Part shown: positions 1 through 64,000 of the stretch, one piece after another
Numbering within the stretch: the stretch's first letter is position 1
Layout of the letters: the number at the start of each line of letters is the position of its first letter
Sequence record: NC_100327.1
Origin: a phage
Reading direction: 5' to 3' (one strand)
Length of the DNA: 64,000 nucleotides
Program-made: the position numbers and the translations under genes
The notes under the pieces: model-generated
Seen by the model: only the letters and a program-made list of their open reading frames with translations
Databases searched by the model: none
What the model was told of the DNA's origin: nothing

Positions 1-798
1 TCTCGGGTTTTTCTTTTTCTTTTTAGATGTCGAACCACCTTTGGCAGCAGCTTTAGCTTTTCGTTTTTTAGCAGGTTCTGGATTTTTAGGGGTAGGAGAT
101 CCGTGCATCCCAGACTCTGCACTTATTTCAAACACAGAGTCTTTGAACCTTTTTCCAACCTTGGTCCAATACAAAGCCCCATCCTGAACGCTAAATGTTG
201 AGTTAGTCAGCCTTGCAAACCTGCGGAGGTTCTCTGCAGTGTTTCCAGAGAAAGCCATAGAGTATTGCAAAGTCTGGTTTCCAAAACCAACAACCCTACC
301 TTTTGGCAAGTTCATATCCTTCAGTAGATCATTAAGCACAGAGTTCAGAGGTGTGCCTTTCTGATAAGATCTTGTGCTTTGGCACTTAATGATGTTCTCA
401 GTACCATCCCCAAAGATGAACTTAGTTTTTCTGGTCGGACCTTCCCATCTGTCTTCAACAAACTCCACAGTTCCGGAGAATATCAACTGGTTCTCATTAT
501 CATAGCCAGCTTCAAACATAACTGCAAGGGCATCAGCCTGATGCATATCCAAATAGTTAACTGTATCGTCAGATAGGTTGTAAACTGTCACATAACCTTT
601 GTTTGGCTCTTTGGTATTGTCCTTTTGTATGTCAAACTCTATATTGGCAGCACCAGTGTCCGAGCTAACTTCATAAACTCCGGAATCACTCTCCCCTTTC
701 TTTTCAACAGATTTTGGGATATTGGTTTTTGATTTGCCGCCATGTTCTACAGGACGACCAAACAATAATCGCCATGTTCTACGTCTGTACTCTGCCAT
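1..798 (-). CDS. tail/baseplate protein, 3' end cut by window edge
   Basis: Minus-strand open frame from ATG at 796-798 (overlaps upstream stop, TAATG) running off the window start; absent from ORF track; lies downstream of tape measure. Confidence 0.45.
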   Translation of the reverse strand, partial: MAEYRRRTWRLLFGRPVEHGGKSKTNIPKSVEKKGESDSGVYEVSSDTGAANIEFDIQKDNTKEPNKGYVTVYNLSDDTVNYLDMHQADALAVMFEAGYDNENQLIFSGTVEFVEDRWEGPTRKTKFIFGDGTENIIKCQSTRSYQKGTPLNSVLNDLLKDMNLPKGRVVGFGNQTLQYSMAFSGNTAENLRRFARLTNSTFSVQDGALYWTKVGKRFKDSVFEISAESGMHGSPTPKNPEPAKKRKAKAAAKGGSTSKKKKKNPR

Positions 799-1178
799 TA
801 TTCTAACCCTTGCTGTTCCTTGTAAAGATCAACCGGGGTGCCGTATACAAGTTGTAGCTCAGATCTCGCCCCAAGGTTATATCTTCCAACCCTGCCCCAA
901 TATTGATCGTCTTTAAACGACAGCGCCATCAGTCTACCTTTCGGTAAATCATCTCTGTAATGCAGTCCGTCTAAAATATCTTGACAAGCTGTTACTTTTC
1001 TAGTTACTAAAGGGCTGTCACCTACTGGACCAAGAGATAACCACCAGGACTCATCCCTCTCATTCCATTGCATACGCATTTCATACGTTTCGTTGTCTAA
1101 AACAACACGCATGGTTTGGTCAGGAAAGCCGTCAATGTCCCACACAAAGGTTATTATGCACCAATCTTTAAGCTCCAT
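798..1178 (-). CDS. hypothetical tail protein
   Basis: ORF track 126 aa, ATG start; sits between tape measure and baseplate-like gene. Confidence 0.5.
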   Translation of the reverse strand: MELKDWCIITFVWDIDGFPDQTMRVVLDNETYEMRMQWNERDESWWLSLGPVGDSPLVTRKVTACQDILDGLHYRDDLPKGRLMALSFKDDQYWGRVGRYNLGARSELQLVYGTPVDLYKEQQGLE

Positions 1179-1190
1179 TATACGCTCCCC

Positions 1191-2075
1191 TTATTTCCCG
1201 TTAACTTTGTTGTAGTTTCCCTGCTCAGATGGGACTATGGTAGAAGGTCTTCCATATTCCTGATAATACCAATCCGCAGCCGATTGGGTAACACCGTTTT
1301 CATCTGTCCACATCATAGACTTGTATGGCTGCCACTCCTCTGCAGCGTTTGTGGATGCAGTGTCTGCGAATGCTCCTGTGTCCCTCTTGTTACCTACGTT
1401 ACTACCATTCTTACAGTCGTTGACAGCACCTTTTTGCTGGGTTTTGCCTACTTTCTTAGGATTGCTGTATACAGTTGCATTAACAACCTTATTCAAGTAG
1501 AATGTGCGGAACTCTGTAAGCTCTACATCAAACACCATTGCAGCGCCTTCACCAACAGACTTGTTGGCAGAAAGACTGGTTATGATGTAGTTCTCAAGAA
1601 GTCTCTCCTCGGTAACCAAAGAAACCAACTGTCGCTTATTGATAATCTCAGTCAAAGCCTCCAATGCAGCGCCTGGTCGCATAGATGCTGCAGGGTTTTT
1701 AGAGTCAGTATTCCTGTCAATGTAGTTTTGCTCATAAATTATGTGTGGGGATGTATTTACCCTACCAGTAAAAGAAAATACACCATCTTTAATTACAGCG
1801 TGGTCTGACAGGGTAGATTTATCTTCCACCGCAAACCCAGTCTTATCAACAGAATGTTTGAAAGAGTAATTCTCAACCTGATCGAAGATAATGGCAAGAT
1901 CGTTAGTAAAGTTTTTACCCTTCATCTCCGTATTGCGACCGCCATAGTTAAGACCGCTGACAAACATAGTGTACTTTACATCGCTTTCAGTTTGCTGCTC
2001 TGCCTTTTCAGCCTTTGGAGATTTAACCTCTTGAGGCTTGTACAGGTCTTTTTCATCAACTATATTGCTTGGCAT
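1191..2075 (-). CDS. tail-associated protein (post-tape-measure position)
   Basis: ORF track 1191..2102; start moved to internal ATG (codon 10) preceded by GGAGAGG. Confidence 0.5.
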   Translation of the reverse strand: MPSNIVDEKDLYKPQEVKSPKAEKAEQQTESDVKYTMFVSGLNYGGRNTEMKGKNFTNDLAIIFDQVENYSFKHSVDKTGFAVEDKSTLSDHAVIKDGVFSFTGRVNTSPHIIYEQNYIDRNTDSKNPAASMRPGAALEALTEIINKRQLVSLVTEERLLENYIITSLSANKSVGEGAAMVFDVELTEFRTFYLNKVVNATVYSNPKKVGKTQQKGAVNDCKNGSNVGNKRDTGAFADTASTNAAEEWQPYKSMMWTDENGVTQSAADWYYQEYGRPSTIVPSEQGNYNKVNGK

Positions 2076-2142
2076 AACCTCTCCAGGACACTCCGATACC
2101 ATCTAGATATTGTATCATAAAATAGCCGTTTTTACAACACCG

Positions 2143-2168
2143 ATAAAATAAAGGGGGCCGGAGCCCCC
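2143..2168 (-). terminator. rho-independent terminator after tape measure gene
   Basis: GGGGGC-cgga-GCCCCC hairpin with A-run on plus strand (U-run for minus transcript). Confidence 0.55.
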
Positions 2169-2179
2169 TGCACAGTTTA

Positions 2180-4516
2180 TTACCAAAGGTCGGTAGACAT
2201 GAAGTTGATATCTTTATTGTTCTCCCACTCAAGTTTTGCATCAAATATTTTGTTAAACTCACCCTCATCTATTGAAATCGTGATTTTCCCATCACTGATC
2301 TCTAAAGGTAGCATTTCCATAGTTCTTAATTGAGAAGCAAAACCAGGGCCACCCGGCAACGGAAGAGTCCCGCCCGGTAAGGTGTCCAAAGGATTAACAA
2401 ACCCGTTACCTCCCGATATGATATCTTTGCGAATCATATCGCTGATAGTATCCAGCTGCTGATTTCTTTCACTTAGTGGGTTGTAACGGTCATTAAATAA
2501 TTCCCCGGCGCTTAGTATTGTACCGATAATGCCCAGCTTACCGAGCAGACCAACTTTGCCACCAGGTGTCTTGAGGCCACCTCCACCTTTTCCTGCCGGA
2601 GCTCCACCACCAGATCCTTCTGTAGTAGCGGCACCCGCTGCTCCAGCTGCACCTCTTAGAGAGTTAAGGAATTTAAAGGTTTTTACAAGCATGGATGCCA
2701 TGACAAAACCTTTTGTTAGGGCGTTGACTACCAGCATGATGGCAGCAGCAAACCCTGCCCATTTAGCATAGCTAAAGGTGTCATGAAGCTCTTCAGAATA
2801 TTCCTTCGTCTTAGCTGTTATGAATCCCCATTTAATCCCCCATTCAAGGAAAAACATGCGGATCTTGACTATAGTGTTGTTTAGTTCACCAACTACCCAG
2901 TTAAGGCCTCTCACAAACCCGCTAACAAAATCACCAGAGGCATCCCACACAAATTGCAGAGTCTCACCCGTGCGGATCAGTGTATAATAGAACTCTGTTA
3001 GTTCGTCAGACCAACGGGTGAACAGTTTCTGACGAGTCAGTTCGATGAAGGTTTTCAGTCTGTTTTCTGCCAGCACGTTAGACTTCTGCATTCTTTCATA
3101 ACCAGCTGCAGATGCCTCGTTCATGTACTTAGCCACATACTTCATGATCTTGGCTGTTTTAACCTCACCTTTCTTCATCATGTCCATGAACTGATCCATG
3201 GAGAGTTCAGAAAGACCAAAAGCCTCTTTGGTGGCCTTGATAAAAGGTTCGTATGCACCAGGCAATGCTTCAGCAAGTTGTTGCTTCAGTTCTTCGGACA
3301 TTACTTGTCCTTTCCCAAGCATCTGTTGGATTGCCATAATACCGCGCTGGTATTTTACCTCATCGGCACCATAAGCAGCAGCATACTGTGAGTATGCAGA
3401 AAACAGCTCATGCACTTCCTGATTTGTCATCTGGTTTTTGGCGTTTACCGACATCTGGGCGTAACCTTGAAGACCAGATTTGAGATCAAAACCAAGACGC
3501 ATAGCCTCTTGCTGGACAAACGCAACCTCACTGTTGGCTTTGTTTGGATCTCCAGTAACAGCAGTAAGAGCAGCACTTGCCCCCTCCATCATGTGACCGG
3601 ATCTGTTAACCGCAGCAAATCCAGAAAAAGCTGTATACGCAGCTGTTGCATTAATAACAGATCTACGTAAGTCTCTCATGGCATCGCCTAGTGTAAGCGT
3701 TTGGCTGGTGGCGCTTTTAAACCCAGACTGCAGCGCTGACAGGTGGGCGTTAAAGGTTGACTTCTTCATCTCCCCGCGAGCAAACCTGGACTCTAACTCT
3801 GAGTATCCTGGCAAGCTTCCACGGAATCCGGCCCCATACTTGGCAGAAAGTCTTATCGCGGAGTTGTAGAGGTGGGTTCTCCTTGCCTCACGATCCGACA
3901 TAAGCCTATTATCCATACCAGCTTTACTGTCTCTTCTTAGCTGTCTATGATAACGATTCATAGCGGCTGTCTGAGCTTTCACAAGGTTAGGGTCGGAAGC
4001 TACACCACCCATATTAGGGTTACCGGGGATATATTTGAAAGCTTTGGCATTAGCCAGAACTCTTGCCTTAGGTGCCTTATAACCGCCGTAAGACACTGGT
4101 GCAGATTTGGCAGCCTTTTTGGCCTCTTTAGCTTGCTGCTGGTAGAACTTACGCATCCTAGCCATTTCTGGATTTTTAGCGGTAAGATTACCTACAGCTT
4201 GTTTACGTCTCGCATTCTCCCTACGTTCTATTGCAGCCCTTACTGCAGCCTCTTTCTTGGCCTGTGCTACGCTCTCTCTGTGCAGTTTAGCATTTGCCTG
4301 AGATTGCTGTCTGGCAACCCTCTGCATTGTCTGCTGGGTTTTAACAGCTACCGCCTGCCATCTACTCATGGGGTTGGCTGAGTTAAAATCCTCGCCCAGT
4401 TTCCTGAACTCCCTCCCAATACTGCGAATTTTCTCTACAGCTTTTTTGTAGGAGGAGTTCTCTATCTCAAAGCCAATCTTGTTGACTGTTGTGGCAACTA
4501 TTTTGTTTGTAGCCAT
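2180..4516 (-). CDS. tail tape measure protein
   Basis: 778 aa, ATG with GAGGA RBS; long alpha-helical Ala/Gln/Lys-rich N-terminus, Gly-rich segment, hydrophobic stretches; follows chaperone pair. Confidence 0.8.
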   Translation of the reverse strand: MATNKIVATTVNKIGFEIENSSYKKAVEKIRSIGREFRKLGEDFNSANPMSRWQAVAVKTQQTMQRVARQQSQANAKLHRESVAQAKKEAAVRAAIERRENARRKQAVGNLTAKNPEMARMRKFYQQQAKEAKKAAKSAPVSYGGYKAPKARVLANAKAFKYIPGNPNMGGVASDPNLVKAQTAAMNRYHRQLRRDSKAGMDNRLMSDREARRTHLYNSAIRLSAKYGAGFRGSLPGYSELESRFARGEMKKSTFNAHLSALQSGFKSATSQTLTLGDAMRDLRRSVINATAAYTAFSGFAAVNRSGHMMEGASAALTAVTGDPNKANSEVAFVQQEAMRLGFDLKSGLQGYAQMSVNAKNQMTNQEVHELFSAYSQYAAAYGADEVKYQRGIMAIQQMLGKGQVMSEELKQQLAEALPGAYEPFIKATKEAFGLSELSMDQFMDMMKKGEVKTAKIMKYVAKYMNEASAAGYERMQKSNVLAENRLKTFIELTRQKLFTRWSDELTEFYYTLIRTGETLQFVWDASGDFVSGFVRGLNWVVGELNNTIVKIRMFFLEWGIKWGFITAKTKEYSEELHDTFSYAKWAGFAAAIMLVVNALTKGFVMASMLVKTFKFLNSLRGAAGAAGAATTEGSGGGAPAGKGGGGLKTPGGKVGLLGKLGIIGTILSAGELFNDRYNPLSERNQQLDTISDMIRKDIISGGNGFVNPLDTLPGGTLPLPGGPGFASQLRTMEMLPLEISDGKITISIDEGEFNKIFDAKLEWENNKDINFMSTDLW

Positions 4517-4570
4517 GGTTTCCTCATAATAAAAAGGGCCAGATCCCAGAAAAGGAATCCGGCCCTTAGA

Positions 4571-4819
4571 TTATCCTCTCCTGCGCTTAGCTTTCGCAGC
4601 AGCTGCGGCAGCCTTCTGCTCCCGCTCCATTTCCCTGTTTTGGACGGTATCTAGGAATTCTTCGATATCAAGATACTCACAGAGCTTCAGGAAATACGCC
4701 ATATCTGCAAGATTTAGCGATTCAAAATTTTCCCCTTTGAAATTCTTGAGCACCCTACACCAAAGAAAGTCGAACCAGTTGAGTGAACTGTTCTTGGCTG
4801 CCCACTCACTGGCCCTCAC
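4571..4819 (-). CDS. tail assembly chaperone frameshift extension (candidate)
   Basis: 82-aa frame with no ATG (track M is GTG); frame stays open upstream into the 3' end of 4831..5304, the classic G/GT-type arrangement before the tape measure. Confidence 0.35.
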   Translation of the reverse strand: MRASEWAAKNSSLNWFDFLWCRVLKNFKGENFESLNLADMAYFLKLCEYLDIEEFLDTVQNREMEREQKAAAAAAKAKRRRG

Positions 4820-4830
4820 AACAACCTTGC

Positions 4831-5304
4831 TTATTCCTGCTCTTCCGGAGTCTGATCCAGGTTGTTCACCTGCTGAATCATACCCATCTGCTGTAACATC
4901 TCCAGAAGGCTTCCTAAACCGTCTTGTGTGAAAAAACAGCCGTAGTTAACCTCCAGAACCTTACCTGCCAGCTTAATCATCTCCAGCAGATGCCCTGCAA
5001 ACACAACATCTGGGTTAAGCTTATCCACACCATCTACGGTAATATCTTCGAACAAGATTTTAAATAACTCTTCAATAGAGCTATCATCAAGTTCTTGGAA
5101 CAGGTAAGCCAGAGCAGTAGGAAGGACCTCTGCCATATTCTGACCACCAGAGATAATAGATCCACCGATAGCACCTAGCGGGACAGCCACAATCTTACCG
5201 ATTTTAGGCATGTTTTTCATTGCTTTCATCGGTCCCCAGTGGGTGATCACAAAGTTGTGCCCTGCTAAATCAATCTCTGTTGTAGGTCTAAAGTTTATAG
5301 CCAT
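4831..5304 (-). CDS. tail assembly chaperone
   Basis: 157 aa acidic protein, ATG start, between tail tube and tape measure. Confidence 0.5.
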   Translation of the reverse strand: MAINFRPTTEIDLAGHNFVITHWGPMKAMKNMPKIGKIVAVPLGAIGGSIISGGQNMAEVLPTALAYLFQELDDSSIEELFKILFEDITVDGVDKLNPDVVFAGHLLEMIKLAGKVLEVNYGCFFTQDGLGSLLEMLQQMGMIQQVNNLDQTPEEQE

Positions 5305-5466
5305 TTTATAGCATCCTTATTAGTCATGTTGTGCACCATATTTGTGTATTTTACCATGATTATGGTGCATTGTCAATTTAACCTTTCAAGCAATTCAAGA
5401 ACGTGTGTCAAAACCATAAAAGCAAAAAGCCCCACCCGAAGGTGAGGCTTATGCTAAAGTGTGCCC

Positions 5467-5940
5467 TTAGATAATACCTGCAAGACCTGCGAGGCCAGTA
5501 AGAGCACCAGTGATGTTATCACGGTTGAGCCATGCATCCAGAATACCGATATCCCAGTCCAGCTGACCTACTTCGGTTCCGTAAGTCAGGTCAGGCTGTT
5601 TCTGGATCCAACCAATTGTGGAAATACCAGGACCCTGGCTACCTTCCAGCAGAACTGGGAAGAATACCAGACCAGTAATCGATGCCTGTTTCTGCCAGTC
5701 AGAAAGGTAAGCGTTCCATACAGAAGTGTTCTGCAAAGATACAGTCATAACACCAGATTGGTTACGAGACAGGGCCGCAGACATTTCGCCATCCACACCG
5801 ACGTGAGGGTAGATGTTGTCTTCGTTTCTTGAAACAACGATCTTGGTGTCAGCAGCGAAGCCAGTGACACGCTGCTGCATCAGGTACAGTTTGACCTTTT
5901 TAGGGTCATACGCATAAGGAGTTAAAATTTGAGTTTCCAT
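5467..5940 (-). CDS. tail tube protein
   Basis: 157 aa, ATG with AAGGAAG RBS; immediately downstream of sheath gene. Confidence 0.6.
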   Translation of the reverse strand: METQILTPYAYDPKKVKLYLMQQRVTGFAADTKIVVSRNEDNIYPHVGVDGEMSAALSRNQSGVMTVSLQNTSVWNAYLSDWQKQASITGLVFFPVLLEGSQGPGISTIGWIQKQPDLTYGTEVGQLDWDIGILDAWLNRDNITGALTGLAGLAGII

Positions 5941-5950
5941 CTAGTCTTCC

Positions 5951-7327
5951 TTATTCAGTCATTGCAACAGCATTGGTGGATTTAGAACCAACTTTGTCCA
6001 GAAGAACGTTGATCCGGATACGAACGAAGTGCAGGGCGTTGTTATACACCAGTTCCACTTTCACACCTTCCAGAACACGAGCAGCCAACTGATTGGTTGG
6101 GATTTCTGCACGTTTAGGAACTGTGATGATCGGGTCGTAGAATACATTATTGTCTTCGTCGAAACCTGTCAGGATCGCACCATTCTTAATGCCAGTGTTG
6201 ATTGGGTTGTTCATCAGGACAGACTTGATAACCGGAAGATCATCATCAGACATCTTCATGCTTAAACCCATGTTGGAGCGACGATGCATGTACCCAAACA
6301 TAGATTCTTCAGATCTGAACTTGATCCAGTGTGCAAAACGAATAGCGTCTGCATACTGACCTGAAGCACACTTACCTTCCCAGAAAGCGCCAACACCGTT
6401 AATCATTCTGTAGAAGTTAACGTGGTTTTCCCAAATAGCCATACGCTGAGTTAAAGTCAGAGACGGTGCAATCACACCTGGCATCTGTTTTAAGTGCAAG
6501 CTGTCGCCGTAAGACGGATCGTTGGATGCCATAGCACCTATGATACCACCCTCCGGGAAGTCCTTATCTGCGCGAGGATCGTACATGCCGACACTGTCAT
6601 ATTGTGCAGCTTTCAGTTTGGTGGCGATGTTATTATCTTTACCAGTCACATCTTCTGCAGTAGAGTAGACGTGCAGCTTGTAGTTGGCCTGAGCCCACTT
6701 AGCACATGCTTCAATGTCGGTGTGGTCTTCATGGCACAGGAAGTACCAATTGTCCCGCTCAGCATTGATCTTATCAACTACTGTAGAAGGTTTTTCAGCA
6801 TTGGCGATATTTTTAATTGTATAGTTACCAGTATGATAACCTACAGTGCAGTCACCAGTGATGGTGATAACACCGTCTTCAGCCGCTACAGTGATATCGT
6901 CCAAGTTATCATCTGCTTCGATTTTAGTCTTCATGGACTCTGCGATCTGAGTTGCAGCTGTCCCACCAGAGATAGGAACTATCAAAGAGGTATTGTAGCC
7001 ACCTTTTGCAATAGTCATTACTACATCGGTATCAGCTGCGGCAGCAATACCTTTAAAATCTACAGTGGTTTTTTCTTTGGCCTGTCTGCCGATCATAACA
7101 TATTGTGGAGGGAATACACCACCAAAAGCTTTTGCTGCAAACTCATACGCTGCAGAGCCTTGTGCGAAACCATCTTCCACCATCTGATCCAGCTCCGCAT
7201 ATACGCGAGCTCGCTCAGTAAAGTTGTTGTGGATAGCGATGAACAGGGGAGTTTCGAAACCTACAGTGTCAATAGGTTGGGTTCCGAGGTTAACTGTAAC
7301 ATCTACCACTTTATCTAAATATGGCAT
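5951..7327 (-). CDS. tail sheath protein
   Basis: 458 aa, ATG with AGAGGA RBS; size and sheath-tube-chaperone-tape-measure order typical of contractile tails. Confidence 0.65.
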   Translation of the reverse strand: MPYLDKVVDVTVNLGTQPIDTVGFETPLFIAIHNNFTERARVYAELDQMVEDGFAQGSAAYEFAAKAFGGVFPPQYVMIGRQAKEKTTVDFKGIAAAADTDVVMTIAKGGYNTSLIVPISGGTAATQIAESMKTKIEADDNLDDITVAAEDGVITITGDCTVGYHTGNYTIKNIANAEKPSTVVDKINAERDNWYFLCHEDHTDIEACAKWAQANYKLHVYSTAEDVTGKDNNIATKLKAAQYDSVGMYDPRADKDFPEGGIIGAMASNDPSYGDSLHLKQMPGVIAPSLTLTQRMAIWENHVNFYRMINGVGAFWEGKCASGQYADAIRFAHWIKFRSEESMFGYMHRRSNMGLSMKMSDDDLPVIKSVLMNNPINTGIKNGAILTGFDEDNNVFYDPIITVPKRAEIPTNQLAARVLEGVKVELVYNNALHFVRIRINVLLDKVGSKSTNAVAMTE

Positions 7328-7399
7328 TTGTTTCCTCTTAATATCTGTGCACGGATATCAAACACGCAGTGTAATCATTACACTACACAATTATAACGA

Positions 7400-7951
7400 T
7401 TACTGACCACTGTCTGTAACCGATTTATCAGAATTGGGTGAAGGGAAGTGTGTGGTTATTTCAGCCTTAATTCCCTGAAGATCCTCAAAAGCCCCAATGT
7501 CTGTCTCAACAAACCTTACGTTAAATGTCAGCATTACCGTGGCTCTATTTTCATACGTCTGCTTATTCAACGGCACTCTTTGAGGTGAGATTGTTGAATT
7601 GTTAGAGTAGGCAAAGCACGATCCCAGAGGGAAATACTTGTCATAAAACATTGGAAGGTTTATTGCTTGCAATACTCTGCTAAGTGCAGCATATGCCCTG
7701 CCGCGATAAGCTGTTAACAGATAAGTAACAGTGTAACTGTGGGTGACGTAAGCATTACCTTCCGCATCTTGAAACTCATTATCTTCCCAAGTGGTGGGAT
7801 TGATCGCCAGGGTTTGCAAAAGTACAAACTCACCTTCCGGCTTCGGTATGGTAGAGCTTTCTGCCAGAACTACAGTTCTTCCTGTGGCAACCTTGACAAG
7901 CTTAGCGATGGTTGTTTCAAGATCAGAAAAAACTTTTTCGAAAGCTTCCAT
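7400..7951 (-). CDS. tail completion/neck protein (position-based)
   Basis: 183 aa, ATG overlapping upstream stop (ATGA). Confidence 0.4.
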   Translation of the reverse strand: MEAFEKVFSDLETTIAKLVKVATGRTVVLAESSTIPKPEGEFVLLQTLAINPTTWEDNEFQDAEGNAYVTHSYTVTYLLTAYRGRAYAALSRVLQAINLPMFYDKYFPLGSCFAYSNNSTISPQRVPLNKQTYENRATVMLTFNVRFVETDIGAFEDLQGIKAEITTHFPSPNSDKSVTDSGQ

Positions 7952-8376
7952 CAGTTTTCTCCTTCAGGCTCTTCTACCACAAAAAATCTATATCTTCCAC
8001 CACCAGACGTGACATAAGCATCACATTTTAAAACGGTAAACCACTTCAGGTCACCACGGATGTCGGGCAGTTGAATTTGATCAGCCATTGCATATGTTCC
8101 TTCGTCTGGACTATACAACTTGGTTGAGGAGTAAACTGTAAAAGCCTCGTACTGTCTGTCACCCTCAGGATTTATCTGGGAGGAGTAATCTTTAGCTGCC
8201 CTTCCTGTCAACGGCTGCACAACACACTCTAAGACATCAAACTCTTCATACTCAAGTTCTAACCCCTCGTTAGCAAAAGGACCACCAACTGTTTTGTTAT
8301 ACACTCTGTGGCGACCTTTGAATGTTTTACGGGGTATTAGCCTGTTCTTTCCTATCAGCTTATAACCTGCTGCCAC
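7951..8376 (-). CDS. neck/head-tail joining protein (position-based)
   Basis: 141 aa; GTG start with GGGGG RBS. Confidence 0.4.
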   Translation of the reverse strand: MAAGYKLIGKNRLIPRKTFKGRHRVYNKTVGGPFANEGLELEYEEFDVLECVVQPLTGRAAKDYSSQINPEGDRQYEAFTVYSSTKLYSPDEGTYAMADQIQLPDIRGDLKWFTVLKCDAYVTSGGGRYRFFVVEEPEGEN

Positions 8377-8385
8377 TCAACCCCC

Positions 8386-8850
8386 TTATTTTTGCTGTCC
8401 AATTTTAAAGGTTGCAGATTCCAGCAGCACATCGTAATGCCGCATAGCCTCGTTGAAGCCCTTCTCTTGTGCCCACTGCTCACTAACAGTAGGGTTACTA
8501 AACTGACCAGCCTCAATAACAAACTGGATAGCTTTGGCCCCTGTGTCCCCCATCTGCTTAAGAATAGCCTCTGCACTTGATCCTCTAGCCATAGCTCTCA
8601 ACAATTTTTCTGTCAAGGTCTGTAGTTGAGTGCTGTGAAATGCAAAAGCTGTCTCCATGAAATTGCGAACAGGCAGCCCGTTCCAACCGAAGTTGTGAAT
8701 GGCTGCCAATGTTGCCATATTTAAGCCTGACGGGTGAGGTTCGTCATAAAAGCCGTAGGTTATTGTTTTACTTTCAAGTCTCACAAGTTCTTTGTAGAAG
8801 CGATCTAAACGCTTTAGGTTGAACCTTGTTTGACATTTAACCTTTAGCAT
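8386..8850 (-). CDS. neck/head-tail joining protein (position-based)
   Basis: ORF track 8386..8862; start moved to ATG at codon 5 with GAGGG RBS. Confidence 0.4.
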   Translation of the reverse strand: MLKVKCQTRFNLKRLDRFYKELVRLESKTITYGFYDEPHPSGLNMATLAAIHNFGWNGLPVRNFMETAFAFHSTQLQTLTEKLLRAMARGSSAEAILKQMGDTGAKAIQFVIEAGQFSNPTVSEQWAQEKGFNEAMRHYDVLLESATFKIGQQK

Positions 8851-8903
8851 TATATCCCTCACTAATGTATTTTACCACAAAGATACATCAAAAGCAACAA
8901 TTT

Positions 8904-9524
8904 TTAAAAACTGCGTTTGCGTCTTGGGTGGCGAGGAGGTTGGTTATTTAGACCGCTGATAGGTGTAATCCCCTGGACATCGAACGGTCCGTTGCTGTTT
9001 TCATTAAATTTAACCCGAATTCCTTCGTCTACACGAACACCACCAATGATAATCATTCTGCTGTAAGCATCTAGCTCAGAATCTACATAGTCTGGGTGTG
9101 CCAGCAGCCAATCAAGGAAATCCTTCCATTGGGCGTAGGAAGATCCACCACGAATCTCTATGGTCTCATCACCTATTTTTTCCAGACGGGAAGTTATACT
9201 TGCATTACCGCTGGACACTTCCTGCATCATCAGCCACCGCACAAGCTGCACAAGCACATTGTACTTAAGTAGAGGTAGCTTATCAGGATCTGCCGGATAA
9301 TTTAGTTTCAACTTCTCCATGTCAAGGAATGTTTTAATTACCTCATCAGGGAGGGTTTCCTCATCAACATTGCCAAGCAACAACCTCATAATATTAATAA
9401 GAGGTTGGTCTGGATCAGGTTCCGGAGGTACAGGATCTTCTTTTGGTGGTTCTTCTGGGGTATCGACTACACCATCATGGTTAGGCGGTGACGGGATAAT
9501 CTCTTCATCTTCATACCATGCCAT
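8904..9524 (-). CDS. head-tail connector region protein, acidic
   Basis: ORF track 8904..9581 (TTG); internal ATG (MAWYED) preferred because the extension would run through a hairpin. Confidence 0.4.
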   Translation of the reverse strand: MAWYEDEEIIPSPPNHDGVVDTPEEPPKEDPVPPEPDPDQPLINIMRLLLGNVDEETLPDEVIKTFLDMEKLKLNYPADPDKLPLLKYNVLVQLVRWLMMQEVSSGNASITSRLEKIGDETIEIRGGSSYAQWKDFLDWLLAHPDYVDSELDAYSRMIIIGGVRVDEGIRVKFNENSNGPFDVQGITPISGLNNQPPRHPRRKRSF

Positions 9525-9583
9525 TTGAAAATACCTCGTAAAAATAAAGCCCCATTCCTGATTTGGAAGGGGCCTTAACAAAA

Positions 9584-10429
9584 TTATGCCAGTGCAGCCT
9601 CAAAATCTTTCATCATATTTTGGAAAGTTTTTGCCTTACTTAAGATAACACCGTGCTCTTTGGCGAAGGTTTGGAGTGCATCTTTTGAACCACTTTTGTC
9701 ATCTTCGTTGTTAAGAGCTGCGGCCTGCTGCAGTATGGCATCAACATCACTGCGAGAAGATCTTGATTCTTGTGCCTGTTCAGGATCCTGCTCAGTGCCT
9801 CCCGGTGCAGCCGGATCTGGGGATTCTCCACCCCCACCACCTGGTTCAGTAGGACCTACAGGTGGCTCCGGCTCTGGTTCAGGCAGTGGAGCTACCGTAG
9901 AAACCAGCCCAAGATTTACAACCTGAGAACGTTTCTTAGGCCACTCGATGGTGAAAGTTTGGGTATCTTCTTCATAAACAATGTTGCATTGCTCATCGTT
10001 TATGGTCACTTTTTTAGGCATACCTTCAGGGTCCCACAGATGGCCCTCTGCCACGGAAACTTTGAAAGCAGCATCTACCTCTTTAAACACTGACGGAGTG
10101 AGTGTAATATTGACATCCCCGCTTTGCAGTGTTAAAGTGCTTTCATCAAGGTTCTCTGTGAAGAACAGAAGAATAACACCCATACGGATAGTTGAAATAC
10201 CAGTATCAATTGGCAGGCCTGTGTGTTTTGCAATCTTCTCGAAGAAGTCTACAATCGTTCTACATGGATAGTGAACACTGCCGATAACGAATTCTGTTGG
10301 TGGCAGCAGGGCTGATAAACCAACATTGATTTCTGGATTATATTGTGCTAAAAATTGATAAAAACTTAACTGATTGTTGAAAACTCTTAATAGAGGATCA
10401 TACTCAACTGGGTAGACGGTTCGCTTCAC
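9584..10429 (-). CDS. structural protein with Pro/Glu-rich linker
   Basis: 281 aa; GTG start with AGGAG RBS; PEPEPEPP/GGGGG low-complexity linker; follows major capsid gene. Confidence 0.4.
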   Translation of the reverse strand: MKRTVYPVEYDPLLRVFNNQLSFYQFLAQYNPEINVGLSALLPPTEFVIGSVHYPCRTIVDFFEKIAKHTGLPIDTGISTIRMGVILLFFTENLDESTLTLQSGDVNITLTPSVFKEVDAAFKVSVAEGHLWDPEGMPKKVTINDEQCNIVYEEDTQTFTIEWPKKRSQVVNLGLVSTVAPLPEPEPEPPVGPTEPGGGGGESPDPAAPGGTEQDPEQAQESRSSRSDVDAILQQAAALNNEDDKSGSKDALQTFAKEHGVILSKAKTFQNMMKDFEAALA

Positions 10430-10454
10430 GGGACACTCCTGTTAAACCCTAATA

Positions 10455-10487
10455 AATAAAAAAGGGGAGGGGGAGAACCCCCTCCCC
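10455..10487 (-). terminator. rho-independent terminator after major capsid gene
   Basis: GGGGAGGGGG-agaa-CCCCCTCCCC hairpin flanked by A-run (U-run on minus transcript). Confidence 0.7.
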
Positions 10488-10511
10488 ATATGGGATGAAT
10501 CACCTCAGTGA

Positions 10512-11522
10512 TTATTCACCACCTTTCAGAGTTGCTTTAACAACCAGCTCTGGACGGGTGTTAACTGCCAGCATGGAAGTTTCAGATTCAATCTTCTCTT
10601 CACGCAGGTATGCAGAGTGTTTATACCACATGTACAGTTCCTGTGCTGGAGTGTTTGCTTCGTTAACATCGTCTGCCGGAGCAAAGTGCAGCTGGAACAT
10701 CTGATCAATACCCATCGGCAGAATGCGAGCTTCTTTCTTAGGAATATTGCCAGAGATATCTTCGATAAAGGTGATACCTTTATGCTCAAACACACGGTAT
10801 ACGCTGTCTTGACCGCCAGCACCCAGACGGCGACGCAGAGGTTCCTGAGCAGAGCCGTAATAGGTATATGCCAGTTCTACCAGCGGGTGATGGGTAATAG
10901 CACTGAAGAACTCTGGTGAGCACAGGGCTACAATACGATAGCCAGCTGCGTTATCGCCAGCTTGCAGCGCGATGTGCAGACGAGCTTCTTCCAGAACCTC
11001 CATAGGATCCTGATCTGCTTTTGCAGGGTCAATCTCAACAGACTTCTGAGACACACCCCACAGAGTGTAGTAGTCATACTGACAGGTTGTGTCACCAGGT
11101 GCATAGGATTTACCCAGAATAGCCTGGAACAGCGCTTTCTCACGCAGTGCTTCATGAGAAACACGGATACGGCGAACAACGCGGGTTACTACATCCTGAA
11201 CAGTTTTCGGAGCATCTGGAGTGAAGTAACGACGGAAGTTCTGAACATCTGCTGCGGTGATGCCTTTGTCCAGAGGGAAGAACGGGATGTTCAGGTTTTT
11301 AACCTGAGCACGTTCACTACCAACGTAGTTACGCTCACCACCACGACGGCGTGCCGGAATATCGGTTACAACTTCATCAACACGCTCAATCTGAGCAATT
11401 GTTGAGGTGCCGAGACGGGTTTCGAACAGATCCATACCAGTAATCAGTCGGAATTGACGCGGAACAAGGTCCAGAGTAGCACCTAAATCAACAATGCCAA
11501 ATTCATCTTTACGAGTAATCAT
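10512..11522 (-). CDS. major capsid protein
   Basis: 336 aa, ATG with GGAG RBS, strong terminator downstream; position after scaffold; reminiscent of lambda-E/P2-N type coat proteins. Confidence 0.6.
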   Translation of the reverse strand: MITRKDEFGIVDLGATLDLVPRQFRLITGMDLFETRLGTSTIAQIERVDEVVTDIPARRRGGERNYVGSERAQVKNLNIPFFPLDKGITAADVQNFRRYFTPDAPKTVQDVVTRVVRRIRVSHEALREKALFQAILGKSYAPGDTTCQYDYYTLWGVSQKSVEIDPAKADQDPMEVLEEARLHIALQAGDNAAGYRIVALCSPEFFSAITHHPLVELAYTYYGSAQEPLRRRLGAGGQDSVYRVFEHKGITFIEDISGNIPKKEARILPMGIDQMFQLHFAPADDVNEANTPAQELYMWYKHSAYLREEKIESETSMLAVNTRPELVVKATLKGGE

Positions 11523-11570
11523 TTATTTCTCCAAAGTAAAACTTAAATATTTTCCCGAACAATTTAGGAC

Positions 11571-11960
11571 TTACTCTTCACCAAGAGTCTGGACGTGAAC
11601 TTTGTTACCCAGAGCTTCCAGCTTTTCAATAACAGCCTGCTTAGCTGCTTCACCGTTAGACCCCAGCAGCTTATCTTTTGCAAAGGTAACACCGTGAACT
11701 GCAACAACCAGTTTATATTTCTGACCTGTTTGCAGAGGCTCAGCAAGATGAACTTTTCCTGCATCTTTTACCAAAGCTCGGTCTACAAGAACACCATAAA
11801 CGTCTGAGCCATCATCGTTAGCGATAGTGCCAGTTTTTGTTACAACAGTACCAGCATGGTGGTGCTCTGTCAGTGTAATTTCCATCTCTTTAAAATTGTA
11901 GCCAGCATCGCTAGAATCAACTTTGCCGAGCACGATATCAGAATATTGAGCGGTAATCAT
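11571..11960 (-). CDS. head decoration/accessory capsid protein (position-based)
   Basis: 129 aa, ATG with GGGGGAAATAA RBS, between scaffold and capsid genes. Confidence 0.4.
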   Translation of the reverse strand: MITAQYSDIVLGKVDSSDAGYNFKEMEITLTEHHHAGTVVTKTGTIANDDGSDVYGVLVDRALVKDAGKVHLAEPLQTGQKYKLVVAVHGVTFAKDKLLGSNGEAAKQAVIEKLEALGNKVHVQTLGEE

Positions 11961-11980
11961 TTATTTCCCCCGTTAATGTC

Positions 11981-12958
11981 TTATTTGGTAGATTCTGCAC
12001 GTGCACGAGCAAGTGCTTTTGCAACGTTTTCAGCAAGAATTTCTTCTGCGGATTTTGCAATATCATCCACAACAGGTTCGCCATCATTACCATGTTCAGT
12101 GGTGGCAAACTCTTCTTTAGTTTTATGCACCTCTGCTTCCAGCTCTTCAATTTTTGCTTGAGCTTTCTCCAGCATAGCTACGATAGGTTCGTTAGCTTTT
12201 TCCAGCATGAAGTCAACCAGGGTTGCATGATCTTCTTCACCAACAAAGCTTAAAGCTTGAGCCTTAGTCAGCATTTTAGCTTTTTCAACTTCAACCTGGG
12301 CCTTGATGATTTCTTCAGCTTTACTCTGGGTTGCTTTCAGCTCTTCTACTTGCTTCAGCAGATCCAGATACTCTTTAGTTTTGGTTACGTCCACCGGATT
12401 CTCCTCGGTATTTGCGGATTTTGCAACATCATCCACCTCGGTAGTTTTATCCACCTCAGCAGGTTCCTGTACCGCCTTGATCAGGTTCCCTTCTTTATCG
12501 AAGAGATCAGCGGTTACTTGTTCAAAAATCTGTTGTGTTTTTAACAGGCTGTACTGATCTGCCACACTAAGCTGCTTGCCTTCTTTTGCAGCTTTATGAA
12601 TGGTCACGTTATCACAACGCTCTTCCAGCCATGCAATACAAGACTCTGCGTCAGCTTGCGCCCATTCCCAATCAGGATGCTCTTTAGCCCAAGCCTCCTC
12701 TTCAATCTCAAAACCAAGCATGTGTGCAAGTGCTTTAGCATCATCATACCACATATCGAAGAAACGACGCAGGTATTCTTCAAAACTAAGCTCCACAGTA
12801 ACTTGGCGAAGTGCCTTAACAATATCGTCTGTTAACTGCTCAGGCTTAAGATCACTCTTCATCAAAAGAGATACAGGTCTGTTGTTAGCGCTATAGCCTT
12901 GCGCCTTATGGCACAGGGCAATCCCCTTCTCTTTAATAGTAATCGTTTTTTCAGACAT
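11981..12958 (-). CDS. head scaffolding protein
   Basis: 325 aa, highly charged, predicted coiled-coil (EELEAEVHKTKEE...), ATG overlapping upstream stop. Confidence 0.55.
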   Translation of the reverse strand: MSEKTITIKEKGIALCHKAQGYSANNRPVSLLMKSDLKPEQLTDDIVKALRQVTVELSFEEYLRRFFDMWYDDAKALAHMLGFEIEEEAWAKEHPDWEWAQADAESCIAWLEERCDNVTIHKAAKEGKQLSVADQYSLLKTQQIFEQVTADLFDKEGNLIKAVQEPAEVDKTTEVDDVAKSANTEENPVDVTKTKEYLDLLKQVEELKATQSKAEEIIKAQVEVEKAKMLTKAQALSFVGEEDHATLVDFMLEKANEPIVAMLEKAQAKIEELEAEVHKTKEEFATTEHGNDGEPVVDDIAKSAEEILAENVAKALARARAESTK

Positions 12959-13377
12959 TATTCATTGCCCTCTTCTACAACACTGATCCCGAAGTTTACG
13001 TTGGTAATTTCACCAGTTTCTTCATCAACATTACCTGTTGCCTGAATGCTTAGGCCACCAACAATGCCAGCCTTCTTAGCTTCCCATAATTCAGGATTAT
13101 TGTATTTAACTTTAGCAACCCAAGAGCCAGCCTTGATGACCTGCTCAGTGCCAATTACTACAACATCAAACTCTTCTTGAATCCACGTCTTTTCAATAGT
13201 GAAAGCATCTGTAGAGGTCAAGTGAAAAAGGTTTTCAGAAACTAGGCCTGCGGCGTATGCTGCGTCCCAGTTATCTTTAGCCTTTTTGATGGTGTCTTTA
13301 CTCATCCACTCACCGTGAGCATCTTTAGTGTCAGGTTCGTAGATGATTTCGTAGGAAATCATTTCTTCCTGTGGCAT
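12958..13377 (-). CDS. head assembly protein (function uncertain)
   Basis: ORF track 12958..13533 overlaps portal 3' end; start placed at ATG (MPQEEM) with GGGGA RBS; no ClpP/U35 motifs recognised. Confidence 0.35.
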   Translation of the reverse strand: MPQEEMISYEIIYEPDTKDAHGEWMSKDTIKKAKDNWDAAYAAGLVSENLFHLTSTDAFTIEKTWIQEEFDVVVIGTEQVIKAGSWVAKVKYNNPELWEAKKAGIVGGLSIQATGNVDEETGEITNVNFGISVVEEGNE

Positions 13378-13444
13378 CTTATTCCCCATGTGGATTATTT
13401 TATCACGCCAAAGGAGGTTTTGCAACCCCCTGTGTTGATAATTT

Positions 13445-15001
13445 TTAATTTTCCATGTTGGATATGGAATTATCTCTGGTTGATGATATTTTAGAAGTGC
13501 CGTTTCCAGTGGATCCTGCAGCCATTCCATCACCAGCCCTACTGATGTCCTGGCCCAAGAGCTTCATCAGCTCTTCCTGATCCATGTCCTCGTCAAATCT
13601 TTCATCAAACCCGCCTACTTCAAGAATCTTATTAATTACTGCAGGAGTTTTTGGCAAGTAACCTACAGCACCGATCCTCTGGACAAACTTGGAGAAGCTC
13701 TCCATGTCCACTTCTTCGATCAGACCAGGTTTCAGTTTAGGCATATCATCATCTTCAAGGATGATACCATTCAATGCCAGAAGCTGTGGGATAAGATCTT
13801 TATTGAAGGCCTCAGTGATAATATCTATATCACGCTGAACAAAATGACCATGGATAGACTGTTTTGACTCAGACAGAGAGAAAGATCCGACGTTATCGTT
13901 ACCGAGGTTAATAAAGCCAGCACCGAAACGGTCAAGAATCGCCTTCTTACGGGCATCAATCAAATCTTTAGTGGAATACTGCTTACCCATACCGTCAACC
14001 CCCTTCAGGGTCATGGAGTAAAGCTCTTTACCAGACTTATCTCTATCAGACGGAAGTATAAAGAAACTTTGCTCACCACTATGGGCGTTTGCTGCGTCAA
14101 GCATAAGGTCTGCAACCATTCTCCCTTCCATTGAATTCGGGTCAATGCTGGCCTTGTTCAAAATATTGGAAGGAATTTTCAGCTCAAGCACACCACCAAG
14201 GTCTTTGGAACAGCCAACAACCTCAAGGTTTTCAATCAGAACTTTCTCACGGAAAGATCTGTAGCAACCTATCATTGGCGACACACCTGCAGGGTTAGAT
14301 TCTGTTCCTGACAGAGTCATGAGCATAAGCTTTTTAGCAGGGATGAAAATTTCAGGCTCATTAAAGCCTTTTGAAGGCATTGCAGCAAGAGGTCCAGCCC
14401 AGCGTGCATTCTGAGTGTTTAGAAATGCATTAGGTGACTGATAAATACCTGTCAGTGTTCTACTATTCTTGTCAAAGACAAACGGCTCTGATCTGGACAA
14501 ACTGGCCTGAGGTCGGAATGCAATTTTATCAATAAGAAGCATCCCGGCATATTTACCTTCTTTCTCTCTGCGGTATACTTTCTCAAACAGTGAAAAACCA
14601 TACTCGTTAAAGGTAGCTGCGCTTCTTGCAATATCTCGAAGAGTTTGTTGGTTTGCCAAATTACGCAAAGAATACTCTATAAGCTCGGCAGCTTTCTTAG
14701 AGTCTTCACTTTTAACATTATAAAGGATCTTAAAATCATTGAATGCTTTCGTGATGAAAACATACTTTGTATCTAAGGCAGTAGCAACTGTGGAATCACA
14801 TTTCATAGTCTCCACTGTAGCAATCAGCTGAGGCCAACGCAATTCCTCAACCATCATAGATTGCGATTCTGCCATAATTTGGGAAAGTGCGCCAGAACCG
14901 ATCTCACTCATACGAACATTATGAGTTGGTGCGCCTGCGTTCCCAGATTTATTCACAGTTTTGGCTGTGGCGTTGTGTTTCCTGCGGTTCTTTTTGGACA
15001 C
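13445..15001 (-). CDS. portal protein
   Basis: 518 aa, GTG start with GAGGGG RBS; size and position between terminase and scaffold. Confidence 0.7.
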   Translation of the reverse strand: MSKKNRRKHNATAKTVNKSGNAGAPTHNVRMSEIGSGALSQIMAESQSMMVEELRWPQLIATVETMKCDSTVATALDTKYVFITKAFNDFKILYNVKSEDSKKAAELIEYSLRNLANQQTLRDIARSAATFNEYGFSLFEKVYRREKEGKYAGMLLIDKIAFRPQASLSRSEPFVFDKNSRTLTGIYQSPNAFLNTQNARWAGPLAAMPSKGFNEPEIFIPAKKLMLMTLSGTESNPAGVSPMIGCYRSFREKVLIENLEVVGCSKDLGGVLELKIPSNILNKASIDPNSMEGRMVADLMLDAANAHSGEQSFFILPSDRDKSGKELYSMTLKGVDGMGKQYSTKDLIDARKKAILDRFGAGFINLGNDNVGSFSLSESKQSIHGHFVQRDIDIITEAFNKDLIPQLLALNGIILEDDDMPKLKPGLIEEVDMESFSKFVQRIGAVGYLPKTPAVINKILEVGGFDERFDEDMDQEELMKLLGQDISRAGDGMAAGSTGNGTSKISSTRDNSISNMEN

Positions 15002-15017
15002 AAGCTTTACCCCTCAA

Positions 15018-15054
15018 AACAGTATAACAAAATAGCCCTCGTGTTAGAGGGCTA
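15018..15054 (-). terminator. hairpin terminator between terminase and portal
   Basis: TAGCCCTC-gtgtta-GAGGGCTA hairpin with adjacent A/T-rich run. Confidence 0.45.
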
Positions 15055-15103
15055 GTATCTCCGATTACTCTATTCTACCACATCTAATTAAGATTGGCAA
15101 CAC

Positions 15104-15910
15104 TTAGATAAAACGCTTGAACATAGAAGGTGATGAGATTGATGGAATCACACAAGGAAGTGCTACCTCCTCTTTCTCCAGGAAATTAATCGCAGAAGCT
15201 ACACAGTCAGCCCAGTCGTCTTTTCTGTTAAATGTTGATCTTTCCCCGTTGAATTTTTCAAGTTCGGTCAGAAATGCTTCCAGAGTATCAGGATGGAAAC
15301 TGGATTTTACAATCCTTACCATTCCTTGTTGGGCAAGATTGGCAAAAGGTGAGAACCTTGTCAGTTTAGACTTGTTGGAAGGCATTGGGTCTTCTTCAAC
15401 CCTAAACCCTTCGGCGAGCAAGGATCTGGAGGAGGTTAAGAACTCACTCTTACCTGCCTGACCGGGGTCCACAGAGAATACGATTATACAATCATCACCA
15501 TCAAACTGCGCCTGTTTCCTGATGATCACATCTCGTTCACCAGCCTTTTTACAGAACTTGCCTTCCAGACCTGTGGAATACCTCCCGTCATCCACGTTCT
15601 CAGGACAATAATCACCGGACAGGTAATAAAAGCCGTCGCTATCTTTACTTACCTTAACACTGGCGGTAAAGTCAGGAAATTTATTACCGGAAGTTCTCTC
15701 GGTTCCTGCCTTATCCCATGCCCTGCAAGATACTGACCCAAGAGGTACTCTATCGGCATCACGAAGGAAAGATCTTTGAAAATAGTTTGCACCCTCAGGC
15801 TTTGCAAACCAGTTACCATGGAGAAGCTGAGCTTTTTCCAGCTCTGGTAGACCTTCGAGGAAAGCAAGGTATTCTGGGTTGTCTCTCAAACAGACAGGAT
15901 TATCGAATCC
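15104..15910 (-). CDS. terL: terminase large subunit, nuclease domain (coding segment 3 of 3)
   Basis: Frame open from 15910 to stop at 15104-15106; no ATG at 5' end (track M is TTG); AWDKAG and DDWADC nuclease-type motifs; 5' boundary approximate. Confidence 0.65.
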   Translation of the reverse strand, partial: GFDNPVCLRDNPEYLAFLEGLPELEKAQLLHGNWFAKPEGANYFQRSFLRDADRVPLGSVSCRAWDKAGTERTSGNKFPDFTASVKVSKDSDGFYYLSGDYCPENVDDGRYSTGLEGKFCKKAGERDVIIRKQAQFDGDDCIIVFSVDPGQAGKSEFLTSSRSLLAEGFRVEEDPMPSNKSKLTRFSPFANLAQQGMVRIVKSSFHPDTLEAFLTELEKFNGERSTFNRKDDWADCVASAINFLEKEEVALPCVIPSISSPSMFKRFI

Positions 15911-16883
15911 TTATATTCAAAGGTGGTCGCAACACCACCCTCCGCACCATTACGTGCTGCTGCATGTTACCATGCAGAGTAGACTATATCACCACCCATC
16001 TCAGGGTGCTTCGCTTTTCGAGCGCCATAAGCTTGCGCCCTACTCCCTCTCGGGATAGTCGTTGAACTACATTACCAATCGTAATTGTTTGAAATATAGG
16101 TGTAAGTCTTACGGTCTTTTATTCCTTTAACAACACTAAAACTTACTCCCCACTTCTTAGCTATTTTATTTACACACAAAACCCTATCACTAAGATCCTC
16201 GCAGATACCTATTATCTTGTGCTCACTTATCCTATTAGAGGTTGGCACTTTTCTAAAGTTAAACTCTTTAGAAATATCTGGGTATACTGAGCCATTCTTT
16301 ATACCACTTACAAGTGGTTGATTGACACCAAACATTTCACAAATGTCTTTTACCCTTGCACCTTGCTCTAACAGCCTACATATTTCAAGAGCAGTGGCAT
16401 CATCTAGGGACCTGTATTTATTGACATAGTCCTTTTTAAGTCCCATTTCATGAGCGTGATGTGTGTTTTCCTCAGGCGTTGTCCACTCAAGGTTCCATGC
16501 GGCGTTATTCAACTTATTACCATCCAGGTGGTTTACTTGAGTTTTCACGCTGGGATTATCATTATCAACAAAAGTCATAGCGATAACTCTATGGACTAGC
16601 ACTTGGAACTTTTTCCCGCCCTCGCACAAAGTGACCATAGCATAGCCAGTCTTTTTCTGCACATTAGGATGGAGGAATTTATTAGAATACAGACTGTAAA
16701 TTCTGCCATCGTATGTAGCACAATAATGATTGTAGCCTAAAAAGCCTAAATTTCTCATTTCAAACATCTCCCTACTACAGGTTCGGAAGGGTAATTATAG
16801 CTGCTGATTGTCCGTTTAGCAATCGGATTTTCCAGCAATTAACGAAGTTATTCGACGTGCATTTCTGCACGAAGCCACTATCA
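15911..16883 (-). mobile_element. intron-like insertion with HNH homing endonuclease ORF (candidate group I intron)
   Basis: About 970 nt between terminase segments 2 and 3; GC-richer non-coding flanks around a free-standing HNH ORF; boundaries approximate. Confidence 0.5.
16072..16767 (-). CDS. HNH homing endonuclease
   Basis: 231 aa, ATG start; NHLDGNKLNN...HH HNH motif and C-terminal DNA-binding helix region. Confidence 0.75.
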   Translation of the reverse strand: MFEMRNLGFLGYNHYCATYDGRIYSLYSNKFLHPNVQKKTGYAMVTLCEGGKKFQVLVHRVIAMTFVDNDNPSVKTQVNHLDGNKLNNAAWNLEWTTPEENTHHAHEMGLKKDYVNKYRSLDDATALEICRLLEQGARVKDICEMFGVNQPLVSGIKNGSVYPDISKEFNFRKVPTSNRISEHKIIGICEDLSDRVLCVNKIAKKWGVSFSVVKGIKDRKTYTYISNNYDW

Positions 16884-17207
16884 TTTAATGGTTGCGCCTA
16901 TAAACGAGAATGACAACGGTCTTGGCTTGATCTCCACACCCAGTCCGTTAACCGTGGTGTATTTCTCTATCAACTCTTCTTTAGAGTCTCCCCAGATAAA
17001 TTCACCGTCGCGTCGGATAAAATATCTTTTCTTACCGCATTTCTCCGGATCTGGATACCCTTCATCGTCCAACCACCATCTAACCAGTTTGGCAAGCATG
17101 TGTTCTGAATCGGGGTTACAGCTGATAACCATTCTTGATGGATACTTTGACTGAGATCGCAGACGAGACATCAGGTAGTCTATCTGCTCCCATTCGAACT
17201 GTGTCGT
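16884..17207 (-). CDS. terL: terminase large subunit (coding segment 2 of 3)
   Basis: Frame open between stops at 17208-17210 and 16881-16883; track ORF 16881..17171; VISCNPD motif-III-like sequence; boundaries approximate. Confidence 0.6.
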
Positions 17208-18087
17208 TTATGTTCGGGCAAGGTCGCTAGTCTTGCCCCGCCATTTTCAGGCAGCTGCATGTCTCCATGCAGACCAGACTATATCTTATGAATGTGCAAA
17301 TACTCTGCCGCTCTAAGAATAGTTTCCTCATCCTCTTGGAAGAAACCTAAAGCTCTGTTGCATTTATCACAAAGCAACCCTCTTACAGCACCAGTTTTAT
17401 GGTCATGATCAACACAAAAGAAATCTCTGTACCCTTGCGTCCTATACTCATCAAGAGATATTCTACAAATGGCACACTTATGATCTTGATCTGAGAGTAG
17501 ACGATAGTATTCATCTTTTGTTATGTGAAATTTCTTCTCAATCTGATAAAACTTTTCACACATCTTACACCTGTTCGTAACCAGATATACTTTACCATAG
17601 TCACGTTTTGTGTAAAAACTATCAGCGAGCATACTTTCATGACAAGATTTGCATTCAAAAAGTTCACCTTTCTTCAGCAAGTCTTGAATAAATAATGCTG
17701 CGTCATCTCTCTTAACCATATTTTTGTTTCTACGAGATCCACCATTCCTGTAGTACATATAGCATTCCTTGCATGTACCTGAGTATCCATCCTTGCTCTT
17801 AGATGATAAAAAGAAATCATCAATAGGTAGAACTCTTTGGCAATCCATACATTTTTTAGTATTACACATTCACCCTCCCGTTTCGAATCGCTTGATTCTA
17901 CGTCTTTCGACTAGTCGTTGAACGTTCATCCTCTCGGATGCTTCGCTGCGGATTATCTAAATTAACACACTGTTACCATACCTTCGATCTCTCTTCGAAG
18001 CCTCTATCATGTTACCATGACAGGTTGGTGGTGTCAATAATAAAGATTTCCCCGCAATTAGGGAGGTTTTACGAGAGCTACAAATTA
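17208..18087 (-). mobile_element. intron-like insertion with Endonuclease-VII-type homing endonuclease ORF (candidate group I intron)
   Basis: About 880 nt between terminase segments 1 and 2; structured non-coding flanks; boundaries approximate. Confidence 0.5.
17279..17869 (-). CDS. Endonuclease VII-family (His-Me finger) homing endonuclease
   Basis: 196 aa, ATG start; multiple CxxC pairs and CVDHDHKTGAVRGLLCDKCN motif. Confidence 0.7.
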   Translation of the reverse strand: MCNTKKCMDCQRVLPIDDFFLSSKSKDGYSGTCKECYMYYRNGGSRRNKNMVKRDDAALFIQDLLKKGELFECKSCHESMLADSFYTKRDYGKVYLVTNRCKMCEKFYQIEKKFHITKDEYYRLLSDQDHKCAICRISLDEYRTQGYRDFFCVDHDHKTGAVRGLLCDKCNRALGFFQEDEETILRAAEYLHIHKI

Positions 18088-18513
18088 ACCCTCATCGAAG
18101 CAAACCATGGTGTACTCAAGCCCCTGATGGTTAAGCTTATCTTGTACATACTCCATATGGCAGTATTTTACAACAGCTCCCTTTTTGCTTCTATCCCACT
18201 TACCAGTGTTCGGATCAAACCGTGGAAAAATGAACTTATGATCCTTCTCTCTGAACTTTGGCTTAATGTTTTCAGGCAGATCACTATAAATAGCTACTGC
18301 TTTAGGCCATAGTCCACCCTCACCTTCCAACTGTGGGGTTGTTCTTCGGAACATAACCACAGAGCTGTGGGGGTCATCAATAATTTTAAGTGGCATCAAC
18401 TGCAAGAGGAACGACTTGCCAGACCCTGCGGCACCGCCGATTACCAAAATATCTGCATCGTTTTCTAGGATCATCTTCTGCTTTTCAGAACACGGTCCGT
18501 AAATCTTAGACAT
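18088..18513 (-). CDS. terL: terminase large subunit, ATPase N-terminus (coding segment 1 of 3)
   Basis: ATG with AAGGAGAGAGG RBS; Walker A GGAAGSGKS; Walker B MVCFDEG followed at once by an in-frame stop. Confidence 0.75.
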
Positions 18514-18800
18514 TAACCTCTCTCCTTTGGAAACAGTGTTCTAATATAGTCTTGCAAAATGATCAATTTAGCTCTATCATTGCTACAAGACAGATTATTA
18601 TCCCTCATAATGCCAGAATTCACTGCATCTGGCGCACCTTTCTTCAAAGGCATAGCTTTAGCAGGTGGTTTCATGGCACCTTCCGGGGGTTTAACAATCA
18701 ACCTTCCTACATCCGGAGGGTCAATCTTGTATTCTCTCTCAACGCTGGTTGCACACCCACATAATAACAAGCACACAATAAACAGTGTAGCAACTCTCAT
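18513..18800 (-). CDS. o-spanin (Rz1-like outer-membrane lipoprotein)
   Basis: 95 aa; lipoprotein-type signal with LLLCGC; proline-rich mature region; ATG overlaps i-spanin stop (ATGA). Confidence 0.55.
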   Translation of the reverse strand: MRVATLFIVCLLLCGCATSVEREYKIDPPDVGRLIVKPPEGAMKPPAKAMPLKKGAPDAVNSGIMRDNNLSCSNDRAKLIILQDYIRTLFPKERG

Positions 18801-19195
18801 CTACCCTCCTGATTAATACTCTCATTATAAATATCTATAAGCTGATCAGGGAGTGTTGACTTCTTACCCTCAGGTGACTGGAGGTAAATAATCTGCTTTT
18901 CTTTACCTGCCTTCTCAGCCATATTTAATTTATCCTGTAGATCAGAAAGGGATTTTTCAAGGTTTTTAACCTCCTCTGCGTGGCCCATTTTAATTTTGTC
19001 GGCCTGCTTTTGTTGCTGATCAAGGATCCGTTCCCACTTTAACTCTGTTGCTGACACACCTTCTTGGTAGGCATCATTAAGCTTAGAGTTAAACCAATAC
19101 ACGGCCCCAAGATAAGCTGTACCTATCGCAGCTGCAAAAACTAAACCTTTTATGATCCCTCTATACCTGCTCAGCCATGTTAAAACTGAAATCAT
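18797..19195 (-). CDS. i-spanin (Rz-like)
   Basis: 132 aa; N-terminal transmembrane helix then charged coiled-coil; ATG with GGAG RBS. Confidence 0.55.
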   Translation of the reverse strand: MISVLTWLSRYRGIIKGLVFAAAIGTAYLGAVYWFNSKLNDAYQEGVSATELKWERILDQQQKQADKIKMGHAEEVKNLEKSLSDLQDKLNMAEKAGKEKQIIYLQSPEGKKSTLPDQLIDIYNESINQEGR

Positions 19196-19211
19196 TTTAA
19201 GGCTCCAGAAA

Positions 19212-19244
19212 CGAAAAAACCCCGCAGCTATACAGCTAACGGGG
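19212..19244 (-). terminator. rho-independent terminator
   Basis: CCCCG...CGGGG hairpin adjacent to A6 run (U-run on minus transcript). Confidence 0.5.
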
Positions 19245-19300
19245 CGGGTTAAAATTGAGTAACCTAAATAGATCGAAACTAACTAAAAGGAGACTAATAC

Positions 19301-19570
19301 TTATCGAGGCACTCGGTGGATGATTCTAACAGTAACTGCATTTTCATTCATCAAGTATGCATCTACATCTCTGTAAATATAAAACTTCTGCTCACTATCA
19401 ACAACACAAGCTACCGCCCCTTCAGAGTTGTCTTCAAAAAAGACCACCACTGCATCGCAGCTGAGTTCATGATATGACTCTCGAAGATTTACAGCCAGAG
19501 GATTGAAATCGTCACGAAAATCTACGGTATGGGTTGGATTTACACGCTCTACAATTTTAAGTGTATACAT
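19301..19570 (-). CDS. hypothetical protein
   Basis: ORF track 19301..19660 would overlap tRNA-Pro; start moved to internal ATG (MYTLKIVERV), 89 aa. Confidence 0.45.
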   Translation of the reverse strand: MYTLKIVERVNPTHTVDFRDDFNPLAVNLRESYHELSCDAVVVFFEDNSEGAVACVVDSEQKFYIYRDVDAYLMNENAVTVRIIHRVPR

Positions 19571-19616
19571 TTTAAAGGTTCCTTTTGTTTGTATATGTTT
19601 AAAGTATAACTGAAAG

Positions 19617-19693
19617 TGGTCTCCACGGAGTGATTCGAACACTCGACCTCCTGATCCCAAATCAGGCGCTCTACCAAGCTGAGCTACGCGGAG
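19617..19693 (-). tRNA. tRNA-Pro (anticodon TGG)
   Basis: Hand-folded cloverleaf: 7-bp acceptor with C1-G72, D-arm, anticodon loop TTTGGGA, T-loop TTCGAAT, encoded CCA. Confidence 0.75.
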
Positions 19694-19703
19694 TATTTAT
19701 TAT

Positions 19704-19779
19704 TTGGTGGCCCTGGGTGGAATTGAACCACCGTCTGGCGATTATGAGTCGCTTGCTTGAACCTTCCAGCTACAGGGCC
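19704..19779 (-). tRNA. tRNA with CAT anticodon (Met, or Ile if lysidine-modified)
   Basis: Acceptor GGCCCTG/CAGGGCC, anticodon loop CTCATAA, T-arm GGTGG-TTCAATT-CCACC, CCA encoded. Confidence 0.75.
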
Positions 19780-19780
19780 A

Positions 19781-19856
19781 TGGTGCTGATGGCAGGACTT
19801 GAACCCGCAACCTATTGATTACAAATCAATTGCACTACCGATTGTGCTACATCAGC
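19781..19856 (-). tRNA. tRNA-Thr (anticodon TGT)
   Basis: Perfect acceptor GCTGATG/CATCAGC, anticodon loop TTTGTAA, T-loop TTCAAGT, CCA encoded. Confidence 0.8.
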
Positions 19857-19860
19857 AAAA

Positions 19861-19959
19861 AGGTGCTAGGTGATGGAATCGAACCACCTATGTATTCAAC
19901 GACTACCTCGTCTATTTTCAGGATTAAAAATCCTCGCCCTTGCCAAAGGGCTTACCTAG
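19861..19959 (-). tRNA. aberrant tRNA-like element with Lys (TTT) anticodon loop and ~25-nt insertion
   Basis: About 99 nt: perfect acceptor GCTAGGT/ACCTAGC, D-arm GCCC-TTTGGCAA-GGGC, anticodon loop TTTTTAA, T-arm GGTGG-TTCGATT-CCATC; extra hairpin GACGA-ggtag-TCGTT between anticodon and T arms; 3' end ACC not CCA. Confidence 0.4.
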
Positions 19960-20057
19960 CTCAGTATGTTGACCATGTTGCTAGTCGGCGATGACGACTG
20001 TAACATTTGATAATCCGGTTCTGCTTCCGACTTTCGCTTAATTACAAGGTCAACAAT

Positions 20058-20148
20058 GTGGCGGAGAGTAATGGAATCGAACCATCATCGAGTCATCCTC
20101 AACGGGACGGTTTTCAAGACCGCTTGAGCACCATTGCTCCCTACCCTC
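20058..20148 (-). tRNA. tRNA-Ser (anticodon TGA), type II
   Basis: Acceptor GGAGGGT/ACTCTCC with one G-U, anticodon loop CTTGAAA, long variable arm, T-loop TTCGATT, CCA encoded. Confidence 0.65.
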
Positions 20149-20263
20149 CTTTATAAATTATACTGATAATGACACTGATTTTCGAGCAGTTAGTGACTAG
20201 TATAAACGACGATAAATATCAATGCCATTATCTGTATTATTTATGCATCTAAAAATATAAATT

Positions 20264-20350
20264 TGGTGGGGAGTGGTGGAGTCGAACCACCCGAGTCGCA
20301 ATGACAATAGATTTACAGTCTACACCGCTACCTCTACGGGATAACTCCCC
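20264..20350 (-). tRNA. tRNA-Tyr (anticodon GTA), type II
   Basis: Acceptor GGGGAGT/ACTCCCC, anticodon loop CTGTAAA, long variable arm, T-arm GGTGG-TTCGACT-CCACC, CCA encoded. Confidence 0.75.
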
Positions 20351-20354
20351 AATT

Positions 20355-20429
20355 TGGCACCCCGTACTGGACTCGAACCAGTGTCAACGGCTTAGAAGGC
20401 CGCTGCTTTATCCACTAAGCTAACAGGGC
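20355..20429 (-). tRNA. tRNA-Arg (anticodon TCT)
   Basis: Acceptor with two G-U pairs, D-loop AGTGGATA, anticodon loop CTTCTAA, T-arm ACTGG-TTCGAGT-CCAGT, CCA encoded. Confidence 0.75.
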
Positions 20430-20525
20430 ACTGGGTGGCTTTCTTTTACACCTTAGCCGCCAGAAAAGGTGGGAGACCATGTTTACAATATTACACTGTT
20501 AAGCAAAGTTTGTCAAGAAAATATT

Positions 20526-20864
20526 TTAGCTATTGCTAACAGGTTGTATTTCTGTGGTAAATGGCATAAAAGGTGCTGGTTTTTCAGCCTCTTCTACTAC
20601 CACCTCTTCCTCTTCACCAAACATCTCATCATATTCTTCCTGCATTCGGTCTGCCTTATCAAGAACATACTCTGCAATGCTTTGACGAATATTTTGTTTG
20701 GTTTTCGGGTCCAACATCAGCTCTCTTAGAACTTTGTGAGCTTCTGGAACCATCGCTATAAAAGATTCCTTCATATCGAGGATGTTCTTCTCTAGCTGAA
20801 TGGCGTTGGACTCCTCTTTCAGAGGTCTGCCTCTACGGCGACGCTTTTTAGTTGTATCCGCCAT
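20526..20864 (-). CDS. AT-hook-like DNA-binding protein with acidic tail
   Basis: ORF track 20526..21017; start moved to ATG (MADTTKKRRRRGRPLK) with GGAGG RBS; RGRP basic motif; Glu-rich C-terminus. Confidence 0.5.
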   Translation of the reverse strand: MADTTKKRRRRGRPLKEESNAIQLEKNILDMKESFIAMVPEAHKVLRELMLDPKTKQNIRQSIAEYVLDKADRMQEEYDEMFGEEEEVVVEEAEKPAPFMPFTTEIQPVSNS

Positions 20865-21212
20865 GTTTCCTCCATTATCACGTGATAGGTGGATTTTATC
20901 ATAGCAAATACTGATTGTCAAGTTCGCCGCAGGGTGGTATTCCCTGCGACTTGTCCAGCGTCCTGGACCAGCAAGACCCAACAAGTGGGTTTTCCAGCTA
21001 TACCCATTACCGCGCACAGGCTCGACCTTATTACAGGTTGGCTGGGGTCACATCGTCATGTGCTGGCTGCCCCTACCATTTTAAGTGTGGTGCACTATCA
21101 AGCCCTCTAAGGGGAACTCAGTCTTCTCCGAACCCTGTTTCAAAGCATCCAGAGATAAAGCCATCAAATTCATCTTTAAATTGGATATTCATCATGATAC
21201 ACGAAAACAACC

Positions 21213-21455
21213 TCATTGTAAAGCACAAATAAATAAAACATACTTAATTTGTTTGTTATCAGGCTCAGGGTAGAAGTAGAAGATCTTGCTATCACCGATC
21301 TGAACACCACCATCCCAACAACATAGCCCATAACCTGTATTCATACAAGCTAAGTCGTTGGCAAAATCTATTGCATCATCCAGTGCACGAAATTCACCTT
21401 CATCTTCTAAATAATCCTCATTCATGGAACGAAAAACGAGCTTAACCTTAAACAT
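21213..21455 (-). CDS. hypothetical protein
   Basis: 80 aa ORF, ATG start. Confidence 0.4.
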   Translation of the reverse strand: MFKVKLVFRSMNEDYLEDEGEFRALDDAIDFANDLACMNTGYGLCCWDGGVQIGDSKIFYFYPEPDNKQIKYVLFICALQ

Positions 21456-21531
21456 AGCATTACCTGTAGACCTCGTAAGTTAAAATTGCATCACATCATA
21501 TTGCAGATCTTATCAGGTAACACTATTTTTG

Positions 21532-21741
21532 TCAACAGATTCCGGCCTTATCCTTCCTGTCTGCGTATTCTTTAATCGCAACCTCATCTGCATTAGTGAC
21601 CAGGTCTTCAAAGTAACTCTCAAGCTCCTCGTCAATGTCAGGAGACCAGCTCTTTTTCCTGTCAGTGTGAATTGCAGACTTGTTGAACTTATTACAGTTC
21701 TTTGCTACCGGGTTGTTCATTAAGCGCTCCTCAGCGTTCAT
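21532..21741 (-). CDS. hypothetical protein
   Basis: 69 aa ORF, ATG overlapping upstream gene end. Confidence 0.4.
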   Translation of the reverse strand: MNAEERLMNNPVAKNCNKFNKSAIHTDRKKSWSPDIDEELESYFEDLVTNADEVAIKEYADRKDKAGIC

Positions 21742-22309
21742 AGTAAATTTTATTTAACATTACCTCATCTTTTGCAGAAAGAATACCGAGATATGCATCA
21801 CCGAATCTACCTGCAACAACCTCTGCATGATACATCACTTCGTTAATATCGTCAAGAGTGATAACTGGATGACCGTATCTCTCTGAGTATTGTCTCAGAG
21901 TGCGATGTAGAGAGTCATCATCATAGGCAGACTTTTTAATATCACAAACACGACGAATAGCCTTGATGTCGAAAAAACCTGTGCGATACCACCCAAGAAA
22001 AAGGTTTCGTGCAGTGTCAACATCTACATTGATACCATCAAGAACCTTATCTACAAGATAGCTGTCATCCTTTGGACCAGCGTCCTTAGTGCGAATGTAG
22101 TTGCCATCTTTTCCAGGCGACATCTCCTTCTCATCCCCAACCTGCATGCCATCATTTGGCGGTGTTAGCCACTTATCCGGATGCTTACGATCACGAGCGT
22201 TAGAATGATTACGCTGGAAACCGGGCTTCCACTTGAAAGTTTTCTCCATCTGTTCTTCATTCTGATAACGTTTTGCAATCTTTTCACGGTCATCTTTGCG
22301 TGAACCCAT
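21731..22309 (-). CDS. hypothetical protein
   Basis: 192 aa, ATG with GAGGAGG RBS. Confidence 0.55.
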   Translation of the reverse strand: MGSRKDDREKIAKRYQNEEQMEKTFKWKPGFQRNHSNARDRKHPDKWLTPPNDGMQVGDEKEMSPGKDGNYIRTKDAGPKDDSYLVDKVLDGINVDVDTARNLFLGWYRTGFFDIKAIRRVCDIKKSAYDDDSLHRTLRQYSERYGHPVITLDDINEVMYHAEVVAGRFGDAYLGILSAKDEVMLNKIYYER

Positions 22310-22689
22310 AGCTGCCTCCTCTTCAAGTTATAGAAAAACTCACTGTATCGCTTTGTAACGAGCTTTTCTATCAAACTGGTGCGATTGCATTACCTGGTAT
22401 AGTTTATATAGCTGTGGAGCGATTTAGGGGCCTTCTTGTCAGTTTCCACACATAAACTTCATCCAAGCTCGCGCGGGAGACTCTCAACCGACTCCTTACG
22501 GCGCTGGCAAGCTTTCGTCGGTGGTCCACATCAGTGCTCGGCCTTTGGCCTGCGCTATCGCTTCGCTCCCACACATGTTAACAGACCTGCATGTATGAAC
22601 TTCTGTTATTGTGTGCACCAAGGAGGCCCGGCATCTCGCCCCTCGTAGGCGAGTGCCAATGAAGGGCCGACACTGCCCATAGTAAGTAA

Positions 22690-22810
22690 TAAATTTAAAA
22701 CATGGTACTTAGGATCTAGTATATTCTACATAAGTTAAGTATATGTACTTAGTACCATAAGTACTAGATCTTTTATTTTTTATTATTTAGTTATTTTAGT
22801 TATATTCTTT
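22690..22810. promoter_or_regulatory. AT-rich palindrome-bearing region (candidate origin/regulatory DNA)
   Basis: Over 75% A+T with GTACTTAG/CTAAGTAC-type inverted repeats and T-runs, adjacent to iteron array. Confidence 0.4.
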
Positions 22811-22812
22811 AT

Positions 22813-22900
22813 GTGTCCGTATCACGGACAGTTAGTGTCCGTATTACGGGCAGATGTGTCCGCGTGACGGACAGTAGTGTCCGTATCACGGACAGTTAAT
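22813..22900. repeat. array of 4-5 palindromic operator/iteron-like sites at ~22-bp spacing
   Basis: TGTCCGT-atc-ACGGACA twice exactly, plus variants TGTCCGT-att-ACGGGCA and TGTCCG-cgtga-CGGACA and a degenerate fifth copy. Confidence 0.7.
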
Positions 22901-22969
22901 AGTATCCGTTCCATGACGAACATAAAACATACGAATCCTTATAGTACAGATATTTAAGTTTTTACTGGT

Positions 22970-23320
22970 CTAACCAGTTGTTGACATCCGAATAACTTCT
23001 TCTGGTGGCAAAACTTTGGAAAATGTGCATCTTTTACCTCTCCCTTGTGTGGATGTTTCAACCACTCCTGCACATTCTAAAGTTTTAACGCACGCTGCTG
23101 CTTTTGTTTTCTTTATCCCAACATCTGCTGCAATTTTCCTTGTGCTTGGTGTGAAGCGTGAATTTCCTCCAAGCTTATACCAGTTGTGCAGGTAGCAGTA
23201 TACGATCTTGTCATACAAGTCAAGAACAACAACCTCCCCAGTTGTGTCATTCAAAACTTTTGACATAGATAGTATTTCAAGGGGGACTTTAAGATATAGC
23301 AGCTTATCCCCATCTTTCAT
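22970..23320 (-). CDS. winged-helix/HTH DNA-binding protein (candidate binder of adjacent iterons)
   Basis: 116 aa, ATG with AGGAG RBS; helix-turn-helix-like segment STRKIAADVGIKKTKAAACVKTLECAGVV. Confidence 0.45.
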   Translation of the reverse strand: MKDGDKLLYLKVPLEILSMSKVLNDTTGEVVVLDLYDKIVYCYLHNWYKLGGNSRFTPSTRKIAADVGIKKTKAAACVKTLECAGVVETSTQGRGKRCTFSKVLPPEEVIRMSTTG

Positions 23321-23367
23321 ATCTCCTGATTCTCCTTGTGTGGCAATTTTCTTTAAAATAGCAGGGA

Positions 23368-23922
23368 TTACTCCCTGCTGTCAATATCAAAACTCATTGC
23401 AATACGGTATGCCTCTTCTAATGGTAAGAGTCTCCCCCACACATCCCAACCGACATCAAGCTGCCTGCCAAACAACTGTTGTGTGGTTCCGTGAGCATGA
23501 CCGAACAGTTGGACTGATCCGTGAGGCTTTCTGTTCCACTTTGCAAACTGGTAATGGCTCATACAGATCAAATTCTTGTTGTGGCGAAGCTCGTAATAAT
23601 CTACAACCTCATGACCGAACTCTTTCATAATTCTGACAGTCGTCCTTGTGTCATGGTTGCCACGAACAAGAATAATATGTCCGTTCAACATATTTAGAAT
23701 ATCTGGAAGTAAGTTGTTGATATTCTTATCATTAGTGCACGCAATATCTCCCAAGTGGAACACAGTGTCTGCAGGTGACACAACAGAGTTCCACTCGGCG
23801 ATGATTCCCGCATTCATACTGTCAAGATTGTGATCATACTGAGATCTGTGTTTTTGACATGAATCAAACTCCATGACCCGCTGGTGGAGAAAGTGTGTGT
23901 CGCTTGTTACAAAGTATTTCAT
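23368..23922 (-). CDS. calcineurin-like metallophosphoesterase
   Basis: ORF track 23368..24027; start moved to ATG (MKYFVTSDTHF) with GAGGAA RBS; motifs SDTH, HLGDI, GNHD. Confidence 0.7.
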   Translation of the reverse strand: MKYFVTSDTHFLHQRVMEFDSCQKHRSQYDHNLDSMNAGIIAEWNSVVSPADTVFHLGDIACTNDKNINNLLPDILNMLNGHIILVRGNHDTRTTVRIMKEFGHEVVDYYELRHNKNLICMSHYQFAKWNRKPHGSVQLFGHAHGTTQQLFGRQLDVGWDVWGRLLPLEEAYRIAMSFDIDSRE

Positions 23923-23929
23923 ACATTCC

Positions 23930-24340
23930 TCATTTAAGTTTAATGCAGTTTTTAAGCTGGCGTTCCATACGATCCACAACCTTGTCTGGAACATCATGAA
24001 TGCTTTTATTACCGTGGCGGTTTTCAACCACGATCACGGTATAACTATACCCATGACTGATTGCCATGTCAACATATTCCTGCACATGTTTTTCTTTTGT
24101 AAACGTATTACTTACCACGATACGGTCGTATCCCATACGCATCATATCTTCTACGTTATCTTTGCACCATTTTGCTGCGAGTGTTACTTTACTTGCATCC
24201 CAGTTGTAATTGCCGTCATCGTCATACCAGAACATGTCGTTCTCAAAATGTGGATACAGACCCTCTAAAGATAGCGCATTTGCCAGTGTTGATTTGCCAG
24301 ACCCTGGTAGACCACGCACGATATATAGCATTTTAGACAT
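23930..24340 (-). CDS. P-loop kinase (polynucleotide-kinase-like)
   Basis: ORF track 23930..24397; start at ATG (MSKMLYIVRG) with GGAGGG RBS; Walker A GLPGSGKST. Confidence 0.6.
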   Translation of the reverse strand: MSKMLYIVRGLPGSGKSTLANALSLEGLYPHFENDMFWYDDDGNYNWDASKVTLAAKWCKDNVEDMMRMGYDRIVVSNTFTKEKHVQEYVDMAISHGYSYTVIVVENRHGNKSIHDVPDKVVDRMERQLKNCIKLK

Positions 24341-24461
24341 AGTGACCCTCCGTTTTAATTTCAACGGTAGTATACCTAACTGTTTTGTTAATTTCAAGTG
24401 TTGACACTAGGTTATTTGTGTGGCAGGATAGACTGACAAAATGACAAATGAGGAACATATA

Positions 24462-25376
24462 ATGAAGTATTTTAATGCAGACGACCTAGTTGACAAAGGT
24501 CTTGTAACCAGTAGGTATTACCCAGATCTCGGGTTAAAGATCTATAAATATGCTAGAAAAGTATTTTACAACAATTTATGGCATTTGTCCCCTCGTTTAC
24601 TGGAGTGCCGAGGCATTGTTGTAGGTAATGAAGGAAATGTTGTGGCATGGCCCTTCACAAAAGTGTTTAACTTGGGAGAAAACTCCACCAACCTGCCTGA
24701 CAATAAGCTTGTGACTGCGGTAGAGAAAAAGAACGGATTCCTTGGTGTGGTATCATCTCATAAAGGTGACCTATTGTTCTCAACAACCGGGTCTCTTGAT
24801 TCTCCATATTGTAACCTTGCAAAGGAAACCATCCAAGAGCAATGTGGTAATTTAGATCTTATCAAGAAGGTTATGGGCAATGAAAACATGACATTCATGT
24901 TTGAAATTTGTCACCCTTCAGATCCGCATATTGTTCAAGAAGACCATGGCGCATATTTGATAGGTTGCAGATATAATGATTCTGGAATAATGCTACCAGA
25001 AGCCGCTTTAGATGGGATTGCCAAATACCTTGGTGCAAAACGTCCTCACACTGTGCGTGAAATTCCGTTCAGCTATGCAAAAGAGTTAGCTGCAGAAACA
25101 AGAGGTGAAGGATATATGATTCGTAAGCCTTACTACCCTTATGATCTGCAGTTGAAGATCAAGTCTCCATACTATCTGGCACGAAAGGCCGTAATGAGGG
25201 GTAAAGCTTGGAAGATTTGGGATGATGATATCTTTAAACGTGTTGACGAAGAGTTTTACGGCATGGTAAACTTCATTCGTAACAACTACACAGAGGATGT
25301 ATGGAACTGCCTCCTGGAGCAGGAACGCCGTGAGATACTTGACTGCTATTTCCACAACGAGGACTATATGCAATGA
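24462..25376 (+). CDS. RNA ligase-like nucleotidyltransferase
   Basis: ORF track 24441..25376; start at second ATG with GAGGAA RBS; ligase motifs EKKNGFLG (KxNG), EGYMIR, KIKSP. Confidence 0.6.
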   Translation: MKYFNADDLVDKGLVTSRYYPDLGLKIYKYARKVFYNNLWHLSPRLLECRGIVVGNEGNVVAWPFTKVFNLGENSTNLPDNKLVTAVEKKNGFLGVVSSHKGDLLFSTTGSLDSPYCNLAKETIQEQCGNLDLIKKVMGNENMTFMFEICHPSDPHIVQEDHGAYLIGCRYNDSGIMLPEAALDGIAKYLGAKRPHTVREIPFSYAKELAAETRGEGYMIRKPYYPYDLQLKIKSPYYLARKAVMRGKAWKIWDDDIFKRVDEEFYGMVNFIRNNYTEDVWNCLLEQERREILDCYFHNEDYMQ

Positions 25377-25723
25377 AGAAGTTGATTGTGTGGCTGGATG
25401 ACTTGAGAGATCCGTCAAATTACGAGCTCCAAGACGCTGTTTGGCTAAAGAATTCCTCCGAGTTTATAGATTTTATTAACGATAATAGAAAGCTCTACAG
25501 ACGCGTTTCTGAGTGGCACATGGACAACGACCTTGGAGAGTTGTTCGAAGGGTACGATTGCCTATCTATGTTGGAGGAAAAATTTGTATTTGGTAAGCCC
25601 CCTGTAGTTGACAACGTGAAGATTTTCGTGCATACTTCTAACCCATCAGCGGCTCGTAAATTCATGCTTGCAGCTGACTCGTTTAAAAAGTTTGGAATAG
25701 AGATTAAACAAAACATCTACTGA
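25373..25723 (+). CDS. small receiver-like (Rossmannoid) protein, translationally coupled to RNA ligase
   Basis: 116 aa; ATG overlaps ligase stop (ATGA); pattern IVWLDD ... DNDLGE ... KIFVHTSNP ... K. Confidence 0.45.
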   Translation: MKKLIVWLDDLRDPSNYELQDAVWLKNSSEFIDFINDNRKLYRRVSEWHMDNDLGELFEGYDCLSMLEEKFVFGKPPVVDNVKIFVHTSNPSAARKFMLAADSFKKFGIEIKQNIY

Positions 25724-25731
25724 GGACACTT

Positions 25732-26493
25732 ATGCGACGACTGATTATTATCTCCGGTGCTGGTTTGAGCGCTGAATCTGGTATTCCCACTTTCCGATCT
25801 GGTAGCACTGCAATGTGGGAGAATTTCAGCATCGATGAGGTGTGCAACATCCACACCTTTGCCAAGAACTACTACAAGGTGCATGACTTTTACAATGCAC
25901 GTCGTGTAGCTCTAGGCGGTGTTGAGCCTAACCTTGCACATCTTCGGATCGCTGAGTGGTATTCCCGCTGGTCTGGTCGTGTGATCAACCTTACCACCAA
26001 TGTAGATGATTTGCTGGAGCGTGCGGGTGTAAAACATGAAGATATTTTACATGTTCACGGGTATTTGCCAGAAATAGTCTATGAGGACGACGAAGGAAGT
26101 AACGTCATTAAGGACATTGGATACTCTGAGGTAGATGCAGGAAAGTATACCTGGGTTAAGCCTAATGTGGTGTTCTTCGGAGAAGTAGCTCCGAAGTATA
26201 CAGACATGTATGACCTGTTGACTTCTCTTACGAGTAATGATATGGTTATCCTTGTAGGGTGTTCCAACACAGTTATCAATTTTAACTGGGAGCTATTCCC
26301 TGCCTGCAATAAGGGAACCAAACTGCTGATCGTTAACAAATACGACTCACAGCAGCTAGGGGAGAATGGTATTTCACGTAGTGATATTTACCAATATGAG
26401 GATCGCGGCATCCCAGTTTGGTTTAACGGGGCGGTTGATGCTTTCTCTGATAAAACATTCATTGAGACCGTAGAAAACTTTATGGAACTTTAA
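25732..26493 (+). CDS. Sir2-family NAD-dependent protein (deacylase/ADP-ribosyltransferase-like)
   Basis: 253 aa, ATG with GAGGA RBS; GAGLSAESGIPTFR, TTNVDDLLERAG, HVHG, NVVFFGE motifs. Confidence 0.8.
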   Translation: MRRLIIISGAGLSAESGIPTFRSGSTAMWENFSIDEVCNIHTFAKNYYKVHDFYNARRVALGGVEPNLAHLRIAEWYSRWSGRVINLTTNVDDLLERAGVKHEDILHVHGYLPEIVYEDDEGSNVIKDIGYSEVDAGKYTWVKPNVVFFGEVAPKYTDMYDLLTSLTSNDMVILVGCSNTVINFNWELFPACNKGTKLLIVNKYDSQQLGENGISRSDIYQYEDRGIPVWFNGAVDAFSDKTFIETVENFMEL

Positions 26494-26506
26494 AAGGAGA
26501 CCTTTA

Positions 26507-27220
26507 ATGCTGAATACCAAATTAATTGACAACCTGGAAAAACTGTCCCAACCTGAAAACTACCTTTGGTCTGCCAACTGGGTGGAAAACTGGAACCGTG
26601 TGGCAGCTAAAGTGAAAAAATCATACACACCATTCGAATTACAGCTTAGCTTCATTGAGGAAGAGTTCAATGAAGTTTTGGAAGAGCTGGAGAAAGGTGA
26701 TGGCGGAGATCACCTGCTAAAAGAGGCCTGCGATCTTCACGTTGTCACAAGTTATGCCGCTTATCTTGTTAATGATAATCACGAAAAGTGGTCAAACCTG
26801 TTTGATAATCCACAGGGTCTTAAGTTCAAGATCGGTGAGTTCTATGATACACTGATCGCTGCGAAAAACACCTCTAAGCAAAAAGCGTCCGCTTACCGCT
26901 TAGCAGAGTTGTCAACAGCTTTGCTGTTCCAGCTTCGCGGCGATGTGTGCGGGATGATGCGTAAGGTTCTCAAATCGAATGACAGCAAGTTTGCACGGGT
27001 CAACCATCTACAGTATTCACACGGTGCCAGTGCAGATATGCCTGCTGAACAACTCATCGAGTTGGAGATTAAAGATCTTGAGCGTCGTTTTGGTGGTCGC
27101 TACGAAGGTTTCGTTGCTAAAGAGGAGTTCTACAACGGCAATAAAGTTATTATATTCCTTGACAGTAAAGGTAAGATTATGAAGCCTTCGAGCTTCAAGG
27201 ATGTAACAGAGTATATTTAA
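26507..27220 (+). CDS. MazG-like nucleotide pyrophosphohydrolase domain protein
   Basis: 237 aa, ATG with AAGGAG RBS; EExxE...D helical signature (FIEEEFNEVLEEL...EACDLH). Confidence 0.45.
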   Translation: MLNTKLIDNLEKLSQPENYLWSANWVENWNRVAAKVKKSYTPFELQLSFIEEEFNEVLEELEKGDGGDHLLKEACDLHVVTSYAAYLVNDNHEKWSNLFDNPQGLKFKIGEFYDTLIAAKNTSKQKASAYRLAELSTALLFQLRGDVCGMMRKVLKSNDSKFARVNHLQYSHGASADMPAEQLIELEIKDLERRFGGRYEGFVAKEEFYNGNKVIIFLDSKGKIMKPSSFKDVTEYI

Positions 27221-27227
27221 CAACATA

Positions 27228-27252
27228 GCCGGGATTACCCGGCTTTACTTAT
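27228..27252 (+). terminator. rho-independent terminator
   Basis: AGCCGGG-atta-CCCGGCT hairpin followed by TTTACTT. Confidence 0.55.
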
Positions 27253-27282
27253 TATGGAAAGTATGCAGTGAGGTAGTCAGTT

Positions 27283-27591
27283 ATGTACAAGCATTCCAGA
27301 GATCTTGAAAAAGATGCTGTGTTTGGCGACCAGATGAAGGAGCTGATCAAACTTATTGGTAGAATGGAAGATAAGTTTGACACTAAAATCTACATCGATA
27401 GCAAGGTCTTCAACCACAAAATATGGACAAATGTGTGTGTTGGGCTACATGGTGATAAAGATATTGTAAATTTGGTTGTAATAAAGTTCATAGTGTGGCA
27501 GAATAGGACTATACGTTATTACGACCCACACTTACTTGTTTATCCTATAAAAGACCTACTACAGAAGGAGGACTGCAATGCCGTTATTTAA
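27283..27591 (+). CDS. hypothetical protein
   Basis: 102 aa, ATG with GAGG RBS. Confidence 0.5.
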   Translation: MYKHSRDLEKDAVFGDQMKELIKLIGRMEDKFDTKIYIDSKVFNHKIWTNVCVGLHGDKDIVNLVVIKFIVWQNRTIRYYDPHLLVYPIKDLLQKEDCNAVI

Positions 27592-27847
27592 TCTTGCTAA
27601 ACCTGTAGAAGCACATCAGTTTGACGGAAGCTCTTCATCAGTATCTGATCTGCAACGGTGGATTGATACAGGTGTGTTTACATCGTCACCTGTTCGGACC
27701 AGAGATCTTCGTCGCATGTGTGAGCTTGTCGAGCCTTTTGGTAACCTTGTCTTGTACCAGGGAGATTGGCTAGTTGACTTTATGGGAGACTGGTTGGTAA
27801 TGAGTAAAGAAGAGATGTTTAAAATTTTTAAGGAAGAGGCCGAGTAA
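27578..27847 (+). CDS. hypothetical protein
   Basis: 89 aa, ATG with GGAGG RBS, overlaps neighbours. Confidence 0.5.
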   Translation: MPLFNLAKPVEAHQFDGSSSSVSDLQRWIDTGVFTSSPVRTRDLRRMCELVEPFGNLVLYQGDWLVDFMGDWLVMSKEEMFKIFKEEAE

Positions 27848-29130
27848 TGCATCAGATCAAAACAACACTGTACGCACTGAATAAAGATGGCAGCTACCAA
27901 CAGTGGAAAGTATTCACGGATGGTGATAAGGTTATCGTAGAGTTTGGCAAGCTTGATGGTAAACTGCAGTACAAAGAGACGGTATGCACACCTAAGAACG
28001 TAGGTCGTGCCAACGAGACTACAGCTGAGCAACAGGCCGAGCTTGAGGCTATCAGCAAGTGGGAAAAACAAGTCCGTCTGGGGTATGTTGAAAACATGGA
28101 AGATTGCGAGCAGGGTGTTGATCTTTTACCCATGCTGGTGCATGACTACCTGAAGCGTGGCAAGGCACTTAAATTACCTTGCTGGATCTTGCGTAAGTTA
28201 GATGGCCTTCGTCTGCTTGTTGTTTTCCAAAATGGTGAGCCTAAATTTATTTCCCGTGGTAATAAGTCCTACCCTATTCAAGGAAAGCTTTTAGAGCAAC
28301 TTCGTTCTTTCCATTCTACCACTGGGATTAAACAACTTGATGGGGAACTATACATTCATGGTCTTCCTTTGCAGAAAATAGTGTCTCTTGCTAAACGGTG
28401 GCGCACACAGGAAGAGATTCAGGCCGAGATCGATAAAGACTATGAGGCAGATAAAAAACGCCGTCATGCAGCAATTAAGGCAGGCTTATCAACATACAAA
28501 AACTTCAACAAGGTAGATATTCCTGTCGATGTTGAGCCTGTTCGTGATGATTTGCGTTACGGTGGGTACTGTAGCTACGATCTGGAGTATCACATTTTTG
28601 ATATTCCTAGCGACAAGGTGTGGTGGGATCCAGAAACAGAGTCTGGACGCTGCAAGGATCTTATGGATGCAGAGGATACCGTTACCACTCTGATGCTTGA
28701 CCATATCAAGGTTGTTGACGCAGAGCTTGCGTACACAGTTGATCATTGCGAAGAATCTGTTGGTATATTCATGTCCGAAGGATATGAAGGTACTATCATG
28801 CGTAATTTCTGCGGTAAATACGAGTACGGTCAGCGAACATCTGAAGCATTGAAATGGAAAAAGTTCAACGACGCAGAGGTGAAAGTTATTGACGTTGAGA
28901 AAGATAAGAATGATGAAGGTGTTCTTATCTGTGTTGACAAGGAAGGTGTTATTGTTAAAATGAAGATGAAAGGCACGCACGAGGAGCGTAGCTATGACAG
29001 GATGCAGGAAATGATCGGCAAGTTTGTCACCTTCAAATATCAATCAAGGACAGAAGACAACAACTACCAATTCCCTGTCGGTATCTGCGTCCGAAATGTT
29101 GACCCAGACACTTGGGAGGTTCTGGAATGA
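27847..29130 (+). CDS. ATP-dependent DNA ligase
   Basis: 427 aa; motif I RKLDGLR (KxDGxR), DGELY, EGTIMR, KWKKF. Confidence 0.8.
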   Translation: MHQIKTTLYALNKDGSYQQWKVFTDGDKVIVEFGKLDGKLQYKETVCTPKNVGRANETTAEQQAELEAISKWEKQVRLGYVENMEDCEQGVDLLPMLVHDYLKRGKALKLPCWILRKLDGLRLLVVFQNGEPKFISRGNKSYPIQGKLLEQLRSFHSTTGIKQLDGELYIHGLPLQKIVSLAKRWRTQEEIQAEIDKDYEADKKRRHAAIKAGLSTYKNFNKVDIPVDVEPVRDDLRYGGYCSYDLEYHIFDIPSDKVWWDPETESGRCKDLMDAEDTVTTLMLDHIKVVDAELAYTVDHCEESVGIFMSEGYEGTIMRNFCGKYEYGQRTSEALKWKKFNDAEVKVIDVEKDKNDEGVLICVDKEGVIVKMKMKGTHEERSYDRMQEMIGKFVTFKYQSRTEDNNYQFPVGICVRNVDPDTWEVLE

Positions 29131-29254
29131 TGTAGGAAGGTTTAGTAGGTAACGGTAGCCAATCGAATGATGGTTTTTCAATTGGCACCTACATAACCAC
29201 ACTGTGTAGTGTTGTTGATCTGGTTAGTTATGAGTAAACTGGAGAGTATGAAAA

Positions 29255-29725
29255 ATGAAACTTGATAAAAATGTTCAACGAAAAGCTTTCTTGGATATGA
29301 TCGCATATTCAGAAGGCACAGATAATGGTAGACAACCCACCAAGGATCGGGGCTATGATGTCATAGTTGGTGGCAAGCTGTTTAGCGATTACAGCAAGCA
29401 TCCAGGTGTGTACGTTAAGCTAAATGCTAAACTTACCTCCTCCGCTGCTGGGCGTTACCAGGTTTTGGAGAAGTTTGCTAAACACTACATGGAACAGTTA
29501 GGATTGCCAGATTTTGGCCCTGCCAGTCAGGACAAGATTGCGTTGCAACTGATCCGTGAGTGCAAGGCTCTCGCCGACATTGACGAAGGGCGTATCCACG
29601 AGGCTATCCATAAATGCCGTTCCCGCTGGGCTTCGTTACCTGGTGCTGGATATGGTCAGCATGAACAGAAGATTGAGAAGTTGATCGAGGTGTTTAAAAA
29701 GGCAGGCGGTGTTGTCCTTGATTGA
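29255..29725 (+). CDS. endolysin (lambda R-type lytic transglycosylase)
   Basis: 156 aa; near-colinear with lambda R as recalled (QRKAFLDM.A.SEGTDNGRQ ... GAGRYQ ... WASLPGAGYGQ). Confidence 0.85.
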   Translation: MKLDKNVQRKAFLDMIAYSEGTDNGRQPTKDRGYDVIVGGKLFSDYSKHPGVYVKLNAKLTSSAAGRYQVLEKFAKHYMEQLGLPDFGPASQDKIALQLIRECKALADIDEGRIHEAIHKCRSRWASLPGAGYGQHEQKIEKLIEVFKKAGGVVLD

Positions 29726-29728
29726 TCA

Positions 29729-29757
29729 TTGACATAACCACACGGACGTGGTATTGT
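29729..29757 (+). promoter_or_regulatory. sigma70-type promoter
   Basis: TTGACA - 17 nt - TATTGT. Confidence 0.5.
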
Positions 29758-29788
29758 TGCCTCATAAAATGTTTAGGAGGGTTTAACC

Positions 29789-29995
29789 ATGAAAGATTTT
29801 CTGTTGGCAATTTTGTTCATGGCAGCATGTCTGGCCTGTGGTGTCGTGTTTGCAGGTGAAACAGCGTATCTTGTCGATGTATATCGGGACAATGGTAAAC
29901 GTATTTGCCTTTATGAGACAAGCCAAGGTGAGCTCTACGAGCTTGTGAAACAAGGCGAGGCTGGATCTTGTCCTCGCACCCATTTCTTTGAATGA
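29789..29995 (+). CDS. small Cys-containing secreted/lipoprotein-like protein
   Basis: 68 aa, ATG with AGGAGGG RBS; N-terminal hydrophobic signal with Cys residues (FMAACLACG); directly after endolysin. Confidence 0.5.
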   Translation: MKDFLLAILFMAACLACGVVFAGETAYLVDVYRDNGKRICLYETSQGELYELVKQGEAGSCPRTHFFE

Positions 29996-30004
29996 GGAGA
30001 ATAC

Positions 30005-30469
30005 GTGGAAGACGGACGTTTAATGAAGTCTGAACGCAGGCTTATTGTGCAACTGATCCCAGAAACAGCTTGGTATAATAACCTACGAAACGCTGTGAAG
30101 AAGAGTGAGTGGGATAAGATCCGTAAGAAGTGCTACAGAGAAGCCAACTACACTTGTGAGGTGTGCGGAGGTAAAGGCAGCAAACACCCAGTGGAGTGTC
30201 ATGAACTTTACACTTTCGAAGATGGAGTGATCCGTCTTGTCGGACTGATAGCGTTGTGCCCGGATTGTCACACATCGGTGCACCCTGGGTTAGCAAATAT
30301 CCGTGGAAAGTATGCTCAGGCAGTTAATCAGTTGGCTAAGGTGAATAAGATCACCAAGGGCATGGCAGAGGCTTATTATCGAGACTGCTTTGCAGAGTGG
30401 CGGGAGCTTAGCAAGGTTCCGGAATGGAAGACTGACTTTTCTTGGATACATCAGTATTTGGAGAATTAA
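30005..30469 (+). CDS. HNH-type zinc-finger nuclease-like protein
   Basis: 154 aa; GTG start with GAGGAG RBS; CEVCGG...ECHELY...CPDCHTSVH. Confidence 0.45.
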   Translation: MEDGRLMKSERRLIVQLIPETAWYNNLRNAVKKSEWDKIRKKCYREANYTCEVCGGKGSKHPVECHELYTFEDGVIRLVGLIALCPDCHTSVHPGLANIRGKYAQAVNQLAKVNKITKGMAEAYYRDCFAEWRELSKVPEWKTDFSWIHQYLEN

Positions 30470-30471
30470 GT

Positions 30472-31326
30472 GTGGTATACTACAATGACAATGATAAAGA
30501 TGCAGTTGCTTGGTTGAAGAATCTAATATCTTTAGGACTACTTCCTCAAGGCGAGGTGGATGATCGTTCTATTACAGAGGTTACTGTAGAAGATCTTAGA
30601 GGTTTCACACAGTGGCACTTCTTCGCTGGCATAGGTGGATGGCCTTTGGCCTTGAAACTTGCTGGCATTCCAGAAACTTGGTCGGTATGCACAGGATCTC
30701 CGTGCTGCCAACCTTTCTCTCAAGCAGGTAAGCAACGTGGAAAATTTGACCCAAGACATCTTGCACCAACATACCTCCGGCTCGTTAAACAGCTTAAACC
30801 TGAGTTCATGTTTGGAGAGCAGGTTGCAAAAGCGATTGAATCCGGATGGCTCGACGATATGCAGAATGAAATGGAAAACGCTGGTTACAGCTTCGGGGCT
30901 TCCATACTTAATGCTGCAATCCTCAACGCCCCGCACCGCCGCGAACGACTTTACTTCGGGGCAGTTAGCAACGTGGTTAACCCCTACGGTAACTCAGGTA
31001 GGGTGCAGATCTCAGGAAGCGATGGAAAGGCGCAAGCAACAACGCTTAGCAACTGGCAGGAAGTCATTAAGTCCTGGGAATCTGTGGGAGCAGGTGAGGA
31101 TGTATTACGGGTGTGGGAGCATACAAGACAGTATCTATGCCGAGACGGAAAATGGCGTAAACTTCCTGAACCCGGCATTCCCTTGTTGGTTGATGGGCTA
31201 TCCACCCCAATGGGATTGTCTCGCCACAAAGGCTTCGGTAACGCCATAGTTCCTCAAATAGGGGCACTTTGGGTGCAAGAGTTTATGAAGTCAGTGGATG
31301 ATTGTGTGAGAGGTGAGCATGGCTAA
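30472..31326 (+). CDS. DNA (cytosine-5)-methyltransferase
   Basis: ORF track 30442..31326; GTG start just after upstream stop; motif I FFAGIGGW, motif IV GSPCCQPFSQAGK, RRERLYF, GNAI. Confidence 0.8.
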   Translation: MVYYNDNDKDAVAWLKNLISLGLLPQGEVDDRSITEVTVEDLRGFTQWHFFAGIGGWPLALKLAGIPETWSVCTGSPCCQPFSQAGKQRGKFDPRHLAPTYLRLVKQLKPEFMFGEQVAKAIESGWLDDMQNEMENAGYSFGASILNAAILNAPHRRERLYFGAVSNVVNPYGNSGRVQISGSDGKAQATTLSNWQEVIKSWESVGAGEDVLRVWEHTRQYLCRDGKWRKLPEPGIPLLVDGLSTPMGLSRHKGFGNAIVPQIGALWVQEFMKSVDDCVRGEHG

Positions 31327-31609
31327 GAAACCTGTAAAAGAGAAATTTGATAAGACAGCTTTTGTATTCGATACACCTCTGGACGACATCATTAGAGGTA
31401 TGCAATCATTGTATCGGAAGGCTGAATCTGAGCAGCTGTCGGAATCAGAACTTTACTGGCTCGGTTGGTGGGAGTTAAACCTGCCTAAAGCTGAAAGTTC
31501 TTCTCTGAGAACTGTTAAAACGTGCGCCCAAGAAAACGCTGCACTTGGAATCTACCACAAAAGGAAAAGATCAACAAAAAGCTCTCCAAGAAAGACTAAA
31601 AAGTCTTGA
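31319..31609 (+). CDS. hypothetical protein with basic tail
   Basis: ORF track 31313..31609; ATG at codon 3; C-terminal KRKRSTKSSPRKTKKS. Confidence 0.45.
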   Translation: MAKKPVKEKFDKTAFVFDTPLDDIIRGMQSLYRKAESEQLSESELYWLGWWELNLPKAESSSLRTVKTCAQENAALGIYHKRKRSTKSSPRKTKKS

Positions 31610-31635
31610 CAAAAGTGTTATTAATCTGATATTAT
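31606..31635 (+). promoter_or_regulatory. sigma70-type promoter
   Basis: TTGACA - 18 nt - TATTAT upstream of 31669 gene. Confidence 0.55.
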
Positions 31636-31668
31636 CAGTCAGATATTTATAAACTAGGAGAACTAGAC

Positions 31669-31977
31669 ATGCTTAAAATTTTTATTGTTGAAGATAAAGA
31701 TATTGTCCAGTTGTATGCAAACGAGAATCATAAAGGTATTATTCTGAAGAAGGAAAGCAACCTCTATGAAAACACAATTCAACCTGGTGATGTAATTAAG
31801 ATCTGTGGCTATCTGCTACCAGACTCATTGATGAAAATAACCCACCACTGGGGGTCTAATCCGTTCCTTTTTGAAAAGTATTGGGATGTTGAGTCACTTA
31901 TTGCAGAGAGTGATGATGCATTTCATTACAGCATCCAACCATCTTGCAGAATAACTAACAGGAGGGTCTTTGAGTAG
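31669..31977 (+). CDS. hypothetical protein
   Basis: 102 aa, ATG with AGGAG RBS, downstream of promoter. Confidence 0.55.
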   Translation: MLKIFIVEDKDIVQLYANENHKGIILKKESNLYENTIQPGDVIKICGYLLPDSLMKITHHWGSNPFLFEKYWDVESLIAESDDAFHYSIQPSCRITNRRVFE

Positions 31978-33109
31978 AGAATATCCACTTATTGAGTCCA
32001 TAGATTGTCTAGCTGATCTTCTTGAACCTGACGCTATAGTTTATTATGACTTCGATCAGGTTGCATATCAAGCTGCAGCAAGTTGTGAAAAAAGGACAAT
32101 TGAGGTAACACACAAAGCCTCCGGACGTAAGAAGATGTTTAAAACACGAACAGAGTTCTGGGGGCGGCAGAAGAACACCGTTGGTGGTTGGTTAAAAGCT
32201 GAGAATACCAACCGTGAAGCTGCATGTAAAAAGGCTGGCAAGGAGTTTATTCCGTGGACACGAGAAGATTTCGATGTCTTGGATATCCAAACCCCTGATC
32301 CTGTAGAGAACTGCTTGCACACAATTAAGTGTAAAGCTAATGCAGTCCTTAATTATCTCGGTATTCCGGAAGATCGGTGCGTGGGGGTACTTGGAGGCAC
32401 AGGTAATTTCAGACTAGATCTTCCCATGCCGGAAAGATATAAAGCCAACCGTAACAATACTCTTCGACCACTGCTGCTTGGAGATGCAAGACAGTATCTC
32501 CAAAAGCAGTATAATGCTCAAGTGATCAACGGTATCGAGGCTGACGACTGGTTAGCTATCCAGCAATTTGAAGGTTGGAACCACTACCAAAAAACAGGTA
32601 AGTTCAACAAGTTTATTATCTCTATTGATAAGGACCAAAGAACACTACCGGGGCTTGTGTTCGATCCCATGCGAAACGATAAGGGAGATTTTGTAAGGGA
32701 AACCCCTATGCTGATCGATAACGGTATGGGGAACATCTTCATGAAGCCTAATGGAGAGGTTGGCGGTTACGGGATGCTGTTCTTCGGATACCAAATGCTG
32801 TGTGGTGACTCTGCTGACAACATCAAGCCGTATCAAGGACTTATCGGTAAGGGTAAGTTCGGGGATGCCTCAGCATTCTACCTACTGTCTCAGTGCAGCA
32901 CTCCAAAGGAGATGTGGGTGGCTATTATTGATCAGTACAAGAAGTGGTTCCCGAAAGGTGTTGTTAAGTATACTGACTTCAATGGTATTGATCGTAGAAT
33001 TTCCGTAGGTCAATGGATGAGTATAATTTTTGACTGTTTGTATATGAAGCGGACATTTAATGACCAGACAAAACTTGTTAACGTTCTTAGAAATGTTGGA
33101 GCAATCTGA
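31970..33109 (+). CDS. 5'-3' exonuclease / flap endonuclease
   Basis: 379 aa; TTG start with AGGAGG RBS; H3TH-type motif CGDSADNIKPYQGLIGKGK. Confidence 0.65.
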   Translation: MSREYPLIESIDCLADLLEPDAIVYYDFDQVAYQAAASCEKRTIEVTHKASGRKKMFKTRTEFWGRQKNTVGGWLKAENTNREAACKKAGKEFIPWTREDFDVLDIQTPDPVENCLHTIKCKANAVLNYLGIPEDRCVGVLGGTGNFRLDLPMPERYKANRNNTLRPLLLGDARQYLQKQYNAQVINGIEADDWLAIQQFEGWNHYQKTGKFNKFIISIDKDQRTLPGLVFDPMRNDKGDFVRETPMLIDNGMGNIFMKPNGEVGGYGMLFFGYQMLCGDSADNIKPYQGLIGKGKFGDASAFYLLSQCSTPKEMWVAIIDQYKKWFPKGVVKYTDFNGIDRRISVGQWMSIIFDCLYMKRTFNDQTKLVNVLRNVGAI

Positions 33110-33441
33110 TGACTAAAAATGCTGTAGATAACGCAATTATGGAAGCTGTTTTTGAGGATGATCACACAACAGGGACACTTAAAACAAAAAATACATTCGT
33201 TGTTGCCACAGGTATGTGGCGGTTGTATGAAGATGACACCATTTCATACATCCTGTACACGGATGATTACGCAGATGACCGTGTATGGTCTGCTGTTTTA
33301 AAAGAGGATTGTGAGCTGATTGAGGGCGAGCGGTTATGCATGTTCACCAGTGTGGAAACAGATGTTAAGCTTTGCTCTCTCGTCTTGTTCAAAGATAAGG
33401 CTTATGCTCCTGATGAAGGAGAGGAGGACGAGGAAGCATGA
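33109..33441 (+). CDS. hypothetical acidic protein
   Basis: 110 aa, ATG overlapping upstream stop, Glu/Asp-rich C-terminus. Confidence 0.5.
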   Translation: MTKNAVDNAIMEAVFEDDHTTGTLKTKNTFVVATGMWRLYEDDTISYILYTDDYADDRVWSAVLKEDCELIEGERLCMFTSVETDVKLCSLVLFKDKAYAPDEGEEDEEA

Positions 33442-34067
33442 GAGAGCGTCTATTATCCATAGACCAGTCGTTGACACACACAGCTTGCGTTGTATGGGAC
33501 GATGGAAAGCCTGTTCATAAGGTTGTGTTACGAACTCAAAGCTCATCTGCAAAAGAGAAGAAACCAGGGACGGTTTCTTTTGCAACAGCTGCTGAGCGTA
33601 TTGACTGGATCTGCAAACAGGTCAGATATTACATCCACACGCACGGCGTTGACACCGTGGTTATGGAAGGGCTTTCCTTTGGATCACGCGGGGATGCCAC
33701 ACGCGAACTGGCTGGGTTGTTTTACGGTCTTGAAGTTATGCTTTGGGATGCTTTAGCTGATTGTGAAAATGACGGCCTGTTTAAGGTCCACACCGTGACA
33801 CCAACAACTGCCAAAAAGTTTGCTCGTAGTCATCTTCCTGAGGAACTTGCTTTTGAGGAGAAGAAAAAGCTTGACAAAAAGACAGGTAAAGAGCATACTG
33901 TGAAGAAACCTGTTACGATGGATAAAAAGTTGATGGTTAAGGCCTGCGAAGTATCTGAACCTGGGTTCCTAGATGGGATCAATTTGGTACAAGGTAAGGC
34001 CGATCTCGCAGATGCTTATTGGATAGGCAGGGCGCATCTGGAGGGGTTATCGCAAAGCGTAAAATAA
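33438..34067 (+). CDS. RuvC-like Holliday junction resolvase (RNase H fold)
   Basis: 209 aa; LSIDQSLTHTACVVWDDG N-terminus, VVMEGLSFG acidic motif, C-terminal Asp cluster. Confidence 0.5.
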   Translation: MRERLLSIDQSLTHTACVVWDDGKPVHKVVLRTQSSSAKEKKPGTVSFATAAERIDWICKQVRYYIHTHGVDTVVMEGLSFGSRGDATRELAGLFYGLEVMLWDALADCENDGLFKVHTVTPTTAKKFARSHLPEELAFEEKKKLDKKTGKEHTVKKPVTMDKKLMVKACEVSEPGFLDGINLVQGKADLADAYWIGRAHLEGLSQSVK

Positions 34068-34624
34068 GAAAGAAAGCTGTCAAAGCCCCCGTTCATAGCG
34101 GGTGGCTAAAAGATTCTAAGGACATAGCCAACTTTCGAAAAGAATTGTCAGAGGAGCAGGATGGTCTTGATCCGATCTTGTGCGAGCCACTTCGTAAGCC
34201 TTGTTTAGATCATGATCATCTGACTGGTCGTTGCAGGGGTGTTTTGTCTCAGTGCACTAATACCTTTGAGGGGTATGTGCTTAAATACTGGATGAAATAC
34301 TGTAACGAGTATACAGATTGCAGTTTATCAGAGGCGTTGCGCCGGATGGCTGACTATCTGGAGAAAGACTACAGCGACTTCCCGCTCCACAAAAACTACA
34401 GAGATGATATGACAAAGTTCTTGAGGAGATGCTCTAAAGCTACGATTATTGCACGAGCAGAATCAGATCTCAATCTTGTCATTAATCCAGAGTGCACCAA
34501 GCATGAGGCTATTGAGTCCTACATGCAGGAGTTTATAAAGAAAACTGAGGAGAGAGATTTCTATGGGGATGAAAAAGGTATTCAATCCTTGCGACTCAGT
34601 CCTGATCAGGATGAAATACCGTAA
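34019..34624 (+). CDS. Endonuclease VII-like junction-resolving enzyme
   Basis: Track ORF starts at TTG inside the RuvC-like gene; no in-frame ATG/GTG before the catalytic motif CLDHDHLTGRCRGVLSQC, so true start is uncertain. Confidence 0.55.
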   Translation: MDRQGASGGVIAKRKIRKKAVKAPVHSGWLKDSKDIANFRKELSEEQDGLDPILCEPLRKPCLDHDHLTGRCRGVLSQCTNTFEGYVLKYWMKYCNEYTDCSLSEALRRMADYLEKDYSDFPLHKNYRDDMTKFLRRCSKATIIARAESDLNLVINPECTKHEAIESYMQEFIKKTEERDFYGDEKGIQSLRLSPDQDEIP

Positions 34625-34784
34625 CTGGAAAGGTGTTGTTGCAGATCGCTGCGTTACTGAGCCTAATTTATGGTTTGGCTCTACAGAGTATCATAAAGAA
34701 GAGCAGTGGTTGATGCATGCCTTTGATGTAGACAAGGGCGAATATCGTGACTTCGCTTTAAAAGACATTCTTCAGTTTTACTAA
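34563..34784 (+). CDS. hypothetical protein
   Basis: 73 aa, ATG start, overlaps preceding gene. Confidence 0.4.
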   Translation: MGMKKVFNPCDSVLIRMKYRNWKGVVADRCVTEPNLWFGSTEYHKEEQWLMHAFDVDKGEYRDFALKDILQFY

Positions 34785-34796
34785 GGAATTTTGACG

Positions 34797-35780
34797 ATGA
34801 TGACAAAGTTAACTCTTGAGCAAATTTTAACACTAAAGCAGCAGGGATACACTAATAGACAAATTGCTCGTGAATTTTTAGGCCGTGAGTCACGTGAGAG
34901 TTGGATCCGACTACAGCTTAAACGTGCACAAGAGAATATGTCAGAGATTGTAGGAGAAGCAACGGAGCGCTTCCTTGAAGAACACAAAGGAGCTAAAGTT
35001 TGGGTGTATGATACAGAAACATCACCAACAAACGGCTGGTTCTTTGGGCACTATAAGACCAACATTCAAACCTGCGGTATTGAAATTATGCCCTATATGC
35101 TAACTTTCGCAGGTAAGTGGTTAGACAGTCCTAGTGTGGTTGACTGCGCTCTTCCCGATTACAAAATGTGGGATGAGGATATTCACAATGACCTCGAATT
35201 GATTCAGGACTTGTGGTATTATCTGGATAAATGTGATGTCGCAGTAGCCCACAATTCAGGTTTTGACTGTGGGTGGGCAAACCAACGATTTGCATTTCAC
35301 GGGTTGCCTCCAACAAGCCCATACAAAGAGGTTGACACCCTTAAAATGATCAAGAAGGCATTCCGTTTGAATGCAAACACTTTGGAGTATGCATGCAAAT
35401 ACTTCCAACTTGCCCGACAGAAACTGATTGACCACACATTTGAAATGTGGATCAAGTGTGTTCATGGTGATCTTGAGGCGTTTAAACAGATGCGGGAGTA
35501 CAATGTTGGTGATATCCTATCTCTGGAAGGCCTGTATTTGCTGGCACGCCCGTTTGCTAAGCAGCACCCCAACATGTCATTGTACTACCAGGATGAGGAG
35601 CCAAAAGTTCGTTGCCCACGCTGCGGTGGAGAACACCTTCACGAGGAAGAAGCTTTGGCGTATACTCAACTGAGTGCATTTAAAACATATCGCTGCGAAG
35701 GTTGTGGATCTGTTGTTCGTGACCGTAACAACATCCGTACCAGAGAAGAAATGAAAAACACCCTGATTCAGATAATCTAA
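34797..35780 (+). CDS. DEDD-family 3'-5' exonuclease with N-terminal HTH
   Basis: ORF track 34791..35780; ATG at codon 3 with AAGGAA RBS; Exo motifs VWVYDTETS, VAHNSGFDCG, YNVGDILSLEGLY; C-terminal CxxC...CxxC. Confidence 0.65.
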   Translation: MMTKLTLEQILTLKQQGYTNRQIAREFLGRESRESWIRLQLKRAQENMSEIVGEATERFLEEHKGAKVWVYDTETSPTNGWFFGHYKTNIQTCGIEIMPYMLTFAGKWLDSPSVVDCALPDYKMWDEDIHNDLELIQDLWYYLDKCDVAVAHNSGFDCGWANQRFAFHGLPPTSPYKEVDTLKMIKKAFRLNANTLEYACKYFQLARQKLIDHTFEMWIKCVHGDLEAFKQMREYNVGDILSLEGLYLLARPFAKQHPNMSLYYQDEEPKVRCPRCGGEHLHEEEALAYTQLSAFKTYRCEGCGSVVRDRNNIRTREEMKNTLIQII

Positions 35781-35785
35781 TCAAG

Positions 35786-35815
35786 TATAGGGAGGCTTGC
35801 GCCTCCCTTTTCCTT
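35786..35815 (+). terminator. rho-independent terminator
   Basis: GGGAGGC-ttgc-GCCTCCC hairpin followed by TTTTCCTTTT. Confidence 0.6.
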
Positions 35816-35826
35816 TTGGAGGCACT

Positions 35827-36645
35827 TTGAGCAAGAAAGAGTCCAACGACAAATATTACACAAACCCTGAGTATGCAGAATATCTTGTTGGTAAAGTAAA
35901 AGATAAGTATGGAAATTGTGCATACGTTGAGCCTTCTGCTGGAAGGGGTTCTTTTTCAAAACTATTTTCAGAGATACTGTCTTACGATCTAGTACCAGAT
36001 CCTGAATTTGAAGGACCAACACCGTGCATTCAGGCAAACTTCTTGGAGGTGCATCCCAAGGCAGATGTCTTCATAGGTAACCCACCATTTGGCAAGAATT
36101 CATCTTTAGCTTGCAAATTCTTTAACCATTGTGCATCATTGCTAGAGCTTGGAGGGGCTATAGCCTTCATCTTGCCACGGACATTTGAAAAAATATTTTT
36201 TGCAAACAAACTGGACATGTCGATGCACCTTGTCTACAGTGAAAGGTGCCCTAAGAACTCGTTTCTACTTAATGGCAAACCTTATGACGTGCCGTGTGTT
36301 TTCCAAATTTGGGAGAAAAAGGCGTGCAACAGGGATCCTGTAGAGATTGGGGAGAATAAGTTATTTTCTTTTAGCACTCCAGATGACTACGACTTCTGTG
36401 TAAGACGTGTTGGGTATAATGCTGGAAAAGTATTGGGGGAGGATGACCCAAAATCTGAAGAATCAACATATTTCATAAAATCTTTAGTTGACGGTGTTGA
36501 CAGAGTGTTTGCTGAATGCTATTCTTCTTTTCAAGAAGAAGCAGGTAAGACTGCCGGAATGAAGAGTATAGGTAAGAAAGAACTACAATACATTTTGGAG
36601 ACTAGGTATGATCAAAAGCATAGACTTGACCAAAGAACTTACTGA
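35827..36645 (+). CDS. N6-adenine DNA methyltransferase (gamma-class motif order)
   Basis: ORF track 35797..36645 begins inside the terminator; start placed at TTG after GGAGG; motif I VEPSAGRGSF precedes motif IV FIGNPPFG. Confidence 0.75.
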   Translation: MSKKESNDKYYTNPEYAEYLVGKVKDKYGNCAYVEPSAGRGSFSKLFSEILSYDLVPDPEFEGPTPCIQANFLEVHPKADVFIGNPPFGKNSSLACKFFNHCASLLELGGAIAFILPRTFEKIFFANKLDMSMHLVYSERCPKNSFLLNGKPYDVPCVFQIWEKKACNRDPVEIGENKLFSFSTPDDYDFCVRRVGYNAGKVLGEDDPKSEESTYFIKSLVDGVDRVFAECYSSFQEEAGKTAGMKSIGKKELQYILETRYDQKHRLDQRTY

Positions 36646-37066
36646 TGCAAAAGCTTTTGGTGAGACAGCGGTACAAAGGGGGCAGGCGATGGGACTGGCA
36701 CTACCTTTCGTATTAAAAGAGCACTTTACAGATTTTCAACTTATCAAGGGTGATAAGGGAATGCTTATCCTGGAGCATAAGTTGAGTAAGAAACGCTATA
36801 AAGTTGTTTTTAATTCTAAAGCTCCAACAAAACTGGGATTCAGAACTTACAATCTTAACCCATCCTACACTAAGGGTGTTGGAAGGGTAGAACAACAGCA
36901 TTTCAGTGCCAGAGCTTCTTTAGCCCCTTTGATGCTAAATTTCTCAGGGGTGGCTTTAGGATACCTTGATAAGAAAAGAGTTCTTCATGTCCGTTTCACA
37001 GACTTTGTAACGCTTCTAGCCAACAACGAGGTTGATGAAAAGGGACGTGTAAAAACAAACTTCTAA
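36608..37066 (+). CDS. hypothetical protein
   Basis: 152 aa, ATG with GGAG RBS. Confidence 0.5.
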   Translation: MIKSIDLTKELTDAKAFGETAVQRGQAMGLALPFVLKEHFTDFQLIKGDKGMLILEHKLSKKRYKVVFNSKAPTKLGFRTYNLNPSYTKGVGRVEQQHFSARASLAPLMLNFSGVALGYLDKKRVLHVRFTDFVTLLANNEVDEKGRVKTNF

Positions 37067-37093
37067 TAACGCATAGTATGATTGGAGAACGCA

Positions 37094-37285
37094 ATGACAC
37101 TAAAGTTAACAATTCCAGACAGCTTTTCAGAAGACTTTATCCCAGAAATGATGGGTAAGATGCGATCATTGCTTGATCAGATCGAGGAAGCTGTTTGGGA
37201 AGACGATGCTGTAGTGGCTAACGAGCTGGTAGATAAGTGTAAAAGTATTATTGATGCAGTTGAAGAATACCACGGAGGTTTTTGA
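37094..37285 (+). CDS. hypothetical small acidic protein
   Basis: ORF track 37082..37285; ATG at codon 5 with GGAG RBS. Confidence 0.45.
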   Translation: MTLKLTIPDSFSEDFIPEMMGKMRSLLDQIEEAVWEDDAVVANELVDKCKSIIDAVEEYHGGF

Positions 37286-37899
37286 TGGATATTATTGTTC
37301 TTAACGCCCCACCCAGCAGTGGTAAGGATCACATTGCAGATCTCTTGTTGGAAGCTATTCCTAACTCACACCACCGTGAGGTTAAGGAGATGCTCTTCAG
37401 TGTGGCAATTAAGGCAGCTGGTGTAACTCCTCAACTCTGGAATGCACTTTATGACCGCCACTACAAAGAAGAGCCTTGCCCTTTCTTAATGATAGACGGC
37501 AAGCATGTTTCTCCGCGAGAATGGATGATCCATTGTAGTGAAAATCTGATTAAACCTATCTTTGGTGAAGATGCTTTCGGTAAAGCCGCAGTCGCATCTT
37601 TGAAGAAAGATTTCCCTAAAGGTAAAGGGGTTGTTGTTTACTCCGATGGTGGATTCAAAGAGGAGCTGGCATGCCTTAGCGAGTACGCGTACAGCACAGG
37701 TGGAGATCTGTTGTTGTTCCGTATTCACCGTGTCGGATATGACTGGGGAAATGATTCCAGAACCTATCTAAGTCTGGAAAAGAACGGAATAAAAGGAATT
37801 GAGTTCGATGTTGTAAACCCTGAAGGTGCACCTTGGGAATGTGCATCGGAGATTGTGTGCAAGTATATTGATGCTAAAGAGGCCCAAGAAGAATGTTAA
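37285..37899 (+). CDS. deoxynucleoside monophosphate kinase-like P-loop kinase
   Basis: ORF track 37282..37899; ATG at codon 2 with GGAGG RBS; P-loop NAPPSSGKD. Confidence 0.55.
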   Translation: MDIIVLNAPPSSGKDHIADLLLEAIPNSHHREVKEMLFSVAIKAAGVTPQLWNALYDRHYKEEPCPFLMIDGKHVSPREWMIHCSENLIKPIFGEDAFGKAAVASLKKDFPKGKGVVVYSDGGFKEELACLSEYAYSTGGDLLLFRIHRVGYDWGNDSRTYLSLEKNGIKGIEFDVVNPEGAPWECASEIVCKYIDAKEAQEEC

Positions 37900-38486
37900 T
37901 CGGTATTGATGTAGATTTGACACTGGTAGATTCAGGAACAGCATGGTGGGAGTGGTTGGAGCGTTTATATGGTCCAGCCAGTAAGACAGTCACTAAACCT
38001 TCTAATGGGTTAATGTATTACGATCTGTCAAAGTATTGGCCTGATCGCCCCAAAGAAAACATCATAGGGCCTTTTGATTTCTGGAGTGACCCGTTCCTCT
38101 ACGACTTTCTTAAGCCTGAAGAGGGGGCTATTGAGGTTATGAAAGATTTGGTGGCTCGTGGTCACAAGCTTGCATTTATCTCGGTATGCAAGAAAGGTCA
38201 CCTTGCATCTAAATCAAGGTTCTTAAAGCGTTGGACTAGTGATTTTATGGATCTGGACGATCACACCCAGGGTCACGGCTTCTACGCCACGCATTTCAAG
38301 GGAAATGTGGCTGTAGATGTTATAATTGACGACAGGCATGAATACCTGAACCAATTCGCTTCACGCCCTGAAGTTATTAAAATCCTAAAAGATACGCCTT
38401 ATGAGCAATTTGAGGAGTTAAAGGTCAGTGTTGACTATACCGCTAATAGCTGGTATAAAATAGGAAAGTTTTTAGAAGGTATTTGA
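37893..38486 (+). CDS. HAD-superfamily 5'(3')-deoxyribonucleotidase-like hydrolase
   Basis: 197 aa; HAD motif I IGIDVDLTLVD. Confidence 0.65.
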   Translation: MLIGIDVDLTLVDSGTAWWEWLERLYGPASKTVTKPSNGLMYYDLSKYWPDRPKENIIGPFDFWSDPFLYDFLKPEEGAIEVMKDLVARGHKLAFISVCKKGHLASKSRFLKRWTSDFMDLDDHTQGHGFYATHFKGNVAVDVIIDDRHEYLNQFASRPEVIKILKDTPYEQFEELKVSVDYTANSWYKIGKFLEGI

Positions 38487-38487
38487 A

Positions 38488-38688
38488 ATGGGCAGATGTT
38501 CTAAAGGTGGCGATCCTGTAGTCAGATACGGTGACTGGCTAGAGGTGTATGATCTGGGAGGTAAGCTGGTGTATGCCTCCAGGATCACCCAAGACATGTG
38601 CTCCGATATGTTCAACAGATACCTTGCATTTAAGGCCAACATAAACCCAGACGAAATTTCCAAAATTAAAACAAGGAGAGCTAAATAA
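38488..38688 (+). CDS. hypothetical protein
   Basis: 66 aa, ATG with GAAGG RBS. Confidence 0.45.
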   Translation: MGRCSKGGDPVVRYGDWLEVYDLGGKLVYASRITQDMCSDMFNRYLAFKANINPDEISKIKTRRAK

Positions 38689-39671
38689 TGCTAAAACTGT
38701 GCACTGCAAAGATCATTGCTGACAGCATTTCCGAGAAAGGTAAGCGCATCACCACTTTTGAGCTAGAGTATCCTCGAATTATTCACTCAGAGCTTATGAC
38801 GCACCGAGTGTTCAGCCGAAACGCCATGTCTTCCCGTGCAGTGCCTGTCGGAAAGATGCTGCAACAGATTGTGGAGAATCCGGCAATGCCAGTTCGCTTC
38901 GGTGTAAATAAGCGAGGAATGGAAGATGGTGGGGAACACGATCAAAAGATCCGTGTAGAGTACACTGATATGGAGCTAACTCCGGAAGAGTTTTGGAAAG
39001 AAGCTGCAAAAAACGCCGCTTGGCATGCAGAGAAGTTTGCCCTTGCTGGTTACCATAAGCAAGTATGTAACCGCTTAGTGGAGCCTTTTCAGCGCATGAA
39101 AACAGTTGTAACAAGCACCGAGTGGAATAATTTTTTCCACCTCCGTTGCTGGCACGATGCGGATCCTACGATTCAGATGTTAGCTAATTGTATGTGGGAG
39201 GCTCTTGTGAATAGCACTCCTGAAATCCTTAAACCGGGTCAATGGCACACTCCATATGTAGAGCACGTTTATTTGGACGGGGAGTTTAACTACGCTGTAC
39301 GTGACACAGAAGGAAAGCTCTGCATTCTCGATACTAAAGAAGCTCTGTCTATCAGTGCTAGTTGCTGTGCACAAGTATCTTATCGAAATATTGACAGCAC
39401 GTTTGAAAAGGCAGACAGTGTGGCTAAAAAATTGATTGGTGGGGATCGTATTCATGCAAGCCCTTACGAGCACCAGGCAACACCTATGGATCACGATAAC
39501 GCAATGGAACGTTTAAACTACTACCTGTCTTCATGTGAAATCACACAAGACATCAGTACTTGGCAGGAAGGTGTAACCCATCAAGACCGTGATGGTAAAT
39601 TCTGGTCTGCCAACTTTTGTGGGTGGGTTCAGCACAGACAACTGCTTAATAACCACTTCGTGAAAGGTTAA
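38688..39671 (+). CDS. thyX: flavin-dependent thymidylate synthase ThyX
   Basis: 327 aa, ATG with AAGGAGAG RBS; ThyX signature ELMTHRVFSRNAMSSRA. Confidence 0.85.
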   Translation: MLKLCTAKIIADSISEKGKRITTFELEYPRIIHSELMTHRVFSRNAMSSRAVPVGKMLQQIVENPAMPVRFGVNKRGMEDGGEHDQKIRVEYTDMELTPEEFWKEAAKNAAWHAEKFALAGYHKQVCNRLVEPFQRMKTVVTSTEWNNFFHLRCWHDADPTIQMLANCMWEALVNSTPEILKPGQWHTPYVEHVYLDGEFNYAVRDTEGKLCILDTKEALSISASCCAQVSYRNIDSTFEKADSVAKKLIGGDRIHASPYEHQATPMDHDNAMERLNYYLSSCEITQDISTWQEGVTHQDRDGKFWSANFCGWVQHRQLLNNHFVKG

Positions 39672-39672
39672 T

Positions 39673-39698
39673 CCTATCACAGCGATAGGTAACTTTTG
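39673..39698 (+). terminator. hairpin terminator after thyX
   Basis: CCTATC-acagc-GATAGG followed by TAACTTTTGTG. Confidence 0.5.
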
Positions 39699-39700
39699 TG

Positions 39701-39729
39701 TTGACTAATAGTATTAGATAATCTATAAT
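39701..39729 (+). promoter_or_regulatory. sigma70-type promoter (consensus -10)
   Basis: TTGACT - 17 nt - TATAAT. Confidence 0.65.
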
Positions 39730-39757
39730 AATGGCTCACTTTGTTGGTGAGCCAGAA

Positions 39758-40231
39758 ATGGAGACAGATATGAGTAATGTTATGATTCCTAAAAAGACAT
39801 TTATTTCAGTTACTTTGGATTTCCTATCTACCGTTCCCGGGTTTAACGTTCGCACACGAAACGGTCTCCGAGCTGCACTCTTTGCCGTAGGGTTTGATTT
39901 AAAAAGTATTGATGTTCTTCGTGGAAAAAACGTTCGATGCAAAAATAAGCCAACACATTATCGAAAGGCAGATGTATTTGCTGGTGTCATGCGTGCAGAC
40001 TTTAGATACCCGCAAATGTATAACGGTGTAGATATTTTAGATGTGGATAAAGCACCTGGTGAGGCAATGCTTGTTCAAGATCTTCCGTATGATATTCCTG
40101 TAGAGGATCGTGTTAATGTAAGAAAGTATACAAAACAATCTGAAAAGGCTGAAGATATTCATATTGTTGATGAACCTTTCAATTTTGAAGATCTGCATCG
40201 CCTGGAAAAATTATTCGGTATTGAAAGCTAA
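39758..40231 (+). CDS. hypothetical protein
   Basis: ORF track 39731..40231 would begin inside the promoter -10; start moved to ATG at codon 10 (METDMSNV) with GGTGAG RBS. Confidence 0.5.
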   Translation: METDMSNVMIPKKTFISVTLDFLSTVPGFNVRTRNGLRAALFAVGFDLKSIDVLRGKNVRCKNKPTHYRKADVFAGVMRADFRYPQMYNGVDILDVDKAPGEAMLVQDLPYDIPVEDRVNVRKYTKQSEKAEDIHIVDEPFNFEDLHRLEKLFGIES

Positions 40232-40241
40232 GGTGGTGAAG

Positions 40242-40472
40242 ATGAGTCATAACTCCAAGTGGAAGGATCTTGGTTTTGCAAGTCGGTCAGAGTATGTTGG
40301 TTGGCTTTGGTTCAACGGCCTGACAAACGATATTAAAATGTATGATGATGTTTATTATGACGAGTATACAGGCAAAATTATAAATATCTCTGTAGAAGAG
40401 GATACCTTTATCCAGCAAGATACTGATACCTGCCTTGATAAATACGTTGATGAAGTGGAGGAAGCAAATTGA
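40242..40472 (+). CDS. hypothetical small protein
   Basis: ORF track 40164..40472; ATG (MSHNSKW) with AAGGTGGTGA RBS. Confidence 0.45.
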   Translation: MSHNSKWKDLGFASRSEYVGWLWFNGLTNDIKMYDDVYYDEYTGKIINISVEEDTFIQQDTDTCLDKYVDEVEEAN

Positions 40473-42784
40473 TCACCAAGGTAATTAAAAGCAACGGATG
40501 TGAAGTGGCATTCGATCCAGAACGTTTAAATAAGGCAGCTATTTTCGGTGACGACGGTAACGGCAATTGGTCACATATTGCACTGGATGCATACAAACGA
40601 CTGTATGATGGATGTACAACCAAAGAAGTTAACCAAGCTATCATAGACTCCTGTGTTAGCCGTAAAGACGAAGCACATTCCCGTATGGCTGGTCGTGTTC
40701 TTATTGGTCAGATTTATAAAGAGGCTTTTGGAGGGTTTACAAAGATCCCTTCCTTACCATCATTTTACAACGACATGGTTGAGAAAGGGTATTGGGAGGA
40801 TATGGGATATAGCTTTACCGAGCTAAACACTTTAGACGCTGTTATTGACCACAGTAAAGATCTCGGTTATGGCTATGCAGTCCTTAAACAGTTTCGCGAC
40901 AAATACGGGATCAAGGATACTCTTAAAGACACCTTGTTTGAATCTCCCCAGATGATGTTTATGGGGATAGCAATGGCTGTCATGAAGAATATGCCGAAAG
41001 AACGTCGTATCAACGATGTTGTAAAATTATACACTTATCTGTCCGACTTAAAGATCAATGCCCCGACACCGTACTTAAACGGGCTGCGCACAGGTAAGAC
41101 AGGGTATGCATCTTGTTGTGTAATAAAAGCTGACGATACAGCAAAATCTATTGGTGTGGCACGTGAAGTTGCGTACACAATGACGGTTAACCAAGCAGGT
41201 ATCGGCTACTATTTATCATCAAGATCTGCAGGTGATGGTGTTCGCGGTAACACTATTAAACACATGGGTAAGATTCCATATTATCGAGGTATTGATGCTG
41301 GTGTTAAGGAGAACAGACAACAATCACGTGGCGGTTCTGCAACAGTATCATTCCTTGCACTGGACCCGCAGATTGATGAGCTAATCCGTTTGAGAAACCC
41401 TATGACTGTTGCTTCAAAAAGAATCAACACCATGGACTACTCCATCGGTATTAATAGGTCGTTTATCAACCGTGTGGCTAAGAATTTAGATTGGATGCTT
41501 GTTTCTTATAAGCACGCTCCTCAACTGCATGAGGGTATCTTCACCATGTCTATGGAGGAGTTCGATGCAGAGGTTGAGCGTATTGCTAAAGATGACAGTA
41601 TTCCTAAGACATGGATCCGGGCTAGAGATCTTGCTGTTGAGCTGATCACGCAGCGTACTGAGGTGGGAAGGCTGTACGTATACTGGACAGATGAGATGAA
41701 TAGACATACACCTTTTAAAGATGTGATCTATTCAAGCAACCTGTGTGCAGAAATAGCCCTCCCGACAAAAGGCTATTCAGATATGCGTAATATCTTCAAG
41801 TACGATGTTGATGATGGTGAGGTTGCATTGTGCTTCCTGTCATCTCTTGTAGCTGGAAGGGTTACCCCAGAGGAGTATGAGGATGTTGCATACTACACGG
41901 TGCTTATGATTGACAATGTTATGGAAATCATGACATATCCGTATGAAAACATGGAGAGTACTGTTAAAAAACGCAGATCCATCGGGGTTGGCCTTACCAA
42001 TGTTGCACATTTTATTGCCAGCCACAAGGTTACTTACGGATCTCCTGAAAGTAAACAGCTTGTTCACGATCTTGCAGAACTTCACAGCTACAGCTTGCAT
42101 AAGGCAAGTTTACGGTTGGCAAAAGAGCGTGGTGTCTGCGAGTGGATGTATAAAACAAAATATCCAGAAGGTTGGTTACCAATCGACACTTATAACAAAG
42201 AGGTCGATAGTGTGGTGAAAGATCCTTCTCTTAAACAGGATTGGGAAGGGTTACGTAAAGAAATCATTGAAAATGGTGGGCTACGTAATAGCGTTCTTGA
42301 AGCATATATGCCTAATGAAAGCTCTTCGCTGGCAACAAACACCACTAACGGGGTTTATCCTGTCCGTGAGCACATTATCTTTAAAAAGTCGCCACAAGGG
42401 CAGGTGCTGTTTATCGTTCCTGAATACGATGAGTTGAAAGAGTATTACACTTCGGCTTGGGACGTTGATACTAACGACATGATCGATATGTATGCTGTGA
42501 TTCAAAAATTCACAGGTCAGGCAATCAGCGCGGATTTATACATAGACTACACCAAGTTGAAAGATGGTAAAATTTCAATGAAGGAGCAGCTAGGGTACCT
42601 TATCCGTGCCACTAAATTCGGGATGAAGACATGGTATTATTTAAACTCTAGGGTTGGTGCTGGTGACTCCTTGGCAGAGGAACTTCATGCCAAGAAACAG
42701 GCTGAAGATGAAACCAGAAAGAACTATCCTTTGATTGCAGATAGTTCAGTTGAAGATCCGTATTGCGAAAGCTGTGCACTATAA
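40469..42784 (+). CDS. nrdA: ribonucleotide reductase class Ia large subunit
   Basis: 771 aa; TTG start with GGAGGAAG RBS; N-terminal ATP-cone; catalytic-site motif SSNLCAEIALPT. Confidence 0.9.
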   Translation: MITKVIKSNGCEVAFDPERLNKAAIFGDDGNGNWSHIALDAYKRLYDGCTTKEVNQAIIDSCVSRKDEAHSRMAGRVLIGQIYKEAFGGFTKIPSLPSFYNDMVEKGYWEDMGYSFTELNTLDAVIDHSKDLGYGYAVLKQFRDKYGIKDTLKDTLFESPQMMFMGIAMAVMKNMPKERRINDVVKLYTYLSDLKINAPTPYLNGLRTGKTGYASCCVIKADDTAKSIGVAREVAYTMTVNQAGIGYYLSSRSAGDGVRGNTIKHMGKIPYYRGIDAGVKENRQQSRGGSATVSFLALDPQIDELIRLRNPMTVASKRINTMDYSIGINRSFINRVAKNLDWMLVSYKHAPQLHEGIFTMSMEEFDAEVERIAKDDSIPKTWIRARDLAVELITQRTEVGRLYVYWTDEMNRHTPFKDVIYSSNLCAEIALPTKGYSDMRNIFKYDVDDGEVALCFLSSLVAGRVTPEEYEDVAYYTVLMIDNVMEIMTYPYENMESTVKKRRSIGVGLTNVAHFIASHKVTYGSPESKQLVHDLAELHSYSLHKASLRLAKERGVCEWMYKTKYPEGWLPIDTYNKEVDSVVKDPSLKQDWEGLRKEIIENGGLRNSVLEAYMPNESSSLATNTTNGVYPVREHIIFKKSPQGQVLFIVPEYDELKEYYTSAWDVDTNDMIDMYAVIQKFTGQAISADLYIDYTKLKDGKISMKEQLGYLIRATKFGMKTWYYLNSRVGAGDSLAEELHAKKQAEDETRKNYPLIADSSVEDPYCESCAL

Positions 42785-42789
42785 TTTTA

Positions 42790-42812
42790 AAGGGGCTTCG
42801 GCCCCATTTTAG
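42790..42812 (+). terminator. intercistronic hairpin (attenuator/terminator) between nrdA and nrdB
   Basis: GGGGC-ttcg-GCCCC followed by ATTTT. Confidence 0.5.
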
Positions 42813-42822
42813 AGGTAGAATA

Positions 42823-43911
42823 ATGGCTGTATTTAATGCTGAGAACACCGCTCATAAAACTGGTGACTATCCGCTGTTTCTGGGACAGCAAATGGGTATG
42901 TACGACTCTATCAACAAAAAATATCCACAACTGTTTGAACTATACAAAAAACAAAAAGAGCAAGATTGGGCAGAGGATGAAGTGGATTTGTCGCAATCTA
43001 TTTCAGATTTTGTAACATGCTCAAAGTCAACTTATGACGTGATGGTGCAGACCTTGATGTGGCAATGGGAGGCTGATAGCGTTGCGGCAAGATCGATCAT
43101 CTGCCTCTTTTCACCATTCATCACTAATAGTGAGCTTTTCACTCTATTGATGAAACAGTCAGAGATTGAAGTTCTTCACGCACTAACTTACTCAGAGATT
43201 GTTAGACAATGCCTCCCCAATGCCCGTGAGATTATAGAAGAGATTCAGGAAAACCAAAACGTTCTGAGCAGATCTGGCGTTATTGTCAAATACATGCAAG
43301 AGCTTGAGGATATTGGTGCAAAATACCGACTGGATCCTTCTAGTGTTGAAGAAGATATTGTGCGGAAATGCATTCTTAGAGCGCTTTTTGCACTTTTAGC
43401 CCTGGAAAGTATTGAGTTTATTGCAAGTTTTGCATGCACTTTCGCAGTAGCTGAACAGGGTATTTTTGTTCAGGTGGCGCAGCTTGTTCAAAAAATCATG
43501 CTTGACGAAATGCTACATTCGAAAGGTGATTTTGCCATCATTGATATCTTGCTTAACGATCCCGCATGGGAGAAAAGCTTCCTGGAGATAAAAGGGGAGT
43601 TAAAAGAGATTCTTGATGAAGTACGAACCAAAGAGTACGGTTGGAGTGACTATATTTTCAGCGAAGGAAGAGCGATTATAGGTCTTAACTCACCGTTGCT
43701 TAAAGAATGGGTTGACTATAACTGTTCACCGATTTATGATTACTACGACATCGACAAAGACTTTGTGCCGCCAACAAAGGACCCGCTACCGTTTATGCAG
43801 GTGTGGATGAAACCTTCATTGCAACAGACGGCGAACCAAGAAATGTCGAACACTGACTACCGCGTCAACACAACTGTTAACGACGCTGAAGAAGAAATTT
43901 GGGAGTTTTAA
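42823..43911 (+). CDS. nrdB: ribonucleotide reductase class Ia small subunit
   Basis: ORF track 42763..43911; ATG (MAVFNAEN) with AGAGG RBS; ferritin-like helices with EExxH-type metal ligands. Confidence 0.85.
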   Translation: MAVFNAENTAHKTGDYPLFLGQQMGMYDSINKKYPQLFELYKKQKEQDWAEDEVDLSQSISDFVTCSKSTYDVMVQTLMWQWEADSVAARSIICLFSPFITNSELFTLLMKQSEIEVLHALTYSEIVRQCLPNAREIIEEIQENQNVLSRSGVIVKYMQELEDIGAKYRLDPSSVEEDIVRKCILRALFALLALESIEFIASFACTFAVAEQGIFVQVAQLVQKIMLDEMLHSKGDFAIIDILLNDPAWEKSFLEIKGELKEILDEVRTKEYGWSDYIFSEGRAIIGLNSPLLKEWVDYNCSPIYDYYDIDKDFVPPTKDPLPFMQVWMKPSLQQTANQEMSNTDYRVNTTVNDAEEEIWEF

Positions 43912-43914
43912 TAT

Positions 43915-44193
43915 ATGAGCTGCGAAAAATCTTTTTTCATCATCATTTACGGTAAGGATAACTGCCCACATTGTGTCAGAGCAAAAGAATTTGCAATCAG
44001 CAAAGGTCTGCCTTTTGTATATAAGACACTTGGCGAGGGATACACAAAAGAAGAGCTTATTGAGAAGTGTAGTCCAATCGTCCCCAGAACGTTGCCGCAG
44101 ATCTTCTTAGAAAGCGATCTTGACAGTATCCATATAGGCGGTGCCGACGATTTCATCTCTTTTGTTAAGAATGGTTTTGGAGAGAAAAAGTGA
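43915..44193 (+). CDS. glutaredoxin/NrdH-like redoxin
   Basis: 92 aa; CPHC active site; between nrdB and nrdD. Confidence 0.75.
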   Translation: MSCEKSFFIIIYGKDNCPHCVRAKEFAISKGLPFVYKTLGEGYTKEELIEKCSPIVPRTLPQIFLESDLDSIHIGGADDFISFVKNGFGEKK

Positions 44194-46313
44194 AAGTTGT
44201 AAAACGGGACGGTAGAGAAGAGTTCTATAACGGAATTAAGGTGATCAAGGCGGCAGAGTCCGCCTTACTTGAGTCTGGACATACTGAAGAAGAAGCTTAC
44301 CGGATCGCTTGTGCGGTTAATGAAGTTGTTGCTAACAATCTACCAACCGACCAGTGCACGATCTCTGTAAAAAATATCCATATCCTTGTTGAAGATGCTC
44401 TTATGGATATGGGTTTAAAATGTGCAGCCAGAGAATACATCCAGTATAGACAGACAAGAGATAATAACAGAGAGGCAGGTGGAAAACTGCTTGCAGATAT
44501 TAGTGGCTTCTTGGATCGAACTTGTGATGAATTTACAAAAGAAAACGCAAATAAGCCTACCAATCATGTACACACTCATCGTGACCTGCTTGCAGGCATC
44601 CTTAGCAAACACCTTGCATCAACACAGATCCTGCCAGACCGTGTCTCAGAAGAGCACAATAAAGGCTTCATCCATGTGCATGATCTTGACTACTTGATCA
44701 GTCCGTTAACAAACTGTTGTTTGGTAAATTATCCAGATATGTTGGAAAACGGATTCAACATTGGTAACGCCCATGTCAGTAAGCCGAAGTCAATAGGGGT
44801 TGCAACAACAATCCTTAGCCAAATCTCTAGTGCGGTAGCTAGTGCTCAATATGGGGGTCAGACTATGAGCCATATTGATCATTATCTGGCACAGTATGCT
44901 GAGGCGACTTATGAGAAGAACCTTAAATTTTGCCAGGAACATTGGTTGCCAGATGCTGAGACTGTTGCAATGCAGATGACAGATAAAGACGTATTTGACA
45001 GCATGCAGACTTTACTCTATCAAATCAATACGTTAACTTCTGTCAACGGGCAAACCCCATTCATCACATTAAGTTTAGGTCTGGACACCTCAGTCTTTGG
45101 TAGAATGATTACCAAAAACTACTTGAAAGTCCACAAAATGGGTCTTGGTGAAGAACGTATCACACCTGTGTTCCCTAAAGTGTTGTTCTTCCTAGAAGAG
45201 GGTGTCAACATGAACCCTGGAGATCCTAACTATGATTTGAAACGATTAGCTCTGGAATGCTCTGCAGAGCGGATTTATCCTGACTTTGTTTCTGTTCCAC
45301 TAAATCGTAAAGTGACAGGCTCGACAGATGGTAAAGTAACGAGCATGGGTTGCCGGAGTTTTCTTAGCAAATACAATGACTTGGAAACAGGCGAGGAGAA
45401 ATACCTTGGCAGATTTAACTTAGGCGTTGTTAGCCTTAATCTGCCAATGATTGCGGCAAAAGCTAAAACGGAAGGTGTTGATTTCTTTGCAGTTCTTGAC
45501 GAATACCTAGATCTTGCATACGAGGCTCACCTTGTAAGGGTTGATCGTCTAAAAGGGACAAAGGCAGGGCAGAACCCTATCATGTGGTGTGAAGGCGCTC
45601 TTGCTCGCCTGGGCCCTGAAGAGAGTATTGATAAACTCTTCTACGACGGGTACGCTTCCATCAGTATTGGGTATATTGGTGTGTATGAAACCTGTCAGAT
45701 TTTGGGCAGGGAGGGTGACAAGGCTTTAGCTCTTGGAATACTTCAGCACATGAGAGATGCTTGTGAGAGATACAAGAAGGAAAGTAGACTAGCGTTTAGC
45801 TTGTACGGCACCCCTTCTGAGAGTCTATGCTATAAAGCTGCAACCTGTCTGGATCGTGAATATCCTGAAGTGTTGAAGCACGAGCATGAATATCTCACCA
45901 ACAGTTTCCATCAGCCAGTATGGATCAATAGCTCTCCTTTTGATAAGTGGGAGTATGAGGAAGGTTTTGCTATGATCTCCTCTGGTGGCAACATCGGATA
46001 CGTAGAGACACCAAATCTGAAAAACAACTTAGATGCTTTGGAAGCTCTTGTTGATTTCGGATATAAACACATTATGTATTTTGGTATCAACCAGCCTGTG
46101 GATAAATGTCTCAAGTGTGGTTTCTCTGGTGAGTTCAGTGCAACAGCTAAAGGCTTTGTATGCCCAGAGTGTGGAAACCATGAAGAGGGAACGATCAGCG
46201 TAATTCGACGTGTGTCTGGATACCTTTCCAGTCCTAACTCTCGTCCTTACAATAAAGGTAAGCAAGCGGAAGTTATCGAGCGAGTTAAGCACTACGGAAG
46301 TTGTGGTTGCTGA
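44190..46313 (+). CDS. nrdD: anaerobic ribonucleotide reductase class III
   Basis: 707 aa; GTG start overlapping upstream stop; N-terminal ATP-cone; zinc ribbon CLKCG...CPECG; glycyl-radical motif RVSGY. Confidence 0.9.
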   Translation: MKVVKRDGREEFYNGIKVIKAAESALLESGHTEEEAYRIACAVNEVVANNLPTDQCTISVKNIHILVEDALMDMGLKCAAREYIQYRQTRDNNREAGGKLLADISGFLDRTCDEFTKENANKPTNHVHTHRDLLAGILSKHLASTQILPDRVSEEHNKGFIHVHDLDYLISPLTNCCLVNYPDMLENGFNIGNAHVSKPKSIGVATTILSQISSAVASAQYGGQTMSHIDHYLAQYAEATYEKNLKFCQEHWLPDAETVAMQMTDKDVFDSMQTLLYQINTLTSVNGQTPFITLSLGLDTSVFGRMITKNYLKVHKMGLGEERITPVFPKVLFFLEEGVNMNPGDPNYDLKRLALECSAERIYPDFVSVPLNRKVTGSTDGKVTSMGCRSFLSKYNDLETGEEKYLGRFNLGVVSLNLPMIAAKAKTEGVDFFAVLDEYLDLAYEAHLVRVDRLKGTKAGQNPIMWCEGALARLGPEESIDKLFYDGYASISIGYIGVYETCQILGREGDKALALGILQHMRDACERYKKESRLAFSLYGTPSESLCYKAATCLDREYPEVLKHEHEYLTNSFHQPVWINSSPFDKWEYEEGFAMISSGGNIGYVETPNLKNNLDALEALVDFGYKHIMYFGINQPVDKCLKCGFSGEFSATAKGFVCPECGNHEEGTISVIRRVSGYLSSPNSRPYNKGKQAEVIERVKHYGSCGC

Positions 46314-46316
46314 TAC

Positions 46317-46346
46317 TTGACAAAAGCCACAAGGATGTGGCATATT
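46317..46346 (+). promoter_or_regulatory. sigma70-type promoter with palindrome in spacer
   Basis: TTGACA - 18 nt - TGgCATATT (extended -10); spacer holds GCCACA-agga-TGTGGC. Confidence 0.45.
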
Positions 46347-46382
46347 ATTGACACACAGTGAGCTAGGAGTAGGAGGTGCAGT

Positions 46383-46499
46383 ATGTCTACAGGTATTTAT
46401 AAAATTTGCAAGTGCGGCTGTCATTGCAATCTTCGTTGGTGCAAGGCACTGGACGATTTTATTTGGCATTGCCCTGAATGCGATGCGGAGTACTTATAA
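46383..46499 (+). CDS. zinc-ribbon microprotein (38 aa)
   Basis: Found by hand (below ORF-track size cut-off); ATG with AGGAGG RBS; MSTGIYKICKCGCHCNLRWCKALDDFIWHCPECDAEYL has 7 Cys and 2 His. Confidence 0.5.
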   Translation: MSTGIYKICKCGCHCNLRWCKALDDFIWHCPECDAEYL

Positions 46500-46514
46500 G
46501 CATAAGGGGTCGAA

Positions 46515-46619
46515 ATGCGGAAATCTATCAAGAAAATCAAGATAAAATTGTTAGCACTGAAGCGTAAGTATAAAAAGTTATACGGCTTCATCAAATGGAC
46601 TTTTATAAGTTTATCTTGA
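46515..46619 (+). CDS. basic micro-ORF (34 aa), speculative
   Basis: ATG preceded by AAGGGG; Lys-rich peptide MRKSIKKIKIKLLALKRKYKK... Confidence 0.25.
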   Translation: MRKSIKKIKIKLLALKRKYKKLYGFIKWTFISLS

Positions 46620-46650
46620 ATAGAAGCACACCACAGAAGAGAGGTTCCTT

Positions 46651-46887
46651 ATGATAGGTGTCTGTGTAAAAGCTAACAGATGGTTTACATTCGGTAAGGA
46701 TTACGAAATTATCTTTCATTCGGACAGAGCCACAACAGTAGAAAGTAATGATGGGTGCTACTGGTTCGTTAGTTACCAGGGTGATGGGTATTATAGATCT
46801 ACTGATTCCAGAGGGGAAGAAGCTGTTTTCTTAGATAGAGCTTATTGTGGGCCTGAATATCCCTATCTCAAAGAGGGTAAGGCATGA
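46651..46887 (+). CDS. hypothetical protein
   Basis: 78 aa, ATG with GAGAGG RBS. Confidence 0.5.
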   Translation: MIGVCVKANRWFTFGKDYEIIFHSDRATTVESNDGCYWFVSYQGDGYYRSTDSRGEEAVFLDRAYCGPEYPYLKEGKA

Positions 46888-47357
46888 ATGTTGTCAATAT
46901 TATAGAGTGTAGCATGGTTGACGGCCCAGGTATCAGGACAACAGTGTTCTGTTCTGGTTGTCCACATCACTGCGTCGGTTGCCAAAACAAAAGTGTTTGG
47001 TCCCCCGCTAAAGGGGAACCGTTAACAAATGACACAATCGAGAGCATACTTAGCTCTATAGAACCAAACCATATTACCGGCGTTACATTATGCGGTGGAG
47101 AGCCTTTAGCACCTTACAATATTGATGGTATGTATTCAATCATTTGCGCTATCCGTGAACGCTTCGGCAACACAAAAACTATCTGGGTGTACACAGGGTA
47201 TTTGTTTGAAGAAGTCCCCGATTACATTAAAGATAGTGTTGATTACATTATGGACGGTAAGTACGAAAAAGATAACCCCACCAAAAAACCCTTTAGAGGC
47301 AGTGATAACCAAAGAATGTTTAAAAAGGTAGCAGATGGTTGGGTTCAGGTTGACTAA
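46884..47357 (+). CDS. nrdG: anaerobic ribonucleotide reductase activating protein (radical SAM)
   Basis: 157 aa; cysteine cluster CSGCPHHCVGC; adjacent to nrdD. Confidence 0.85.
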   Translation: MNVVNIIECSMVDGPGIRTTVFCSGCPHHCVGCQNKSVWSPAKGEPLTNDTIESILSSIEPNHITGVTLCGGEPLAPYNIDGMYSIICAIRERFGNTKTIWVYTGYLFEEVPDYIKDSVDYIMDGKYEKDNPTKKPFRGSDNQRMFKKVADGWVQVD

Positions 47358-47360
47358 TCG

Positions 47361-47390
47361 TTGACAAAGCTTTGTTAAGTCGGTTATAAT
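47361..47390 (+). promoter_or_regulatory. sigma70-type promoter (consensus)
   Basis: TTGACA - 18 nt - TATAAT. Confidence 0.65.
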
Positions 47391-47419
47391 TGTCGTAATG
47401 AAAGCAGAGGAGGTGCCAA

Positions 47420-47533
47420 ATGGCTAAAAAAGCCTTGAAGAAGGCGTACAAGAAAGAGATTGCGCTTGAGCTTAAGAAAAAACACAAGCGTGAAAATAAA
47501 CATCATGAAGATGAAGAGGGGGTGCAACAGTGA
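47420..47533 (+). CDS. small basic protein (37 aa)
   Basis: Found by hand; ATG with AGAGGAGG RBS 8 nt upstream; MAKKALKKAYKKEIALELKKKHKRENKHHEDEEGVQQ; stop overlaps next start (GTGA). Confidence 0.45.
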   Translation: MAKKALKKAYKKEIALELKKKHKRENKHHEDEEGVQQ

Positions 47534-47880
47534 CACAAGAACGTATCGATTTGGCTAATAAGTTTGTAGATCTCATTTTGCCACGGTTAGTTACTCAACA
47601 TGCAGATGCTATTTCTACTAATCTTGATGGCTTACGCCTAATGCTGAATCGCACAGATGACCCTCGTATTCGGGCTGATTTAGAAGCCTCTGCCAACAAA
47701 CTGGAAAAGTTCTTGCAAGTAGACACGCAAGAAGCCTTGCACAAGATTATGGTGGAAGGTTTCTCTAAAGAATTTACCATTAAAGAGCTTAAGGAGCTGA
47801 TCCACCAAGAAGAGATGAATATCCGAGTTCAGGCTGTTGCAAGCAGCATGGAAGCGGCTATTGAAAAACTGTTGCAGTAA
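47530..47880 (+). CDS. hypothetical helical protein
   Basis: 116 aa; GTG start with GAGGGGG RBS. Confidence 0.5.
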   Translation: MTQERIDLANKFVDLILPRLVTQHADAISTNLDGLRLMLNRTDDPRIRADLEASANKLEKFLQVDTQEALHKIMVEGFSKEFTIKELKELIHQEEMNIRVQAVASSMEAAIEKLLQ

Positions 47881-47918
47881 AAGTACTTGGCACATCTCAA
47901 TCTGAAAGGAGTCCCAAC

Positions 47919-48707
47919 ATGGGTCGAGCTAAAGAAACAAAACGCATGCGTGATGAAGCTAGAGAGGCTCGCAAATCTGATCGCCTGCGTAAGGCTGCTG
48001 AGAAATTTGCTGACGAAAGAGAGCACACCGCTCCAGCTCTCCGACCAATGAATAAGAAGCAGCAAAAGTATCTTGATTATCTAGGGTCACGTAAGATTAT
48101 TATTGTAAACGGTGTGTTTGGATCCGGTAAGACATTTATGGCATCTGCATATGCAGGTGATCTTCTGCGTAAGAACGAGATTGATAAGATCATTGTTGCA
48201 CGTCCTTACGTCCAGACAGGAAAGACTTCAGGATTTAAACCCGGAAATGCAATGCAGAAACTGTGGCCCTATCTTCGAAGCATGATGGACACGATTTGTC
48301 GTCGTGTTGGCAAAGGTGCTTTTACCGCAATGCTGGGAGACGGTCAGAACAGTCGTATCGAGATTTGTGAAGTTGAAAGCATTCGTGGTCGTAGTTTCGA
48401 TGAGCGATGCTTTGTCCTGATTGACGAGGCACAGCAAACTAACCCTGAAGAAATGTTGTCAATTATCACAAGGATCTCTGATCAAGCCACCCTTGTAATT
48501 ATGGGTGATAATAGCCAACGTGACATCCCTGGTAAATCTGGCCTCGCATGGGTGACGGATTTCTTTACTCGTCATCCAGATCCTGAGGTTGGAATGATTA
48601 GCTTTGATAGTCCAGACGATGTCGTTCGTTCCGGGTTGGGTCGTCAGATTGCACTCAATCTTATTGAAGATCGTGCAAATCATATTTGGACCCCTGTTTC
48701 CGAGTAA
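47919..48707 (+). CDS. phoH: PhoH-like ATPase
   Basis: 262 aa, ATG with AAGGAG RBS; Walker A GVFGSGKTF; Walker B CFVLIDEAQ. Confidence 0.85.
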   Translation: MGRAKETKRMRDEAREARKSDRLRKAAEKFADEREHTAPALRPMNKKQQKYLDYLGSRKIIIVNGVFGSGKTFMASAYAGDLLRKNEIDKIIVARPYVQTGKTSGFKPGNAMQKLWPYLRSMMDTICRRVGKGAFTAMLGDGQNSRIEICEVESIRGRSFDERCFVLIDEAQQTNPEEMLSIITRISDQATLVIMGDNSQRDIPGKSGLAWVTDFFTRHPDPEVGMISFDSPDDVVRSGLGRQIALNLIEDRANHIWTPVSE

Positions 48708-48752
48708 TACAGAAGGGTGGTTATTCCACCCTTAAAATATCTAAAACAGTTG

Positions 48753-48781
48753 TTGACAAACAGGTAAGCTTTAGATATTAT
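48753..48781 (+). promoter_or_regulatory. sigma70-type promoter
   Basis: TTGACA - 17 nt - TATTAT. Confidence 0.6.
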
Positions 48782-48811
48782 CATCGGACAAAACAAGGAG
48801 AAGGAGATAGT

Positions 48812-49123
48812 ATGGCTACAATACAAGAGAGACTGAATAAAATATACTGCCTGTTCGTCTACAACGGTGAGACAATTTTGGCAAATAAAGGATCCAAGAA
48901 TGTGTGGATCAAGGACAGTGGTGGTAATATAATCAACTTAGCGTTGCTACGTGAGCGCCGACACAGATTCTTTATCGAGTCTCGAATTATTGAAAGCAGC
49001 ACCTGCTACAGAACAGGCGATAAAGTAATTGTTGACAATGATACGTGGTATGTGGTAGACTGGCAATCATTGAGTTGTGATGCTTCTGACAATCGTAAGT
49101 ATTCCATAGTGATTGCTAAATAA
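48812..49123 (+). CDS. hypothetical protein
   Basis: ORF track 48686..49123; start moved to ATG (MATIQERL) with AAGGAGAAGGAG RBS. Confidence 0.5.
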   Translation: MATIQERLNKIYCLFVYNGETILANKGSKNVWIKDSGGNIINLALLRERRHRFFIESRIIESSTCYRTGDKVIVDNDTWYVVDWQSLSCDASDNRKYSIVIAK

Positions 49124-49183
49124 AGGTAAATGTGAATCAGGTTTAAATAAATAGCTTTCAACTTCCAATATTAAGGATTTCTC

Positions 49184-50230
49184 ATGAATTTAACACCTCG
49201 CAGCACCATGGTACACGGCATGAAAGAAAAACAGAACGGTTTCGAACCTATGAGTAATAAAATGTTTGGTATGCCGGGCGGTATCATGGAAACATACAGC
49301 TACCCAACACCTGTTGTTGACCACGTTCTTTATATCGACGATTTGGAAGACCTGCAGGATCATATGTCTCGTCTGCAGACGATCCGTATGGCTCAGCCGG
49401 AAGAAAGCATTCGGGTGATCATCAATAGCCCTGGTGGTTGCGTGCACATTGCAATGGCTTATCTACAGGCATTCCGCGAGTCTCAGGCAAGCGTTGTTGC
49501 ACATGCTGAAGGGATGTGCTGCTCTGCGGGAACAATCTTATGGCTGGGTTGTAAAGAACGCACTGTGGCTCCGGACACAGAATTTATGTTCCACTACTAT
49601 CAAGGTGGCACTTATGGTAACGGTGTGAACATGAATACTCAGGTCAGCTACTGGAAAAAACGTTTTGAACGCCTGATCGAAAAATACTACGGTGGGGTGC
49701 TGACAGAAGATGAGATCGCATCCATCACAGCTGGTGGTGAAGTGTGGTTGGACGGAGAGGAGCTGGCAGCTCGAACTGGAGCCATCATTCTGGATGAAGG
49801 TAACATACAGCGCATCCAGAACGGACAAAAACCTAAAAAGCTTCTGGCAAAAGGTGATGAAGGCGTGTTAGGTGAAGCAGGTCTTCCTGAGATTCACCAG
49901 TGCACCTCTTTAGATGAGCTAGTTCATGCTGTTGAATCTGCGAAAGCGGTTGGTTCGAAAGGTGATGTTCACACTGTGTTCCTAAATCTGCAGATGGAAA
50001 GTGGTGAGACCATTAAGATTGCCTTAGGTGAGATTACCTCAGAAGATCTGCAGCGATTCTCTGTCGTTGAACTTCAAGACATTCTGTCCCAATTGAAGAC
50101 AACCCTGAACGGCGGTGAAGAGGTTAAGGTAAAAGATAAGACTCGCAAGCGTCTGGTGGACAATATTATTAAAACAGCAAAAGAGCTCAATGAAAAAATC
50201 CTGGGTGCAGGAATTGTCGAAGAAGCTTAA
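49184..50230 (+). CDS. ClpP-like (S14-family) serine peptidase with ~150-aa C-terminal extension
   Basis: 348 aa, ATG with AAGGA RBS; INSPGG, CCSAGTILWLG (Ser) and FMFHYYQGG (His) align with ClpP catalytic regions. Confidence 0.7.
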   Translation: MNLTPRSTMVHGMKEKQNGFEPMSNKMFGMPGGIMETYSYPTPVVDHVLYIDDLEDLQDHMSRLQTIRMAQPEESIRVIINSPGGCVHIAMAYLQAFRESQASVVAHAEGMCCSAGTILWLGCKERTVAPDTEFMFHYYQGGTYGNGVNMNTQVSYWKKRFERLIEKYYGGVLTEDEIASITAGGEVWLDGEELAARTGAIILDEGNIQRIQNGQKPKKLLAKGDEGVLGEAGLPEIHQCTSLDELVHAVESAKAVGSKGDVHTVFLNLQMESGETIKIALGEITSEDLQRFSVVELQDILSQLKTTLNGGEEVKVKDKTRKRLVDNIIKTAKELNEKILGAGIVEEA

Positions 50231-50242
50231 ACATTAATTCTA

Positions 50243-50268
50243 AAGCCCTCTTCGGAGGGCTTTTATGA
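50243..50268 (+). terminator. rho-independent terminator
   Basis: AAGCCCTC-ttcg-GAGGGCTT followed by TTAT. Confidence 0.65.
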
Positions 50269-50281
50269 TCTGGAGATTTGC

Positions 50282-50815
50282 ATGACTTGTGCTAGAAAAC
50301 CTGATGAACAACGTAACGCTTACGATGAGTATGTGACACCGGAGTGGTGTGCAGAAGGGCTGTATGACCTTATTCCGTTCCCAGAAGACTGGACCTATTT
50401 AGAGCCTTGCAGGAATAGTGCCTCAGGTGTGTTCTACTCACGTATGCCGTTAGGATCTGCATGGGGAGAAATCCAAGAAGGTGTTGACTATCTGAATACA
50501 GAATACAACCATGTTGACTGTATTATCACCAACCCACCATACAGTTTGGCTCGTGAGTTTGTAGACAAGGCGTTGAAAGATGCTGACGTAGTTATTATGC
50601 TTTTGCGTCTTAATTTTCTGGAAAGCAAAGCCAGATTTGAATGGTGGCTTGATAATGCACCTACCACTGTGATCACAATATCTAAGCGTCCATCTTTTCA
50701 ATCAAATGGCAGAACTGACGGGCAAGCATATGCATATTTTGTCTGGGATAAGAAAAACCGTTTAGACTTGCCGCCATTTATGTGGTTGGCACCTCCAGAG
50801 GTAGACCTGAAATGA
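50282..50815 (+). CDS. small phage-type N6-adenine DNA methyltransferase
   Basis: 177 aa, ATG with GGAG RBS; motif IV DCIITNPPYS. Confidence 0.65.
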   Translation: MTCARKPDEQRNAYDEYVTPEWCAEGLYDLIPFPEDWTYLEPCRNSASGVFYSRMPLGSAWGEIQEGVDYLNTEYNHVDCIITNPPYSLAREFVDKALKDADVVIMLLRLNFLESKARFEWWLDNAPTTVITISKRPSFQSNGRTDGQAYAYFVWDKKNRLDLPPFMWLAPPEVDLK

Positions 50816-51096
50816 AAATGAGTGCTAAGGACAAATTACACCAGTTAGCGCTAAAACGTCCTGTAACGCTTCCTGACGAGCTTAACTCTATTTATGATGC
50901 GATTGTAGGGGAGATACAAAATAAAGCGTTAGCAGGCTTTCTGGGGTGCGGATTTTCGATAAATCTACCATCGCATCTCTCAGATTACTTCCCGCACATT
51001 GTTGGAGATTTAAGGGCAGGAGGTCTGCAGGTAGATGTTGTTGGCATCTCCCCAGAGAAAAATAATACGGTTGCCTACTTGACAGTAACCTGGTAG
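50812..51096 (+). CDS. hypothetical protein
   Basis: ORF track 50782..51096; ATG overlapping upstream stop (ATGA). Confidence 0.45.
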   Translation: MKMSAKDKLHQLALKRPVTLPDELNSIYDAIVGEIQNKALAGFLGCGFSINLPSHLSDYFPHIVGDLRAGGLQVDVVGISPEKNNTVAYLTVTW

Positions 51097-51132
51097 TTGT
51101 GTATTGTTGTTTTCAACAAGAGGGGGTCATTT

Positions 51133-51372
51133 ATGTACAAGTCATTTTCAATCTACTCAAGACAGTCGAAACACTACACAGAGATCCTGATCACTCAGAA
51201 AAAATCTGTGGAAGGTGAGTGGGAATATCACCATAAAATGTTGCGTCCAGACTGGGTTTTTGATAGACTTATTGCTATGATCCCTCTCGGAGAAGTATAC
51301 CCTCTGACAGCCCATCGCGATGCTTGGGATTTAATTGATTACATAGATTCATTTAAGGAGCCTAGATTATGA
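51133..51372 (+). CDS. hypothetical protein
   Basis: ORF track 51097..51372; ATG (MYKSFSIY) with GAGGGGG RBS. Confidence 0.45.
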   Translation: MYKSFSIYSRQSKHYTEILITQKKSVEGEWEYHHKMLRPDWVFDRLIAMIPLGEVYPLTAHRDAWDLIDYIDSFKEPRL

Positions 51373-51770
51373 AGATTGAGATTACTAAAGAAGGTAAGAA
51401 AGTGTCCGGCAACTATGCAACAGTAATTCGGGATTTAATGTTTGAAGCCACCAAGATCGGTACATCTAAAGTTGGTCAAACTGTTAGTGTGCAAAGTAAT
51501 ATCGCCACAGGAGAGAAGGTATTCATTGTGGTCAAAGGGCAGGATCCTGTGGAAGGAACAGTGGGCCGAGGAGGTTACCTGTGCATTTCTGAAGAGCCTC
51601 GTATGCTAGTGGCTGACTCCGCTACTATAGGTGGGAAACGTGTGTGCGAGGCGGATGAGGTGATGATTATCCAGCCTGTTGACCCAGATGATCCAGCAAC
51701 TTGGGTGGTAGGAAATGAAATCTTCTCTTTAGAAGAGTTATCCTTCCTAGCCCCGCGCTCTGTTCAGTAA
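51369..51770 (+). CDS. small-protein paralog family A member (longer form)
   Basis: 133 aa, ATG with AAGGAG RBS; shares MKIEIT start and KVFIVVKGQD motif with family. Confidence 0.5.
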   Translation: MKIEITKEGKKVSGNYATVIRDLMFEATKIGTSKVGQTVSVQSNIATGEKVFIVVKGQDPVEGTVGRGGYLCISEEPRMLVADSATIGGKRVCEADEVMIIQPVDPDDPATWVVGNEIFSLEELSFLAPRSVQ

Positions 51771-51809
51771 TAATTTATCTTACCAGGGACGGTAGAAGCA
51801 GGAGGTAGC

Positions 51810-52043
51810 ATGAAAGTTAAATTTCTTACAGATTTAGGGTACCCTTCCTTGGTTGACTGTGTTGGTAAAATTGTGGAAGCAAAACGGCTATCTGCAAACG
51901 AGAATGTTGTCCTGGTTAAAGGGAAGGATTTACTAGCTGCAGGTGCAGAGTCTGGCAGGATCTCTCCTGATTATATGTATTACCTATCTTTAAGTAATCT
52001 GCCAGAGCGAGGCGGTAAAGGCCTTGAAGTTGTGGAGGGGTGA
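51810..52043 (+). CDS. small acidic protein, paralog family A
   Basis: 77 aa, ATG with AGGAGG RBS; MKVKFL...VVLVKGKDLLAAGA. Confidence 0.55.
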   Translation: MKVKFLTDLGYPSLVDCVGKIVEAKRLSANENVVLVKGKDLLAAGAESGRISPDYMYYLSLSNLPERGGKGLEVVEG

Positions 52044-52048
52044 CAGGT

Positions 52049-52573
52049 ATGCTTCTGATTAACTGGGAAGACCTCTATGGGGACAAAGACCCTGTTGCGT
52101 TTGTTGATCGTAGGTGGAGATACACTGAAGAACAACTGGCGGCAAAAAATTTAACTGCAAAACGCAGAAAGATCATCCAGTGCAAGTACAAATACGCACA
52201 GTTTGCTGCAAAAGTGTCTCCACAAATCGAGAGCTTTGTGCTTAAATTGTATGACGAGTACCTCAAATTCAAATTGGATTTTGTACAGGTGTACCGTGCA
52301 CAGATACGACCAGATACCAACATATGTAGATGGAAGGTTGTTTGTGACGGTAAAGATTTGCCGCTCAGCTTGACAATTGAGTGGCGTTATGGGTATCATG
52401 AGTGTGGTCTGTATGATATTTGGGATGTCATTGTAGATCCTGCTAAGCATCTGAACACAGAGGAGCTGGAATATATCAATAAGGTTATTCTCGATATGTT
52501 TTTCAGCTACACCCATGAAAACTCTGAGAAAGAACGGGATAATTTTCTTGACACCCTCAGTTGCCATTTGTAG
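52049..52573 (+). CDS. hypothetical protein
   Basis: ORF track 52040..52573 (GTG); ATG at codon 4 after GGAGGGG. Confidence 0.5.
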   Translation: MLLINWEDLYGDKDPVAFVDRRWRYTEEQLAAKNLTAKRRKIIQCKYKYAQFAAKVSPQIESFVLKLYDEYLKFKLDFVQVYRAQIRPDTNICRWKVVCDGKDLPLSLTIEWRYGYHECGLYDIWDVIVDPAKHLNTEELEYINKVILDMFFSYTHENSEKERDNFLDTLSCHL

Positions 52574-52576
52574 TAT
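52548..52576 (+). promoter_or_regulatory. sigma70-type promoter
   Basis: TTGACA - 17 nt - TAGTAT. Confidence 0.5.
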
Positions 52577-52603
52577 ACAATTTAACCTACAAAGGGAGGA
52601 CCA

Positions 52604-52840
52604 ATGAGTATAAATGTTGTGCTAATAGGTTACCTGGTAATGTCCGTTATAACAGCGGTATTCTTGACAGGTGTATGCATCGTGTCCAGACGAAGGGTGA
52701 AGTTTGAGGATTTTATCACCATCATCACTGCTGCACCTTTTTGGCCTGTTGTTATCTTCATCGTGATAATGTGCCTTGTTGATTACTACAAGAATATCCG
52801 TAAGGAGAAAAAGGAGGGTAGGGATGGAGACCGCACCTAA
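52604..52840 (+). CDS. small membrane protein (two predicted TM helices)
   Basis: 78 aa, ATG with GGGAGG RBS; hydrophobic segments VVLIGYLVMSVITAVFLTGVCIV and FWPVVIFIVIMCLV. Confidence 0.5.
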   Translation: MSINVVLIGYLVMSVITAVFLTGVCIVSRRRVKFEDFITIITAAPFWPVVIFIVIMCLVDYYKNIRKEKKEGRDGDRT

Positions 52841-52976
52841 AACTGTTTATACTGTTCTTAAAGAGATTGCGTTCTACGCAGATCTTAGCCAGGCACCTTT
52901 ATGGGAAAAGAGCATGTATTTAAAATGGTGCGTTAATTTAGGGAGGCCTTCCAGTGTTTCAAGCCATGTTTATTGA
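52824..52976 (+). CDS. hypothetical small protein
   Basis: ORF track 52776..52976; ATG (METAPKT) with AAGGAGGG RBS. Confidence 0.45.
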   Translation: METAPKTVYTVLKEIAFYADLSQAPLWEKSMYLKWCVNLGRPSSVSSHVY

Positions 52977-53073
52977 GATGCTATCTGGGGTATTGTTACT
53001 GGTAGCCATCTTAGGTGGTGCAGTTCTGATGTATAACTATCTTGAAAAAGGAGACAGCAATGGTAAAAAATAA
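52954..53073 (+). CDS. hydrophobic micro-peptide (candidate)
   Basis: Found by hand; GTG after GGGAGG; ...MFIEMLSGVLLLVAILGGAVLMYNYLEK... Confidence 0.3.
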   Translation: MFQAMFIEMLSGVLLLVAILGGAVLMYNYLEKGDSNGKK

Positions 53074-53245
53074 ATCTTTAGAGCAGGCTGAAAACCTTCT
53101 CCACGAGCTGGTAAAGGAGTGGAAAGTTGAATACTCAGATTTTAATGCACGAGAGGGTGAAGATTATTGGCCTACGGAGCGCTCAGAGGGCGAATGGTAT
53201 CAAGATTTTATAGAGTGGTTATATCAGACGTGCGATGAGGGGTGA
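53060..53245 (+). CDS. hypothetical small acidic protein
   Basis: ORF track 53042..53245; ATG at codon 7 with AAGGAG RBS. Confidence 0.45.
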   Translation: MVKNKSLEQAENLLHELVKEWKVEYSDFNAREGEDYWPTERSEGEWYQDFIEWLYQTCDEG

Positions 53246-53247
53246 CG

Positions 53248-53712
53248 ATGTTTGTTAAATATGTAAAAACGTGCCTCAACAGTCTTGGCAGAGAGCATTG
53301 GTACACCTTGCTTGAAAAAGGGGAAATTTTAACAAAATCTGGAAAGATAACTTTGATACCTCTTGATAGTAAAGGTAAAGACCCGTCACGACTTGTTATA
53401 GATGATTACGTTACAGGTGTGACGTTCGAGGTCTCTGTGGAGAGGTTAATACGCAGAGCTGGCGGCCCTTATGACCGAAGAGAGTATGTTTTCGATTCCG
53501 TTACAGAGATGGGGGAGCATCCGTCTTTAATGTTCAGGATGGTAATCAGAGATATGAGGTCATCTATAGATAGGATCGTAAAGGACATTAAGGAACCTTT
53601 TAGAGTAAAAGTTAAGAAGTTTTTCGATTCTAAGATTAACATACTCGCCGTTGCACTAGGTGTAGTTCAACTTCTGTTAATTTTGCACTATTTTGAACTA
53701 CTATTTAAGTAG
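53248..53712 (+). CDS. C-terminally membrane-anchored protein
   Basis: ORF track 53242..53712; ATG at codon 3; C-terminal hydrophobic helix ILAVALGVVQLLLILHYF. Confidence 0.5.
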   Translation: MFVKYVKTCLNSLGREHWYTLLEKGEILTKSGKITLIPLDSKGKDPSRLVIDDYVTGVTFEVSVERLIRRAGGPYDRREYVFDSVTEMGEHPSLMFRMVIRDMRSSIDRIVKDIKEPFRVKVKKFFDSKINILAVALGVVQLLLILHYFELLFK

Positions 53713-53774
53713 TAGTTGAGATATGGCACAAAGGATGTGCCATAGTGAAATAAACTAAGAAAGAGGTAGAGAGA

Positions 53775-54122
53775 ATGCCAAAGATTAAAACGTTATTACT
53801 GTGGGTAGCTGTTTTAGCTTTTATAGGGTACTGGACTTGGGAAACTGAATTAAAAGATATCGGATATACCAGTCTTGAGAGCAAGGCGTGCATTGGCATA
53901 ACCGATGCGTTCAGGCAAAATGCTATGGATCACGAATGTGTTGATGCAGATATAGATGAGAAACTGTCTAAGGACAAAGATTTTTACCATGGGCATGCTT
54001 TACTTGATAGTGGTGACACTGTAGAGTTCTGGTCGTGGTTTCGTGAAGATGGAACAATAAAAACAGCAGTAAAGATTTCTAACAAAGAGTTAATGCTGTT
54101 GCAGCAAAAGGAGGCTCAATGA
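53775..54122 (+). CDS. N-terminally anchored membrane/periplasmic protein
   Basis: 115 aa, ATG with AGAGG RBS; N-terminal TM LLLWVAVLAFIGYW. Confidence 0.5.
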   Translation: MPKIKTLLLWVAVLAFIGYWTWETELKDIGYTSLESKACIGITDAFRQNAMDHECVDADIDEKLSKDKDFYHGHALLDSGDTVEFWSWFREDGTIKTAVKISNKELMLLQQKEAQ

Positions 54123-54406
54123 TTTGGATATCCTATGCTGATGGCACCATGCTGTATACTGCAGGTACCAGATATGAAGTTCAGGAGAACGATAAAAAAT
54201 TTATCGTAAAAACATTTGACAAGGACGACAACCTTTTGCTAGAATTGACTTACAAAGTTGGAGAGGTATCCAATATCCAGTTGGATTGTGGTCATAAAGA
54301 TAATTCACTCAAAAAACCTGGAGTAGGTAAGGCTTCAGAAGAACGTCTGTCTCGTATTGCAGAAAGCGTTTCTCCCCAAAAATCTAAGAAGAGGACTAGA
54401 AAATGA
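54119..54406 (+). CDS. hypothetical protein
   Basis: 95 aa, ATG with AAGGAGG RBS. Confidence 0.5.
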   Translation: MIWISYADGTMLYTAGTRYEVQENDKKFIVKTFDKDDNLLLELTYKVGEVSNIQLDCGHKDNSLKKPGVGKASEERLSRIAESVSPQKSKKRTRK

Positions 54407-54597
54407 AAAACTTACGTTTTAACACTTATTACTACAACACATTGAATGATTTGTATTATATTGTTCGAAGTAAAAGTCCTGAAACAGTCCTATTCTGCCG
54501 CGAACCTTTCAAAGGGGAGGAAGTAGAGTCTGAGATGAATGTTAGCCAGATCACCTCTTTGTTGCTCTCAGGCGCAATGGAAGAAGCAATATTCTAA
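54403..54597 (+). CDS. hypothetical protein
   Basis: 64 aa, ATG overlapping upstream stop. Confidence 0.45.
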   Translation: MKNLRFNTYYYNTLNDLYYIVRSKSPETVLFCREPFKGEEVESEMNVSQITSLLLSGAMEEAIF

Positions 54598-54615
54598 ACC
54601 AGGCGGGAGGGTTTT

Positions 54616-54801
54616 ATGAAGCACTATTGCCTGTCTGGTAGAATGGGTGCAGATTGTGATTGGGTTTTCTTAAAACTTGTCAGCATTCGAGAGTTCATCC
54701 CAGAGGAAGAGCAAGAAAGCGAGCTGATGTCATGGATCAACCATTACGGTAACACTTTTCGGCATGTTAAGGTAGAAGAGTTGCCAAGCGAGGCTGATTG
54801 A
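54616..54801 (+). CDS. hypothetical protein
   Basis: 61 aa, ATG with GGGAGGG RBS. Confidence 0.45.
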   Translation: MKHYCLSGRMGADCDWVFLKLVSIREFIPEEEQESELMSWINHYGNTFRHVKVEELPSEAD

Positions 54802-54803
54802 CT

Positions 54804-54893
54804 ATGATTGCATCAATATTAACGTTTATGGGTGGCGTGGCATTCGGATTCATTGTTTGCCTGTTTATAGTGATTATGTCTATGCGAGGCTGA
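54804..54893 (+). CDS. hydrophobic micro-peptide (29 aa, candidate)
   Basis: Found by hand; MIASILTFMGGVAFGFIVCLFIVIMSMRG; begins 3 nt after upstream stop. Confidence 0.3.
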   Translation: MIASILTFMGGVAFGFIVCLFIVIMSMRG

Positions 54894-54896
54894 ATT

Positions 54897-55193
54897 ATGA
54901 AACTTTTTGAGTGGTTTAAAAAGTTTAAATATAAAGCTGTAGCCATCGTGCCGTGGTCCATTCAGTGGGTTGATGAAGGTGGTCTACCGATACCTGGTGA
55001 CAAAGATACTGGGTACTGGATTATGATGGAGAACGGGTTTGGAAAGCGAAAGTATACGTGCACAAACTCTACTCGATCTGCACTTAATAGAGTGCCTGGT
55101 TACAAACTTATGGTTGTGTGGAAAATGTCAGGCGTGCCTCCAGCCAATGCTCAATTTCTTACTGACAATCCTACCACGGTAGAGGGAGATTGA
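54897..55193 (+). CDS. hypothetical protein
   Basis: 98 aa, ATG with GAGG RBS. Confidence 0.5.
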   Translation: MKLFEWFKKFKYKAVAIVPWSIQWVDEGGLPIPGDKDTGYWIMMENGFGKRKYTCTNSTRSALNRVPGYKLMVVWKMSGVPPANAQFLTDNPTTVEGD

Positions 55194-55195
55194 TA

Positions 55196-55477
55196 ATGAA
55201 AAAGATTAACAGTAGTGAAGTCGAGTTTAAACTTGTCGGAAAAGGCACTTACTGGGAAGTTCGTCAAAAGGTATATTTGTTCGGTCTTATTCCTTACTGG
55301 TCTAAATTCTACTGGGGAGCTAACGAGTGGGGAAGATACGCCACCAAATCAATGGCACTTATTGGTATAGCAGAGTACATTGCAGCCAGAGATAGGGTTG
55401 GAGACACTTATTACTATACTGCGGACGATATTCGTAACAGTGTTTACGTCCCACAACCACCTGATGGAGACCGTTGA
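55196..55477 (+). CDS. hypothetical protein
   Basis: ORF track 55190..55477; ATG at codon 3 with AGAGGGAG RBS. Confidence 0.5.
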   Translation: MKKINSSEVEFKLVGKGTYWEVRQKVYLFGLIPYWSKFYWGANEWGRYATKSMALIGIAEYIAARDRVGDTYYYTADDIRNSVYVPQPPDGDR

Positions 55478-55701
55478 TGAAAGTTAAAGTTTTAGATTCA
55501 AGCTTCTATATTGGTCAGGAGCCCTTAGTGGGGAAAGTGTTTACTGCTGTCCCTAACGAAGATTACCCCGACCTTTTAAAAATAAAAGGGGCAGATCTTA
55601 TTGCCGCTGGTGCATCTCAGGAATGCTTTGACAGTCAGTGGACCTACAACTTTGCCCTAGGTGAGGATGTAGAGATAGTGGAGGACAATCATGAAGGTTA
55701 A
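55477..55701 (+). CDS. small acidic protein, paralog family A
   Basis: ORF track 55474..55701; ATG; MKVKVLDSSFYIGQ...LLKIKGADLIAAGA...DVEIVED. Confidence 0.55.
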   Translation: MKVKVLDSSFYIGQEPLVGKVFTAVPNEDYPDLLKIKGADLIAAGASQECFDSQWTYNFALGEDVEIVEDNHEG

Positions 55702-55945
55702 AATTCTTGATTCTAACGTCTACTTGGGACAATCCTTCCTGAAGGGAAAGGTCGTTCCTGCGGTATACTTTGAAGGGTTGCCGTGGGATGATCCTGTTCG
55801 GCAACATCACAGTTATGTAGGCCACAACGTAGTGTTTATCTTAGGAGCAGACCTGATCACCGCTGGTGCACCTGAATATTATTTCGGGGAAGAGTCCTAT
55901 TATGCCTTTGGGGTAGGGTCAGATGCAGATATTGTAGAGCTGTGA
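55691..55945 (+). CDS. small acidic protein, paralog family A
   Basis: 84 aa; MKVKILDSNVYLGQ...VVFILGADLITAGA...DADIVEL. Confidence 0.55.
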   Translation: MKVKILDSNVYLGQSFLKGKVVPAVYFEGLPWDDPVRQHHSYVGHNVVFILGADLITAGAPEYYFGEESYYAFGVGSDADIVEL

Positions 55946-55957
55946 TGGGTAACCGTT

Positions 55958-56356
55958 GTGAAAAATAAACTGTTCAAAGTTACAATGAAAATTCGCGGAG
56001 CTTGGAGCATAAAGCAAGGGCGTATTCCAGAATTTGAGAAAGACTTCTACGTAGTCTCCACCTCGGAGGAGGCTGCATGCTGGCAAGCTGGCTATGCCTA
56101 TGCAAGAACCTGGTACGAAGGATACCAGACTGGGGGCTATGACGGAGAAATTATCAGCAAGGGTGTAGAAGAAATTAATGTGTTGACAAGTGAAAAAGTT
56201 TTTGTTATAGTGCATCCAGATTCCAGAGTGAAGCATTACTGGAATGCCAGAACAAAAACTTGGACACCGTTTGCAGATTCTGCTACACCACTTTTAAACC
56301 AGAAAGCTCTTGACTCTGTCCCGAGCTATGGGGTTGTTGAAGAAAAGCTAAACTGA
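55958..56356 (+). CDS. paralog family B protein (~130 aa)
   Basis: GTG start; C-terminal region HPDSRVKHYWNARTKTWTPF parallels 58163..58558. Confidence 0.5.
   Translation: MKNKLFKVTMKIRGAWSIKQGRIPEFEKDFYVVSTSEEAACWQAGYAYARTWYEGYQTGGYDGEIISKGVEEINVLTSEKVFVIVHPDSRVKHYWNARTKTWTPFADSATPLLNQKALDSVPSYGVVEEKLN
56183..56211 (+). promoter_or_regulatory. sigma70-type promoter inside coding sequence
   Basis: TTGACA - 17 nt - TATAGT. Confidence 0.4.
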
Positions 56357-56373
56357 AACAGTGGGGTACTAAC

Positions 56374-56664
56374 ATGATGGATTTAGTTCTGGACACTGAT
56401 AACACCGGAGCGTTTAAAAAGGATGGTGTAACAAGCGTTGACCAATCCTTCCCTGCCAAGATTGACTCAAAATGGACCTACAAGTTTGATGGAGAGATCT
56501 TCGCAAATGATGAGAAGGTTGTAGATGCTGCAGCCATTTTGAACGCTCTAGGGTACGACCCTGTGAATTCTTTGATCAAGGATCCTGTTGAGTTTGCAGA
56601 GTATGTTCGAAAAATGGCAGATCTTGCTGTGGATATTTTAAAAACTATCGACAACAATCTGTAA
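56374..56664 (+). CDS. hypothetical protein
   Basis: 96 aa, ATG with GGGG RBS. Confidence 0.5.
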   Translation: MMDLVLDTDNTGAFKKDGVTSVDQSFPAKIDSKWTYKFDGEIFANDEKVVDAAAILNALGYDPVNSLIKDPVEFAEYVRKMADLAVDILKTIDNNL

Positions 56665-56670
56665 AAACTG

Positions 56671-56699
56671 TTGACACAACGCTTCAGATTTAGTATCAT
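56671..56699 (+). promoter_or_regulatory. sigma70-type promoter
   Basis: TTGACA - 17 nt - TATCAT. Confidence 0.6.
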
Positions 56700-56746
56700 T
56701 GTTTTCAAAGAGGGTTTGGTTCCCTCTTCTTTAAAAGGAACACGTT

Positions 56747-57064
56747 ATGCAAATTGAAATCACTGGCAACGTAGAAATCACTGAAGGTATGGTGTCTTTC
56801 ATTTCCCACAAAATGTCTAAGCTGGAGCGTTTGCATCCCTCTGCCAACTATGCACGTGTGAGTGTAAAAGTTGAAAATGATCACCAGGAAGTTATGGCGT
56901 TCATTTTTGACAATTCTGGAAAAGAAGTTATTGCCAAAGCTAAAGGCAGTGATGCTTACGAGGCAACTGACCGTATGGTAGATGTTGCAGCACGTCAGCT
57001 GGCTAAATGCGGTGGAAAGAAAGGTAAGGGGAAAGGCAAAGTAAAGATTGACTTTGGAGAATGA
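56747..57064 (+). CDS. ribosome hibernation factor-like protein (HPF/RaiA/YfiA family)
   Basis: 105 aa; MQIEITGNVEITEG...KLER...VKVEN...AKGSDAYEATDRMVDVAARQLAK parallels E. coli HPF as recalled; Gly/Lys-rich tail. Confidence 0.7.
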   Translation: MQIEITGNVEITEGMVSFISHKMSKLERLHPSANYARVSVKVENDHQEVMAFIFDNSGKEVIAKAKGSDAYEATDRMVDVAARQLAKCGGKKGKGKGKVKIDFGE

Positions 57065-57073
57065 GGTGCTACA

Positions 57074-57175
57074 ATGGGTGTGATTAAGAAATTAGTCCCA
57101 AATGTAGAGATTGCATGCTTTGAAATTATGTTTGCAATCGCAGTTGTAGTTAATGTGTTAGGTTACGGCTATTAA
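57074..57175 (+). CDS. hydrophobic micro-peptide (33 aa, candidate)
   Basis: Found by hand; ATG after GAGGTG; MGVIKKLVPNVEIACFEIMFAIAVVVNVLGYGY. Confidence 0.35.
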   Translation: MGVIKKLVPNVEIACFEIMFAIAVVVNVLGYGY

Positions 57176-57201
57176 TATCAAATAATTGAGGAGACCTCTA
57201 A

Positions 57202-57471
57202 ATGAAAATTAAATTATTCAAAACTGAGCTGGCAGACAAAAACTGTGGACTGGTTGAAGGTATGATTGTCGAAGCACAACCAGTTGACTATATGAAGGTG
57301 GTTCGTGATGCCCTGGGTGAAGGTTTTGATCTGATGGAGCCAGCTCTGCGAGAAGATGTTATCGAGATGGCTAAAAAGCACACACCTGAAGGCATGGTGG
57401 TGTTTGTTGCACCGGGTAACGGAGAAGAGTTGATTGTAACTCCGGATGTGTATGAGATTGTAGAGGAATAA
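57202..57471 (+). CDS. small acidic protein, paralog family A
   Basis: 89 aa, ATG with GAGGAG RBS; MKIKLFK...MVVFVAPGNGEELIV...EIVEE. Confidence 0.5.
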   Translation: MKIKLFKTELADKNCGLVEGMIVEAQPVDYMKVVRDALGEGFDLMEPALREDVIEMAKKHTPEGMVVFVAPGNGEELIVTPDVYEIVEE

Positions 57472-57492
57472 CCCTGCTTGGATTAGCATACT

Positions 57493-57515
57493 TCCTCGAT
57501 AAGGAAGGTTTGTAA
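57493..57515 (+). terminator. hairpin terminator
   Basis: CTTCCT-cgata-AGGAAG followed by GTTTG. Confidence 0.4.
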
Positions 57516-57562
57516 TTATTTGTGGGAAAGGAATCCCAATCTCTTACCAGAGGTGATACTAT

Positions 57563-57826
57563 ATGATTGTTTATTTTAAAACTTCAGGTGGATACCCTGA
57601 TTCTCAAAGCTTGATCGGAAAAACGTGCACAGCATACTCACCTCTTGATGAGGAGGTAGGCGATATTCTACGAAATATGTATCGGATTGATCCTCAAGAA
57701 GCTTTTGATCAAAACCTTGTATTTGTCAAGGGCTCAGACATGAAGTCTTTGGGAGCATTCCCTGAAGCAGATGATGATGCCGTTTATTCGTTCATGACCC
57801 CTTTTGAAGCTATGGTTGTTGGGTGA
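57563..57826 (+). CDS. small acidic protein, paralog family A
   Basis: 87 aa, ATG with AGAGGTG RBS; LVFVKGSDMKSLGAF motif. Confidence 0.5.
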   Translation: MIVYFKTSGGYPDSQSLIGKTCTAYSPLDEEVGDILRNMYRIDPQEAFDQNLVFVKGSDMKSLGAFPEADDDAVYSFMTPFEAMVVG

Positions 57827-57830
57827 TAAT

Positions 57831-58163
57831 ATGAAAGTACGCTTTATTGGTGAAACAATTCCTGTGCATCTCCGGTCTCCTGAGGATTCTGCAGATCTTG
57901 CATCTCAAAAGGCGAGAGGTTATGATAAGAAAGTAACCTCAACCGATGTAGTGCTTGAGGCTACCAGTCTACCTGACCCTGCTGCATTCTTTAATCATTA
58001 TGGGTACTATTTCAGCAATCTGATGAATATCGGTGAGCTTGTGTTTATTAGTGGTGAAGAGATTGTTAGCAAGCTTGGCGGCGATCCAGATGTCTTTCAT
58101 GAAACCTGTCCTTTTGCATTTGTGGTAGGTTCAGATGTGGAAGTTATTGAGGAGGTGCGGTAA
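57831..58163 (+). CDS. small acidic protein, paralog family A
   Basis: ORF track 57804..58163; ATG (MKVRFIGE) with GGGTGA RBS; LVFISGEEIVSKLGG and VGSDVEVIEE motifs. Confidence 0.5.
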   Translation: MKVRFIGETIPVHLRSPEDSADLASQKARGYDKKVTSTDVVLEATSLPDPAAFFNHYGYYFSNLMNIGELVFISGEEIVSKLGGDPDVFHETCPFAFVVGSDVEVIEEVR

Positions 58164-58558
58164 TGGTAAGCCTATACCGTGTTGAGTATAGCTCAGATAC
58201 TGTATACAACGTAAGAAGCAAAGATCGCAGCGACAGAGTGCAAGAAATGTATGTTCTTGCCGACAGTCCGTTATCTGCAGCGTTCAAGGCAGGGGCTCTT
58301 GCATCTCGTTGGAAATTTGAAGGGGGATCTTTCTATGAAGAAACCCTTGAAGATTCTGTTGTTATTTCTTCTGTAGAGGTTTCAGACGACTACGAAGGGA
58401 AAAAGTTCGTAATGCGGCACCCACACAGCAACATTGCGTACTACTGGGATGTTCTGAACAACGAGTGGACCCCAGATCTTCAGAAGGCTACTGTGCTAAC
58501 ACCGTTTTTGGCAGATAAGTTCCCACCAGAAGGTAATTTATCCGCACTGTTTCAGTAA
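58163..58558 (+). CDS. paralog family B protein (~130 aa)
   Basis: 131 aa, ATG with GGAGGTG RBS; HPHSNIAYYWDVLNNEWTPD parallels 55958..56356. Confidence 0.5.
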   Translation: MVSLYRVEYSSDTVYNVRSKDRSDRVQEMYVLADSPLSAAFKAGALASRWKFEGGSFYEETLEDSVVISSVEVSDDYEGKKFVMRHPHSNIAYYWDVLNNEWTPDLQKATVLTPFLADKFPPEGNLSALFQ

Positions 58559-58576
58559 TTTTCTTGCACACAGGTG

Positions 58577-58605
58577 TTGACAACTCCAACCCTGTGTGAA
58601 ATAAT
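58577..58605 (+). promoter_or_regulatory. sigma70-type promoter
   Basis: TTGACA - 17 nt - AATAAT. Confidence 0.5.
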
Positions 58606-58637
58606 ACCTTCATCTTAACAAGACAGGAGACCGATTG

Positions 58638-58895
58638 ATGAAGATTAAATTGAAAAACCTTGAAACGGCAGAGATTCAGGACGGTGTTGATTTCCGTTCT
58701 AAAGATGGTGACATCTTAGAGGTAAATATTCCAACCTACGAGCTGATTAAAGGTTTTGGCAACGTTCCGGAAGAGGATATTACAGAAATTCTTATGATGT
58801 TGATTCTTGACGGAACTGTGTTTGTAGGTGAAGGTGAGAACGCTATTGCAATCCCAGGCCATTTTTATGAAGTAGTTGACGAAGAGGTGCTGTAA
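58638..58895 (+). CDS. small acidic protein, paralog family A
   Basis: ORF track 58635..58895; ATG; MKIKLKN...TVFVGEGENAIAI...EVVDEEV. Confidence 0.5.
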   Translation: MKIKLKNLETAEIQDGVDFRSKDGDILEVNIPTYELIKGFGNVPEEDITEILMMLILDGTVFVGEGENAIAIPGHFYEVVDEEVL

Positions 58896-59246
58896 ATGAA
58901 AGTAGAAATTACCGGTTTTGATGTGAATGTGGTTCCGGAAGATATTTTAGCTAAACTTCCAGAAGGTTTTGGTAACGGCGTTGTGGTGGATGCTGTTCCT
59001 CCTACCAAAGACATTCTGCTGCAGTATGGTGTAGCAGAGGAAGATGTCGATAAAGTTCTTACAATGATGGCAATCGATCGTGTTGTCGTTGTTAAAGGTC
59101 TCGATAATTTTGAGAGTGATCCCCTGATTATTCGTGGAGATGACTACAAAATCATCGATAATGAAGGCCAAGAGTTCTATGAGCCTTGTGCAGAAGATAT
59201 TCTTAACTTATTACTGGAAGCAGGCACCGAAGAGGAGGACGAATAA
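58896..59246 (+). CDS. small acidic protein, paralog family A (divergent)
   Basis: 116 aa, ATG with GAGGTG RBS; MKVEIT...RVVVVKGLDN...; Glu/Asp-rich tail. Confidence 0.45.
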   Translation: MKVEITGFDVNVVPEDILAKLPEGFGNGVVVDAVPPTKDILLQYGVAEEDVDKVLTMMAIDRVVVVKGLDNFESDPLIIRGDDYKIIDNEGQEFYEPCAEDILNLLLEAGTEEEDE

Positions 59247-59575
59247 TGAAGATTGACCCGTTACTGAAGGCTCGTGCAGAAAAAGCGTACACCATTAAGT
59301 TGACCAACCTGGTTCCTACTTGTCATCCGGATGTAGGTTGGCCCGAAGGTTTGGTGGAGGGAACTGTAACAGCTGCATACCTTCCTAACATCAAATACCT
59401 TATGGAAATCTTGGAGCTGGATGAGGAAACTGCAGAACAGTTCCAGTTGGATATGAAACAAAGTGGGACTCTGGTTATTCACGGGTGGTACAATACTAAA
59501 GATGCAGAAGACCCTCTGGTAACTTCTAATCTGGCATATGAAATCTTAGGACCTTTGAACCTGGAGAAAGACTAA
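59246..59575 (+). CDS. small acidic protein (family A-like)
   Basis: 109 aa, ATG with GAGGAGG RBS. Confidence 0.45.
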   Translation: MKIDPLLKARAEKAYTIKLTNLVPTCHPDVGWPEGLVEGTVTAAYLPNIKYLMEILELDEETAEQFQLDMKQSGTLVIHGWYNTKDAEDPLVTSNLAYEILGPLNLEKD

Positions 59576-59862
59576 TGAAAGATCTGGTTAAGATTAAGAT
59601 TAAAGATACCAATGGAGAACTCAGTCATTTTGGAATTAATGATGGTGACGAGCTGATCGCACACCTGCCTACCAAGGAAGTTGTAAGCAAAGCAGTTGCC
59701 GGAGAAGAAGATGCAATGCAGGCTGCAGGTGTGGATGAAAACTATGTAGCCATGTGCATGTGCCGAGATCAGGTTGTTCTGTATAAAGCGTATCGACCAA
59801 ACGGAGCCACGGAGTGGCTTGTATTCCGACCCGAAGGATATGAAATCTTAGAGGCACTATGA
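59575..59862 (+). CDS. small acidic protein (family A-like)
   Basis: 95 aa, ATG with GGAGAAAG RBS; MKDLVKIKIK start. Confidence 0.45.
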   Translation: MKDLVKIKIKDTNGELSHFGINDGDELIAHLPTKEVVSKAVAGEEDAMQAAGVDENYVAMCMCRDQVVLYKAYRPNGATEWLVFRPEGYEILEAL

Positions 59863-59951
59863 TAAATCTTGCCAAGGTTGCAACGGCACTGTTAATTATT
59901 TGCTGGTCTGTAACCTTAACACTGTGTCTTGTATTTCAGTGAGGTGCTTGT

Positions 59952-60215
59952 ATGAACATCCTGATGTGGGTTATAGCAGTGGCGTTTGTTGCATGTTTTT
60001 GCTGCTGGGTTGCGGTGAGGATTTCTGTAGCTACCCTTCGGAAGTTGGGGTTCTCAGAATGGGATATTAATATCCTTTCTTTTCGCAATGAAACAATCTC
60101 AGCCGCCCTGCTTTGTAAGAAATTCAAGTGGGAACCTTGTGAGGTCATGAGCTATCTAAGAACAGGCGATATCCCTGAAAGATTTAAAAAAGTTCTTGAC
60201 GGCAAGGATAAATGA
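59952..60215 (+). CDS. small membrane protein
   Basis: 87 aa, ATG with GAGGTG RBS; N-terminal TM ILMWVIAVAFVACFCCWVAV. Confidence 0.5.
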   Translation: MNILMWVIAVAFVACFCCWVAVRISVATLRKLGFSEWDINILSFRNETISAALLCKKFKWEPCEVMSYLRTGDIPERFKKVLDGKDK

Positions 60216-60243
60216 CAGTATAGTGACTAACAAGAGGTGAGGA

Positions 60244-60384
60244 GTGACTGATTTTACTGAAGCTTTAATGATGGCCTTGTCTGTTTTAGCGCTATCGGTG
60301 TGTTTTGGGGCGTTATTCACATCTCTGGTTAAAGTTTTACATACAGTATTATTACCCAAGGAGCGCAGTAATGACGAAGATTGA
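60244..60384 (+). CDS. hydrophobic micro-peptide (46 aa, candidate)
   Basis: Found by hand; GTG after AAGAGGTGAGGA; ...MMALSVLALSVCFGALFTSLVKVL... Confidence 0.3.
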   Translation: MTDFTEALMMALSVLALSVCFGALFTSLVKVLHTVLLPKERSNDED

Positions 60385-60622
60385 CTTGAATGCTGGCGAC
60401 CATGTTGTTGTCAAATGCATCGGAGATTATCTTGGATTCACAATCGGCAATACTTACGAGGCGGTAGTGGCGAAGGTTTATCATGATAAAGTCCTCAGTC
60501 TTGTATTTGACTGCGATGATGATGGAGATGACCGATACGTCTGTGAGGTGCTGGCACGAGACGACAGTGAAGACCAGAAATTCCTGGTTATTGAACTGAA
60601 CGGTATTTTTGTAGAACGTTAA
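60371..60622 (+). CDS. hypothetical acidic protein
   Basis: ORF track 60305..60622; ATG (MTKIDLNAG) with AAGGAG RBS. Confidence 0.5.
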   Translation: MTKIDLNAGDHVVVKCIGDYLGFTIGNTYEAVVAKVYHDKVLSLVFDCDDDGDDRYVCEVLARDDSEDQKFLVIELNGIFVER

Positions 60623-60650
60623 TTTAAAACAACATAAGGAGACTCTTACT

Positions 60651-60956
60651 ATGGCTAAATCTAAAGTTGAACTGTTCACCTCTCTTCCTTCTGACACTGC
60701 AGAGCGTGATCGCCTTCGCAAGACAATCGAAGAACTGGTGGAACTCCAACTTCAGATTAAAGATCTGAAAGATGCCATTAAGGATATCATTCTCGTTGAG
60801 AAGCAGGATCACCTGTATTCTCCTAAATTCATCAAATCTCTGGTGGCTACCGAGTTCGATATTCGCTATGAGGCTGAAAAACGTCGAGCTAAAATCGAAG
60901 AAGAGGTTGAGCACATGTCCGAGGCAGACATTCTGTTCAAACGCTCTGTAGAATAA
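60651..60956 (+). CDS. hypothetical coiled-coil protein
   Basis: 101 aa, ATG with AAGGAGA RBS. Confidence 0.5.
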   Translation: MAKSKVELFTSLPSDTAERDRLRKTIEELVELQLQIKDLKDAIKDIILVEKQDHLYSPKFIKSLVATEFDIRYEAEKRRAKIEEEVEHMSEADILFKRSVE

Positions 60957-60966
60957 TGACAAATAG

Positions 60967-60992
60967 AGGGGCTTGGGCCCCTCTTTTTACTA
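60967..60992 (+). terminator. rho-independent terminator
   Basis: AGAGGGGC-ttg-GGCCCCTCT followed by TTTTACT. Confidence 0.65.
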
Positions 60993-61011
60993 TCTATGAA
61001 GGAGATTTGAG

Positions 61012-61344
61012 ATGGGTATACCGATCACTGTAAAAGAATTGAATGAACGTGATGCAGGTGGTCTATGGCCTGCACGAAAAATACGCTGCATCCGTATGAA
61101 AGAGAACCTTGAGCATCTTGAGCAACAGAAACGGATTGAGGTTGGTGATATTTTCGAAGTATTTTATTCTGATCGCCGTAACTGGGAAACCATTCAACCT
61201 TCCGGTTTTGTTCTTGCTAAGCTTGACACTGGAGAAGTGATTGTTCCTGGGTTGGATATTGTCTTCGAAATTATCCAGGAGTGGGATCCGGACAAGATTA
61301 GATACGAAGAGCTATTCGGTGAAGGTATTATCAAACCTGTGTGA
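61012..61344 (+). CDS. hypothetical protein
   Basis: 110 aa, ATG with GAAGGAGA RBS. Confidence 0.5.
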   Translation: MGIPITVKELNERDAGGLWPARKIRCIRMKENLEHLEQQKRIEVGDIFEVFYSDRRNWETIQPSGFVLAKLDTGEVIVPGLDIVFEIIQEWDPDKIRYEELFGEGIIKPV

Positions 61345-61352
61345 GGTGGATT

Positions 61353-61652
61353 ATGTCTACAAAGGCGGCTAAATACTCCTACATGCCATCAACCTCTGCA
61401 GAGGTAGACTTTAGTTTCGATGTGTTTCCACTGTTTGAGGTGGTTCTGGCATACCCAACAATACTATCTACTCCTGAATCACTTGTGCCTGTTAAGTTGC
61501 AGAACGCTATGCATTCCATGCACTACAACAACAAATGTAGGCACAGATGGTGTCAGGACGAGGAAAAAGATTTGGATAGTTTGAGAGATTTTGACAGTCA
61601 CCTTTTGACACCTTTCAGCTACTCCAACCTTGATAAGCCCTCGTGGGTATAG
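61353..61652 (+). CDS. hypothetical protein
   Basis: ORF track 61341..61652; ATG at codon 5 with GAGGTGG RBS. Confidence 0.45.
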   Translation: MSTKAAKYSYMPSTSAEVDFSFDVFPLFEVVLAYPTILSTPESLVPVKLQNAMHSMHYNNKCRHRWCQDEEKDLDSLRDFDSHLLTPFSYSNLDKPSWV

Positions 61653-61669
61653 CAAAATATCAAATTTAA

Positions 61670-61700
61670 GACACCTAGGACGCTCTGTGGCGTCCTTTTC
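61670..61700 (+). terminator. rho-independent terminator
   Basis: AGGACGC-tctgtg-GCGTCCT followed by TTTCTTT. Confidence 0.55.
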
Positions 61701-61865
61701 TTTATCTGGTGCACGATTGCATACCTTGGGCAGTTAATCTCATTACAGAGCGTTTAAGAGCTCCCTACAAACAACTCCATATTTCGAGCGTAGCGAGAAC
61801 GCACGTCCGTTTTGACCCAAATCACCATACGCTCGGATTTTAACCAAACCCTCGCGGCGTTTCTG

Positions 61866-61894
61866 TTGACACATTACCGATCCAGTGATAGTAT
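61866..61894 (+). promoter_or_regulatory. sigma70-type promoter
   Basis: TTGACA - 17 nt - TAGTAT. Confidence 0.55.
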
Positions 61895-61926
61895 CCACAC
61901 ATAGTTTGTAGAATATGGAGTACACA

Positions 61927-62016
61927 ATGAGAACATTGTCCGAAGTTTTAGTGGTGATCCTGATGATCATTACGTCCATAGCGGCTGTTGCCGGAATACT
62001 CACGGGTGGAACATGA
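61927..62016 (+). CDS. hydrophobic micro-peptide (29 aa)
   Basis: Found by hand; ATG with GGAG RBS downstream of promoter; MRTLSEVLVVILMIITSIAAVAGILTGGT; stop overlaps next start (ATGA). Confidence 0.4.
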   Translation: MRTLSEVLVVILMIITSIAAVAGILTGGT

Positions 62017-62225
62017 TCAACACACATGTATCTGAAGAGACATCCGAAGGAGTGACCATATGTCCCTTGGATGAGCCAGTTAAAGAGGAAAACTTATATT
62101 CTGAGGACTCTTCATCTTCGTCCCAGACAGATCCTGAGGCTGATGACCTGACGTGGGAGGACATCGTAGATATCTGGTTCTCTATTATGCCTGAGCACGA
62201 AGAGTTCAGAGGTGGTAGACTATGA
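62013..62225 (+). CDS. small acidic protein
   Basis: 70 aa, ATG; Ser/Asp/Glu-rich. Confidence 0.45.
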   Translation: MINTHVSEETSEGVTICPLDEPVKEENLYSEDSSSSSQTDPEADDLTWEDIVDIWFSIMPEHEEFRGGRL

Positions 62226-62346
62226 AGCACCGAGCCCACACAGGTTCCTCATGCTAAAGCATGGCCTGAAGAGGAAAACGTGCATAATTCCTGTGCATTG
62301 GGACGTATAAAACCCTGTTCACACTCTCATTTCCAGAGGAGATTTT

Positions 62347-62562
62347 ATGAAGATAGAAATATTTGGTGGAGCTGACAACACTCGTGGCCTGATTTACCTT
62401 GAATTCGATGAATCATACCTGCCAGAGGTGTTAAATATAGACTCTGTTGCTGATGCTTTGGGAGTAAACCCTAAAGAACTCCACTCTTGTGCTGAGATCG
62501 ATGGTTGGGAGGAGACCATGAACATTGATTTCAGTGAAGTAGAGGATGAACCGCTGGACTGA
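62347..62562 (+). CDS. small acidic protein
   Basis: 71 aa, ATG with AGAGGAG RBS; MKIEIFGG start resembles family A N-termini. Confidence 0.45.
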   Translation: MKIEIFGGADNTRGLIYLEFDESYLPEVLNIDSVADALGVNPKELHSCAEIDGWEETMNIDFSEVEDEPLD

Positions 62563-62912
62563 CGCACAATTAGCTGCCCGGCCAAAGTGCTGGAAGCACC
62601 TATAACACATCTTTCAACTAAATTTCCCACCACCACAATCACTTACCTTCCACACATGACTGTTTGCTTGTTTAGTGAGCAGTCATGCCTTGACATTCTT
62701 GCCTATCCTGATAAAATTAAGTTCTTCTCTTTTCTTTTACCGAGTAATTCGGGTTTTCTGTTCTCTTCGGTTTGAAGGGGTATGGAGATACACCTGAGTG
62801 AACAGGGTGAACAACCGAACCATTGGCTATGGCATTAGCATGGCGAAGCGGACGGGTGACGAAAGAGGGGCCGGAGGACACCAGTCACTGCCATATGATA
62901 TATGGGTGATAA

Positions 62913-63473
62913 CCTGAAGAGTCTGAATAAGTGTTTAAGTACCAGTCAGAGGAAAAGGTGAATGGTAGCCGAAGGGGGGAGGGGGGTTTCTTGTATCTTT
63001 AATTTGTATATTATGTATACACTTGTAAACCAATCTCATCTGAATCTGTTTACCACACAAAGCGAATAGAGACAAATATTACCTATTAAACTTGAATTAT
63101 TTATAGAAAATACCACAACACCACTTAAGTCTTTGATTTTACACACAAATCCTACAGATATTCATCCTCCCTATTTAACATACCTGTAACATATTCCATA
63201 CTCTACCTGCCTGATCAATTTACCCAACCACATCCTCCATATTTTCCCTGTCTGTACTACCCCTGCCCCGCCGGGAGTCCCGTCATATCTGGCTTTCCAG
63301 CAAATATCGCACCCACAAATATCATTGCCTGAAGAGGGTTTCATCCCATAATACATGCCTTACCTGAAGAGCGCTTCATACACCACGTAAATTTTTTAAT
63401 TGACCTGCAATTTTCCCGTCATGACCCCATGCCCCGCCGGAGAGGTTGGCTTTTCCCACACAGACCTGAAGAG
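62913..63473. repeat. dispersed short direct repeats in non-coding DNA
   Basis: CCTGAAGAG at 62913, 63338, 63363, 63465; TGCCCCGCCGG near 63262 and 63430; TTGACCTG near 63400, 63505 and 63847; no credible ORF over ~1.4 kb. Confidence 0.55.
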
Positions 63474-64000
63474 TCAGCCAGAAATATCTGAACAGGCCCA
63501 ATTCTACCACGATTTTGACCTGACCTACAGGAGTGCTGCCAGGCGGACGAAATGGGAATACTTCTCATTCTTATAACAATTCTCAAATATCAAGGCAGTG
63601 AGGCAAATTAATAGGCTAGGCCGTTCACACAGTGGCACAACATTTGCAACCTATCTTGTGGGAGTGAATGAGAATACCTATCATTGTGAGAATAGTTATC
63701 ATTACGGGCAATTTAACATAATACCCATTATGCGCACCACTGGCGATACATACAGGGATTGATAACATGGGTTACTGTTTACGCACATAACAATTATATT
63801 TCTTATTATTTGTGGGGGATATAGTTAGCAGCCAATAGATTAGATATTGACCTGCAGACTTCTGACCGTCCAGACGTCTAAACGCCCACACAACAAGGAT
63901 TATACATACAACACTGAATGTAAACAGGACCGCAAAAATGCTACCATACAAGCTTGTAAATTTTTCATGCAGCACTTGACAAAGAGGAGAAAAACTTGTC

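What the first reader, a model, noticed from the sequence alone, without database searches (positions are those of the whole stretch)
46317..46499. Cys-rich zinc-ribbon microprotein behind a promoter with a palindrome in the spacer; similar palindrome near 53720
A 38-aa ORF with a strong RBS (AGGAGG) encodes seven Cys and two His in CxC/CxxC arrangement, missed by the ORF track because of size. The promoter upstream (TTGACA...TGgCATATT) has the palindrome GCCACA-agga-TGTGGC in its spacer. A near-identical palindrome (TGGCACA-aagga-TGTGCCA) occurs at ~53720-53745 between a TTGAGA and a CATAGT hexamer. This suggests a shared operator for an unidentified regulator, and the microprotein could be a small regulator or inhibitor.
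Basis: seen in the sequence. Interest (0 to 1): 0.45.

Follow-up and report, generated by a model that had tools for sequence, protein, structure and literature searches.

The report
Conserved phage microprotein and GGA-loop hairpins
In this rV5-like coliphage the 38-residue, seven-cysteine open reading frame (ORF) is a real but already catalogued gene of unknown function, and the two "promoter palindromes" look more like conserved RNA hairpins resembling binding sites for the host translational regulator CsrA than like DNA operators.

Summary
The window is a Vequintavirus (rV5-like, about 99.9% identical to phages CarlMeissner and pangalan).

**The micro-ORF (46383-46499)**
- It is a genuine gene: it matches PHROG 20137 (a phage protein family) and is annotated as hypothetical in many GenBank records.
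- Its frame is under purifying selection and all seven Cys are invariant. The two His are not.
- In most relatives its stop overlaps the nrdG start (TTATGA). The window carries a two-ORF insertion there.
- It also occurs in an SP6-like podovirus, next to DNA ligase. Some close nrdG relatives lack it. It is therefore not an obligate ribonucleotide reductase (RNR) subunit.
- Its function remains unknown.

**The palindromes**
- They belong to a small set of intercistronic stem-loops at 46326, 53722 and 29737, with the core CAC-A-N-GGA-N-GUG.
- The core is invariant while the flanks, including the -35/-10 hexamers at 53.7 kb, drift.
- The outer stem pairs covary, loop length varies (4-6 nt), and GGA is always on the sense strand.
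- This favours an RNA element matching the CsrA high-affinity consensus over a duplex operator. CsrA binding itself is untested.

Overall interest is moderate.

The parts
44190..46313 (+). nrdD (class III anaerobic ribonucleotide reductase, 707 aa). This is the upstream gene; its stop codon lies 12 nt before hairpin 1.
   Evidence: ORF list; annotated as NrdD in rV5 and CarlMeissner.
46317..46346 (+). Sigma-70-like promoter, TTGACA-18 nt-CATATT with a TG extension. The predicted transcription start is about 46353, downstream of the hairpin.
   Evidence: Consensus scan gives 10/12 plus TG. The hexamers are identical in 8 close relatives. PhagePromoter predicted it in phage Gotham. It is not annotated in rV5 and is absent in the diverged relative L016. 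No transcription data exist.
46326..46341 (+). Hairpin 1: GCCACA-AGGA-UGUGGC, with GGA in the loop. Its core ACAAGGAUGU matches the CsrA SELEX (in vitro selection) consensus.
   Evidence: Present in the minimum-free-energy and centroid RNA folds. The EPFV3 variant GUCACA..UGUGGC keeps pairing through a U.G wobble on the + strand only. L016 has GAGCACA-AGGA-UGUGCUC.
46371..46376 (+). Shine-Dalgarno sequence AGGAGG of the micro-ORF. It contains a second GGA (a further GGA lies in AGGAG at 46364-46368).
   Evidence: Sequence; conserved in relatives.
46383..46499 (+). Micro-ORF of 38 aa, MSTGIYKICKCGCHCNLRWCKALDDFIWHCPECDAEYL. It has seven invariant Cys and a zinc-ribbon-like pair of knuckles, and belongs to PHROG 20137.
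   Evidence: PHROG match at E 3e-30. Found in 124 phage records. Codon differences are 297 synonymous / 139 non-synonymous in this frame, against 76/345 and 42/391 in the other two frames. Alignment A1. Public database names.
46503..46883 (+). Insertion module that separates the micro-ORF from nrdG in this phage: a Lys-rich 34-aa ORF (46515-46619) and a 78-aa ORF (46651-46887, phrog_3249).
   Evidence: Only 22 of 169 matching records span this region. Most relatives match up to 46503 and then run straight into nrdG. PHROG match.
46884..47357 (+). nrdG (radical-SAM activase). In most relatives its ATG overlaps the micro-ORF stop (TTATGA or CTATGA).
53722..53744 (+). Hairpin 2: UAUGGCACA-AAGGA-UGUGCCAUA. 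The invariant core is 53725-53741. It starts 10-12 nt after the stop codon of a 156-aa gene and ends about 33 nt before the start of a 115-aa membrane-protein gene (53775-54122, phrog_11867).
   Evidence: The core is invariant in 7 flank variants while the hexamers drift. RNA fold z-score is -5.2.
29737..29752 (+). Hairpin 3: ACCAC-ACGGAC-GUGGU, lying inside TTGACA(29729)-17 nt-TATTGT. It sits between the endolysin gene (29255-29725) and a 68-aa putative lipoprotein gene (29789-29995, phrog_4641).
   Evidence: Among relatives only the two N positions change (CACGGACG to CAUGGAUG). Present in the minimum-free-energy fold.
51781..51794 (+). Weaker candidate of the same kind: UACC-AGGGAC-GGUA, 4 nt upstream of the Shine-Dalgarno sequence of a 77-aa gene (start 51810).
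   Evidence: Conserved in close relatives L018 and L019, but replaced by a canonical terminator in L016 and L008.

Best explanation
Two separate things sit here.

(1) The micro-ORF
- It is a real, expressed-looking gene for a 38-aa, seven-cysteine mini-protein that probably binds metal and has a zinc-ribbon-like knuckle arrangement.
- It travels with the nucleotide-metabolism genes of rV5-like phages.
- It is normally translated in tandem with the anaerobic-RNR activase NrdG, because its stop overlaps the nrdG start.
- It is not an RNR subunit.
- The most likely role is a stand-alone small binder or modulator of a host or phage protein of nucleotide or DNA metabolism. This step is inferred and its support is weak.

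(2) The 'palindromes'
- They are copies of a short intercistronic RNA stem-loop. The 6-bp stem ends in CAC-A, and GGA is displayed in a 4-6-nt loop.
- Each lies 10-13 nt after the upstream stop codon and about 25-40 nt before the next start codon.
- On polycistronic read-through mRNA the hairpin most likely recruits a GGA-loop-binding factor. The best candidate is host CsrA, whose high-affinity consensus RUACARGGAUGU it matches.
- At sites 1 and 3 the factor could bridge to a second GGA in the Shine-Dalgarno sequence and throttle translation of the small downstream gene.
- Where a sigma-70-like promoter overlaps the hairpin, transcripts that start there lack the hairpin and would escape this control.

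Shown versus inferred
- Shown: gene reality, conservation, covariation and consensus match.
- Inferred: RNA-level action, CsrA as the factor, promoter activity, metal binding and the protein's target.
For: Gene
- PHROG 20137 match at E 3e-30.
- Present in 124 phage records and annotated as a CDS in many of them.
- Codon differences are strongly synonymous-biased only in this frame, and variable sites by codon position are 10/4/16.
- The diverged L008 copy differs in the last 24 codons only synonymously.
- All 7 Cys are invariant, while His14 and His29 vary.
- The stop overlaps the nrdG start in L004, L005, L008, L014, L015, L017, L018, L019 and L147.
- It has been horizontally transferred into the SP6-like phage ACG-C91.

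Hairpins
- The shared core occurs 2 times against 0.01 expected.
- The site-2 core is invariant in 7 flank variants while the promoter hexamers decay.
- The L016 hairpin has no promoter.
- Site 3 varies only at the two N positions of CANGGANG.
- The two outer stem pairs covary (AU4/GC4; CG4/GC3/UG1), and 0 of 500 shuffles reach the observed score.
- All hairpins appear in the minimum-free-energy or centroid folds.
- Six of 11 genome-wide hits to the stem plus CA-N(1-2)-GGA-N-G motif lie on the sense strand in short 5' intergenic regions (with annotation).

CsrA precedent
- CsrA consensus, with ACA and GGA invariant and GGA in the hairpin loop: PMC4347634.
- CsrA binds an intercistronic stem-loop plus the Shine-Dalgarno sequence of the ColE7 lysis gene cel: PMC2896534.
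Against: - No binding, transcript-mapping or translation data exist for this phage group.
- Genome-wide, the loose GGA-hairpin motif is not significantly over-represented (6 against 3.2 expected in the window, P about 0.09). The case therefore rests on conservation and location.
- The hairpin instances were partly found by searching for hairpins, which inflates the covariation statistic.
- Site 2 has a 5-nt loop, a one-base insertion relative to the consensus. Site 2 and the L016 site have no GGA in their Shine-Dalgarno sequence.
- In this phage all three hairpins are nested between -35-like and -10-like hexamers, and the promoters at sites 1 and 3 are conserved among close relatives. A DNA-level role is therefore not excluded.
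- In phages with a homing-endonuclease insertion the hairpin is separated from the micro-ORF by about 1 kb.
- For the protein: the AlphaFold model is unreliable (pLDDT 52), and there is no Pfam or PDB relative.
- Deletion or fusion variants exist (P0009 and P0001), so the gene is dispensable at least in some phages.
Confidence: 0.5

Rival explanations
1. First reader's model. The palindromes are duplex-DNA operators for one dimeric regulator, phage or host, which sits in the spacer or on the -10 of these promoters and represses or activates them. The microprotein could be that regulator.
For: - In this phage all three elements are nested between -35-like and -10-like hexamers with long spacers of 17-19 bp.
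- The right arm supplies the TG of an extended -10.
- The hexamers at sites 1 and 3 are conserved in close relatives.
- The inner half-sites CACA/TGTG are invariant.
Against: - Half-site spacing varies between 4, 5 and 6 nt.
- The non-palindromic centre GGA is conserved, always on the sense strand.
- The outer, sequence-variable positions stay complementary.
- The EPFV3 variant is U.G on the + strand but A.C on the other strand.
- The promoter hexamers are not conserved at site 2 or in L016.
- No regulator was identified.
- L017 and L008 carry the microprotein but have no hairpin upstream of it.
Confidence: 0.15
2. The hairpins are passive RNA punctuation with no specific trans-acting factor. 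They would act as barriers to 3' exonucleases, as processing sites, or as weak terminators at the ends of the upstream cistrons.
For: - The constant 10-13 nt distance from the upstream stop codon holds even where the promoter hexamers are absent.
- A lenient terminator scan flags site 1.
- In L016 and L008 a canonical terminator occupies the position of the 51781 candidate.
Against: - There is no U-tract after sites 2 or 3, and only AUAUUAUU after site 1.
- A passive hairpin does not explain the invariant loop GGA and invariant CAC-A/U-GUG, with variation confined to the N positions.
- The genome's genuine terminators look different, with GC-rich 8-10-bp stems followed by T runs.
Confidence: 0.15
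3. The promoter-plus-hairpin units are PeSL-like mobile regulatory cassettes. Their similarity would reflect recombination or duplication that shuffles small genes, not a shared regulator.
For: - Mosaic junctions among relatives coincide with the elements. Matches begin or end at about 29720-29725, 46342, 46371 and 46503.
- Small accessory ORFs flank the elements.
- T4-type PeSLs (promoter-early stem-loop cassettes) are composite promoter plus stem-loop motifs that mediate modular shuffling: PMC2839356, PMC4122927.
Against: - Only about 30 nt are shared, there are only 3 copies per genome, and the flanks are unrelated.
- The core is held invariant while the flanks drift. That indicates selection on the element itself, not mere recent copying.
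Confidence: 0.1
4. The microprotein is a dedicated accessory of the anaerobic ribonucleotide reductase, for example one that helps NrdG activate NrdD or supplies or stabilises a metal centre.
For: - It lies between nrdD and nrdG in all rV5-like genomes, and its stop overlaps the nrdG start in most.
- It is retained next to a NrdG that is only 53% identical (L147).
- A possibly related 85-aa zinc-ribbon family (hhalign probability 86%) sits between nrdD and nrdG in unrelated phage contigs of about 98 kb and near nrdG in L163-L166.
Against: - ACG-C91 has the gene between a DUF3310 protein and DNA ligase, with no nrdDG nearby.
- Phages whose NrdG is 83-85% identical lack it (L145 and L146).
- Five of seven contexts of the 85-aa family have no nrd genes.
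- Similarity to NrdD or NrdG is limited to the tetrapeptide CPEC.
- The database label 'ribonucleotide reductase' is derived from genomic context, not homology.
Confidence: 0.3
5. The microprotein itself is the hairpin-binding factor. It would be a zinc-knuckle RNA binder that autoregulates and controls the other GGA-loop leaders.
For: - The hairpin precedes the micro-ORF in two diverged lineages, the window type and L016.
- Zinc knuckles that read G-rich tetraloops are known elsewhere, in retroviral nucleocapsid proteins. This point comes from my own knowledge and was not tested.
Against: - L017 and L008 keep the microprotein without a hairpin upstream of it.
- ACG-C91 has the gene without any such hairpin.
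- No basic or aromatic RNA-binding surface can be assessed, because the model has pLDDT 52.
Confidence: 0.05

Closest known systems
[quoted passage not shown]
   Same: - A short hairpin just after the upstream stop codon displays GGA in its loop.
- At sites 1 and 3 a second GGA lies in the Shine-Dalgarno sequence of a small downstream gene. Site 3 precedes a putative lipoprotein next to the endolysin, which parallels a lysis lipoprotein.
- The core matches RUACARGGAUGU (PMC2896534, PMC4347634).
   Different: - No binding or genetic evidence exists here.
- Site 2 has a 5-nt loop and no GGA in its Shine-Dalgarno sequence.
- The hairpins overlap sigma-70-like promoters.
- The element is in a virulent phage, where I found no report of CsrA-controlled genes (the search was not exhaustive).
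PeSL (promoter-early stem-loop) cassettes of T4-type phages
   Same: Both are composite promoter-plus-stem-loop motifs in short intergenic regions that flank small accessory ORFs, and mosaic junctions fall at the motif (PMC2839356, PMC4122927).
   Different: - Here the stem-loop lies inside the promoter spacer rather than upstream of the promoter as a terminator.
- There are only about 3 copies.
- The loop sequence is conserved.
- The phage family is different.
Operators within promoter spacers (MerR-type promoters, or repressor operators that overlap the -10)
   Same: A dyad lies between -35 and -10 hexamers that are separated by over-long spacers of 18-19 bp.
   Different: - Dyad spacing is not fixed.
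- The centre is asymmetric and conserved.
- The hexamers are not conserved with the dyad at site 2 or in L016.
- No cognate regulator gene was found.
Small zinc-ribbon or rubredoxin-knuckle proteins (CxxC...CPxC), including the 85-aa phage family found here upstream of nrdG (alignment A2)
   Same: - An N-terminal C-K-(x)-C-G knuckle and a C-terminal C-P-x-C knuckle followed by AEY.
- hhalign A1 against A2 gives probability 86%, E 4.8e-6.
- Both are located in nucleotide-metabolism or replication modules.
   Different: - The microprotein has three extra invariant Cys (C13, C15, C20) and no insert or C-terminal helix.
- No Pfam zinc-ribbon model matches it.
- A confident model of the 85-aa family (pLDDT 85) has no significant PDB neighbour.

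Membership tests
PHROG 20137 (38-aa phage protein family labelled 'ribonucleotide reductase') | Full-length match to the family profile | tested here: met
   E 3.1e-30, residues 1-38 against profile positions 1-38 of 38.
Class III ribonucleotide reductase component (NrdD/NrdG) | Sequence homology to NrdD or NrdG domains | tested here: not met
   No Pfam hit at E up to 10. BLASTP against the NrdD C-terminus aligns only CPEC.
Class III ribonucleotide reductase component (NrdD/NrdG) | Obligate co-occurrence with nrdG | tested here: not met
   Present in ACG-C91 next to DNA ligase. Absent upstream of NrdGs that are 83-85% identical, in L145 and L146.
Zinc-ribbon / rubredoxin-knuckle metal-binding mini-domain | Two Cys knuckles (CxC or CxxC, and CPxC) that are invariant across homologues | tested here: met
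   C9, C11, C30 and C33 are invariant, as are C13, C15 and C20.
Zinc-ribbon / rubredoxin-knuckle metal-binding mini-domain | Zinc-ribbon fold | tested here: inconclusive
   The AlphaFold2 model has mean pLDDT 52 and shows short beta-strands only. PDB sequence search gives E of 0.69 or worse.
Zinc-ribbon / rubredoxin-knuckle metal-binding mini-domain | Bound metal (Zn or Fe) | not testable with these tools
   Requires metal analysis or spectroscopy of the purified peptide.
CsrA/RsmA binding site | GGA in the loop of a short hairpin | tested here: met
   Sites 1, 2 and 3 and the L016 site all have this, and it appears in the minimum-free-energy and centroid folds.
CsrA/RsmA binding site | Match to RUACARGGAUGU, with ACA and GGA invariant | tested here: met
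   Site 1 matches 10/12 and L016 11/12. Site 3 reads ACA-C-GGA-C-GU. Site 2 keeps ACA and GGA but has one extra A (consensus from PMC4347634).
CsrA/RsmA binding site | Second GGA site that overlaps the Shine-Dalgarno sequence within bridging distance | tested here: inconclusive
   Present at site 1 (AGGAG/AGGAGG, about 30-40 nt away) and site 3 (AGGAGG, about 29 nt away). Absent at site 2 and in L016.
CsrA/RsmA binding site | Binding by CsrA and CsrA-dependent expression | not testable with these tools
   Needs EMSA and reporter fusions in csrA and csrBC backgrounds.
Duplex-DNA operator in a promoter spacer | Fixed half-site spacing, with the dyad conserved together with the promoter | tested here: not met
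   Spacing is 4, 5 or 6 nt. The hexamers are lost at site 2 in relatives and in L016 while the core is kept.
Intrinsic (Rho-independent) terminator | GC-rich stem followed by a U-tract | tested here: not met
   Only site 1 passes a lenient scan, with the tail AUAUUAUU. Sites 2 and 3 have no T run.
Known RNA family (Rfam) | Match at or above a family's gathering score | tested here: not met
   The whole-window scan found only six tRNA matches.

The most novel reading that the evidence does not exclude
A virulent coliphage has wired a handful of small genes into the host Csr system. The genes are the 7-Cys microprotein, a putative lipoprotein next to the endolysin, and a small membrane protein. 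Each carries a high-affinity CsrA hairpin in its intercistronic leader, so that its translation would track the host's CsrA/CsrB-C state, while overlapping promoters provide a CsrA-blind mRNA isoform.
Probability: 0.27. Interest if true: 0.6.

Novelty: new member of a known kind. Interest (0 to 1): 0.4.

Why it matters
- **The hairpins.** If they are CsrA sites, this would be a direct and easily testable case of a lytic phage reading the host's global post-transcriptional state to dose small, potentially toxic proteins. Plasmid lysis genes do this; I found no report of it for virulent coliphages.
- **The microprotein.** It is widespread in therapeutic-type rV5-like phages and strictly conserved at seven cysteines. 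In public records it has been mis-framed, missed, or mislabelled as 'ribonucleotide reductase'. Correcting that, and testing whether it touches the anaerobic RNR, is useful.
- **Scale.** This is incremental work on an existing uncharacterised family, not a new kind of system.

Tried and rejected
- **Deep protein searches.** The search of all representative proteins and the word-indexed search found only phage microproteins. P0006 and P0008 are spurious repeat proteins.
- **CDGSH iron-sulfur motif.** A weak PDB hit (E 0.69) was rejected because the C-x-C spacing is not conserved in homologues (CK-C against CKxC).
- **Duplication of the NrdD C-terminal zinc ribbon.** Rejected.
- **AlphaFold of the microprotein.** The model has pLDDT 52 and is unusable, so no fold search was run on it.
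- **85-aa zinc-ribbon family as a structural proxy.** The model is good (pLDDT 85) but has no significant PDB neighbour. Its association with nrdG holds in only 2 of 7 contexts.
- **Metagenome scan.** The purine-rich 18-mer returned almost only chance hits. Three useful Vequintavirus contigs came out of it: L096, L107 and L134.
- **IMG/VR.** It holds few relatives.
- **NrdR, FNR and CRP boxes.** Compared from memory only; the half-site orientation and spacing do not fit.
- **T4 RegB (GGAG) sites.** Considered; the loops read GGAU or GGAC, not GGAG.
- **Rfam.** No match.
- **Rest of the genome.** No further CACA-(A)AGGA-TGTG copies.

Full report
**Identity of the window.** The region is 99.9% identical to Escherichia phages CarlMeissner and pangalan. 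It is 97% identical to rV5 (genus Vequintavirus). The finding lies in the nucleotide-metabolism block:
- nrdD at 44190-46313
- the micro-ORF at 46383-46499
- a 34-aa ORF and a 78-aa ORF
- nrdG at 46884-47357
- phoH

**Observation check.** Every element is present at the stated coordinates:
- TTGACA (46317) - 18 nt - TGgCATATT
- the palindrome GCCACA-AGGA-TGTGGC (46326-46341)
- AGGAGG six nucleotides before the ATG
- 38 codons with 7 Cys and 2 His

The second palindrome is longer than reported: TATGGCACA-AAGGA-TGTGCCATA at 53722-53744. The shared core CACA(A)AGGATGTG occurs twice, against 0.01 expected. It occurs nowhere else in the remaining 73 kb of the genome (L010 and L011).

**The micro-ORF is a real gene and is already catalogued.**
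- It matches PHROG 20137 end to end (E 3e-30).
- It is found in 124 phage records.
- The exact protein is deposited as 'hypothetical protein' for several phages. Context-derived labels such as 'ribonucleotide reductase' also occur.
- The rV5 record annotates the overlapping other frame (ORF114). Murica annotates a 'terminator' inside the ORF.
- Across 10 distinct DNA variants of the C-terminal 26 codons plus the stop codon, codon differences are 297 synonymous / 139 non-synonymous in the micro-ORF frame. In the other two frames they are 76/345 and 42/391. Variable sites by codon position are 10/4/16.
- A diverged 54-aa version (L008) keeps the last 24 residues identical through synonymous changes only.
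- All seven Cys are invariant. The first knuckle is C-K-C-G-C-x-C or C-K-x-C-G-C-x-C. His14 (H/R/S/K/E) and His29 (H/Y) are not conserved.
- Exhaustive searches find no relatives beyond a handful of phage microproteins. There is no Pfam match and no PDB match.
- AlphaFold gives pLDDT 52.

**Genomic logic of the microprotein.** In most relatives the ORF's stop overlaps the nrdG start (TTATGA or CTATGA). This holds even next to a NrdG that is only 53% identical (L147). The window, rV5 and L016 carry an insertion there.

The gene is nevertheless not tied to nrdG:
- An 80%-identical DNA copy sits unannotated in the SP6-like podovirus ACG-C91, between a DUF3310 protein and ATP-dependent DNA ligase. 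There it overlaps the ligase start.
- Phages whose NrdG is 83-85% identical lack it.
- A deletion variant fuses its N-terminal half to the 78-aa ORF (P0009).
- A possibly related 85-aa zinc-ribbon family (hhalign probability 86%) lies between nrdD and nrdG in unrelated phage contigs of about 98 kb. In 5 of 7 contexts, however, it lies elsewhere in replication or nucleotide-metabolism modules.

I conclude that this is a stand-alone, probably metal-binding mini-protein co-expressed with nucleotide-metabolism genes. An RNR-accessory role remains possible (about 0.3) but is not required by the data.

**The palindromes.** A third related element lies at 29737-29752: ACCAC-ACGGAC-GTGGT inside TTGACA-17-TATTGT. 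It sits between the endolysin gene and a 68-aa putative lipoprotein gene. Comparative data separate the hairpin from the promoter.
- **Site 2.** Seven flank variants keep GGCACAAAGGATGTGCC unchanged. Upstream of it, TTGAGATAT becomes CATAGCAA, GTGCAATAA, GCAATGA or GCAACAA. The '-10' becomes CATGAC, CATAAC or CATGAT.
- **L016.** This diverged relative has GAGCACA-AGGA-TGTGCTC 24 nt upstream of its micro-ORF, with no recognisable hexamers.
- **Site 3.** Variants change only the two N positions (CACGGACG to CATGGATG).
- **EPFV3 at site 1.** The variant reads GTCACA..TGTGGC. This is a U.G wobble on the + strand and an A.C mismatch on the other strand.

Aligning the eight distinct instances gives invariant CAC-A, GGA and GUG. 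The two outer stem pairs covary (AU4/GC4; CG4/GC3/UG1). Cells are 95.8% paired, and 0 of 500 shuffles reach the observed covariation score. One caveat is that some instances were ascertained as hairpins. All hairpins appear in the minimum-free-energy and centroid RNA folds, and site 2 has a z-score of -5.2.

Variable loop length, an asymmetric and strand-consistent GGA centre, and complementary but variable outer positions are expected of an RNA stem-loop. They are not expected of a duplex operator for a dimeric protein.

**What the hairpin resembles.** The core ACA-N-GGA-N-GU in a hairpin loop is the high-affinity CsrA/Rsm site. The SELEX (in vitro selection) consensus is RUACARGGAUGU, with ACA and GGA 100% conserved and GGA in the loop (PMC4347634). 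Site 1 matches 10/12, L016 11/12, and site 2 has one extra A.

The architecture is an intercistronic hairpin shortly after the upstream stop codon plus, at sites 1 and 3, a GGA-containing Shine-Dalgarno sequence. This mirrors CsrA repression of the ColE7 lysis lipoprotein gene cel (PMC2896534).

Genome-wide, 6 of 11 matches to a loose stem plus CA-N(1-2)-GGA-N-G motif lie on the sense strand in short 5' intergenic regions (with annotation). The motif count itself is not significantly above chance, however. The 51781 candidate is not kept in diverged relatives. There is no Rfam family. I found no literature on CsrA sites in virulent coliphage mRNAs and no transcriptomics for this genus.

**Promoters.** The sigma-70-like promoters at sites 1 and 3 are conserved among close relatives. 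One was predicted by others. rV5 is reported to use many host-type promoters, 11 of them with extended -10 regions (PMC3606486). They may well be active. If so, transcripts that start there lack the hairpin, which gives two mRNA isoforms. This step is inference. Mosaic junctions among relatives fall at these elements, which is reminiscent of T4-type PeSL cassettes.

**Verdict.** The gene is real but already known as an uncharacterised family. The 'shared operator' reading is less likely (about 0.15) than a conserved RNA stem-loop (about 0.6). Host CsrA is the best but untested candidate factor (about 0.3). No evidence links the microprotein to the hairpins.

Noticed in passing
window 22736-22900: Dense cluster of overlapping inverted and direct repeats built from TGTCCGT / ACGGACA units (for example TGTCCGT-ATC-ACGGACA, three times) in a non-coding stretch. 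It looks like an iteron or multi-operator array, possibly an origin or a regulator-binding region.
   Followed up: no
window 19620-20429 (- strand): Cluster of six tRNA genes (Rfam RF00005).
   Followed up: no
L001 (rV5 DQ832317) 2011-2238; L004 (Murica) 1251-1274: Public annotation errors at this locus. rV5 annotates the overlapping wrong frame (ORF114, 75 aa). Murica annotates a 'terminator' inside the micro-ORF and no CDS. RefSeq and other records call the 38-aa protein 'ribonucleotide reductase'.
   Followed up: yes
L003 (phage ACG-C91, NC_019403) 2483-2608: Unannotated homologue of the microprotein (74% aa, 80% nt identity) in an SP6-like podovirus. Its stop overlaps the start of the ATP-dependent DNA ligase, which indicates recent horizontal transfer between unrelated coliphages.
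   Followed up: partly
window 46503-46883: Insertion module (Lys-rich 34-aa ORF plus 78-aa phrog_3249 ORF) present in only about 22 relatives. One relative (P0009) carries a deletion that fuses microprotein residues 1-21 to the C-terminus of the 78-aa ORF. Phage Alma (P0001) has a frameshifted 61-aa version.
   Followed up: partly
L016 12249-12268; L017 12092-12111; L008 4555-4574: Another conserved GGA-loop hairpin, GGTTGAC-A(A/C)GGAA-GTCAATC. Its left arm contains the -35 of a perfect TTGACA-17-TATGAT promoter upstream of a 41-aa ORF. The equivalent promoter in the window (47361) has a different palindrome, ACAAAGCTTTGT.
   Followed up: no
L010 14671-14688; L011 37705-37718: Further intergenic, sense-strand GGA-loop hairpins elsewhere in the genome. 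CAGCAC-AGGGAG-GTGCTG lies after the DNA polymerase gene, and CGGC-AAGGAT-GCTG lies 9 nt before a Shine-Dalgarno sequence.
   Followed up: no
window 33205-33220: GCCACA-GGTA-TGTGGC has arms identical to hairpin 1 but a different loop, and it lies inside a long + strand ORF. It is probably chance.
   Followed up: no
L016 6862-9948; L017 6687-9936; L019 6795-9939: In several relatives nrdD is split into two or three pieces by inserted HNH or other ORFs (homing-endonuclease or intron-like insertions). Other relatives carry an endonuclease of about 1 kb between hairpin 1 and the micro-ORF.
   Followed up: no
L168-L172 4001-4258 (phage contigs of about 98 kb from metagenomes): An 85-aa four-Cys zinc-ribbon family with no Pfam or PHROG assignment sits between nrdD and nrdG in an unrelated phage group. 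Its AlphaFold model is confident (pLDDT 85) but has no PDB neighbour.
   Followed up: partly
GenBank records MG0656xx (hits): About 20 records named 'Campylobacter phage' with host C. jejuni are near-identical to E. coli rV5-like phages over these loci. This suggests mislabelled or contaminant genomes.
   Followed up: no
window 53696-53717: AT-rich 8-bp hairpin AACTACTA-TTTAAG-TAGTAGTT spans the stop codon of the 156-aa gene and overlaps the TTGAGA hexamer just upstream of hairpin 2.
   Followed up: no

What the first reader, a model, noticed from the sequence alone, without database searches (positions are those of the whole stretch)
49184..50230. ClpP-like serine peptidase with a C-terminal extension, located far from the head-assembly genes
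The N-terminal ~200 aa align with ClpP catalytic regions (INSPGG, CCSAGTILWLG, FMFHYYQGG) and are followed by ~150 aa of charged sequence. ClpP-fold enzymes in phages usually act as prohead proteases, often fused to scaffold, beside portal and capsid genes. Here the gene sits on the opposite strand ~35 kb away among nucleotide-metabolism genes, while the head module shows no recognisable protease. It is either a displaced prohead protease-scaffold fusion or a peptidase with a non-morphogenetic role.
Basis: partly seen in the sequence, partly recalled or inferred. Interest (0 to 1): 0.6.

Follow-up and report, generated by a model that had tools for sequence, protein, structure and literature searches.

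The report
Non-structural ClpP-like peptidase of rV5-like phage
This is the already-annotated "ClpP-like protease" of rV5-type coliphages: a ClpP-fold serine peptidase that is probably not the capsid-maturation enzyme (the head module has its own protease), whose real job in the infected cell is still unknown.

Summary
The ORF (49184-50230, +, 348 aa) is real, and the window is a Vequintavirus (rV5-like) genome. The gene is 100% identical to annotated "ClpP-like protease" genes (rV5 ORF122) and matches PHROG 5410 over its full length.

- **Domain layout:** disordered N-tail, ClpP-fold domain (aa 45-212), variable linker, and a conserved 85-aa C-terminal domain found almost only in this family.
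- **Active site:** Ser114 and His137 are invariant. The Asp position is Glu186 here and Gln in most relatives.
- **ClpX/ClpA docking:** the pocket positions are polar, and it scores far below the true-ClpP models, so the "ATP-dependent" label is unsupported.

A conserved XkdF/S78-type prohead protease lies right after the portal gene (12958-13533, -).

Evidence for a non-structural role:
- The ClpP-like gene sits in its own σ70-promoter-to-terminator unit among nucleotide-metabolism genes.
- It is absent from two virion proteomes (rV5, CB7).
- Its ICP1 homologue is "middle-late", not late.
- Close relatives lie in replication blocks; only weak hits lie between portal and capsid genes.

Verdict: a known, functionally uncharacterised, probably non-morphogenetic phage peptidase. 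One new lead: a PhoH-like ATPase lies just upstream in 12 of 18 clade loci, sometimes with overlapping stop/start codons.

The parts
49184..50230 (+). ClpP-like serine peptidase gene (348 aa), equivalent to rV5 ORF122 and BASEL bas48_0177
   Evidence: ORF; Pfam CLP_protease; phrog_5410 full length; 100% identity to annotated genes
49184..49315 (+). N-terminal tail, aa 1-44. It is predicted disordered and has conserved FG..PG and YSYP motifs. It has no counterpart of ClpP helix A or the axial loops.
   Evidence: pLDDT <50; conservation; alignment to E. coli ClpP
49316..49819 (+). ClpP-fold peptidase domain, aa 45-212. Catalytic codons: Ser114 at 49523-49525, His137 at 49592-49594, Glu186 (Asp position) at 49739-49741.
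   Evidence: Foldseek versus PDB ClpPs; hhalign; MAFFT column mapping; conservation counts
49820..49966 (+). Variable linker, aa 213-261
   Evidence: Low conservation (0.27) and low pLDDT
49967..50227 (+). Conserved lineage-specific C-terminal domain, aa 262-348: a beta-hairpin followed by a helix-extension-helix-like pair of helices
   Evidence: Model pLDDT 80.6; only 7 representatives in 1.84 billion proteins; weak SAP/HeH/Rho_N hints
48753..48781 (+). Sigma-70-type promoter (TTGACA-17-TATTAT), equivalent to rV5 P121
   Evidence: Consensus scan, 11/12 matches; listed as P121 by the rV5 authors
48812..49123 (+). Small co-transcribed ORF (103 aa, phrog_5456, unknown function), conserved in 4MG
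50242..50268 (+). Intrinsic terminator hairpin (GCCCTC-TTCG-GAGGGC followed by TTTTAT), equivalent to rV5 t122
   Evidence: Sequence; fold -14.7 kcal/mol, z=-2.6; rV5 Table S4 t122
47919..48707 (+). PhoH-like P-loop ATPase, the recurrent upstream neighbour of this peptidase clade
   Evidence: Pfam PhoH E=3e-47; neighbourhood survey
50282..50815 (+). N6-adenine DNA methyltransferase, the downstream neighbour (also in 4MG and P7_Pc; a Dam-type methylase follows in Barbavirus)
12958..13533 (-). The head module's own prohead protease (Peptidase_S78_2, XkdF type), with invariant His73, His104 and Ser162
   Evidence: Pfam E=1e-17; PHROG head-maturation-protease hits; conservation; homologue CB7_5 found in virions
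10512..15001 (-). Head module: portal (13445-15001), protease, scaffold-like 325-aa protein (11981-12958), decoration protein (11571-11960), major capsid protein (10512-11522)

Best explanation
The gene encodes a non-structural ClpP-fold serine peptidase, expressed in the middle or middle-late period. It belongs to a widespread but functionally uncharacterised clade of 'ATP-dependent protease' genes in large virulent phages (PHROG 5410 plus 1827).

**Shown:**
- It has the ClpP fold.
- The nucleophile Ser114, the general base His137 and the oxyanion-hole Gly84-Gly85 are invariant.
- It sits in its own sigma-70 promoter-to-terminator unit, together with a 103-aa ORF, among nucleotide-metabolism genes.
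- Capsid maturation has its own S78/XkdF-type protease next to the portal gene.

**Inferred:**
- The protein assembles into ClpP-like rings and cleaves host or phage proteins in the cytoplasm of the infected cell, not inside procapsids.
- The family-specific C-terminal domain and N-terminal tail supply partner or substrate recognition.
- It does not dock host ClpX/ClpA in the canonical way, because the hydrophobic pocket positions, the axial loops and the Asp/Arg ring sensor are all replaced.

The substrates are unknown.
For: **Identity and fold:**

**Active site under selection:** the clade-wide alignment of 13 sequences (31% mean column identity) has only 8 invariant columns. Five of them are G84, G85, S114, A115 and H137. 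S114 and H137 are present in 22 of 22 family members.

**Separate head protease:** PF14550 hit. It is 60-78% conserved across many large phage contigs, with invariant His and Ser residues. It is annotated as the prohead protease in relatives, and CB7_5 was detected in virions.

**Not a virion component:**
- The rV5 mass spectrometry found 19 proteins, and ORF122 is not among them.
- The CB7 virion has 26 proteins, with no ClpP-like protein.

**Transcription:**
- A sigma-70 promoter and a terminator bracket the unit.
- The rV5 late motif occurs only upstream of structural genes. Exact matches in the window lie only in the structural block.
- ICP1 homologue gp211 is 'Middle-late', like PhoH gp208. 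The capsid cluster gp122-126, with its own protease gp125, is late.

**Context dichotomy:**
- Strong clade members (E<=1e-38) lie in replication or nucleotide-metabolism blocks.
- Weak hits (E about 1e-9 to 1e-12) lie between portal and major capsid genes.

**Literature:** Iyer et al. 2021 already proposed that patchily distributed phage ClpP genes are deployed against the host.
Against: - No experiment addresses this protein, and no Vequintavirus transcriptome was found.
- Prohead proteases often leave the mature virion, so absence from virion proteomes is weak evidence.
- The same + strand block encodes an abundant virion protein (window 53242-53712), so location alone does not exclude a structural role.
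- By HMM score the domain is closer to ClpP-related head maturation proteases (60 bits) than to cellular ClpP (33-39 bits).
- Most relatives have Gln at the Asp position (18 of 22), so catalytic efficiency is uncertain.
- Oligomeric state could not be modelled.
- The list of docking-pocket residues is recalled from the ClpP literature and was tested only by alignment, not on coordinates.
Confidence: 0.6

Rival explanations
1. It is an auxiliary morphogenetic protease. It would process virion components (scaffold, portal, internal proteins or the tape measure protein) together with, or instead of, the S78-type enzyme, and the C-terminal helix-loop-helix would target it to the assembling particle.
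For: - The closest curated model is the ClpP-related head maturation protease, and there are PHROG head-maturation hits.
- Middle-late timing in ICP1 just precedes assembly.
- A virion protein gene lies 3 kb downstream in the same block.
- The phiTE (Certrevirus) cryo-EM study infers tape-measure cleavage by an unidentified protease.
- Scaffold proteins such as that of P22 use a C-terminal helix-turn-helix to bind coat protein (established knowledge, not tested here).
Against: - A dedicated, highly conserved head protease exists.
- The protein was not detected in rV5 or CB7 virions, whereas CB7_5 and the scaffold-like CB7_6 were.
- The C-terminal domain shows no similarity to this phage's scaffold candidate or head protease.
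- Clade members occur in phages that have their own head protease: ICP1 gp125, and by established knowledge T4-like KVP40 and T5-like phages.
- True ClpP-type prohead proteases sit between portal and capsid genes.
Confidence: 0.15
2. It is a decoy or hijacker of the host Clp system. Either it is a weakly active ClpP paralogue that forms mixed rings with host ClpP, or its N-terminal FG-containing tail occupies host ClpP docking pockets. The effect would be to redirect or block host ClpXP/ClpAP, for example to stabilise phage proteins or to blunt abortive-infection systems that depend on proteolysis.
For: - The Asp position is Gln in 18 of 22 relatives.
- Listeria ClpP1 carries Asn there and is active only in ClpP1/P2 hetero-complexes (recalled literature, not tested here).
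- Phages are known to manipulate host Clp, for example the SPO1 adaptor-like protein acting on ClpCP and phage ClpS genes.
- The disordered N-tail has a conserved FG motif.
Against: - Strict conservation of Ser, His and the oxyanion hole across about 25%-identical lineages argues for catalysis as the selected function.
- Identity to E. coli ClpP is only about 20%, and ring-interface and sensor residues are replaced, so mixed rings are doubtful.
- The clade spans hosts with very different ClpP proteins.
Confidence: 0.1
3. It is a displaced prohead protease-scaffold fusion that serves as the phage's head maturation protease.
For: ClpP-type prohead proteases fused to coiled-coil scaffolds exist, for example P0184 (394 aa, with coiled-coil Pfam hits). 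The gene has a long C-terminal extension.
Against: - Its premise fails, because the head module encodes a protease.
- The extension has no coiled-coil. It is a linker plus an 85-aa alpha/beta domain.
- A separate 325-aa scaffold-like protein sits in the head module.
- Expression signals and virion proteomes point away from this role.
Confidence: 0.05

Closest known systems
Phage 'ATP-dependent protease' / ClpP-like genes: rV5 ORF122, 4MG_144, ICP1 gp211, KVP40 clpP (PHROG 5410 and 1827)
   Same: The sequence is identical or homologous. These genes share the non-structural genomic position, the Ser-His active site, and often the PhoH neighbour.
   Different: Nothing differs: this is that gene. 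Only the Vequintavirinae-type members carry the conserved C-terminal domain. ICP1 and F99 have long but unrelated C-terminal extensions, and other members are short (182-240 aa).
Bacterial ClpP (MEROPS S14; TIGR00493), the proteolytic core of ClpXP/ClpAP
   Same: It has the same fold, including the handle helix. Ser and His are in equivalent positions, the GG oxyanion-hole motif is present, and the Q-G-G strand motif is retained.
   Different: - About 20% identity; 33 bits against a cut-off of 308.6.
- Glu or Gln replaces Asp.
- The Asp/Arg ring sensor is replaced by Gly-Gly.
- The docking-pocket positions Y60/Y62/F82/I90/M92 are R/I/E/H/E.
- There is no helix A and there are no axial loops.
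- It carries an extra N-tail and an extra C-terminal domain.
ClpP-related phage head maturation proteases (NCBIfam NF045542; PHROG 1684, 94, 2976, 133)
   Same: These are its best-scoring curated relatives. They share the ClpP fold without the ClpX-docking features.
   Different: - The score is below the family cut-off (60 against 120).
- The gene is not between portal and capsid genes, unlike true members.
- It has no scaffold or capsid fusion.
- It co-exists with a different head protease.
XkdF/HK97-type S78 prohead proteases
   Same: This family supplies the actual head-module protease of this phage (window 12958-13533).
   Different: It has an unrelated fold and sequence.

Membership tests
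Pfam CLP_protease (PF00574) / ClpP-crotonase-fold peptidases | HMM score above the gathering threshold, and a ClpP fold | tested here: met
   47.7 bits against a cut-off of 20.2. Foldseek probability 1.0 and TM about 0.7 to solved ClpPs.
Bona fide ClpP (TIGR00493 and PRK equivalogs) | Equivalog HMM score above the curated cut-off | tested here: not met
   33.2 bits against 308.6. All ClpP models are far below their cut-offs.
Bona fide ClpP | Ser-His-Asp catalytic triad | tested here: not met
   Ser114 and His137 are present. The Asp position is Glu186 here, Gln in 18 of 22 relatives, and Asp only in ICP1, KVP40 and the Klebsiella T5-like phage.
Bona fide ClpP | Hydrophobic pocket for the IGF/LGF loops of ClpX/ClpA, and N-terminal axial loops | tested here: not met
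   Alignment columns for E. coli Y60/Y62/F82/I90/M92/F112/L114 hold R/I/E/H/E/T/A. R77, E99, H107 and E109 are invariant. The N-terminus is disordered and does not align. Caveat: the residue list is recalled from the literature, and the test is by alignment, not on coordinates.
Bona fide ClpP | Double-heptamer chamber and ATP-dependent degradation with an AAA+ partner | not testable with these tools
   No multimer modelling or biochemistry was available.
ClpP-related head maturation protease (NF045542) | HMM score above the curated cut-off | tested here: not met
   60.4 bits against 120.
ClpP-related head maturation protease | Gene located in the head module, typically between portal and major capsid or scaffold genes | tested here: not met
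   The gene is 35 kb away on the other strand. True examples L016 and L017 show portal-ClpP-capsid order.
ClpP-related head maturation protease | Present in procapsids and cleaves capsid or scaffold proteins | not testable with these tools
   Only mature-virion proteomes exist. The protein is absent from the rV5 and CB7 virions.
Prohead protease-scaffold fusion | A long coiled-coil scaffold domain fused to the protease | tested here: not met
   The extension is a linker plus an 85-aa alpha/beta domain, with no coiled-coil Pfam hits. Compare P0184, which has them.
PHROG 5410 / 1827 phage 'ATP-dependent protease' | Full-length profile match and a non-structural context | tested here: met
   E=2e-153 over aa 24-344. 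Context was checked in 18 loci.
SAP / HeH / Rho_N helix-extension-helix domains (for the C-terminal domain) | A significant profile or fold match | tested here: inconclusive
Known anti-phage defence components (PADLOC) | A match to any defence-system protein model | tested here: not met
   No hit for the ClpP-like protein.

The most novel reading that the evidence does not exclude
The ClpP-like peptidase and the upstream PhoH-like P-loop ATPase form a conserved two-gene functional module of large virulent phages. It could be an unconventional ATPase-peptidase pair, or a coupled RNA/protein turnover unit. Evidence for the pairing:
- PhoH lies upstream on the same strand in 12 of 18 clade loci from at least five or six distinct lineages.
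- No other neighbour recurs in more than 3 of the 12 GenBank loci.
- Stop and start codons overlap in three loci.
- One locus carries a PIN-PhoH fusion.
- PhoH and ClpP share the same temporal class in ICP1.

If true, this would give the first functional handle on phage PhoH, a widely used marker gene of unknown role.
Probability: 0.15. Interest if true: 0.7.

Novelty: already known. Interest (0 to 1): 0.3.

Why it matters
The gene itself is ordinary in the sense that it is already annotated in more than a hundred genomes. It matters in three modest ways:
1. Its usual label, "ATP-dependent Clp protease subunit", is probably misleading. The features that couple ClpP to ClpX/ClpA are not conserved, and it is not the head protease either.
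2. It represents a widespread clade of non-structural phage peptidases with no known substrate. These are candidates for host takeover or anti-defence functions.
3. Its recurrent linkage to PhoH offers a testable clue to the long-unexplained function of phage PhoH.

Tried and rejected
- **Displaced prohead protease-scaffold fusion:** rejected. The head module has its own S78/XkdF protease, and the extension is not scaffold-like.
- **My first reading of the Asp position:** I initially took the catalytic Asp to be replaced by Ile181. This was an indexing error, corrected by numbering E. coli ClpP and mapping the columns: the position is Glu186.
- **C-terminal domain as a widespread module:** rejected. 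A profile search of 1.84 billion representatives found only 7 hits, almost all with the same architecture.
- **C-terminal domain as a SAP/HeH DNA-binding domain:** only sub-threshold, though mutually consistent, hints, and the domain is acidic. Left as inconclusive.
- **Defence-system component:** no PADLOC match.
- **Technical failures:** The search for related loci with the clade-wide alignment failed because it had no sufficiently conserved stretch. The afdb50 fold library was unavailable.
- **Literature:** searches found no functional study of phage ClpP and no Vequintavirus transcriptome.
- **phiTE supplementary mass spectrometry tables:** not held in the library.
- **Late-promoter motif scan with one mismatch:** not discriminating. 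Only the exact matches are informative.

Full report
**What the window is.** The 3.2 kb around the finding is 100% identical to Escherichia phages A51.2, pangalan, CarlMeissner and MaxTheCat. It is 97-98% identical to rV5-type phages in general. The window is therefore a Vequintavirus (subfamily Vequintavirinae). In those records the gene is annotated as 'ClpP-like protease', 'ATP-dependent protease subunit' or 'ClpP ATP-dependent protease subunit'. In the type phage rV5 it is ORF122 (349 aa), annotated as ClpP in the original genome paper (PMC3606486, Table S3).

**Checking the observation.**
- The ORF 49184..50230 (+) of 348 aa exists. It has an AAGGA ribosome-binding site 8 nt upstream of the ATG.
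- Pfam CLP_protease matches aa 59-168 at E=2e-12, above the gathering score.
- PHROG 5410 ('ATP-dependent protease') matches aa 24-344 at E=2e-153.
- An AlphaFold model built on 22 homologues (mean pLDDT 77; about 90 in the core) matches solved ClpP chains with probability 1.0 and TM about 0.7 normalised to the target.
- A profile alignment places Ser114 on the ClpP nucleophile and His137 on the catalytic His.
- The gene is indeed about 35 kb from the minus-strand head genes. It lies downstream of thyX, nrdA, nrdB, glutaredoxin, nrdD and nrdG.

The head module does contain a recognisable protease.
- The 191-aa ORF at 12958-13533 (-), immediately downstream of the portal gene, matches PF14550 (Peptidase_S78_2, XkdF-type phage serine protease) at E=1e-17, with 64.6 bits against a cut-off of 24. 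It also matches several head-maturation-protease PHROGs.
- It is followed by a 325-aa acidic, helical scaffold-like protein, then the decoration protein and a lambda-E-type major capsid protein.
- The protease core is 60-78% identical across many 80-150 kb phage contigs. It has invariant His73, His104 and Ser162, as expected for an HK97/assemblin-type enzyme.
- Relatives annotate it as the prohead protease (PMC8879037). The Certrevirus homologue CB7_5 was detected in virions by mass spectrometry (PMC7344957).

**Anatomy of the ClpP-like protein.**
- Residues 1-44 are predicted disordered, but carry conserved FG..PG and YSYP motifs.
- Residues 45-212 are the ClpP-fold domain, including the handle helix (aa 150-169).
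- Residues 213-261 are a poorly conserved linker.
- Residues 262-345 form a conserved small domain: a beta-hairpin, a short helix, and two helices separated by a 12-residue loop.

The extension is only mildly enriched in charged residues (30% against 22% in the protease domain) and is acidic.

A profile of the C-terminal domain finds only 7 cluster representatives among 1.84 billion proteins, almost all with the same ClpP fusion architecture. It is therefore a lineage-specific appendage. Its helix-extension-helix part gives consistent but sub-threshold hints of SAP/HeH/Rho_N-type domains. I regard this assignment as inconclusive. The domain has no similarity to this phage's scaffold candidate or head protease.

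**How ClpP-like is it?** I aligned it with E. coli ClpP and eight distant phage homologues.
- Ser, His and the Gly-Gly of the oxyanion hole are invariant.
- The catalytic Asp position (E. coli precursor D185) is Glu186 here. It is Gln in 18 of 22 close relatives, and Asp only in ICP1, KVP40 and a Klebsiella T5-like phage.
- The preceding Asp/Arg ring-sensor positions are Gly-Gly.
- The positions that line the hydrophobic ClpX/ClpA docking pocket in E. coli ClpP are Y60, Y62, F82, I90 and M92. This residue list is recalled from the ClpP literature. Here they are Arg77, Ile79, Glu99, His107 and Glu109, four of which are invariant in the family.
- The N-terminal helix A and the axial loops have no counterpart.
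- NCBIfam scores confirm the distance: 33 bits against a cut-off of 308.6 for the ClpP equivalog. The best match is the ClpP-related head maturation protease model, at 60 bits against a cut-off of 120.

The protein is therefore a ClpP-fold peptidase related to phage ClpP-type proteases. It is not a bona fide ClpP, and nothing supports the 'ATP-dependent' label.

In the clade-wide alignment (31% mean column identity), five of the eight invariant columns are active-site residues. This argues that catalysis is the selected function.

**Expression and location.**
- A near-consensus sigma-70 promoter (TTGACA-17-TATTAT, 48753-48781) precedes a 103-aa ORF of unknown function (48812-49123) and the peptidase gene.
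- A GC-rich hairpin with a TTCG loop and a T-tract follows the stop codon.
- The rV5 authors independently list these as promoter P121 and terminator t122. They found their candidate late motif only upstream of structural genes 27-66. Exact copies of that motif in this window occur only in the structural block.
- No Vequintavirus transcriptome was found.
- In ICP1, homologue gp211 is classed 'Middle-late', together with PhoH gp208. The capsid cluster gp122-126, with its own protease gp125, is late (PMC7567579).
- The protein was not among the 19 proteins of rV5 virions or the 26 proteins of CB7 virions.

Caveats: maturation proteases often leave the virion. The same + strand block also encodes an abundant virion protein (rV5 ORF133; window 53242-53712). 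Location and virion absence are therefore supportive, not decisive.

**Comparative context.** Homologues occur in at least 945 phage records. I examined 12 GenBank lineages and 6 metagenomic loci of the clade.
- In Vequintavirus, Seunavirus, Certrevirus, ICP1, Vibrio phage F99, Otagovirus, Barbavirus, Pakpunavirus, KVP40 and T5-like phages, the gene lies among replication, nucleotide-metabolism, tRNA or lysis genes. In an N4-like phage it sits beside, but transcribed away from, the terminase cluster. In none of them is it between portal and capsid genes.
- The weak hits of the same profile search (E about 1e-9 to 1e-12) sit exactly between portal and HK97-type capsid genes, or carry a coiled-coil scaffold fusion.
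- This dichotomy is the strongest evidence that the rV5 gene belongs to a distinct non-morphogenetic clade that shares ancestry with ClpP-type prohead proteases.
- Iyer et al. 2021 (PMC7824862) already suggested that patchily distributed phage ClpP genes target the host.

**The PhoH lead.** A PhoH-like ATPase lies upstream on the same strand in 12 of the 18 loci.
- The two genes are directly adjacent in Otagovirus, Barbavirus, L014, L018 and L019.
- Stop and start codons overlap by 8, 1 and 4 nt in UNO-G1W1, L018 and L019.
- L015 carries the order nrdB, nrdA, PIN-PhoH, DUF723, ClpP-like, DnaB.
- In an all-against-all comparison of the 12 GenBank loci, PhoH recurs in 7. No other neighbour recurs in more than 3.
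- The pairing is not obligatory. Pakpunavirus, KVP40, T5-like and N4-like phages lack it, and PhoH is far more widespread than the peptidase (3058 records against 945).
- PhoH-type proteins are thought to be RNA helicases.
- In rV5 a promoter separates the two genes.

Inherited synteny among related myoviruses could explain part of the pattern. I found no paper that notes the association.

**Verdict.** The finding describes a real gene that is already known and annotated.
- The second alternative, a non-morphogenetic peptidase, is the best reading, at about 0.6 confidence.
- The mechanism beyond 'ring-forming Ser-His peptidase acting in the infected cell, with family-specific terminal domains for targeting' remains inferred.
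- Interest is modest. It would rise if the PhoH pairing proved functional.

Noticed in passing
window 47919-48707 with 49184-50230; loci L003, L004, L005, L008, L010, L013, L014, L015, L018, L019, L023: A PhoH-like ATPase gene lies upstream of the ClpP-like gene on the same strand in 12 of 18 clade loci. In three loci the stop and start codons overlap, and one locus has a PIN-PhoH fusion. No other neighbour is comparably conserved. I found no paper that mentions this.
   Followed up: partly
window 53242-53712 (+): A 'virion structural protein' gene (phrog_7821) lies in the non-structural block. It corresponds to rV5 ORF133, one of the predominant proteins in rV5 virion mass spectrometry. It might correspond to the abundant hexamer-centre 'Pagoda' protein pTE217 of phiTE, which is also encoded outside the structural module, but that was not tested. 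A one-mismatch late-promoter-like motif lies at 53061-53070.
   Followed up: partly
window 15104-17869 (-): The ORF at 15104-15889 matches only the C-terminal part of the terminase large subunit (profile positions 380-621 of 642). It is followed by an HNH endonuclease ORF (16072-16767) and an endonuclease VII-like ORF (17279-17869). This suggests a terminase gene interrupted by a homing-endonuclease element, as reported for Certrevirus CB7.
   Followed up: no
window 12958-13533 versus 13445-15001 (-): The longest ORF for the head protease overlaps the end of the portal gene by about 90 nt. Its first 50 or so residues are not conserved in homologues, so the true start is probably further downstream.
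   Followed up: partly
window 9584-10429 (-): This 281-aa protein of unknown function sits next to the major capsid gene. Its C-terminus weakly matches a PHROG labelled 'minor head protein inhibitor of protease' (E=9e-7).
   Followed up: no
window 56747-57064 (+): The phage encodes a ribosome hibernation factor (RaiA/HPF) homologue. It is annotated in CarlMeissner and rV5 and has its own sigma-70-type promoter in rV5.
   Followed up: no
search results for window 47900-51100: Nineteen GenBank records named 'Campylobacter phage' (for example A141 and A147) are 90-99% identical to this E. coli Vequintavirus region. Their host assignment looks doubtful.
   Followed up: no
L005 3932-4912 (ICP1 gp211); L013 3935-4861 (Vibrio phage F99): The ICP1-type homologues also have C-terminal extensions of about 130 aa, but these show no detectable similarity to the Vequintavirinae C-terminal domain. 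The same peptidase core seems to have acquired C-terminal appendages more than once.
   Followed up: partly

What the first reader, a model, noticed from the sequence alone, without database searches (positions are those of the whole stretch)
51369..59862. Expanded family of at least ten paralogous small acidic proteins in the early region, including a tandemly duplicated three-gene cassette
ORFs at 51369, 51810, 55477, 55691, 57202, 57563, 57831, 58638, 58896, 59246 and 59575 encode 75-135-aa acidic proteins with similar N-termini (MKVK/MKIK + hydrophobic) and a recurring core (VVLVKGKDLLAAGA, LLKIKGADLIAAGA, VVFILGADLITAGA, LVFVKGSDMKSLGA, KVFIVVKGQD) and acidic ends (DVEIVED, DADIVEL, VEVIEEV, EIVEE). 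Blocks 55477-56356 and 57563-58558 look like a duplicated cassette of two family-A genes plus one family-B gene. Diversified arrays of small acidic early proteins are typical of host-takeover or anti-defence repertoires, and I do not recognise this family. Together with the RNA-repair island, this is the best candidate for an undescribed system.
Basis: seen in the sequence. Interest (0 to 1): 0.75.

Follow-up and report, generated by a model that had tools for sequence, protein, structure and literature searches.

The report
Two duplicated small phage protein families
An rV5-like E. coli phage carries two separate five-gene families of small acidic proteins, plus a duplicated third gene; they are real, conserved genes of unknown function, but they are not one ten-member family and nothing yet shows they block host defences.

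Summary
The window is a Vequintavirus (rV5-like) coliphage, 99.7% identical to phage CarlMeissner.

They do not form one family. Profile tests give three groups:
- **A1:** 51810, 55477, 55691, 57563, 57831.
- **A2:** 57202, 58638, 58896, 59246, 59575.
- **B:** 55958 and 58163.

ORF 51369 belongs to none of them. Homology between A1 and A2 is not demonstrable (hhalign 1.5-41%, unstable). The duplicated A1-A1-B cassette is confirmed.

A1 models confidently (pLDDT 92) as an SH3-like five-stranded barrel. It belongs to a wider, uncharacterised ~70-aa family (PHROG 5009/13367, no Pfam) that has one or two copies in other phages, so five copies is a real expansion. A2 and B were found only in Vequintavirus and close relatives.

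All members are intact in nine genomes with dN/dS of 0.04-0.18, and all ten A1/A2 genes persist in a much more divergent relative. They are core genes under purifying selection, not a fast-diversifying repertoire.

Function is unknown. My best inference is that they are non-enzymatic protein-binding modules made early from sigma-70-type promoters. An anti-defence role is possible but unsupported.

The parts
51810..52043 (+). A1 member, 77 aa, pI 6.2 (rV5 ORF127)
   Evidence: PHROG 5009 E 8e-36. BLASTP to 55477 E 1.3e-6. hhalign 98.5%. Closest to the E. coli prophage homologues P0031/P0097.
55477..55701 (+). A1 member, 74 aa, pI 4.1; first gene of cassette 1 (rV5 ORF140)
55691..55945 (+). A1 member, 84 aa, pI 4.7; second gene of cassette 1, overlaps the previous gene by 11 nt (rV5 ORF141)
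   Evidence: 42% identical to 55477, E 2.5e-15. PHROG 5009 E 4e-32. Carries a ~14-residue insertion between strands 2 and 3.
55958..56356 (+). B member (B1), 132 aa from GTG (123 aa if ATG 55985 is used); third gene of cassette 1 (rV5 ORF142)
   Evidence: PHROG 7379 E 1e-73. 27% identical to 58163, E 2.4e-8; hhalign 94%. Two copies in every one of 118 Vequintavirus records. Replaced by an unrelated ORF in the divergent relative L019.
57202..57471 (+). A2 member, 89 aa, pI 4.4, detached from the array (rV5 ORF146); weakest membership
   Evidence: Leave-out A2 HMM E 0.0027, rank 1 of 725 segments. hhalign 49% to 59575 and 21% to 58638.
57563..57826 (+). A1 member, 87 aa, pI 4.1; first gene of cassette 2 (rV5 ORF147)
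   Evidence: Leave-out A1 HMM E 6.5e-5. PHROG 5009 E 1.2e-4. hhalign 70-84% to three A1 members. Its orthologue in Shigella phage CM1 is the second-best BFVD structural hit of the A1 model, TM 0.79.
57831..58163 (+). A1 member, 110 aa, pI 4.6, with two large loop insertions; second gene of cassette 2 (rV5 ORF148)
   Evidence: Leave-out A1 HMM E 4.3e-6. hhalign 95% to 55691 and 87% to 55477 over the C-terminal half.
58163..58558 (+). B member (B2), 131 aa, pI 4.7; third gene of cassette 2; its start shares 1 nt with the stop codon of 57831 (rV5 ORF149)
   Evidence: PHROG 7379 E 2e-66. Paralogue of 55958. Retained in L019.
58638..58895 (+). A2 member, 85 aa, pI 4.1; first gene of the four-gene A2 array (rV5 ORF150)
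   Evidence: AF2 model pLDDT 88.8, order strand-strand-helix-helix-strand-strand-strand. hhalign 85% to 58896 over 84 columns. Only one good BFVD match: Vibrio phage Vc1, 86 aa, TM 0.72.
58896..59246 (+). A2 member, 116 aa, pI 4.05, with an acidic C-terminal extension (rV5 ORF151)
   Evidence: BLASTP to 58638 E 2.3e-4. hhalign 85% to 58638 and 81.5% to 59246.
59246..59575 (+). A2 member, 109 aa, pI 4.55 (rV5 ORF152)
   Evidence: Leave-out A2 HMM E 0.0086, rank 2 of 725 segments. hhalign 81.5% to 58896 and 34% to 59575.
59575..59862 (+). A2 member, 95 aa, pI 4.7 (rV5 ORF153/154, split by a frameshift in the rV5 record)
   Evidence: BLASTP to 58896 E 0.004. hhalign 39-49% to three A2 members. 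Intact in 8 of 9 genomes.
58577..58605 (+). Sigma-70-type promoter (TTGACA-17-TG-AATAAT) directly upstream of the A2 array
   Evidence: 11 of 12 consensus match. Annotated as P150 in rV5.
56671..56699 (+). Sigma-70-type promoter (TTGACA-17-TATCAT) between cassette 1 and the HPF gene
   Evidence: 11 of 12 consensus match. Annotated as P144 in rV5.
57048..57075 (+). Sigma-70-like site (TTGACT-16-TG-TACAAT) upstream of 57202 and cassette 2
   Evidence: 10 of 12 consensus match. Consensus match only.
55587..55617 (+). 31-nt stretch (GADLIAAGA motif) repeated at 55843-55873 with 81% identity; the recombination point that collapses the two genes into one hybrid
   Evidence: Repeat family D1. The 70-aa hybrid P0014 has the N-terminus of 55477 and the C-terminus of 55691, and was seen in place on contigs L020 and L021 from two samples.

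Best explanation
The region holds three old, lineage-specific gene families.
- A1: five genes encoding SH3-like five-stranded beta-barrels.
- A2: five genes encoding a strand-strand-helix-helix-strand-strand-strand domain.
- B: two genes of ~131 aa.

They arose by ancient tandem duplication, including one duplication that copied an A1-A1-B block (or an A1-B block).

Shown:
- The genes are real, conserved and under purifying selection.
- They sit behind consensus sigma-70-type promoters in tightly packed or overlapping gene runs.
- The A1 fold is modelled with high confidence.
- The only near-invariant A1 positions are Gly, Tyr and Phe core residues.
- The paralogues differ mainly by insertions of 0 to ~45 residues in loops around strands 1-3.

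Inferred:
- The proteins are stand-alone, non-enzymatic binding modules. They are acidic, so they are unlikely to bind nucleic acid.
- They are made by host RNA polymerase at the start of infection, and each binds a different protein partner, most likely a host protein, to modulate it.
- Adjacent A1 genes probably act together, because other phages fuse two or three A1 domains into one polypeptide.

I cannot tell whether the targets are housekeeping machinery (takeover) or immune proteins (counter-defence). Because these are invariant core genes, I lean slightly towards takeover.
For: - Paralogy and family limits.
- Real genes under constraint: all members are intact in 9 Vequintavirus genomes with dN/dS of 0.04-0.18. 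All 5 A1 and all 5 A2 genes are syntenic in a relative with only 29-74% amino-acid identity.
- No catalytic signature: the near-invariant columns are M1, Y11, G38, G45, Y57 and F59.
- Early-type expression: 14 plus-strand sites match the sigma-70 consensus at 10 or more of 12 positions, against 1 on the minus strand. rV5 annotates P144 and P150 at the same places.
- Real expansion: the wider A1 family has 45 cluster representatives at E<1e-3, with one or two copies in Proteus, Aeromonas, Pantoea, Morganella, Klebsiella and E. coli temperate phages, against five copies here.
- Tandem A1 domains occur within single proteins: P0107, P0108, P0128, P0129.
- Tight gene junctions: an 11-nt overlap, and 1-nt shared stop/start codons.
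Against: - No partner, phenotype or expression timing has been measured. 'Early' rests on promoter consensus and position only, and the rV5 paper places genes 82-163 in one long unit that also holds replication genes.
- A natural hybrid that replaces 55477 and 55691 with one gene is viable, and B1 is replaced in L019. Individual members are therefore dispensable or redundant.
- The A2 and B folds were not compared with the PDB.
Confidence: 0.5

Rival explanations
1. One reading: a counter-defence repertoire. Each small acidic paralogue inhibits or decoys a different bacterial immune system, for example as a DNA mimic or a direct inhibitor.
For: - The proteins are small and acidic, lie behind early-type promoters, and have no known function.
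- The wider A1 family is spread patchily over unrelated virulent and temperate phages, always among runs of small accessory ORFs. This is how many anti-defence genes are distributed.
- Multi-copy families are typical of immune evasion in large eukaryotic viruses (own knowledge).
Against: - The genes are core and syntenic in essentially all related genomes, with dN/dS of 0.04-0.18 and no presence/absence variation.
- Vequintaviruses are reported as exceptionally sensitive to restriction-modification (PMC8594841), to an EcCdnG CBASS operon and to KpAvs2.
- There is no Pfam match to Ocr, ArdA, Tad2 or similar families.
- The A1 fold is an SH3-like barrel, not a known DNA-mimic fold.
Confidence: 0.27
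2. The proteins serve the phage itself: small adaptors, chaperones or regulators for phage replication, transcription switching or assembly, with phage proteins rather than host proteins as partners.
For: - Invariant core genes under purifying selection.
- They lie in the same long plus-strand unit as replication and nucleotide-metabolism genes.
- Tight translational coupling suggests fixed stoichiometry.
- rV5 lacks recognisable late-transcription factors (PMC3606486), so unknown regulators must exist.
Against: - A1 relatives occur singly in very different phages, including temperate siphophages downstream of a Q-like antiterminator, which share no obvious phage partner.
- None was reported as a virion protein; only ORF133 in this region is marked as possibly structural.
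Confidence: 0.18
3. A1 and A2 are one superfamily after all: all ten are diverged copies of one five-stranded barrel, and A2 carries a helical insertion between strands 2 and 3.
For: - Both families have the same order of elements: an MK[IV]K strand, a G-x-hydrophobic-A strand, a variable or helical insert, a hydrophobic strand followed by Gly, and a terminal (Y/E)-E-I-V-E-E strand.
- hhalign of the wide A1 profile against A2 gives 41%, P 2.8e-4, with a collinear extension; reversed-sequence controls score 13-15 against 26.
- The MK[IV] start is found in 8 of 10 members against 3 of 39 other small ORFs.
- A1 members 57563 and 57831 carry their insertions at the site where A2 has its helices.
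Against: - hhalign gives 1.5%, 5% with a deeper A2 profile, and at most 4.3% for all 25 cross pairs.
- Neither family's HMM finds the other (E>2).
- Foldseek with the A2 model recovers no A1 member, and the two models share only two weak BFVD hits.
- The insertion-bearing A1 sub-profiles do not match A2.
Confidence: 0.3
4. The resemblance is only compositional (short acidic beta-rich ORFs), or some of the ORFs are not genes.
For: About 44% of the other small ORFs on this strand are also acidic. 51369 was wrongly included on the strength of a short hydrophobic motif.
Against: - Composition-corrected BLASTP gives E-values down to 2.5e-15.
- Leave-out HMMs rank the held-out members first and second of 725 segments.
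- Reading frames are conserved and dN/dS is far below 1.
- The AF2 models are confident.
Confidence: 0.02

Closest known systems
PHROG 5009 and related PHROGs 13367, 7345 and 8603 (viral protein clusters, function unknown)
   Same: Three A1 genes match PHROG 5009 at E<1e-32. 31 of 32 wider-family members match 5009 and 17 match 13367. This is the family A1 belongs to.
   Different: PHROGs files 57563 and 57831 in separate clusters (13920 and 13661). It says nothing about fold, copy number or function. There is no Pfam or NCBIfam model.
SH3-like small beta-barrels (KOW domains of Spt5/NusG, PsaE, SH3, Tudor-like and integrase C-terminal domains)
DNA-mimic anti-restriction proteins (T7 Ocr, ArdA, T4 Arn)
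   Same: Small, very acidic proteins encoded in an early-type region of the phage.
   Different: No sequence or Pfam match. The fold is a beta-barrel, not one of the Ocr, ArdA or Arn folds (own knowledge for those folds). The host genus is unusually sensitive to restriction-modification.
Multigene families of large viruses (T4 internal proteins; poxvirus and ASFV MGF families)
   Same: Tandem arrays of diverged paralogues of small proteins in a non-structural region, generated by duplication and unequal recombination. A natural hybrid gene was seen here.
   Different: Those families vary in copy number between strains and evolve fast. Here copy number is almost fixed and selection is purifying. 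This is an analogy from own knowledge, not homology.

Membership tests
   Within A1, eight of ten pairs score 70-99%. Within A2, seven of ten pairs score 21-85%. All 25 A1-A2 pairs score 4.3% or less. The HMMs do not cross-detect. 51369 matches nothing.
   The order of secondary-structure elements is compatible, but Foldseek with the A2 model finds no A1 member. No direct model-to-model superposition was possible.
PHROG 5009 family (A1) | Significant full-length match to the profile | tested here: met
   E-values are 8e-36, 3e-38 and 4e-32 for 51810, 55477 and 55691, and 1.2e-4 for 57563. 57831 joins through my own leave-out HMM at E 4e-6.
SH3-like small beta-barrel fold | Five-stranded barrel superposable on SH3, KOW or PsaE domains | tested here: met
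KOW / NusG-Spt5 family | Match to the KOW sequence motif or Pfam model | tested here: not met
   No Pfam hit at E<=1 for any member.
DNA-mimic anti-restriction proteins (Ocr, ArdA) | Homology to the Ocr or ArdA families | tested here: not met
   No Pfam hit. No PDB sequence hit with the family profiles.
DNA-mimic anti-restriction proteins (Ocr, ArdA) | The phage is protected from restriction | not testable with these tools
   Literature only: Vequintavirinae are 'exceptionally susceptible' to restriction-modification systems (PMC8594841), which speaks against this role.
Known defence-system components (PADLOC) | Match to a defence protein model | tested here: not met
   No hit at E<=0.1 for ten proteins.
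Duplicated A1-A1-B cassette | The same three family types in the same order, twice | tested here: met
   55477, 55691 and 55958 against 57563, 57831 and 58163. No nucleotide similarity remains between the two cassettes, so the duplication is old.
Fast-evolving accessory (arms-race) gene set | Presence/absence variation and raised dN/dS among close relatives | tested here: not met
   All members are present in 9 of 9 genomes, with dN/dS of 0.04-0.18. 114 of 121 records cover at least 80% of the region. Exceptions: the hybrid gene, B1 replaced in L019, and a 52%-identical allele of 58638 in phiWec189.

The most novel reading that the evidence does not exclude
The two A1-A1-B cassettes and the A2 array could be an undescribed host-manipulation toolkit. 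In this reading, each small acidic barrel (alone, or as an A1-A1 heterodimer with B) is a specific inhibitor of a different E. coli protein, some of them immune sensors or effectors. The wider PHROG 5009/13367 family would then be a widespread, unrecognised class of phage-encoded inhibitor scaffold.
Probability: 0.2. Interest if true: 0.6.

Novelty: new member of a known kind. Interest (0 to 1): 0.38.

Why it matters
rV5-like phages are among the most often isolated coliphages and are used in phage-therapy and biocontrol cocktails, yet most of their non-structural genes have no known function. This work gives a short, well-defined list for functional screens: twelve of those genes reduce to three conserved families. 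One of them (A1) has a confident fold model and relatives in many unrelated phages. If the A1 barrel proves to be a general inhibitor scaffold, the result would carry over to many phages. If not, this is simply a tidy description of ordinary lineage-specific gene duplication.

Tried and rejected
- **Library scans.** Pfam, NCBIfam, PADLOC and PDB-sequence searches of all members and of the family profiles found nothing.
- **Uniting A1 and A2.** I tried shallow and deep profiles, a low alignment-greediness setting (-mact 0.05), global alignment, reversed-sequence controls, and sub-profiles of the insertion-bearing A1 members. The results were unstable (1.5%, 41%, 5%), so I rejected the link as unproven.
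- **Placing 51369.** I tried placing it in family B through the shared EKVF(I/V)(V/I)V motif. hhalign gave 0.2-2%, so I rejected it.
- **Placing 56374.** It shares only an 8-residue DS-x-WTY-x-F motif with 55477 and does not match the A1 profile, so it is not a member.
- **Further members.** I searched the rest of the window and the phage's other block of small genes (CarlMeissner 56-93 kb) and found none. CarlMeissner ~19-56 kb (structural genes) was not searched.
- **Giant-protein hits.** Hits of the A1 profile to proteins of 3,600-5,200 aa are summed weak matches to low-complexity repeats and are spurious.
- **Guilt by association.** Neighbours of wider-family members in six other phages and metagenomic contigs are only small unannotated ORFs or a replication module, so they gave no functional lead.
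- **Literature.** The rV5 genome paper does not mention paralogues or duplications. Papers that use Bas48 concern terminase, proteases or receptors, not these genes.

Full report
**What the window is.** The 8.5-kb region is 99.7% identical to Escherichia phage CarlMeissner (Bas48, Vequintavirus murica). It matches 121 phage records, and 114 of them cover at least 80% of the region. The region lies in the long plus-strand block running from about 24 to 62 kb of the window (GC-skew profile).

**Is the similarity real?** Composition-corrected all-against-all BLASTP of 30 local ORFs gave clear links:
- 55477-55691: 42% identity, E 2.5e-15.
- 51810-55477: E 1.3e-6.
- 55958-58163: 27% identity over 119 aa, E 2.4e-8.
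- Weaker chains join 57563 and 57831 to the first group, and link 58638, 58896, 59246 and 59575 to each other.

Leave-out HMM tests against all 725 six-frame segments of the window gave the following:
- A model built from 51810, 55477 and 55691 ranked 57831 (E 4e-6) and 57563 (E 6.5e-5) first and second; the next hit had E 2.4.
- A model built from 58638, 58896 and 59575 ranked 57202 (E 0.0027) and 59246 (E 0.0086) first and second; the next hit had E 0.24.

After I added orthologues from a divergent relative, hhalign within A2 rose to 85% (58638-58896, 84 columns) and 81.5% (58896-59246).

**One family or two?** The evidence does not join A1 and A2:
- hhalign of A1 against A2 gave 1.5% with shallow profiles.
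- With the wide A1 profile it gave 41%, but only over the N-terminal 28 columns. The extension was collinear and beat reversed-sequence controls.
- With a deeper A2 profile it gave 5%, and every one of the 25 cross pairs scored 4.3% or less.
- Sub-profiles of the insertion-bearing A1 members did not help.
- Foldseek with the A2 model found no A1 member.

Two features are shared by both families. The order of secondary-structure elements is compatible. The MK[IV] start occurs in 8 of 10 members against 3 of 39 other small ORFs. I therefore leave distant homology at about 30%, and report two families of five. ORF 51369 (PHROG 5748) belongs to none of them.

**The cassette.** 55477(A1)-55691(A1)-55958(B) and 57563(A1)-57831(A1)-58163(B) have the same family order. 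B1 and B2 are both in PHROG 7379, and all 118 Vequintavirus records carry two copies. No nucleotide similarity remains between the two cassettes, so the duplication is old. Because 55477 and 55691 are each other's closest relatives, there are two possible histories: an A1-B unit duplicated and A1 then doubled in each copy, or the two genes were homogenised by recombination. Recombination between them does happen. A 70-aa hybrid (N-terminus of 55477, C-terminus of 55691) replaces both genes on contigs from at least two samples, joined at the 31-nt repeat 55587-55617 / 55843-55873.

**Distribution.**
- Profile searches of 5.8 billion proteins returned only orthologues of the window's own genes for A1, A2 and B. 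The one exception was a 75-aa prophage or temperate-phage relative of 51810. It occurs in mEp013-like phages, downstream of a Q-like antiterminator, and in 26 of 5,426 complete E. coli genomes.
- An exhaustive HMMER scan with the A1 profile found 45 cluster representatives at E<1e-3. They define a wider family of about 65-80 aa with the pattern MKVKLLNDGGY...VGKVV-A...G-x-(E/D)-L-I-x-A-G-A...F...Y-x-F...E-x-E-I-I-E-E.
- This wider family matches PHROGs 5009 and 13367, all of unknown function, and has no Pfam model.
- In isolated phages it occurs once or twice per genome, in Proteus, Aeromonas, Pantoea, Morganella, Klebsiella and Citrobacter phages. Five copies is therefore a real expansion.
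- Some relatives carry two or three A1 domains in one polypeptide.

**Structure.**
- The AlphaFold2 model of 55477 has pLDDT 92.2. It has strands at residues 2-5, 21-26, 33-37, 56-61 and 65-69, and a short helix at 38-43.
- BFVD returned many uncharacterised small phage proteins at TM 0.7-0.87.
- The near-invariant columns of the wide alignment are M1, Y11, G38, G45, Y57 and F59. These are core residues, with no catalytic-looking polar set.
- The paralogues differ mainly by insertions of 0 to ~45 residues after strand 1 and between strands 2 and 3. In SH3 terms these are the loops that usually flank the ligand site; that mapping is my inference.
- The A2 model has pLDDT 88.8 and the order strand-strand-helix-helix-strand-strand-strand. 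Its only good structural neighbour is an 86-aa protein of Vibrio phage Vc1.

**Selection.** Across nine Vequintavirus genomes every member is intact, with one exception: the 59575 orthologue is frameshifted in the original rV5 record. dN/dS is 0.04-0.18, similar to the neighbouring genes. A metagenomic relative with only 29-74% amino-acid identity in these genes keeps all five A1 and all five A2 genes in the same order. It also keeps B2, but has an unrelated ORF in place of B1. These are old, core genes under purifying selection, not a rapidly changing repertoire.

**Expression context.** Fourteen plus-strand sites match the sigma-70 consensus at 10 or more of 12 positions, against one on the minus strand. 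Two of the best sit upstream of the HPF gene (56671) and of the A2 array (58577), where rV5 annotates P144 and P150. Gene junctions are tight: an 11-nt overlap, and several 1-nt shared stop/start codons. No transcriptome for this genus was found.

**Function.** Nothing in Pfam, NCBIfam, PADLOC, PDB sequences or the literature assigns a function.
- My best inference (about 0.5) is that these are non-enzymatic, acidic protein-binding modules, made early, that bind different partners. Neighbouring A1 genes probably act as a pair.
- Counter-defence (about 0.27) is possible. However, the genes are invariant, and the genus is notably sensitive to restriction-modification, to a CBASS operon and to KpAvs2.
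- A phage-internal role (about 0.18) is not excluded.

**Verdict.** The families are genuine and uncharacterised, but they are already clustered by PHROGs and annotated as hypothetical proteins in over a hundred genomes. There is no sign of a new kind of system. Interest is moderate.

Noticed in passing
window 56747-57064 (+): A ribosome hibernation factor homologue (Pfam Ribosomal_S30AE, E 1.8e-12) sits between the two cassettes behind its own sigma-70-type promoter. It is already described for rV5. In Mizuno et al. 2019 (PMC6375957) the expressed rV5 protein was detected in cell extract but not in the ribosome fraction.
   Followed up: partly
L020 2501-2713 and L021 2501-2713 (equivalent to window 55477-55945): In natural variants the two tandem A1 genes are collapsed into one 70-aa hybrid, apparently by recombination at a 31-nt repeat. 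The phages concerned have otherwise normal synteny.
   Followed up: yes
L019 8692-8982 and 11092-11388: In a divergent 128-kb metagenomic relative, B1 is replaced by an unrelated 96-aa ORF. An extra gene with Pfam PF27050 (Phage_P22_Y8K6) is inserted between B2 and the A2 array.
   Followed up: partly
window ~53242-55193; L004: Phage MaxBurger lacks this stretch (rV5 ORFs 133-138, including the 'possible structural protein' ORF133) but keeps every A1, A2 and B gene.
   Followed up: partly
window 56462-56488 versus 55628-55654: ORF 56374 shares a DS-x-WTY-x-F motif with A1 gene 55477 (27 nt, 78% identical, same frame) but does not otherwise match the A1 profile. It could be a recombination relic or chance.
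   Followed up: partly
L003 11201-11471 (equivalent to window 59575-59862): The original rV5 record splits this gene into ORF153 and ORF154 (70-aa product). The other eight genomes have an intact 95-aa gene, so this is probably a sequencing error or a strain-specific frameshift.
   Followed up: partly
search hits for the whole region: Eighteen records named 'Campylobacter phage' (MG0656xx, listed host C. jejuni) are 95-98% identical to these E. coli rV5-like phages. The host label looks doubtful.
   Followed up: no
window 58638-58895; hit H249 (phage phiWec189): Two of 118 genomes carry an allele of the first A2 gene below 60% amino-acid identity (52% in phiWec189), while all others are at least 88% identical. 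This may be a local allelic replacement.
   Followed up: no
L013 3247-3645 and 3980-4456 (Klebsiella phage phi1_175008); proteins P0107, P0108, P0129: The A1 domain also occurs as adjacent tandem genes with C-terminal extensions in a Stephanstirmvirinae phage. It occurs as two or three repeats within single polypeptides in metagenomic phages.
   Followed up: partly
window 48000-64000: Near-consensus sigma-70-type promoter matches show a strong strand bias: 14 on the plus strand against 1 on the minus strand at 10 or more of 12 positions. A strong bidirectional terminator-like hairpin lies at 60965-60984.
   Followed up: partly
window 55958 versus 55985: The start codon of B1 is annotated differently between records: GTG 55958 in rV5 and ATG 55985 in CarlMeissner. 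The first nine residues are conserved across 118 genomes and align with the N-terminus of B2, which favours the longer form.
   Followed up: partly
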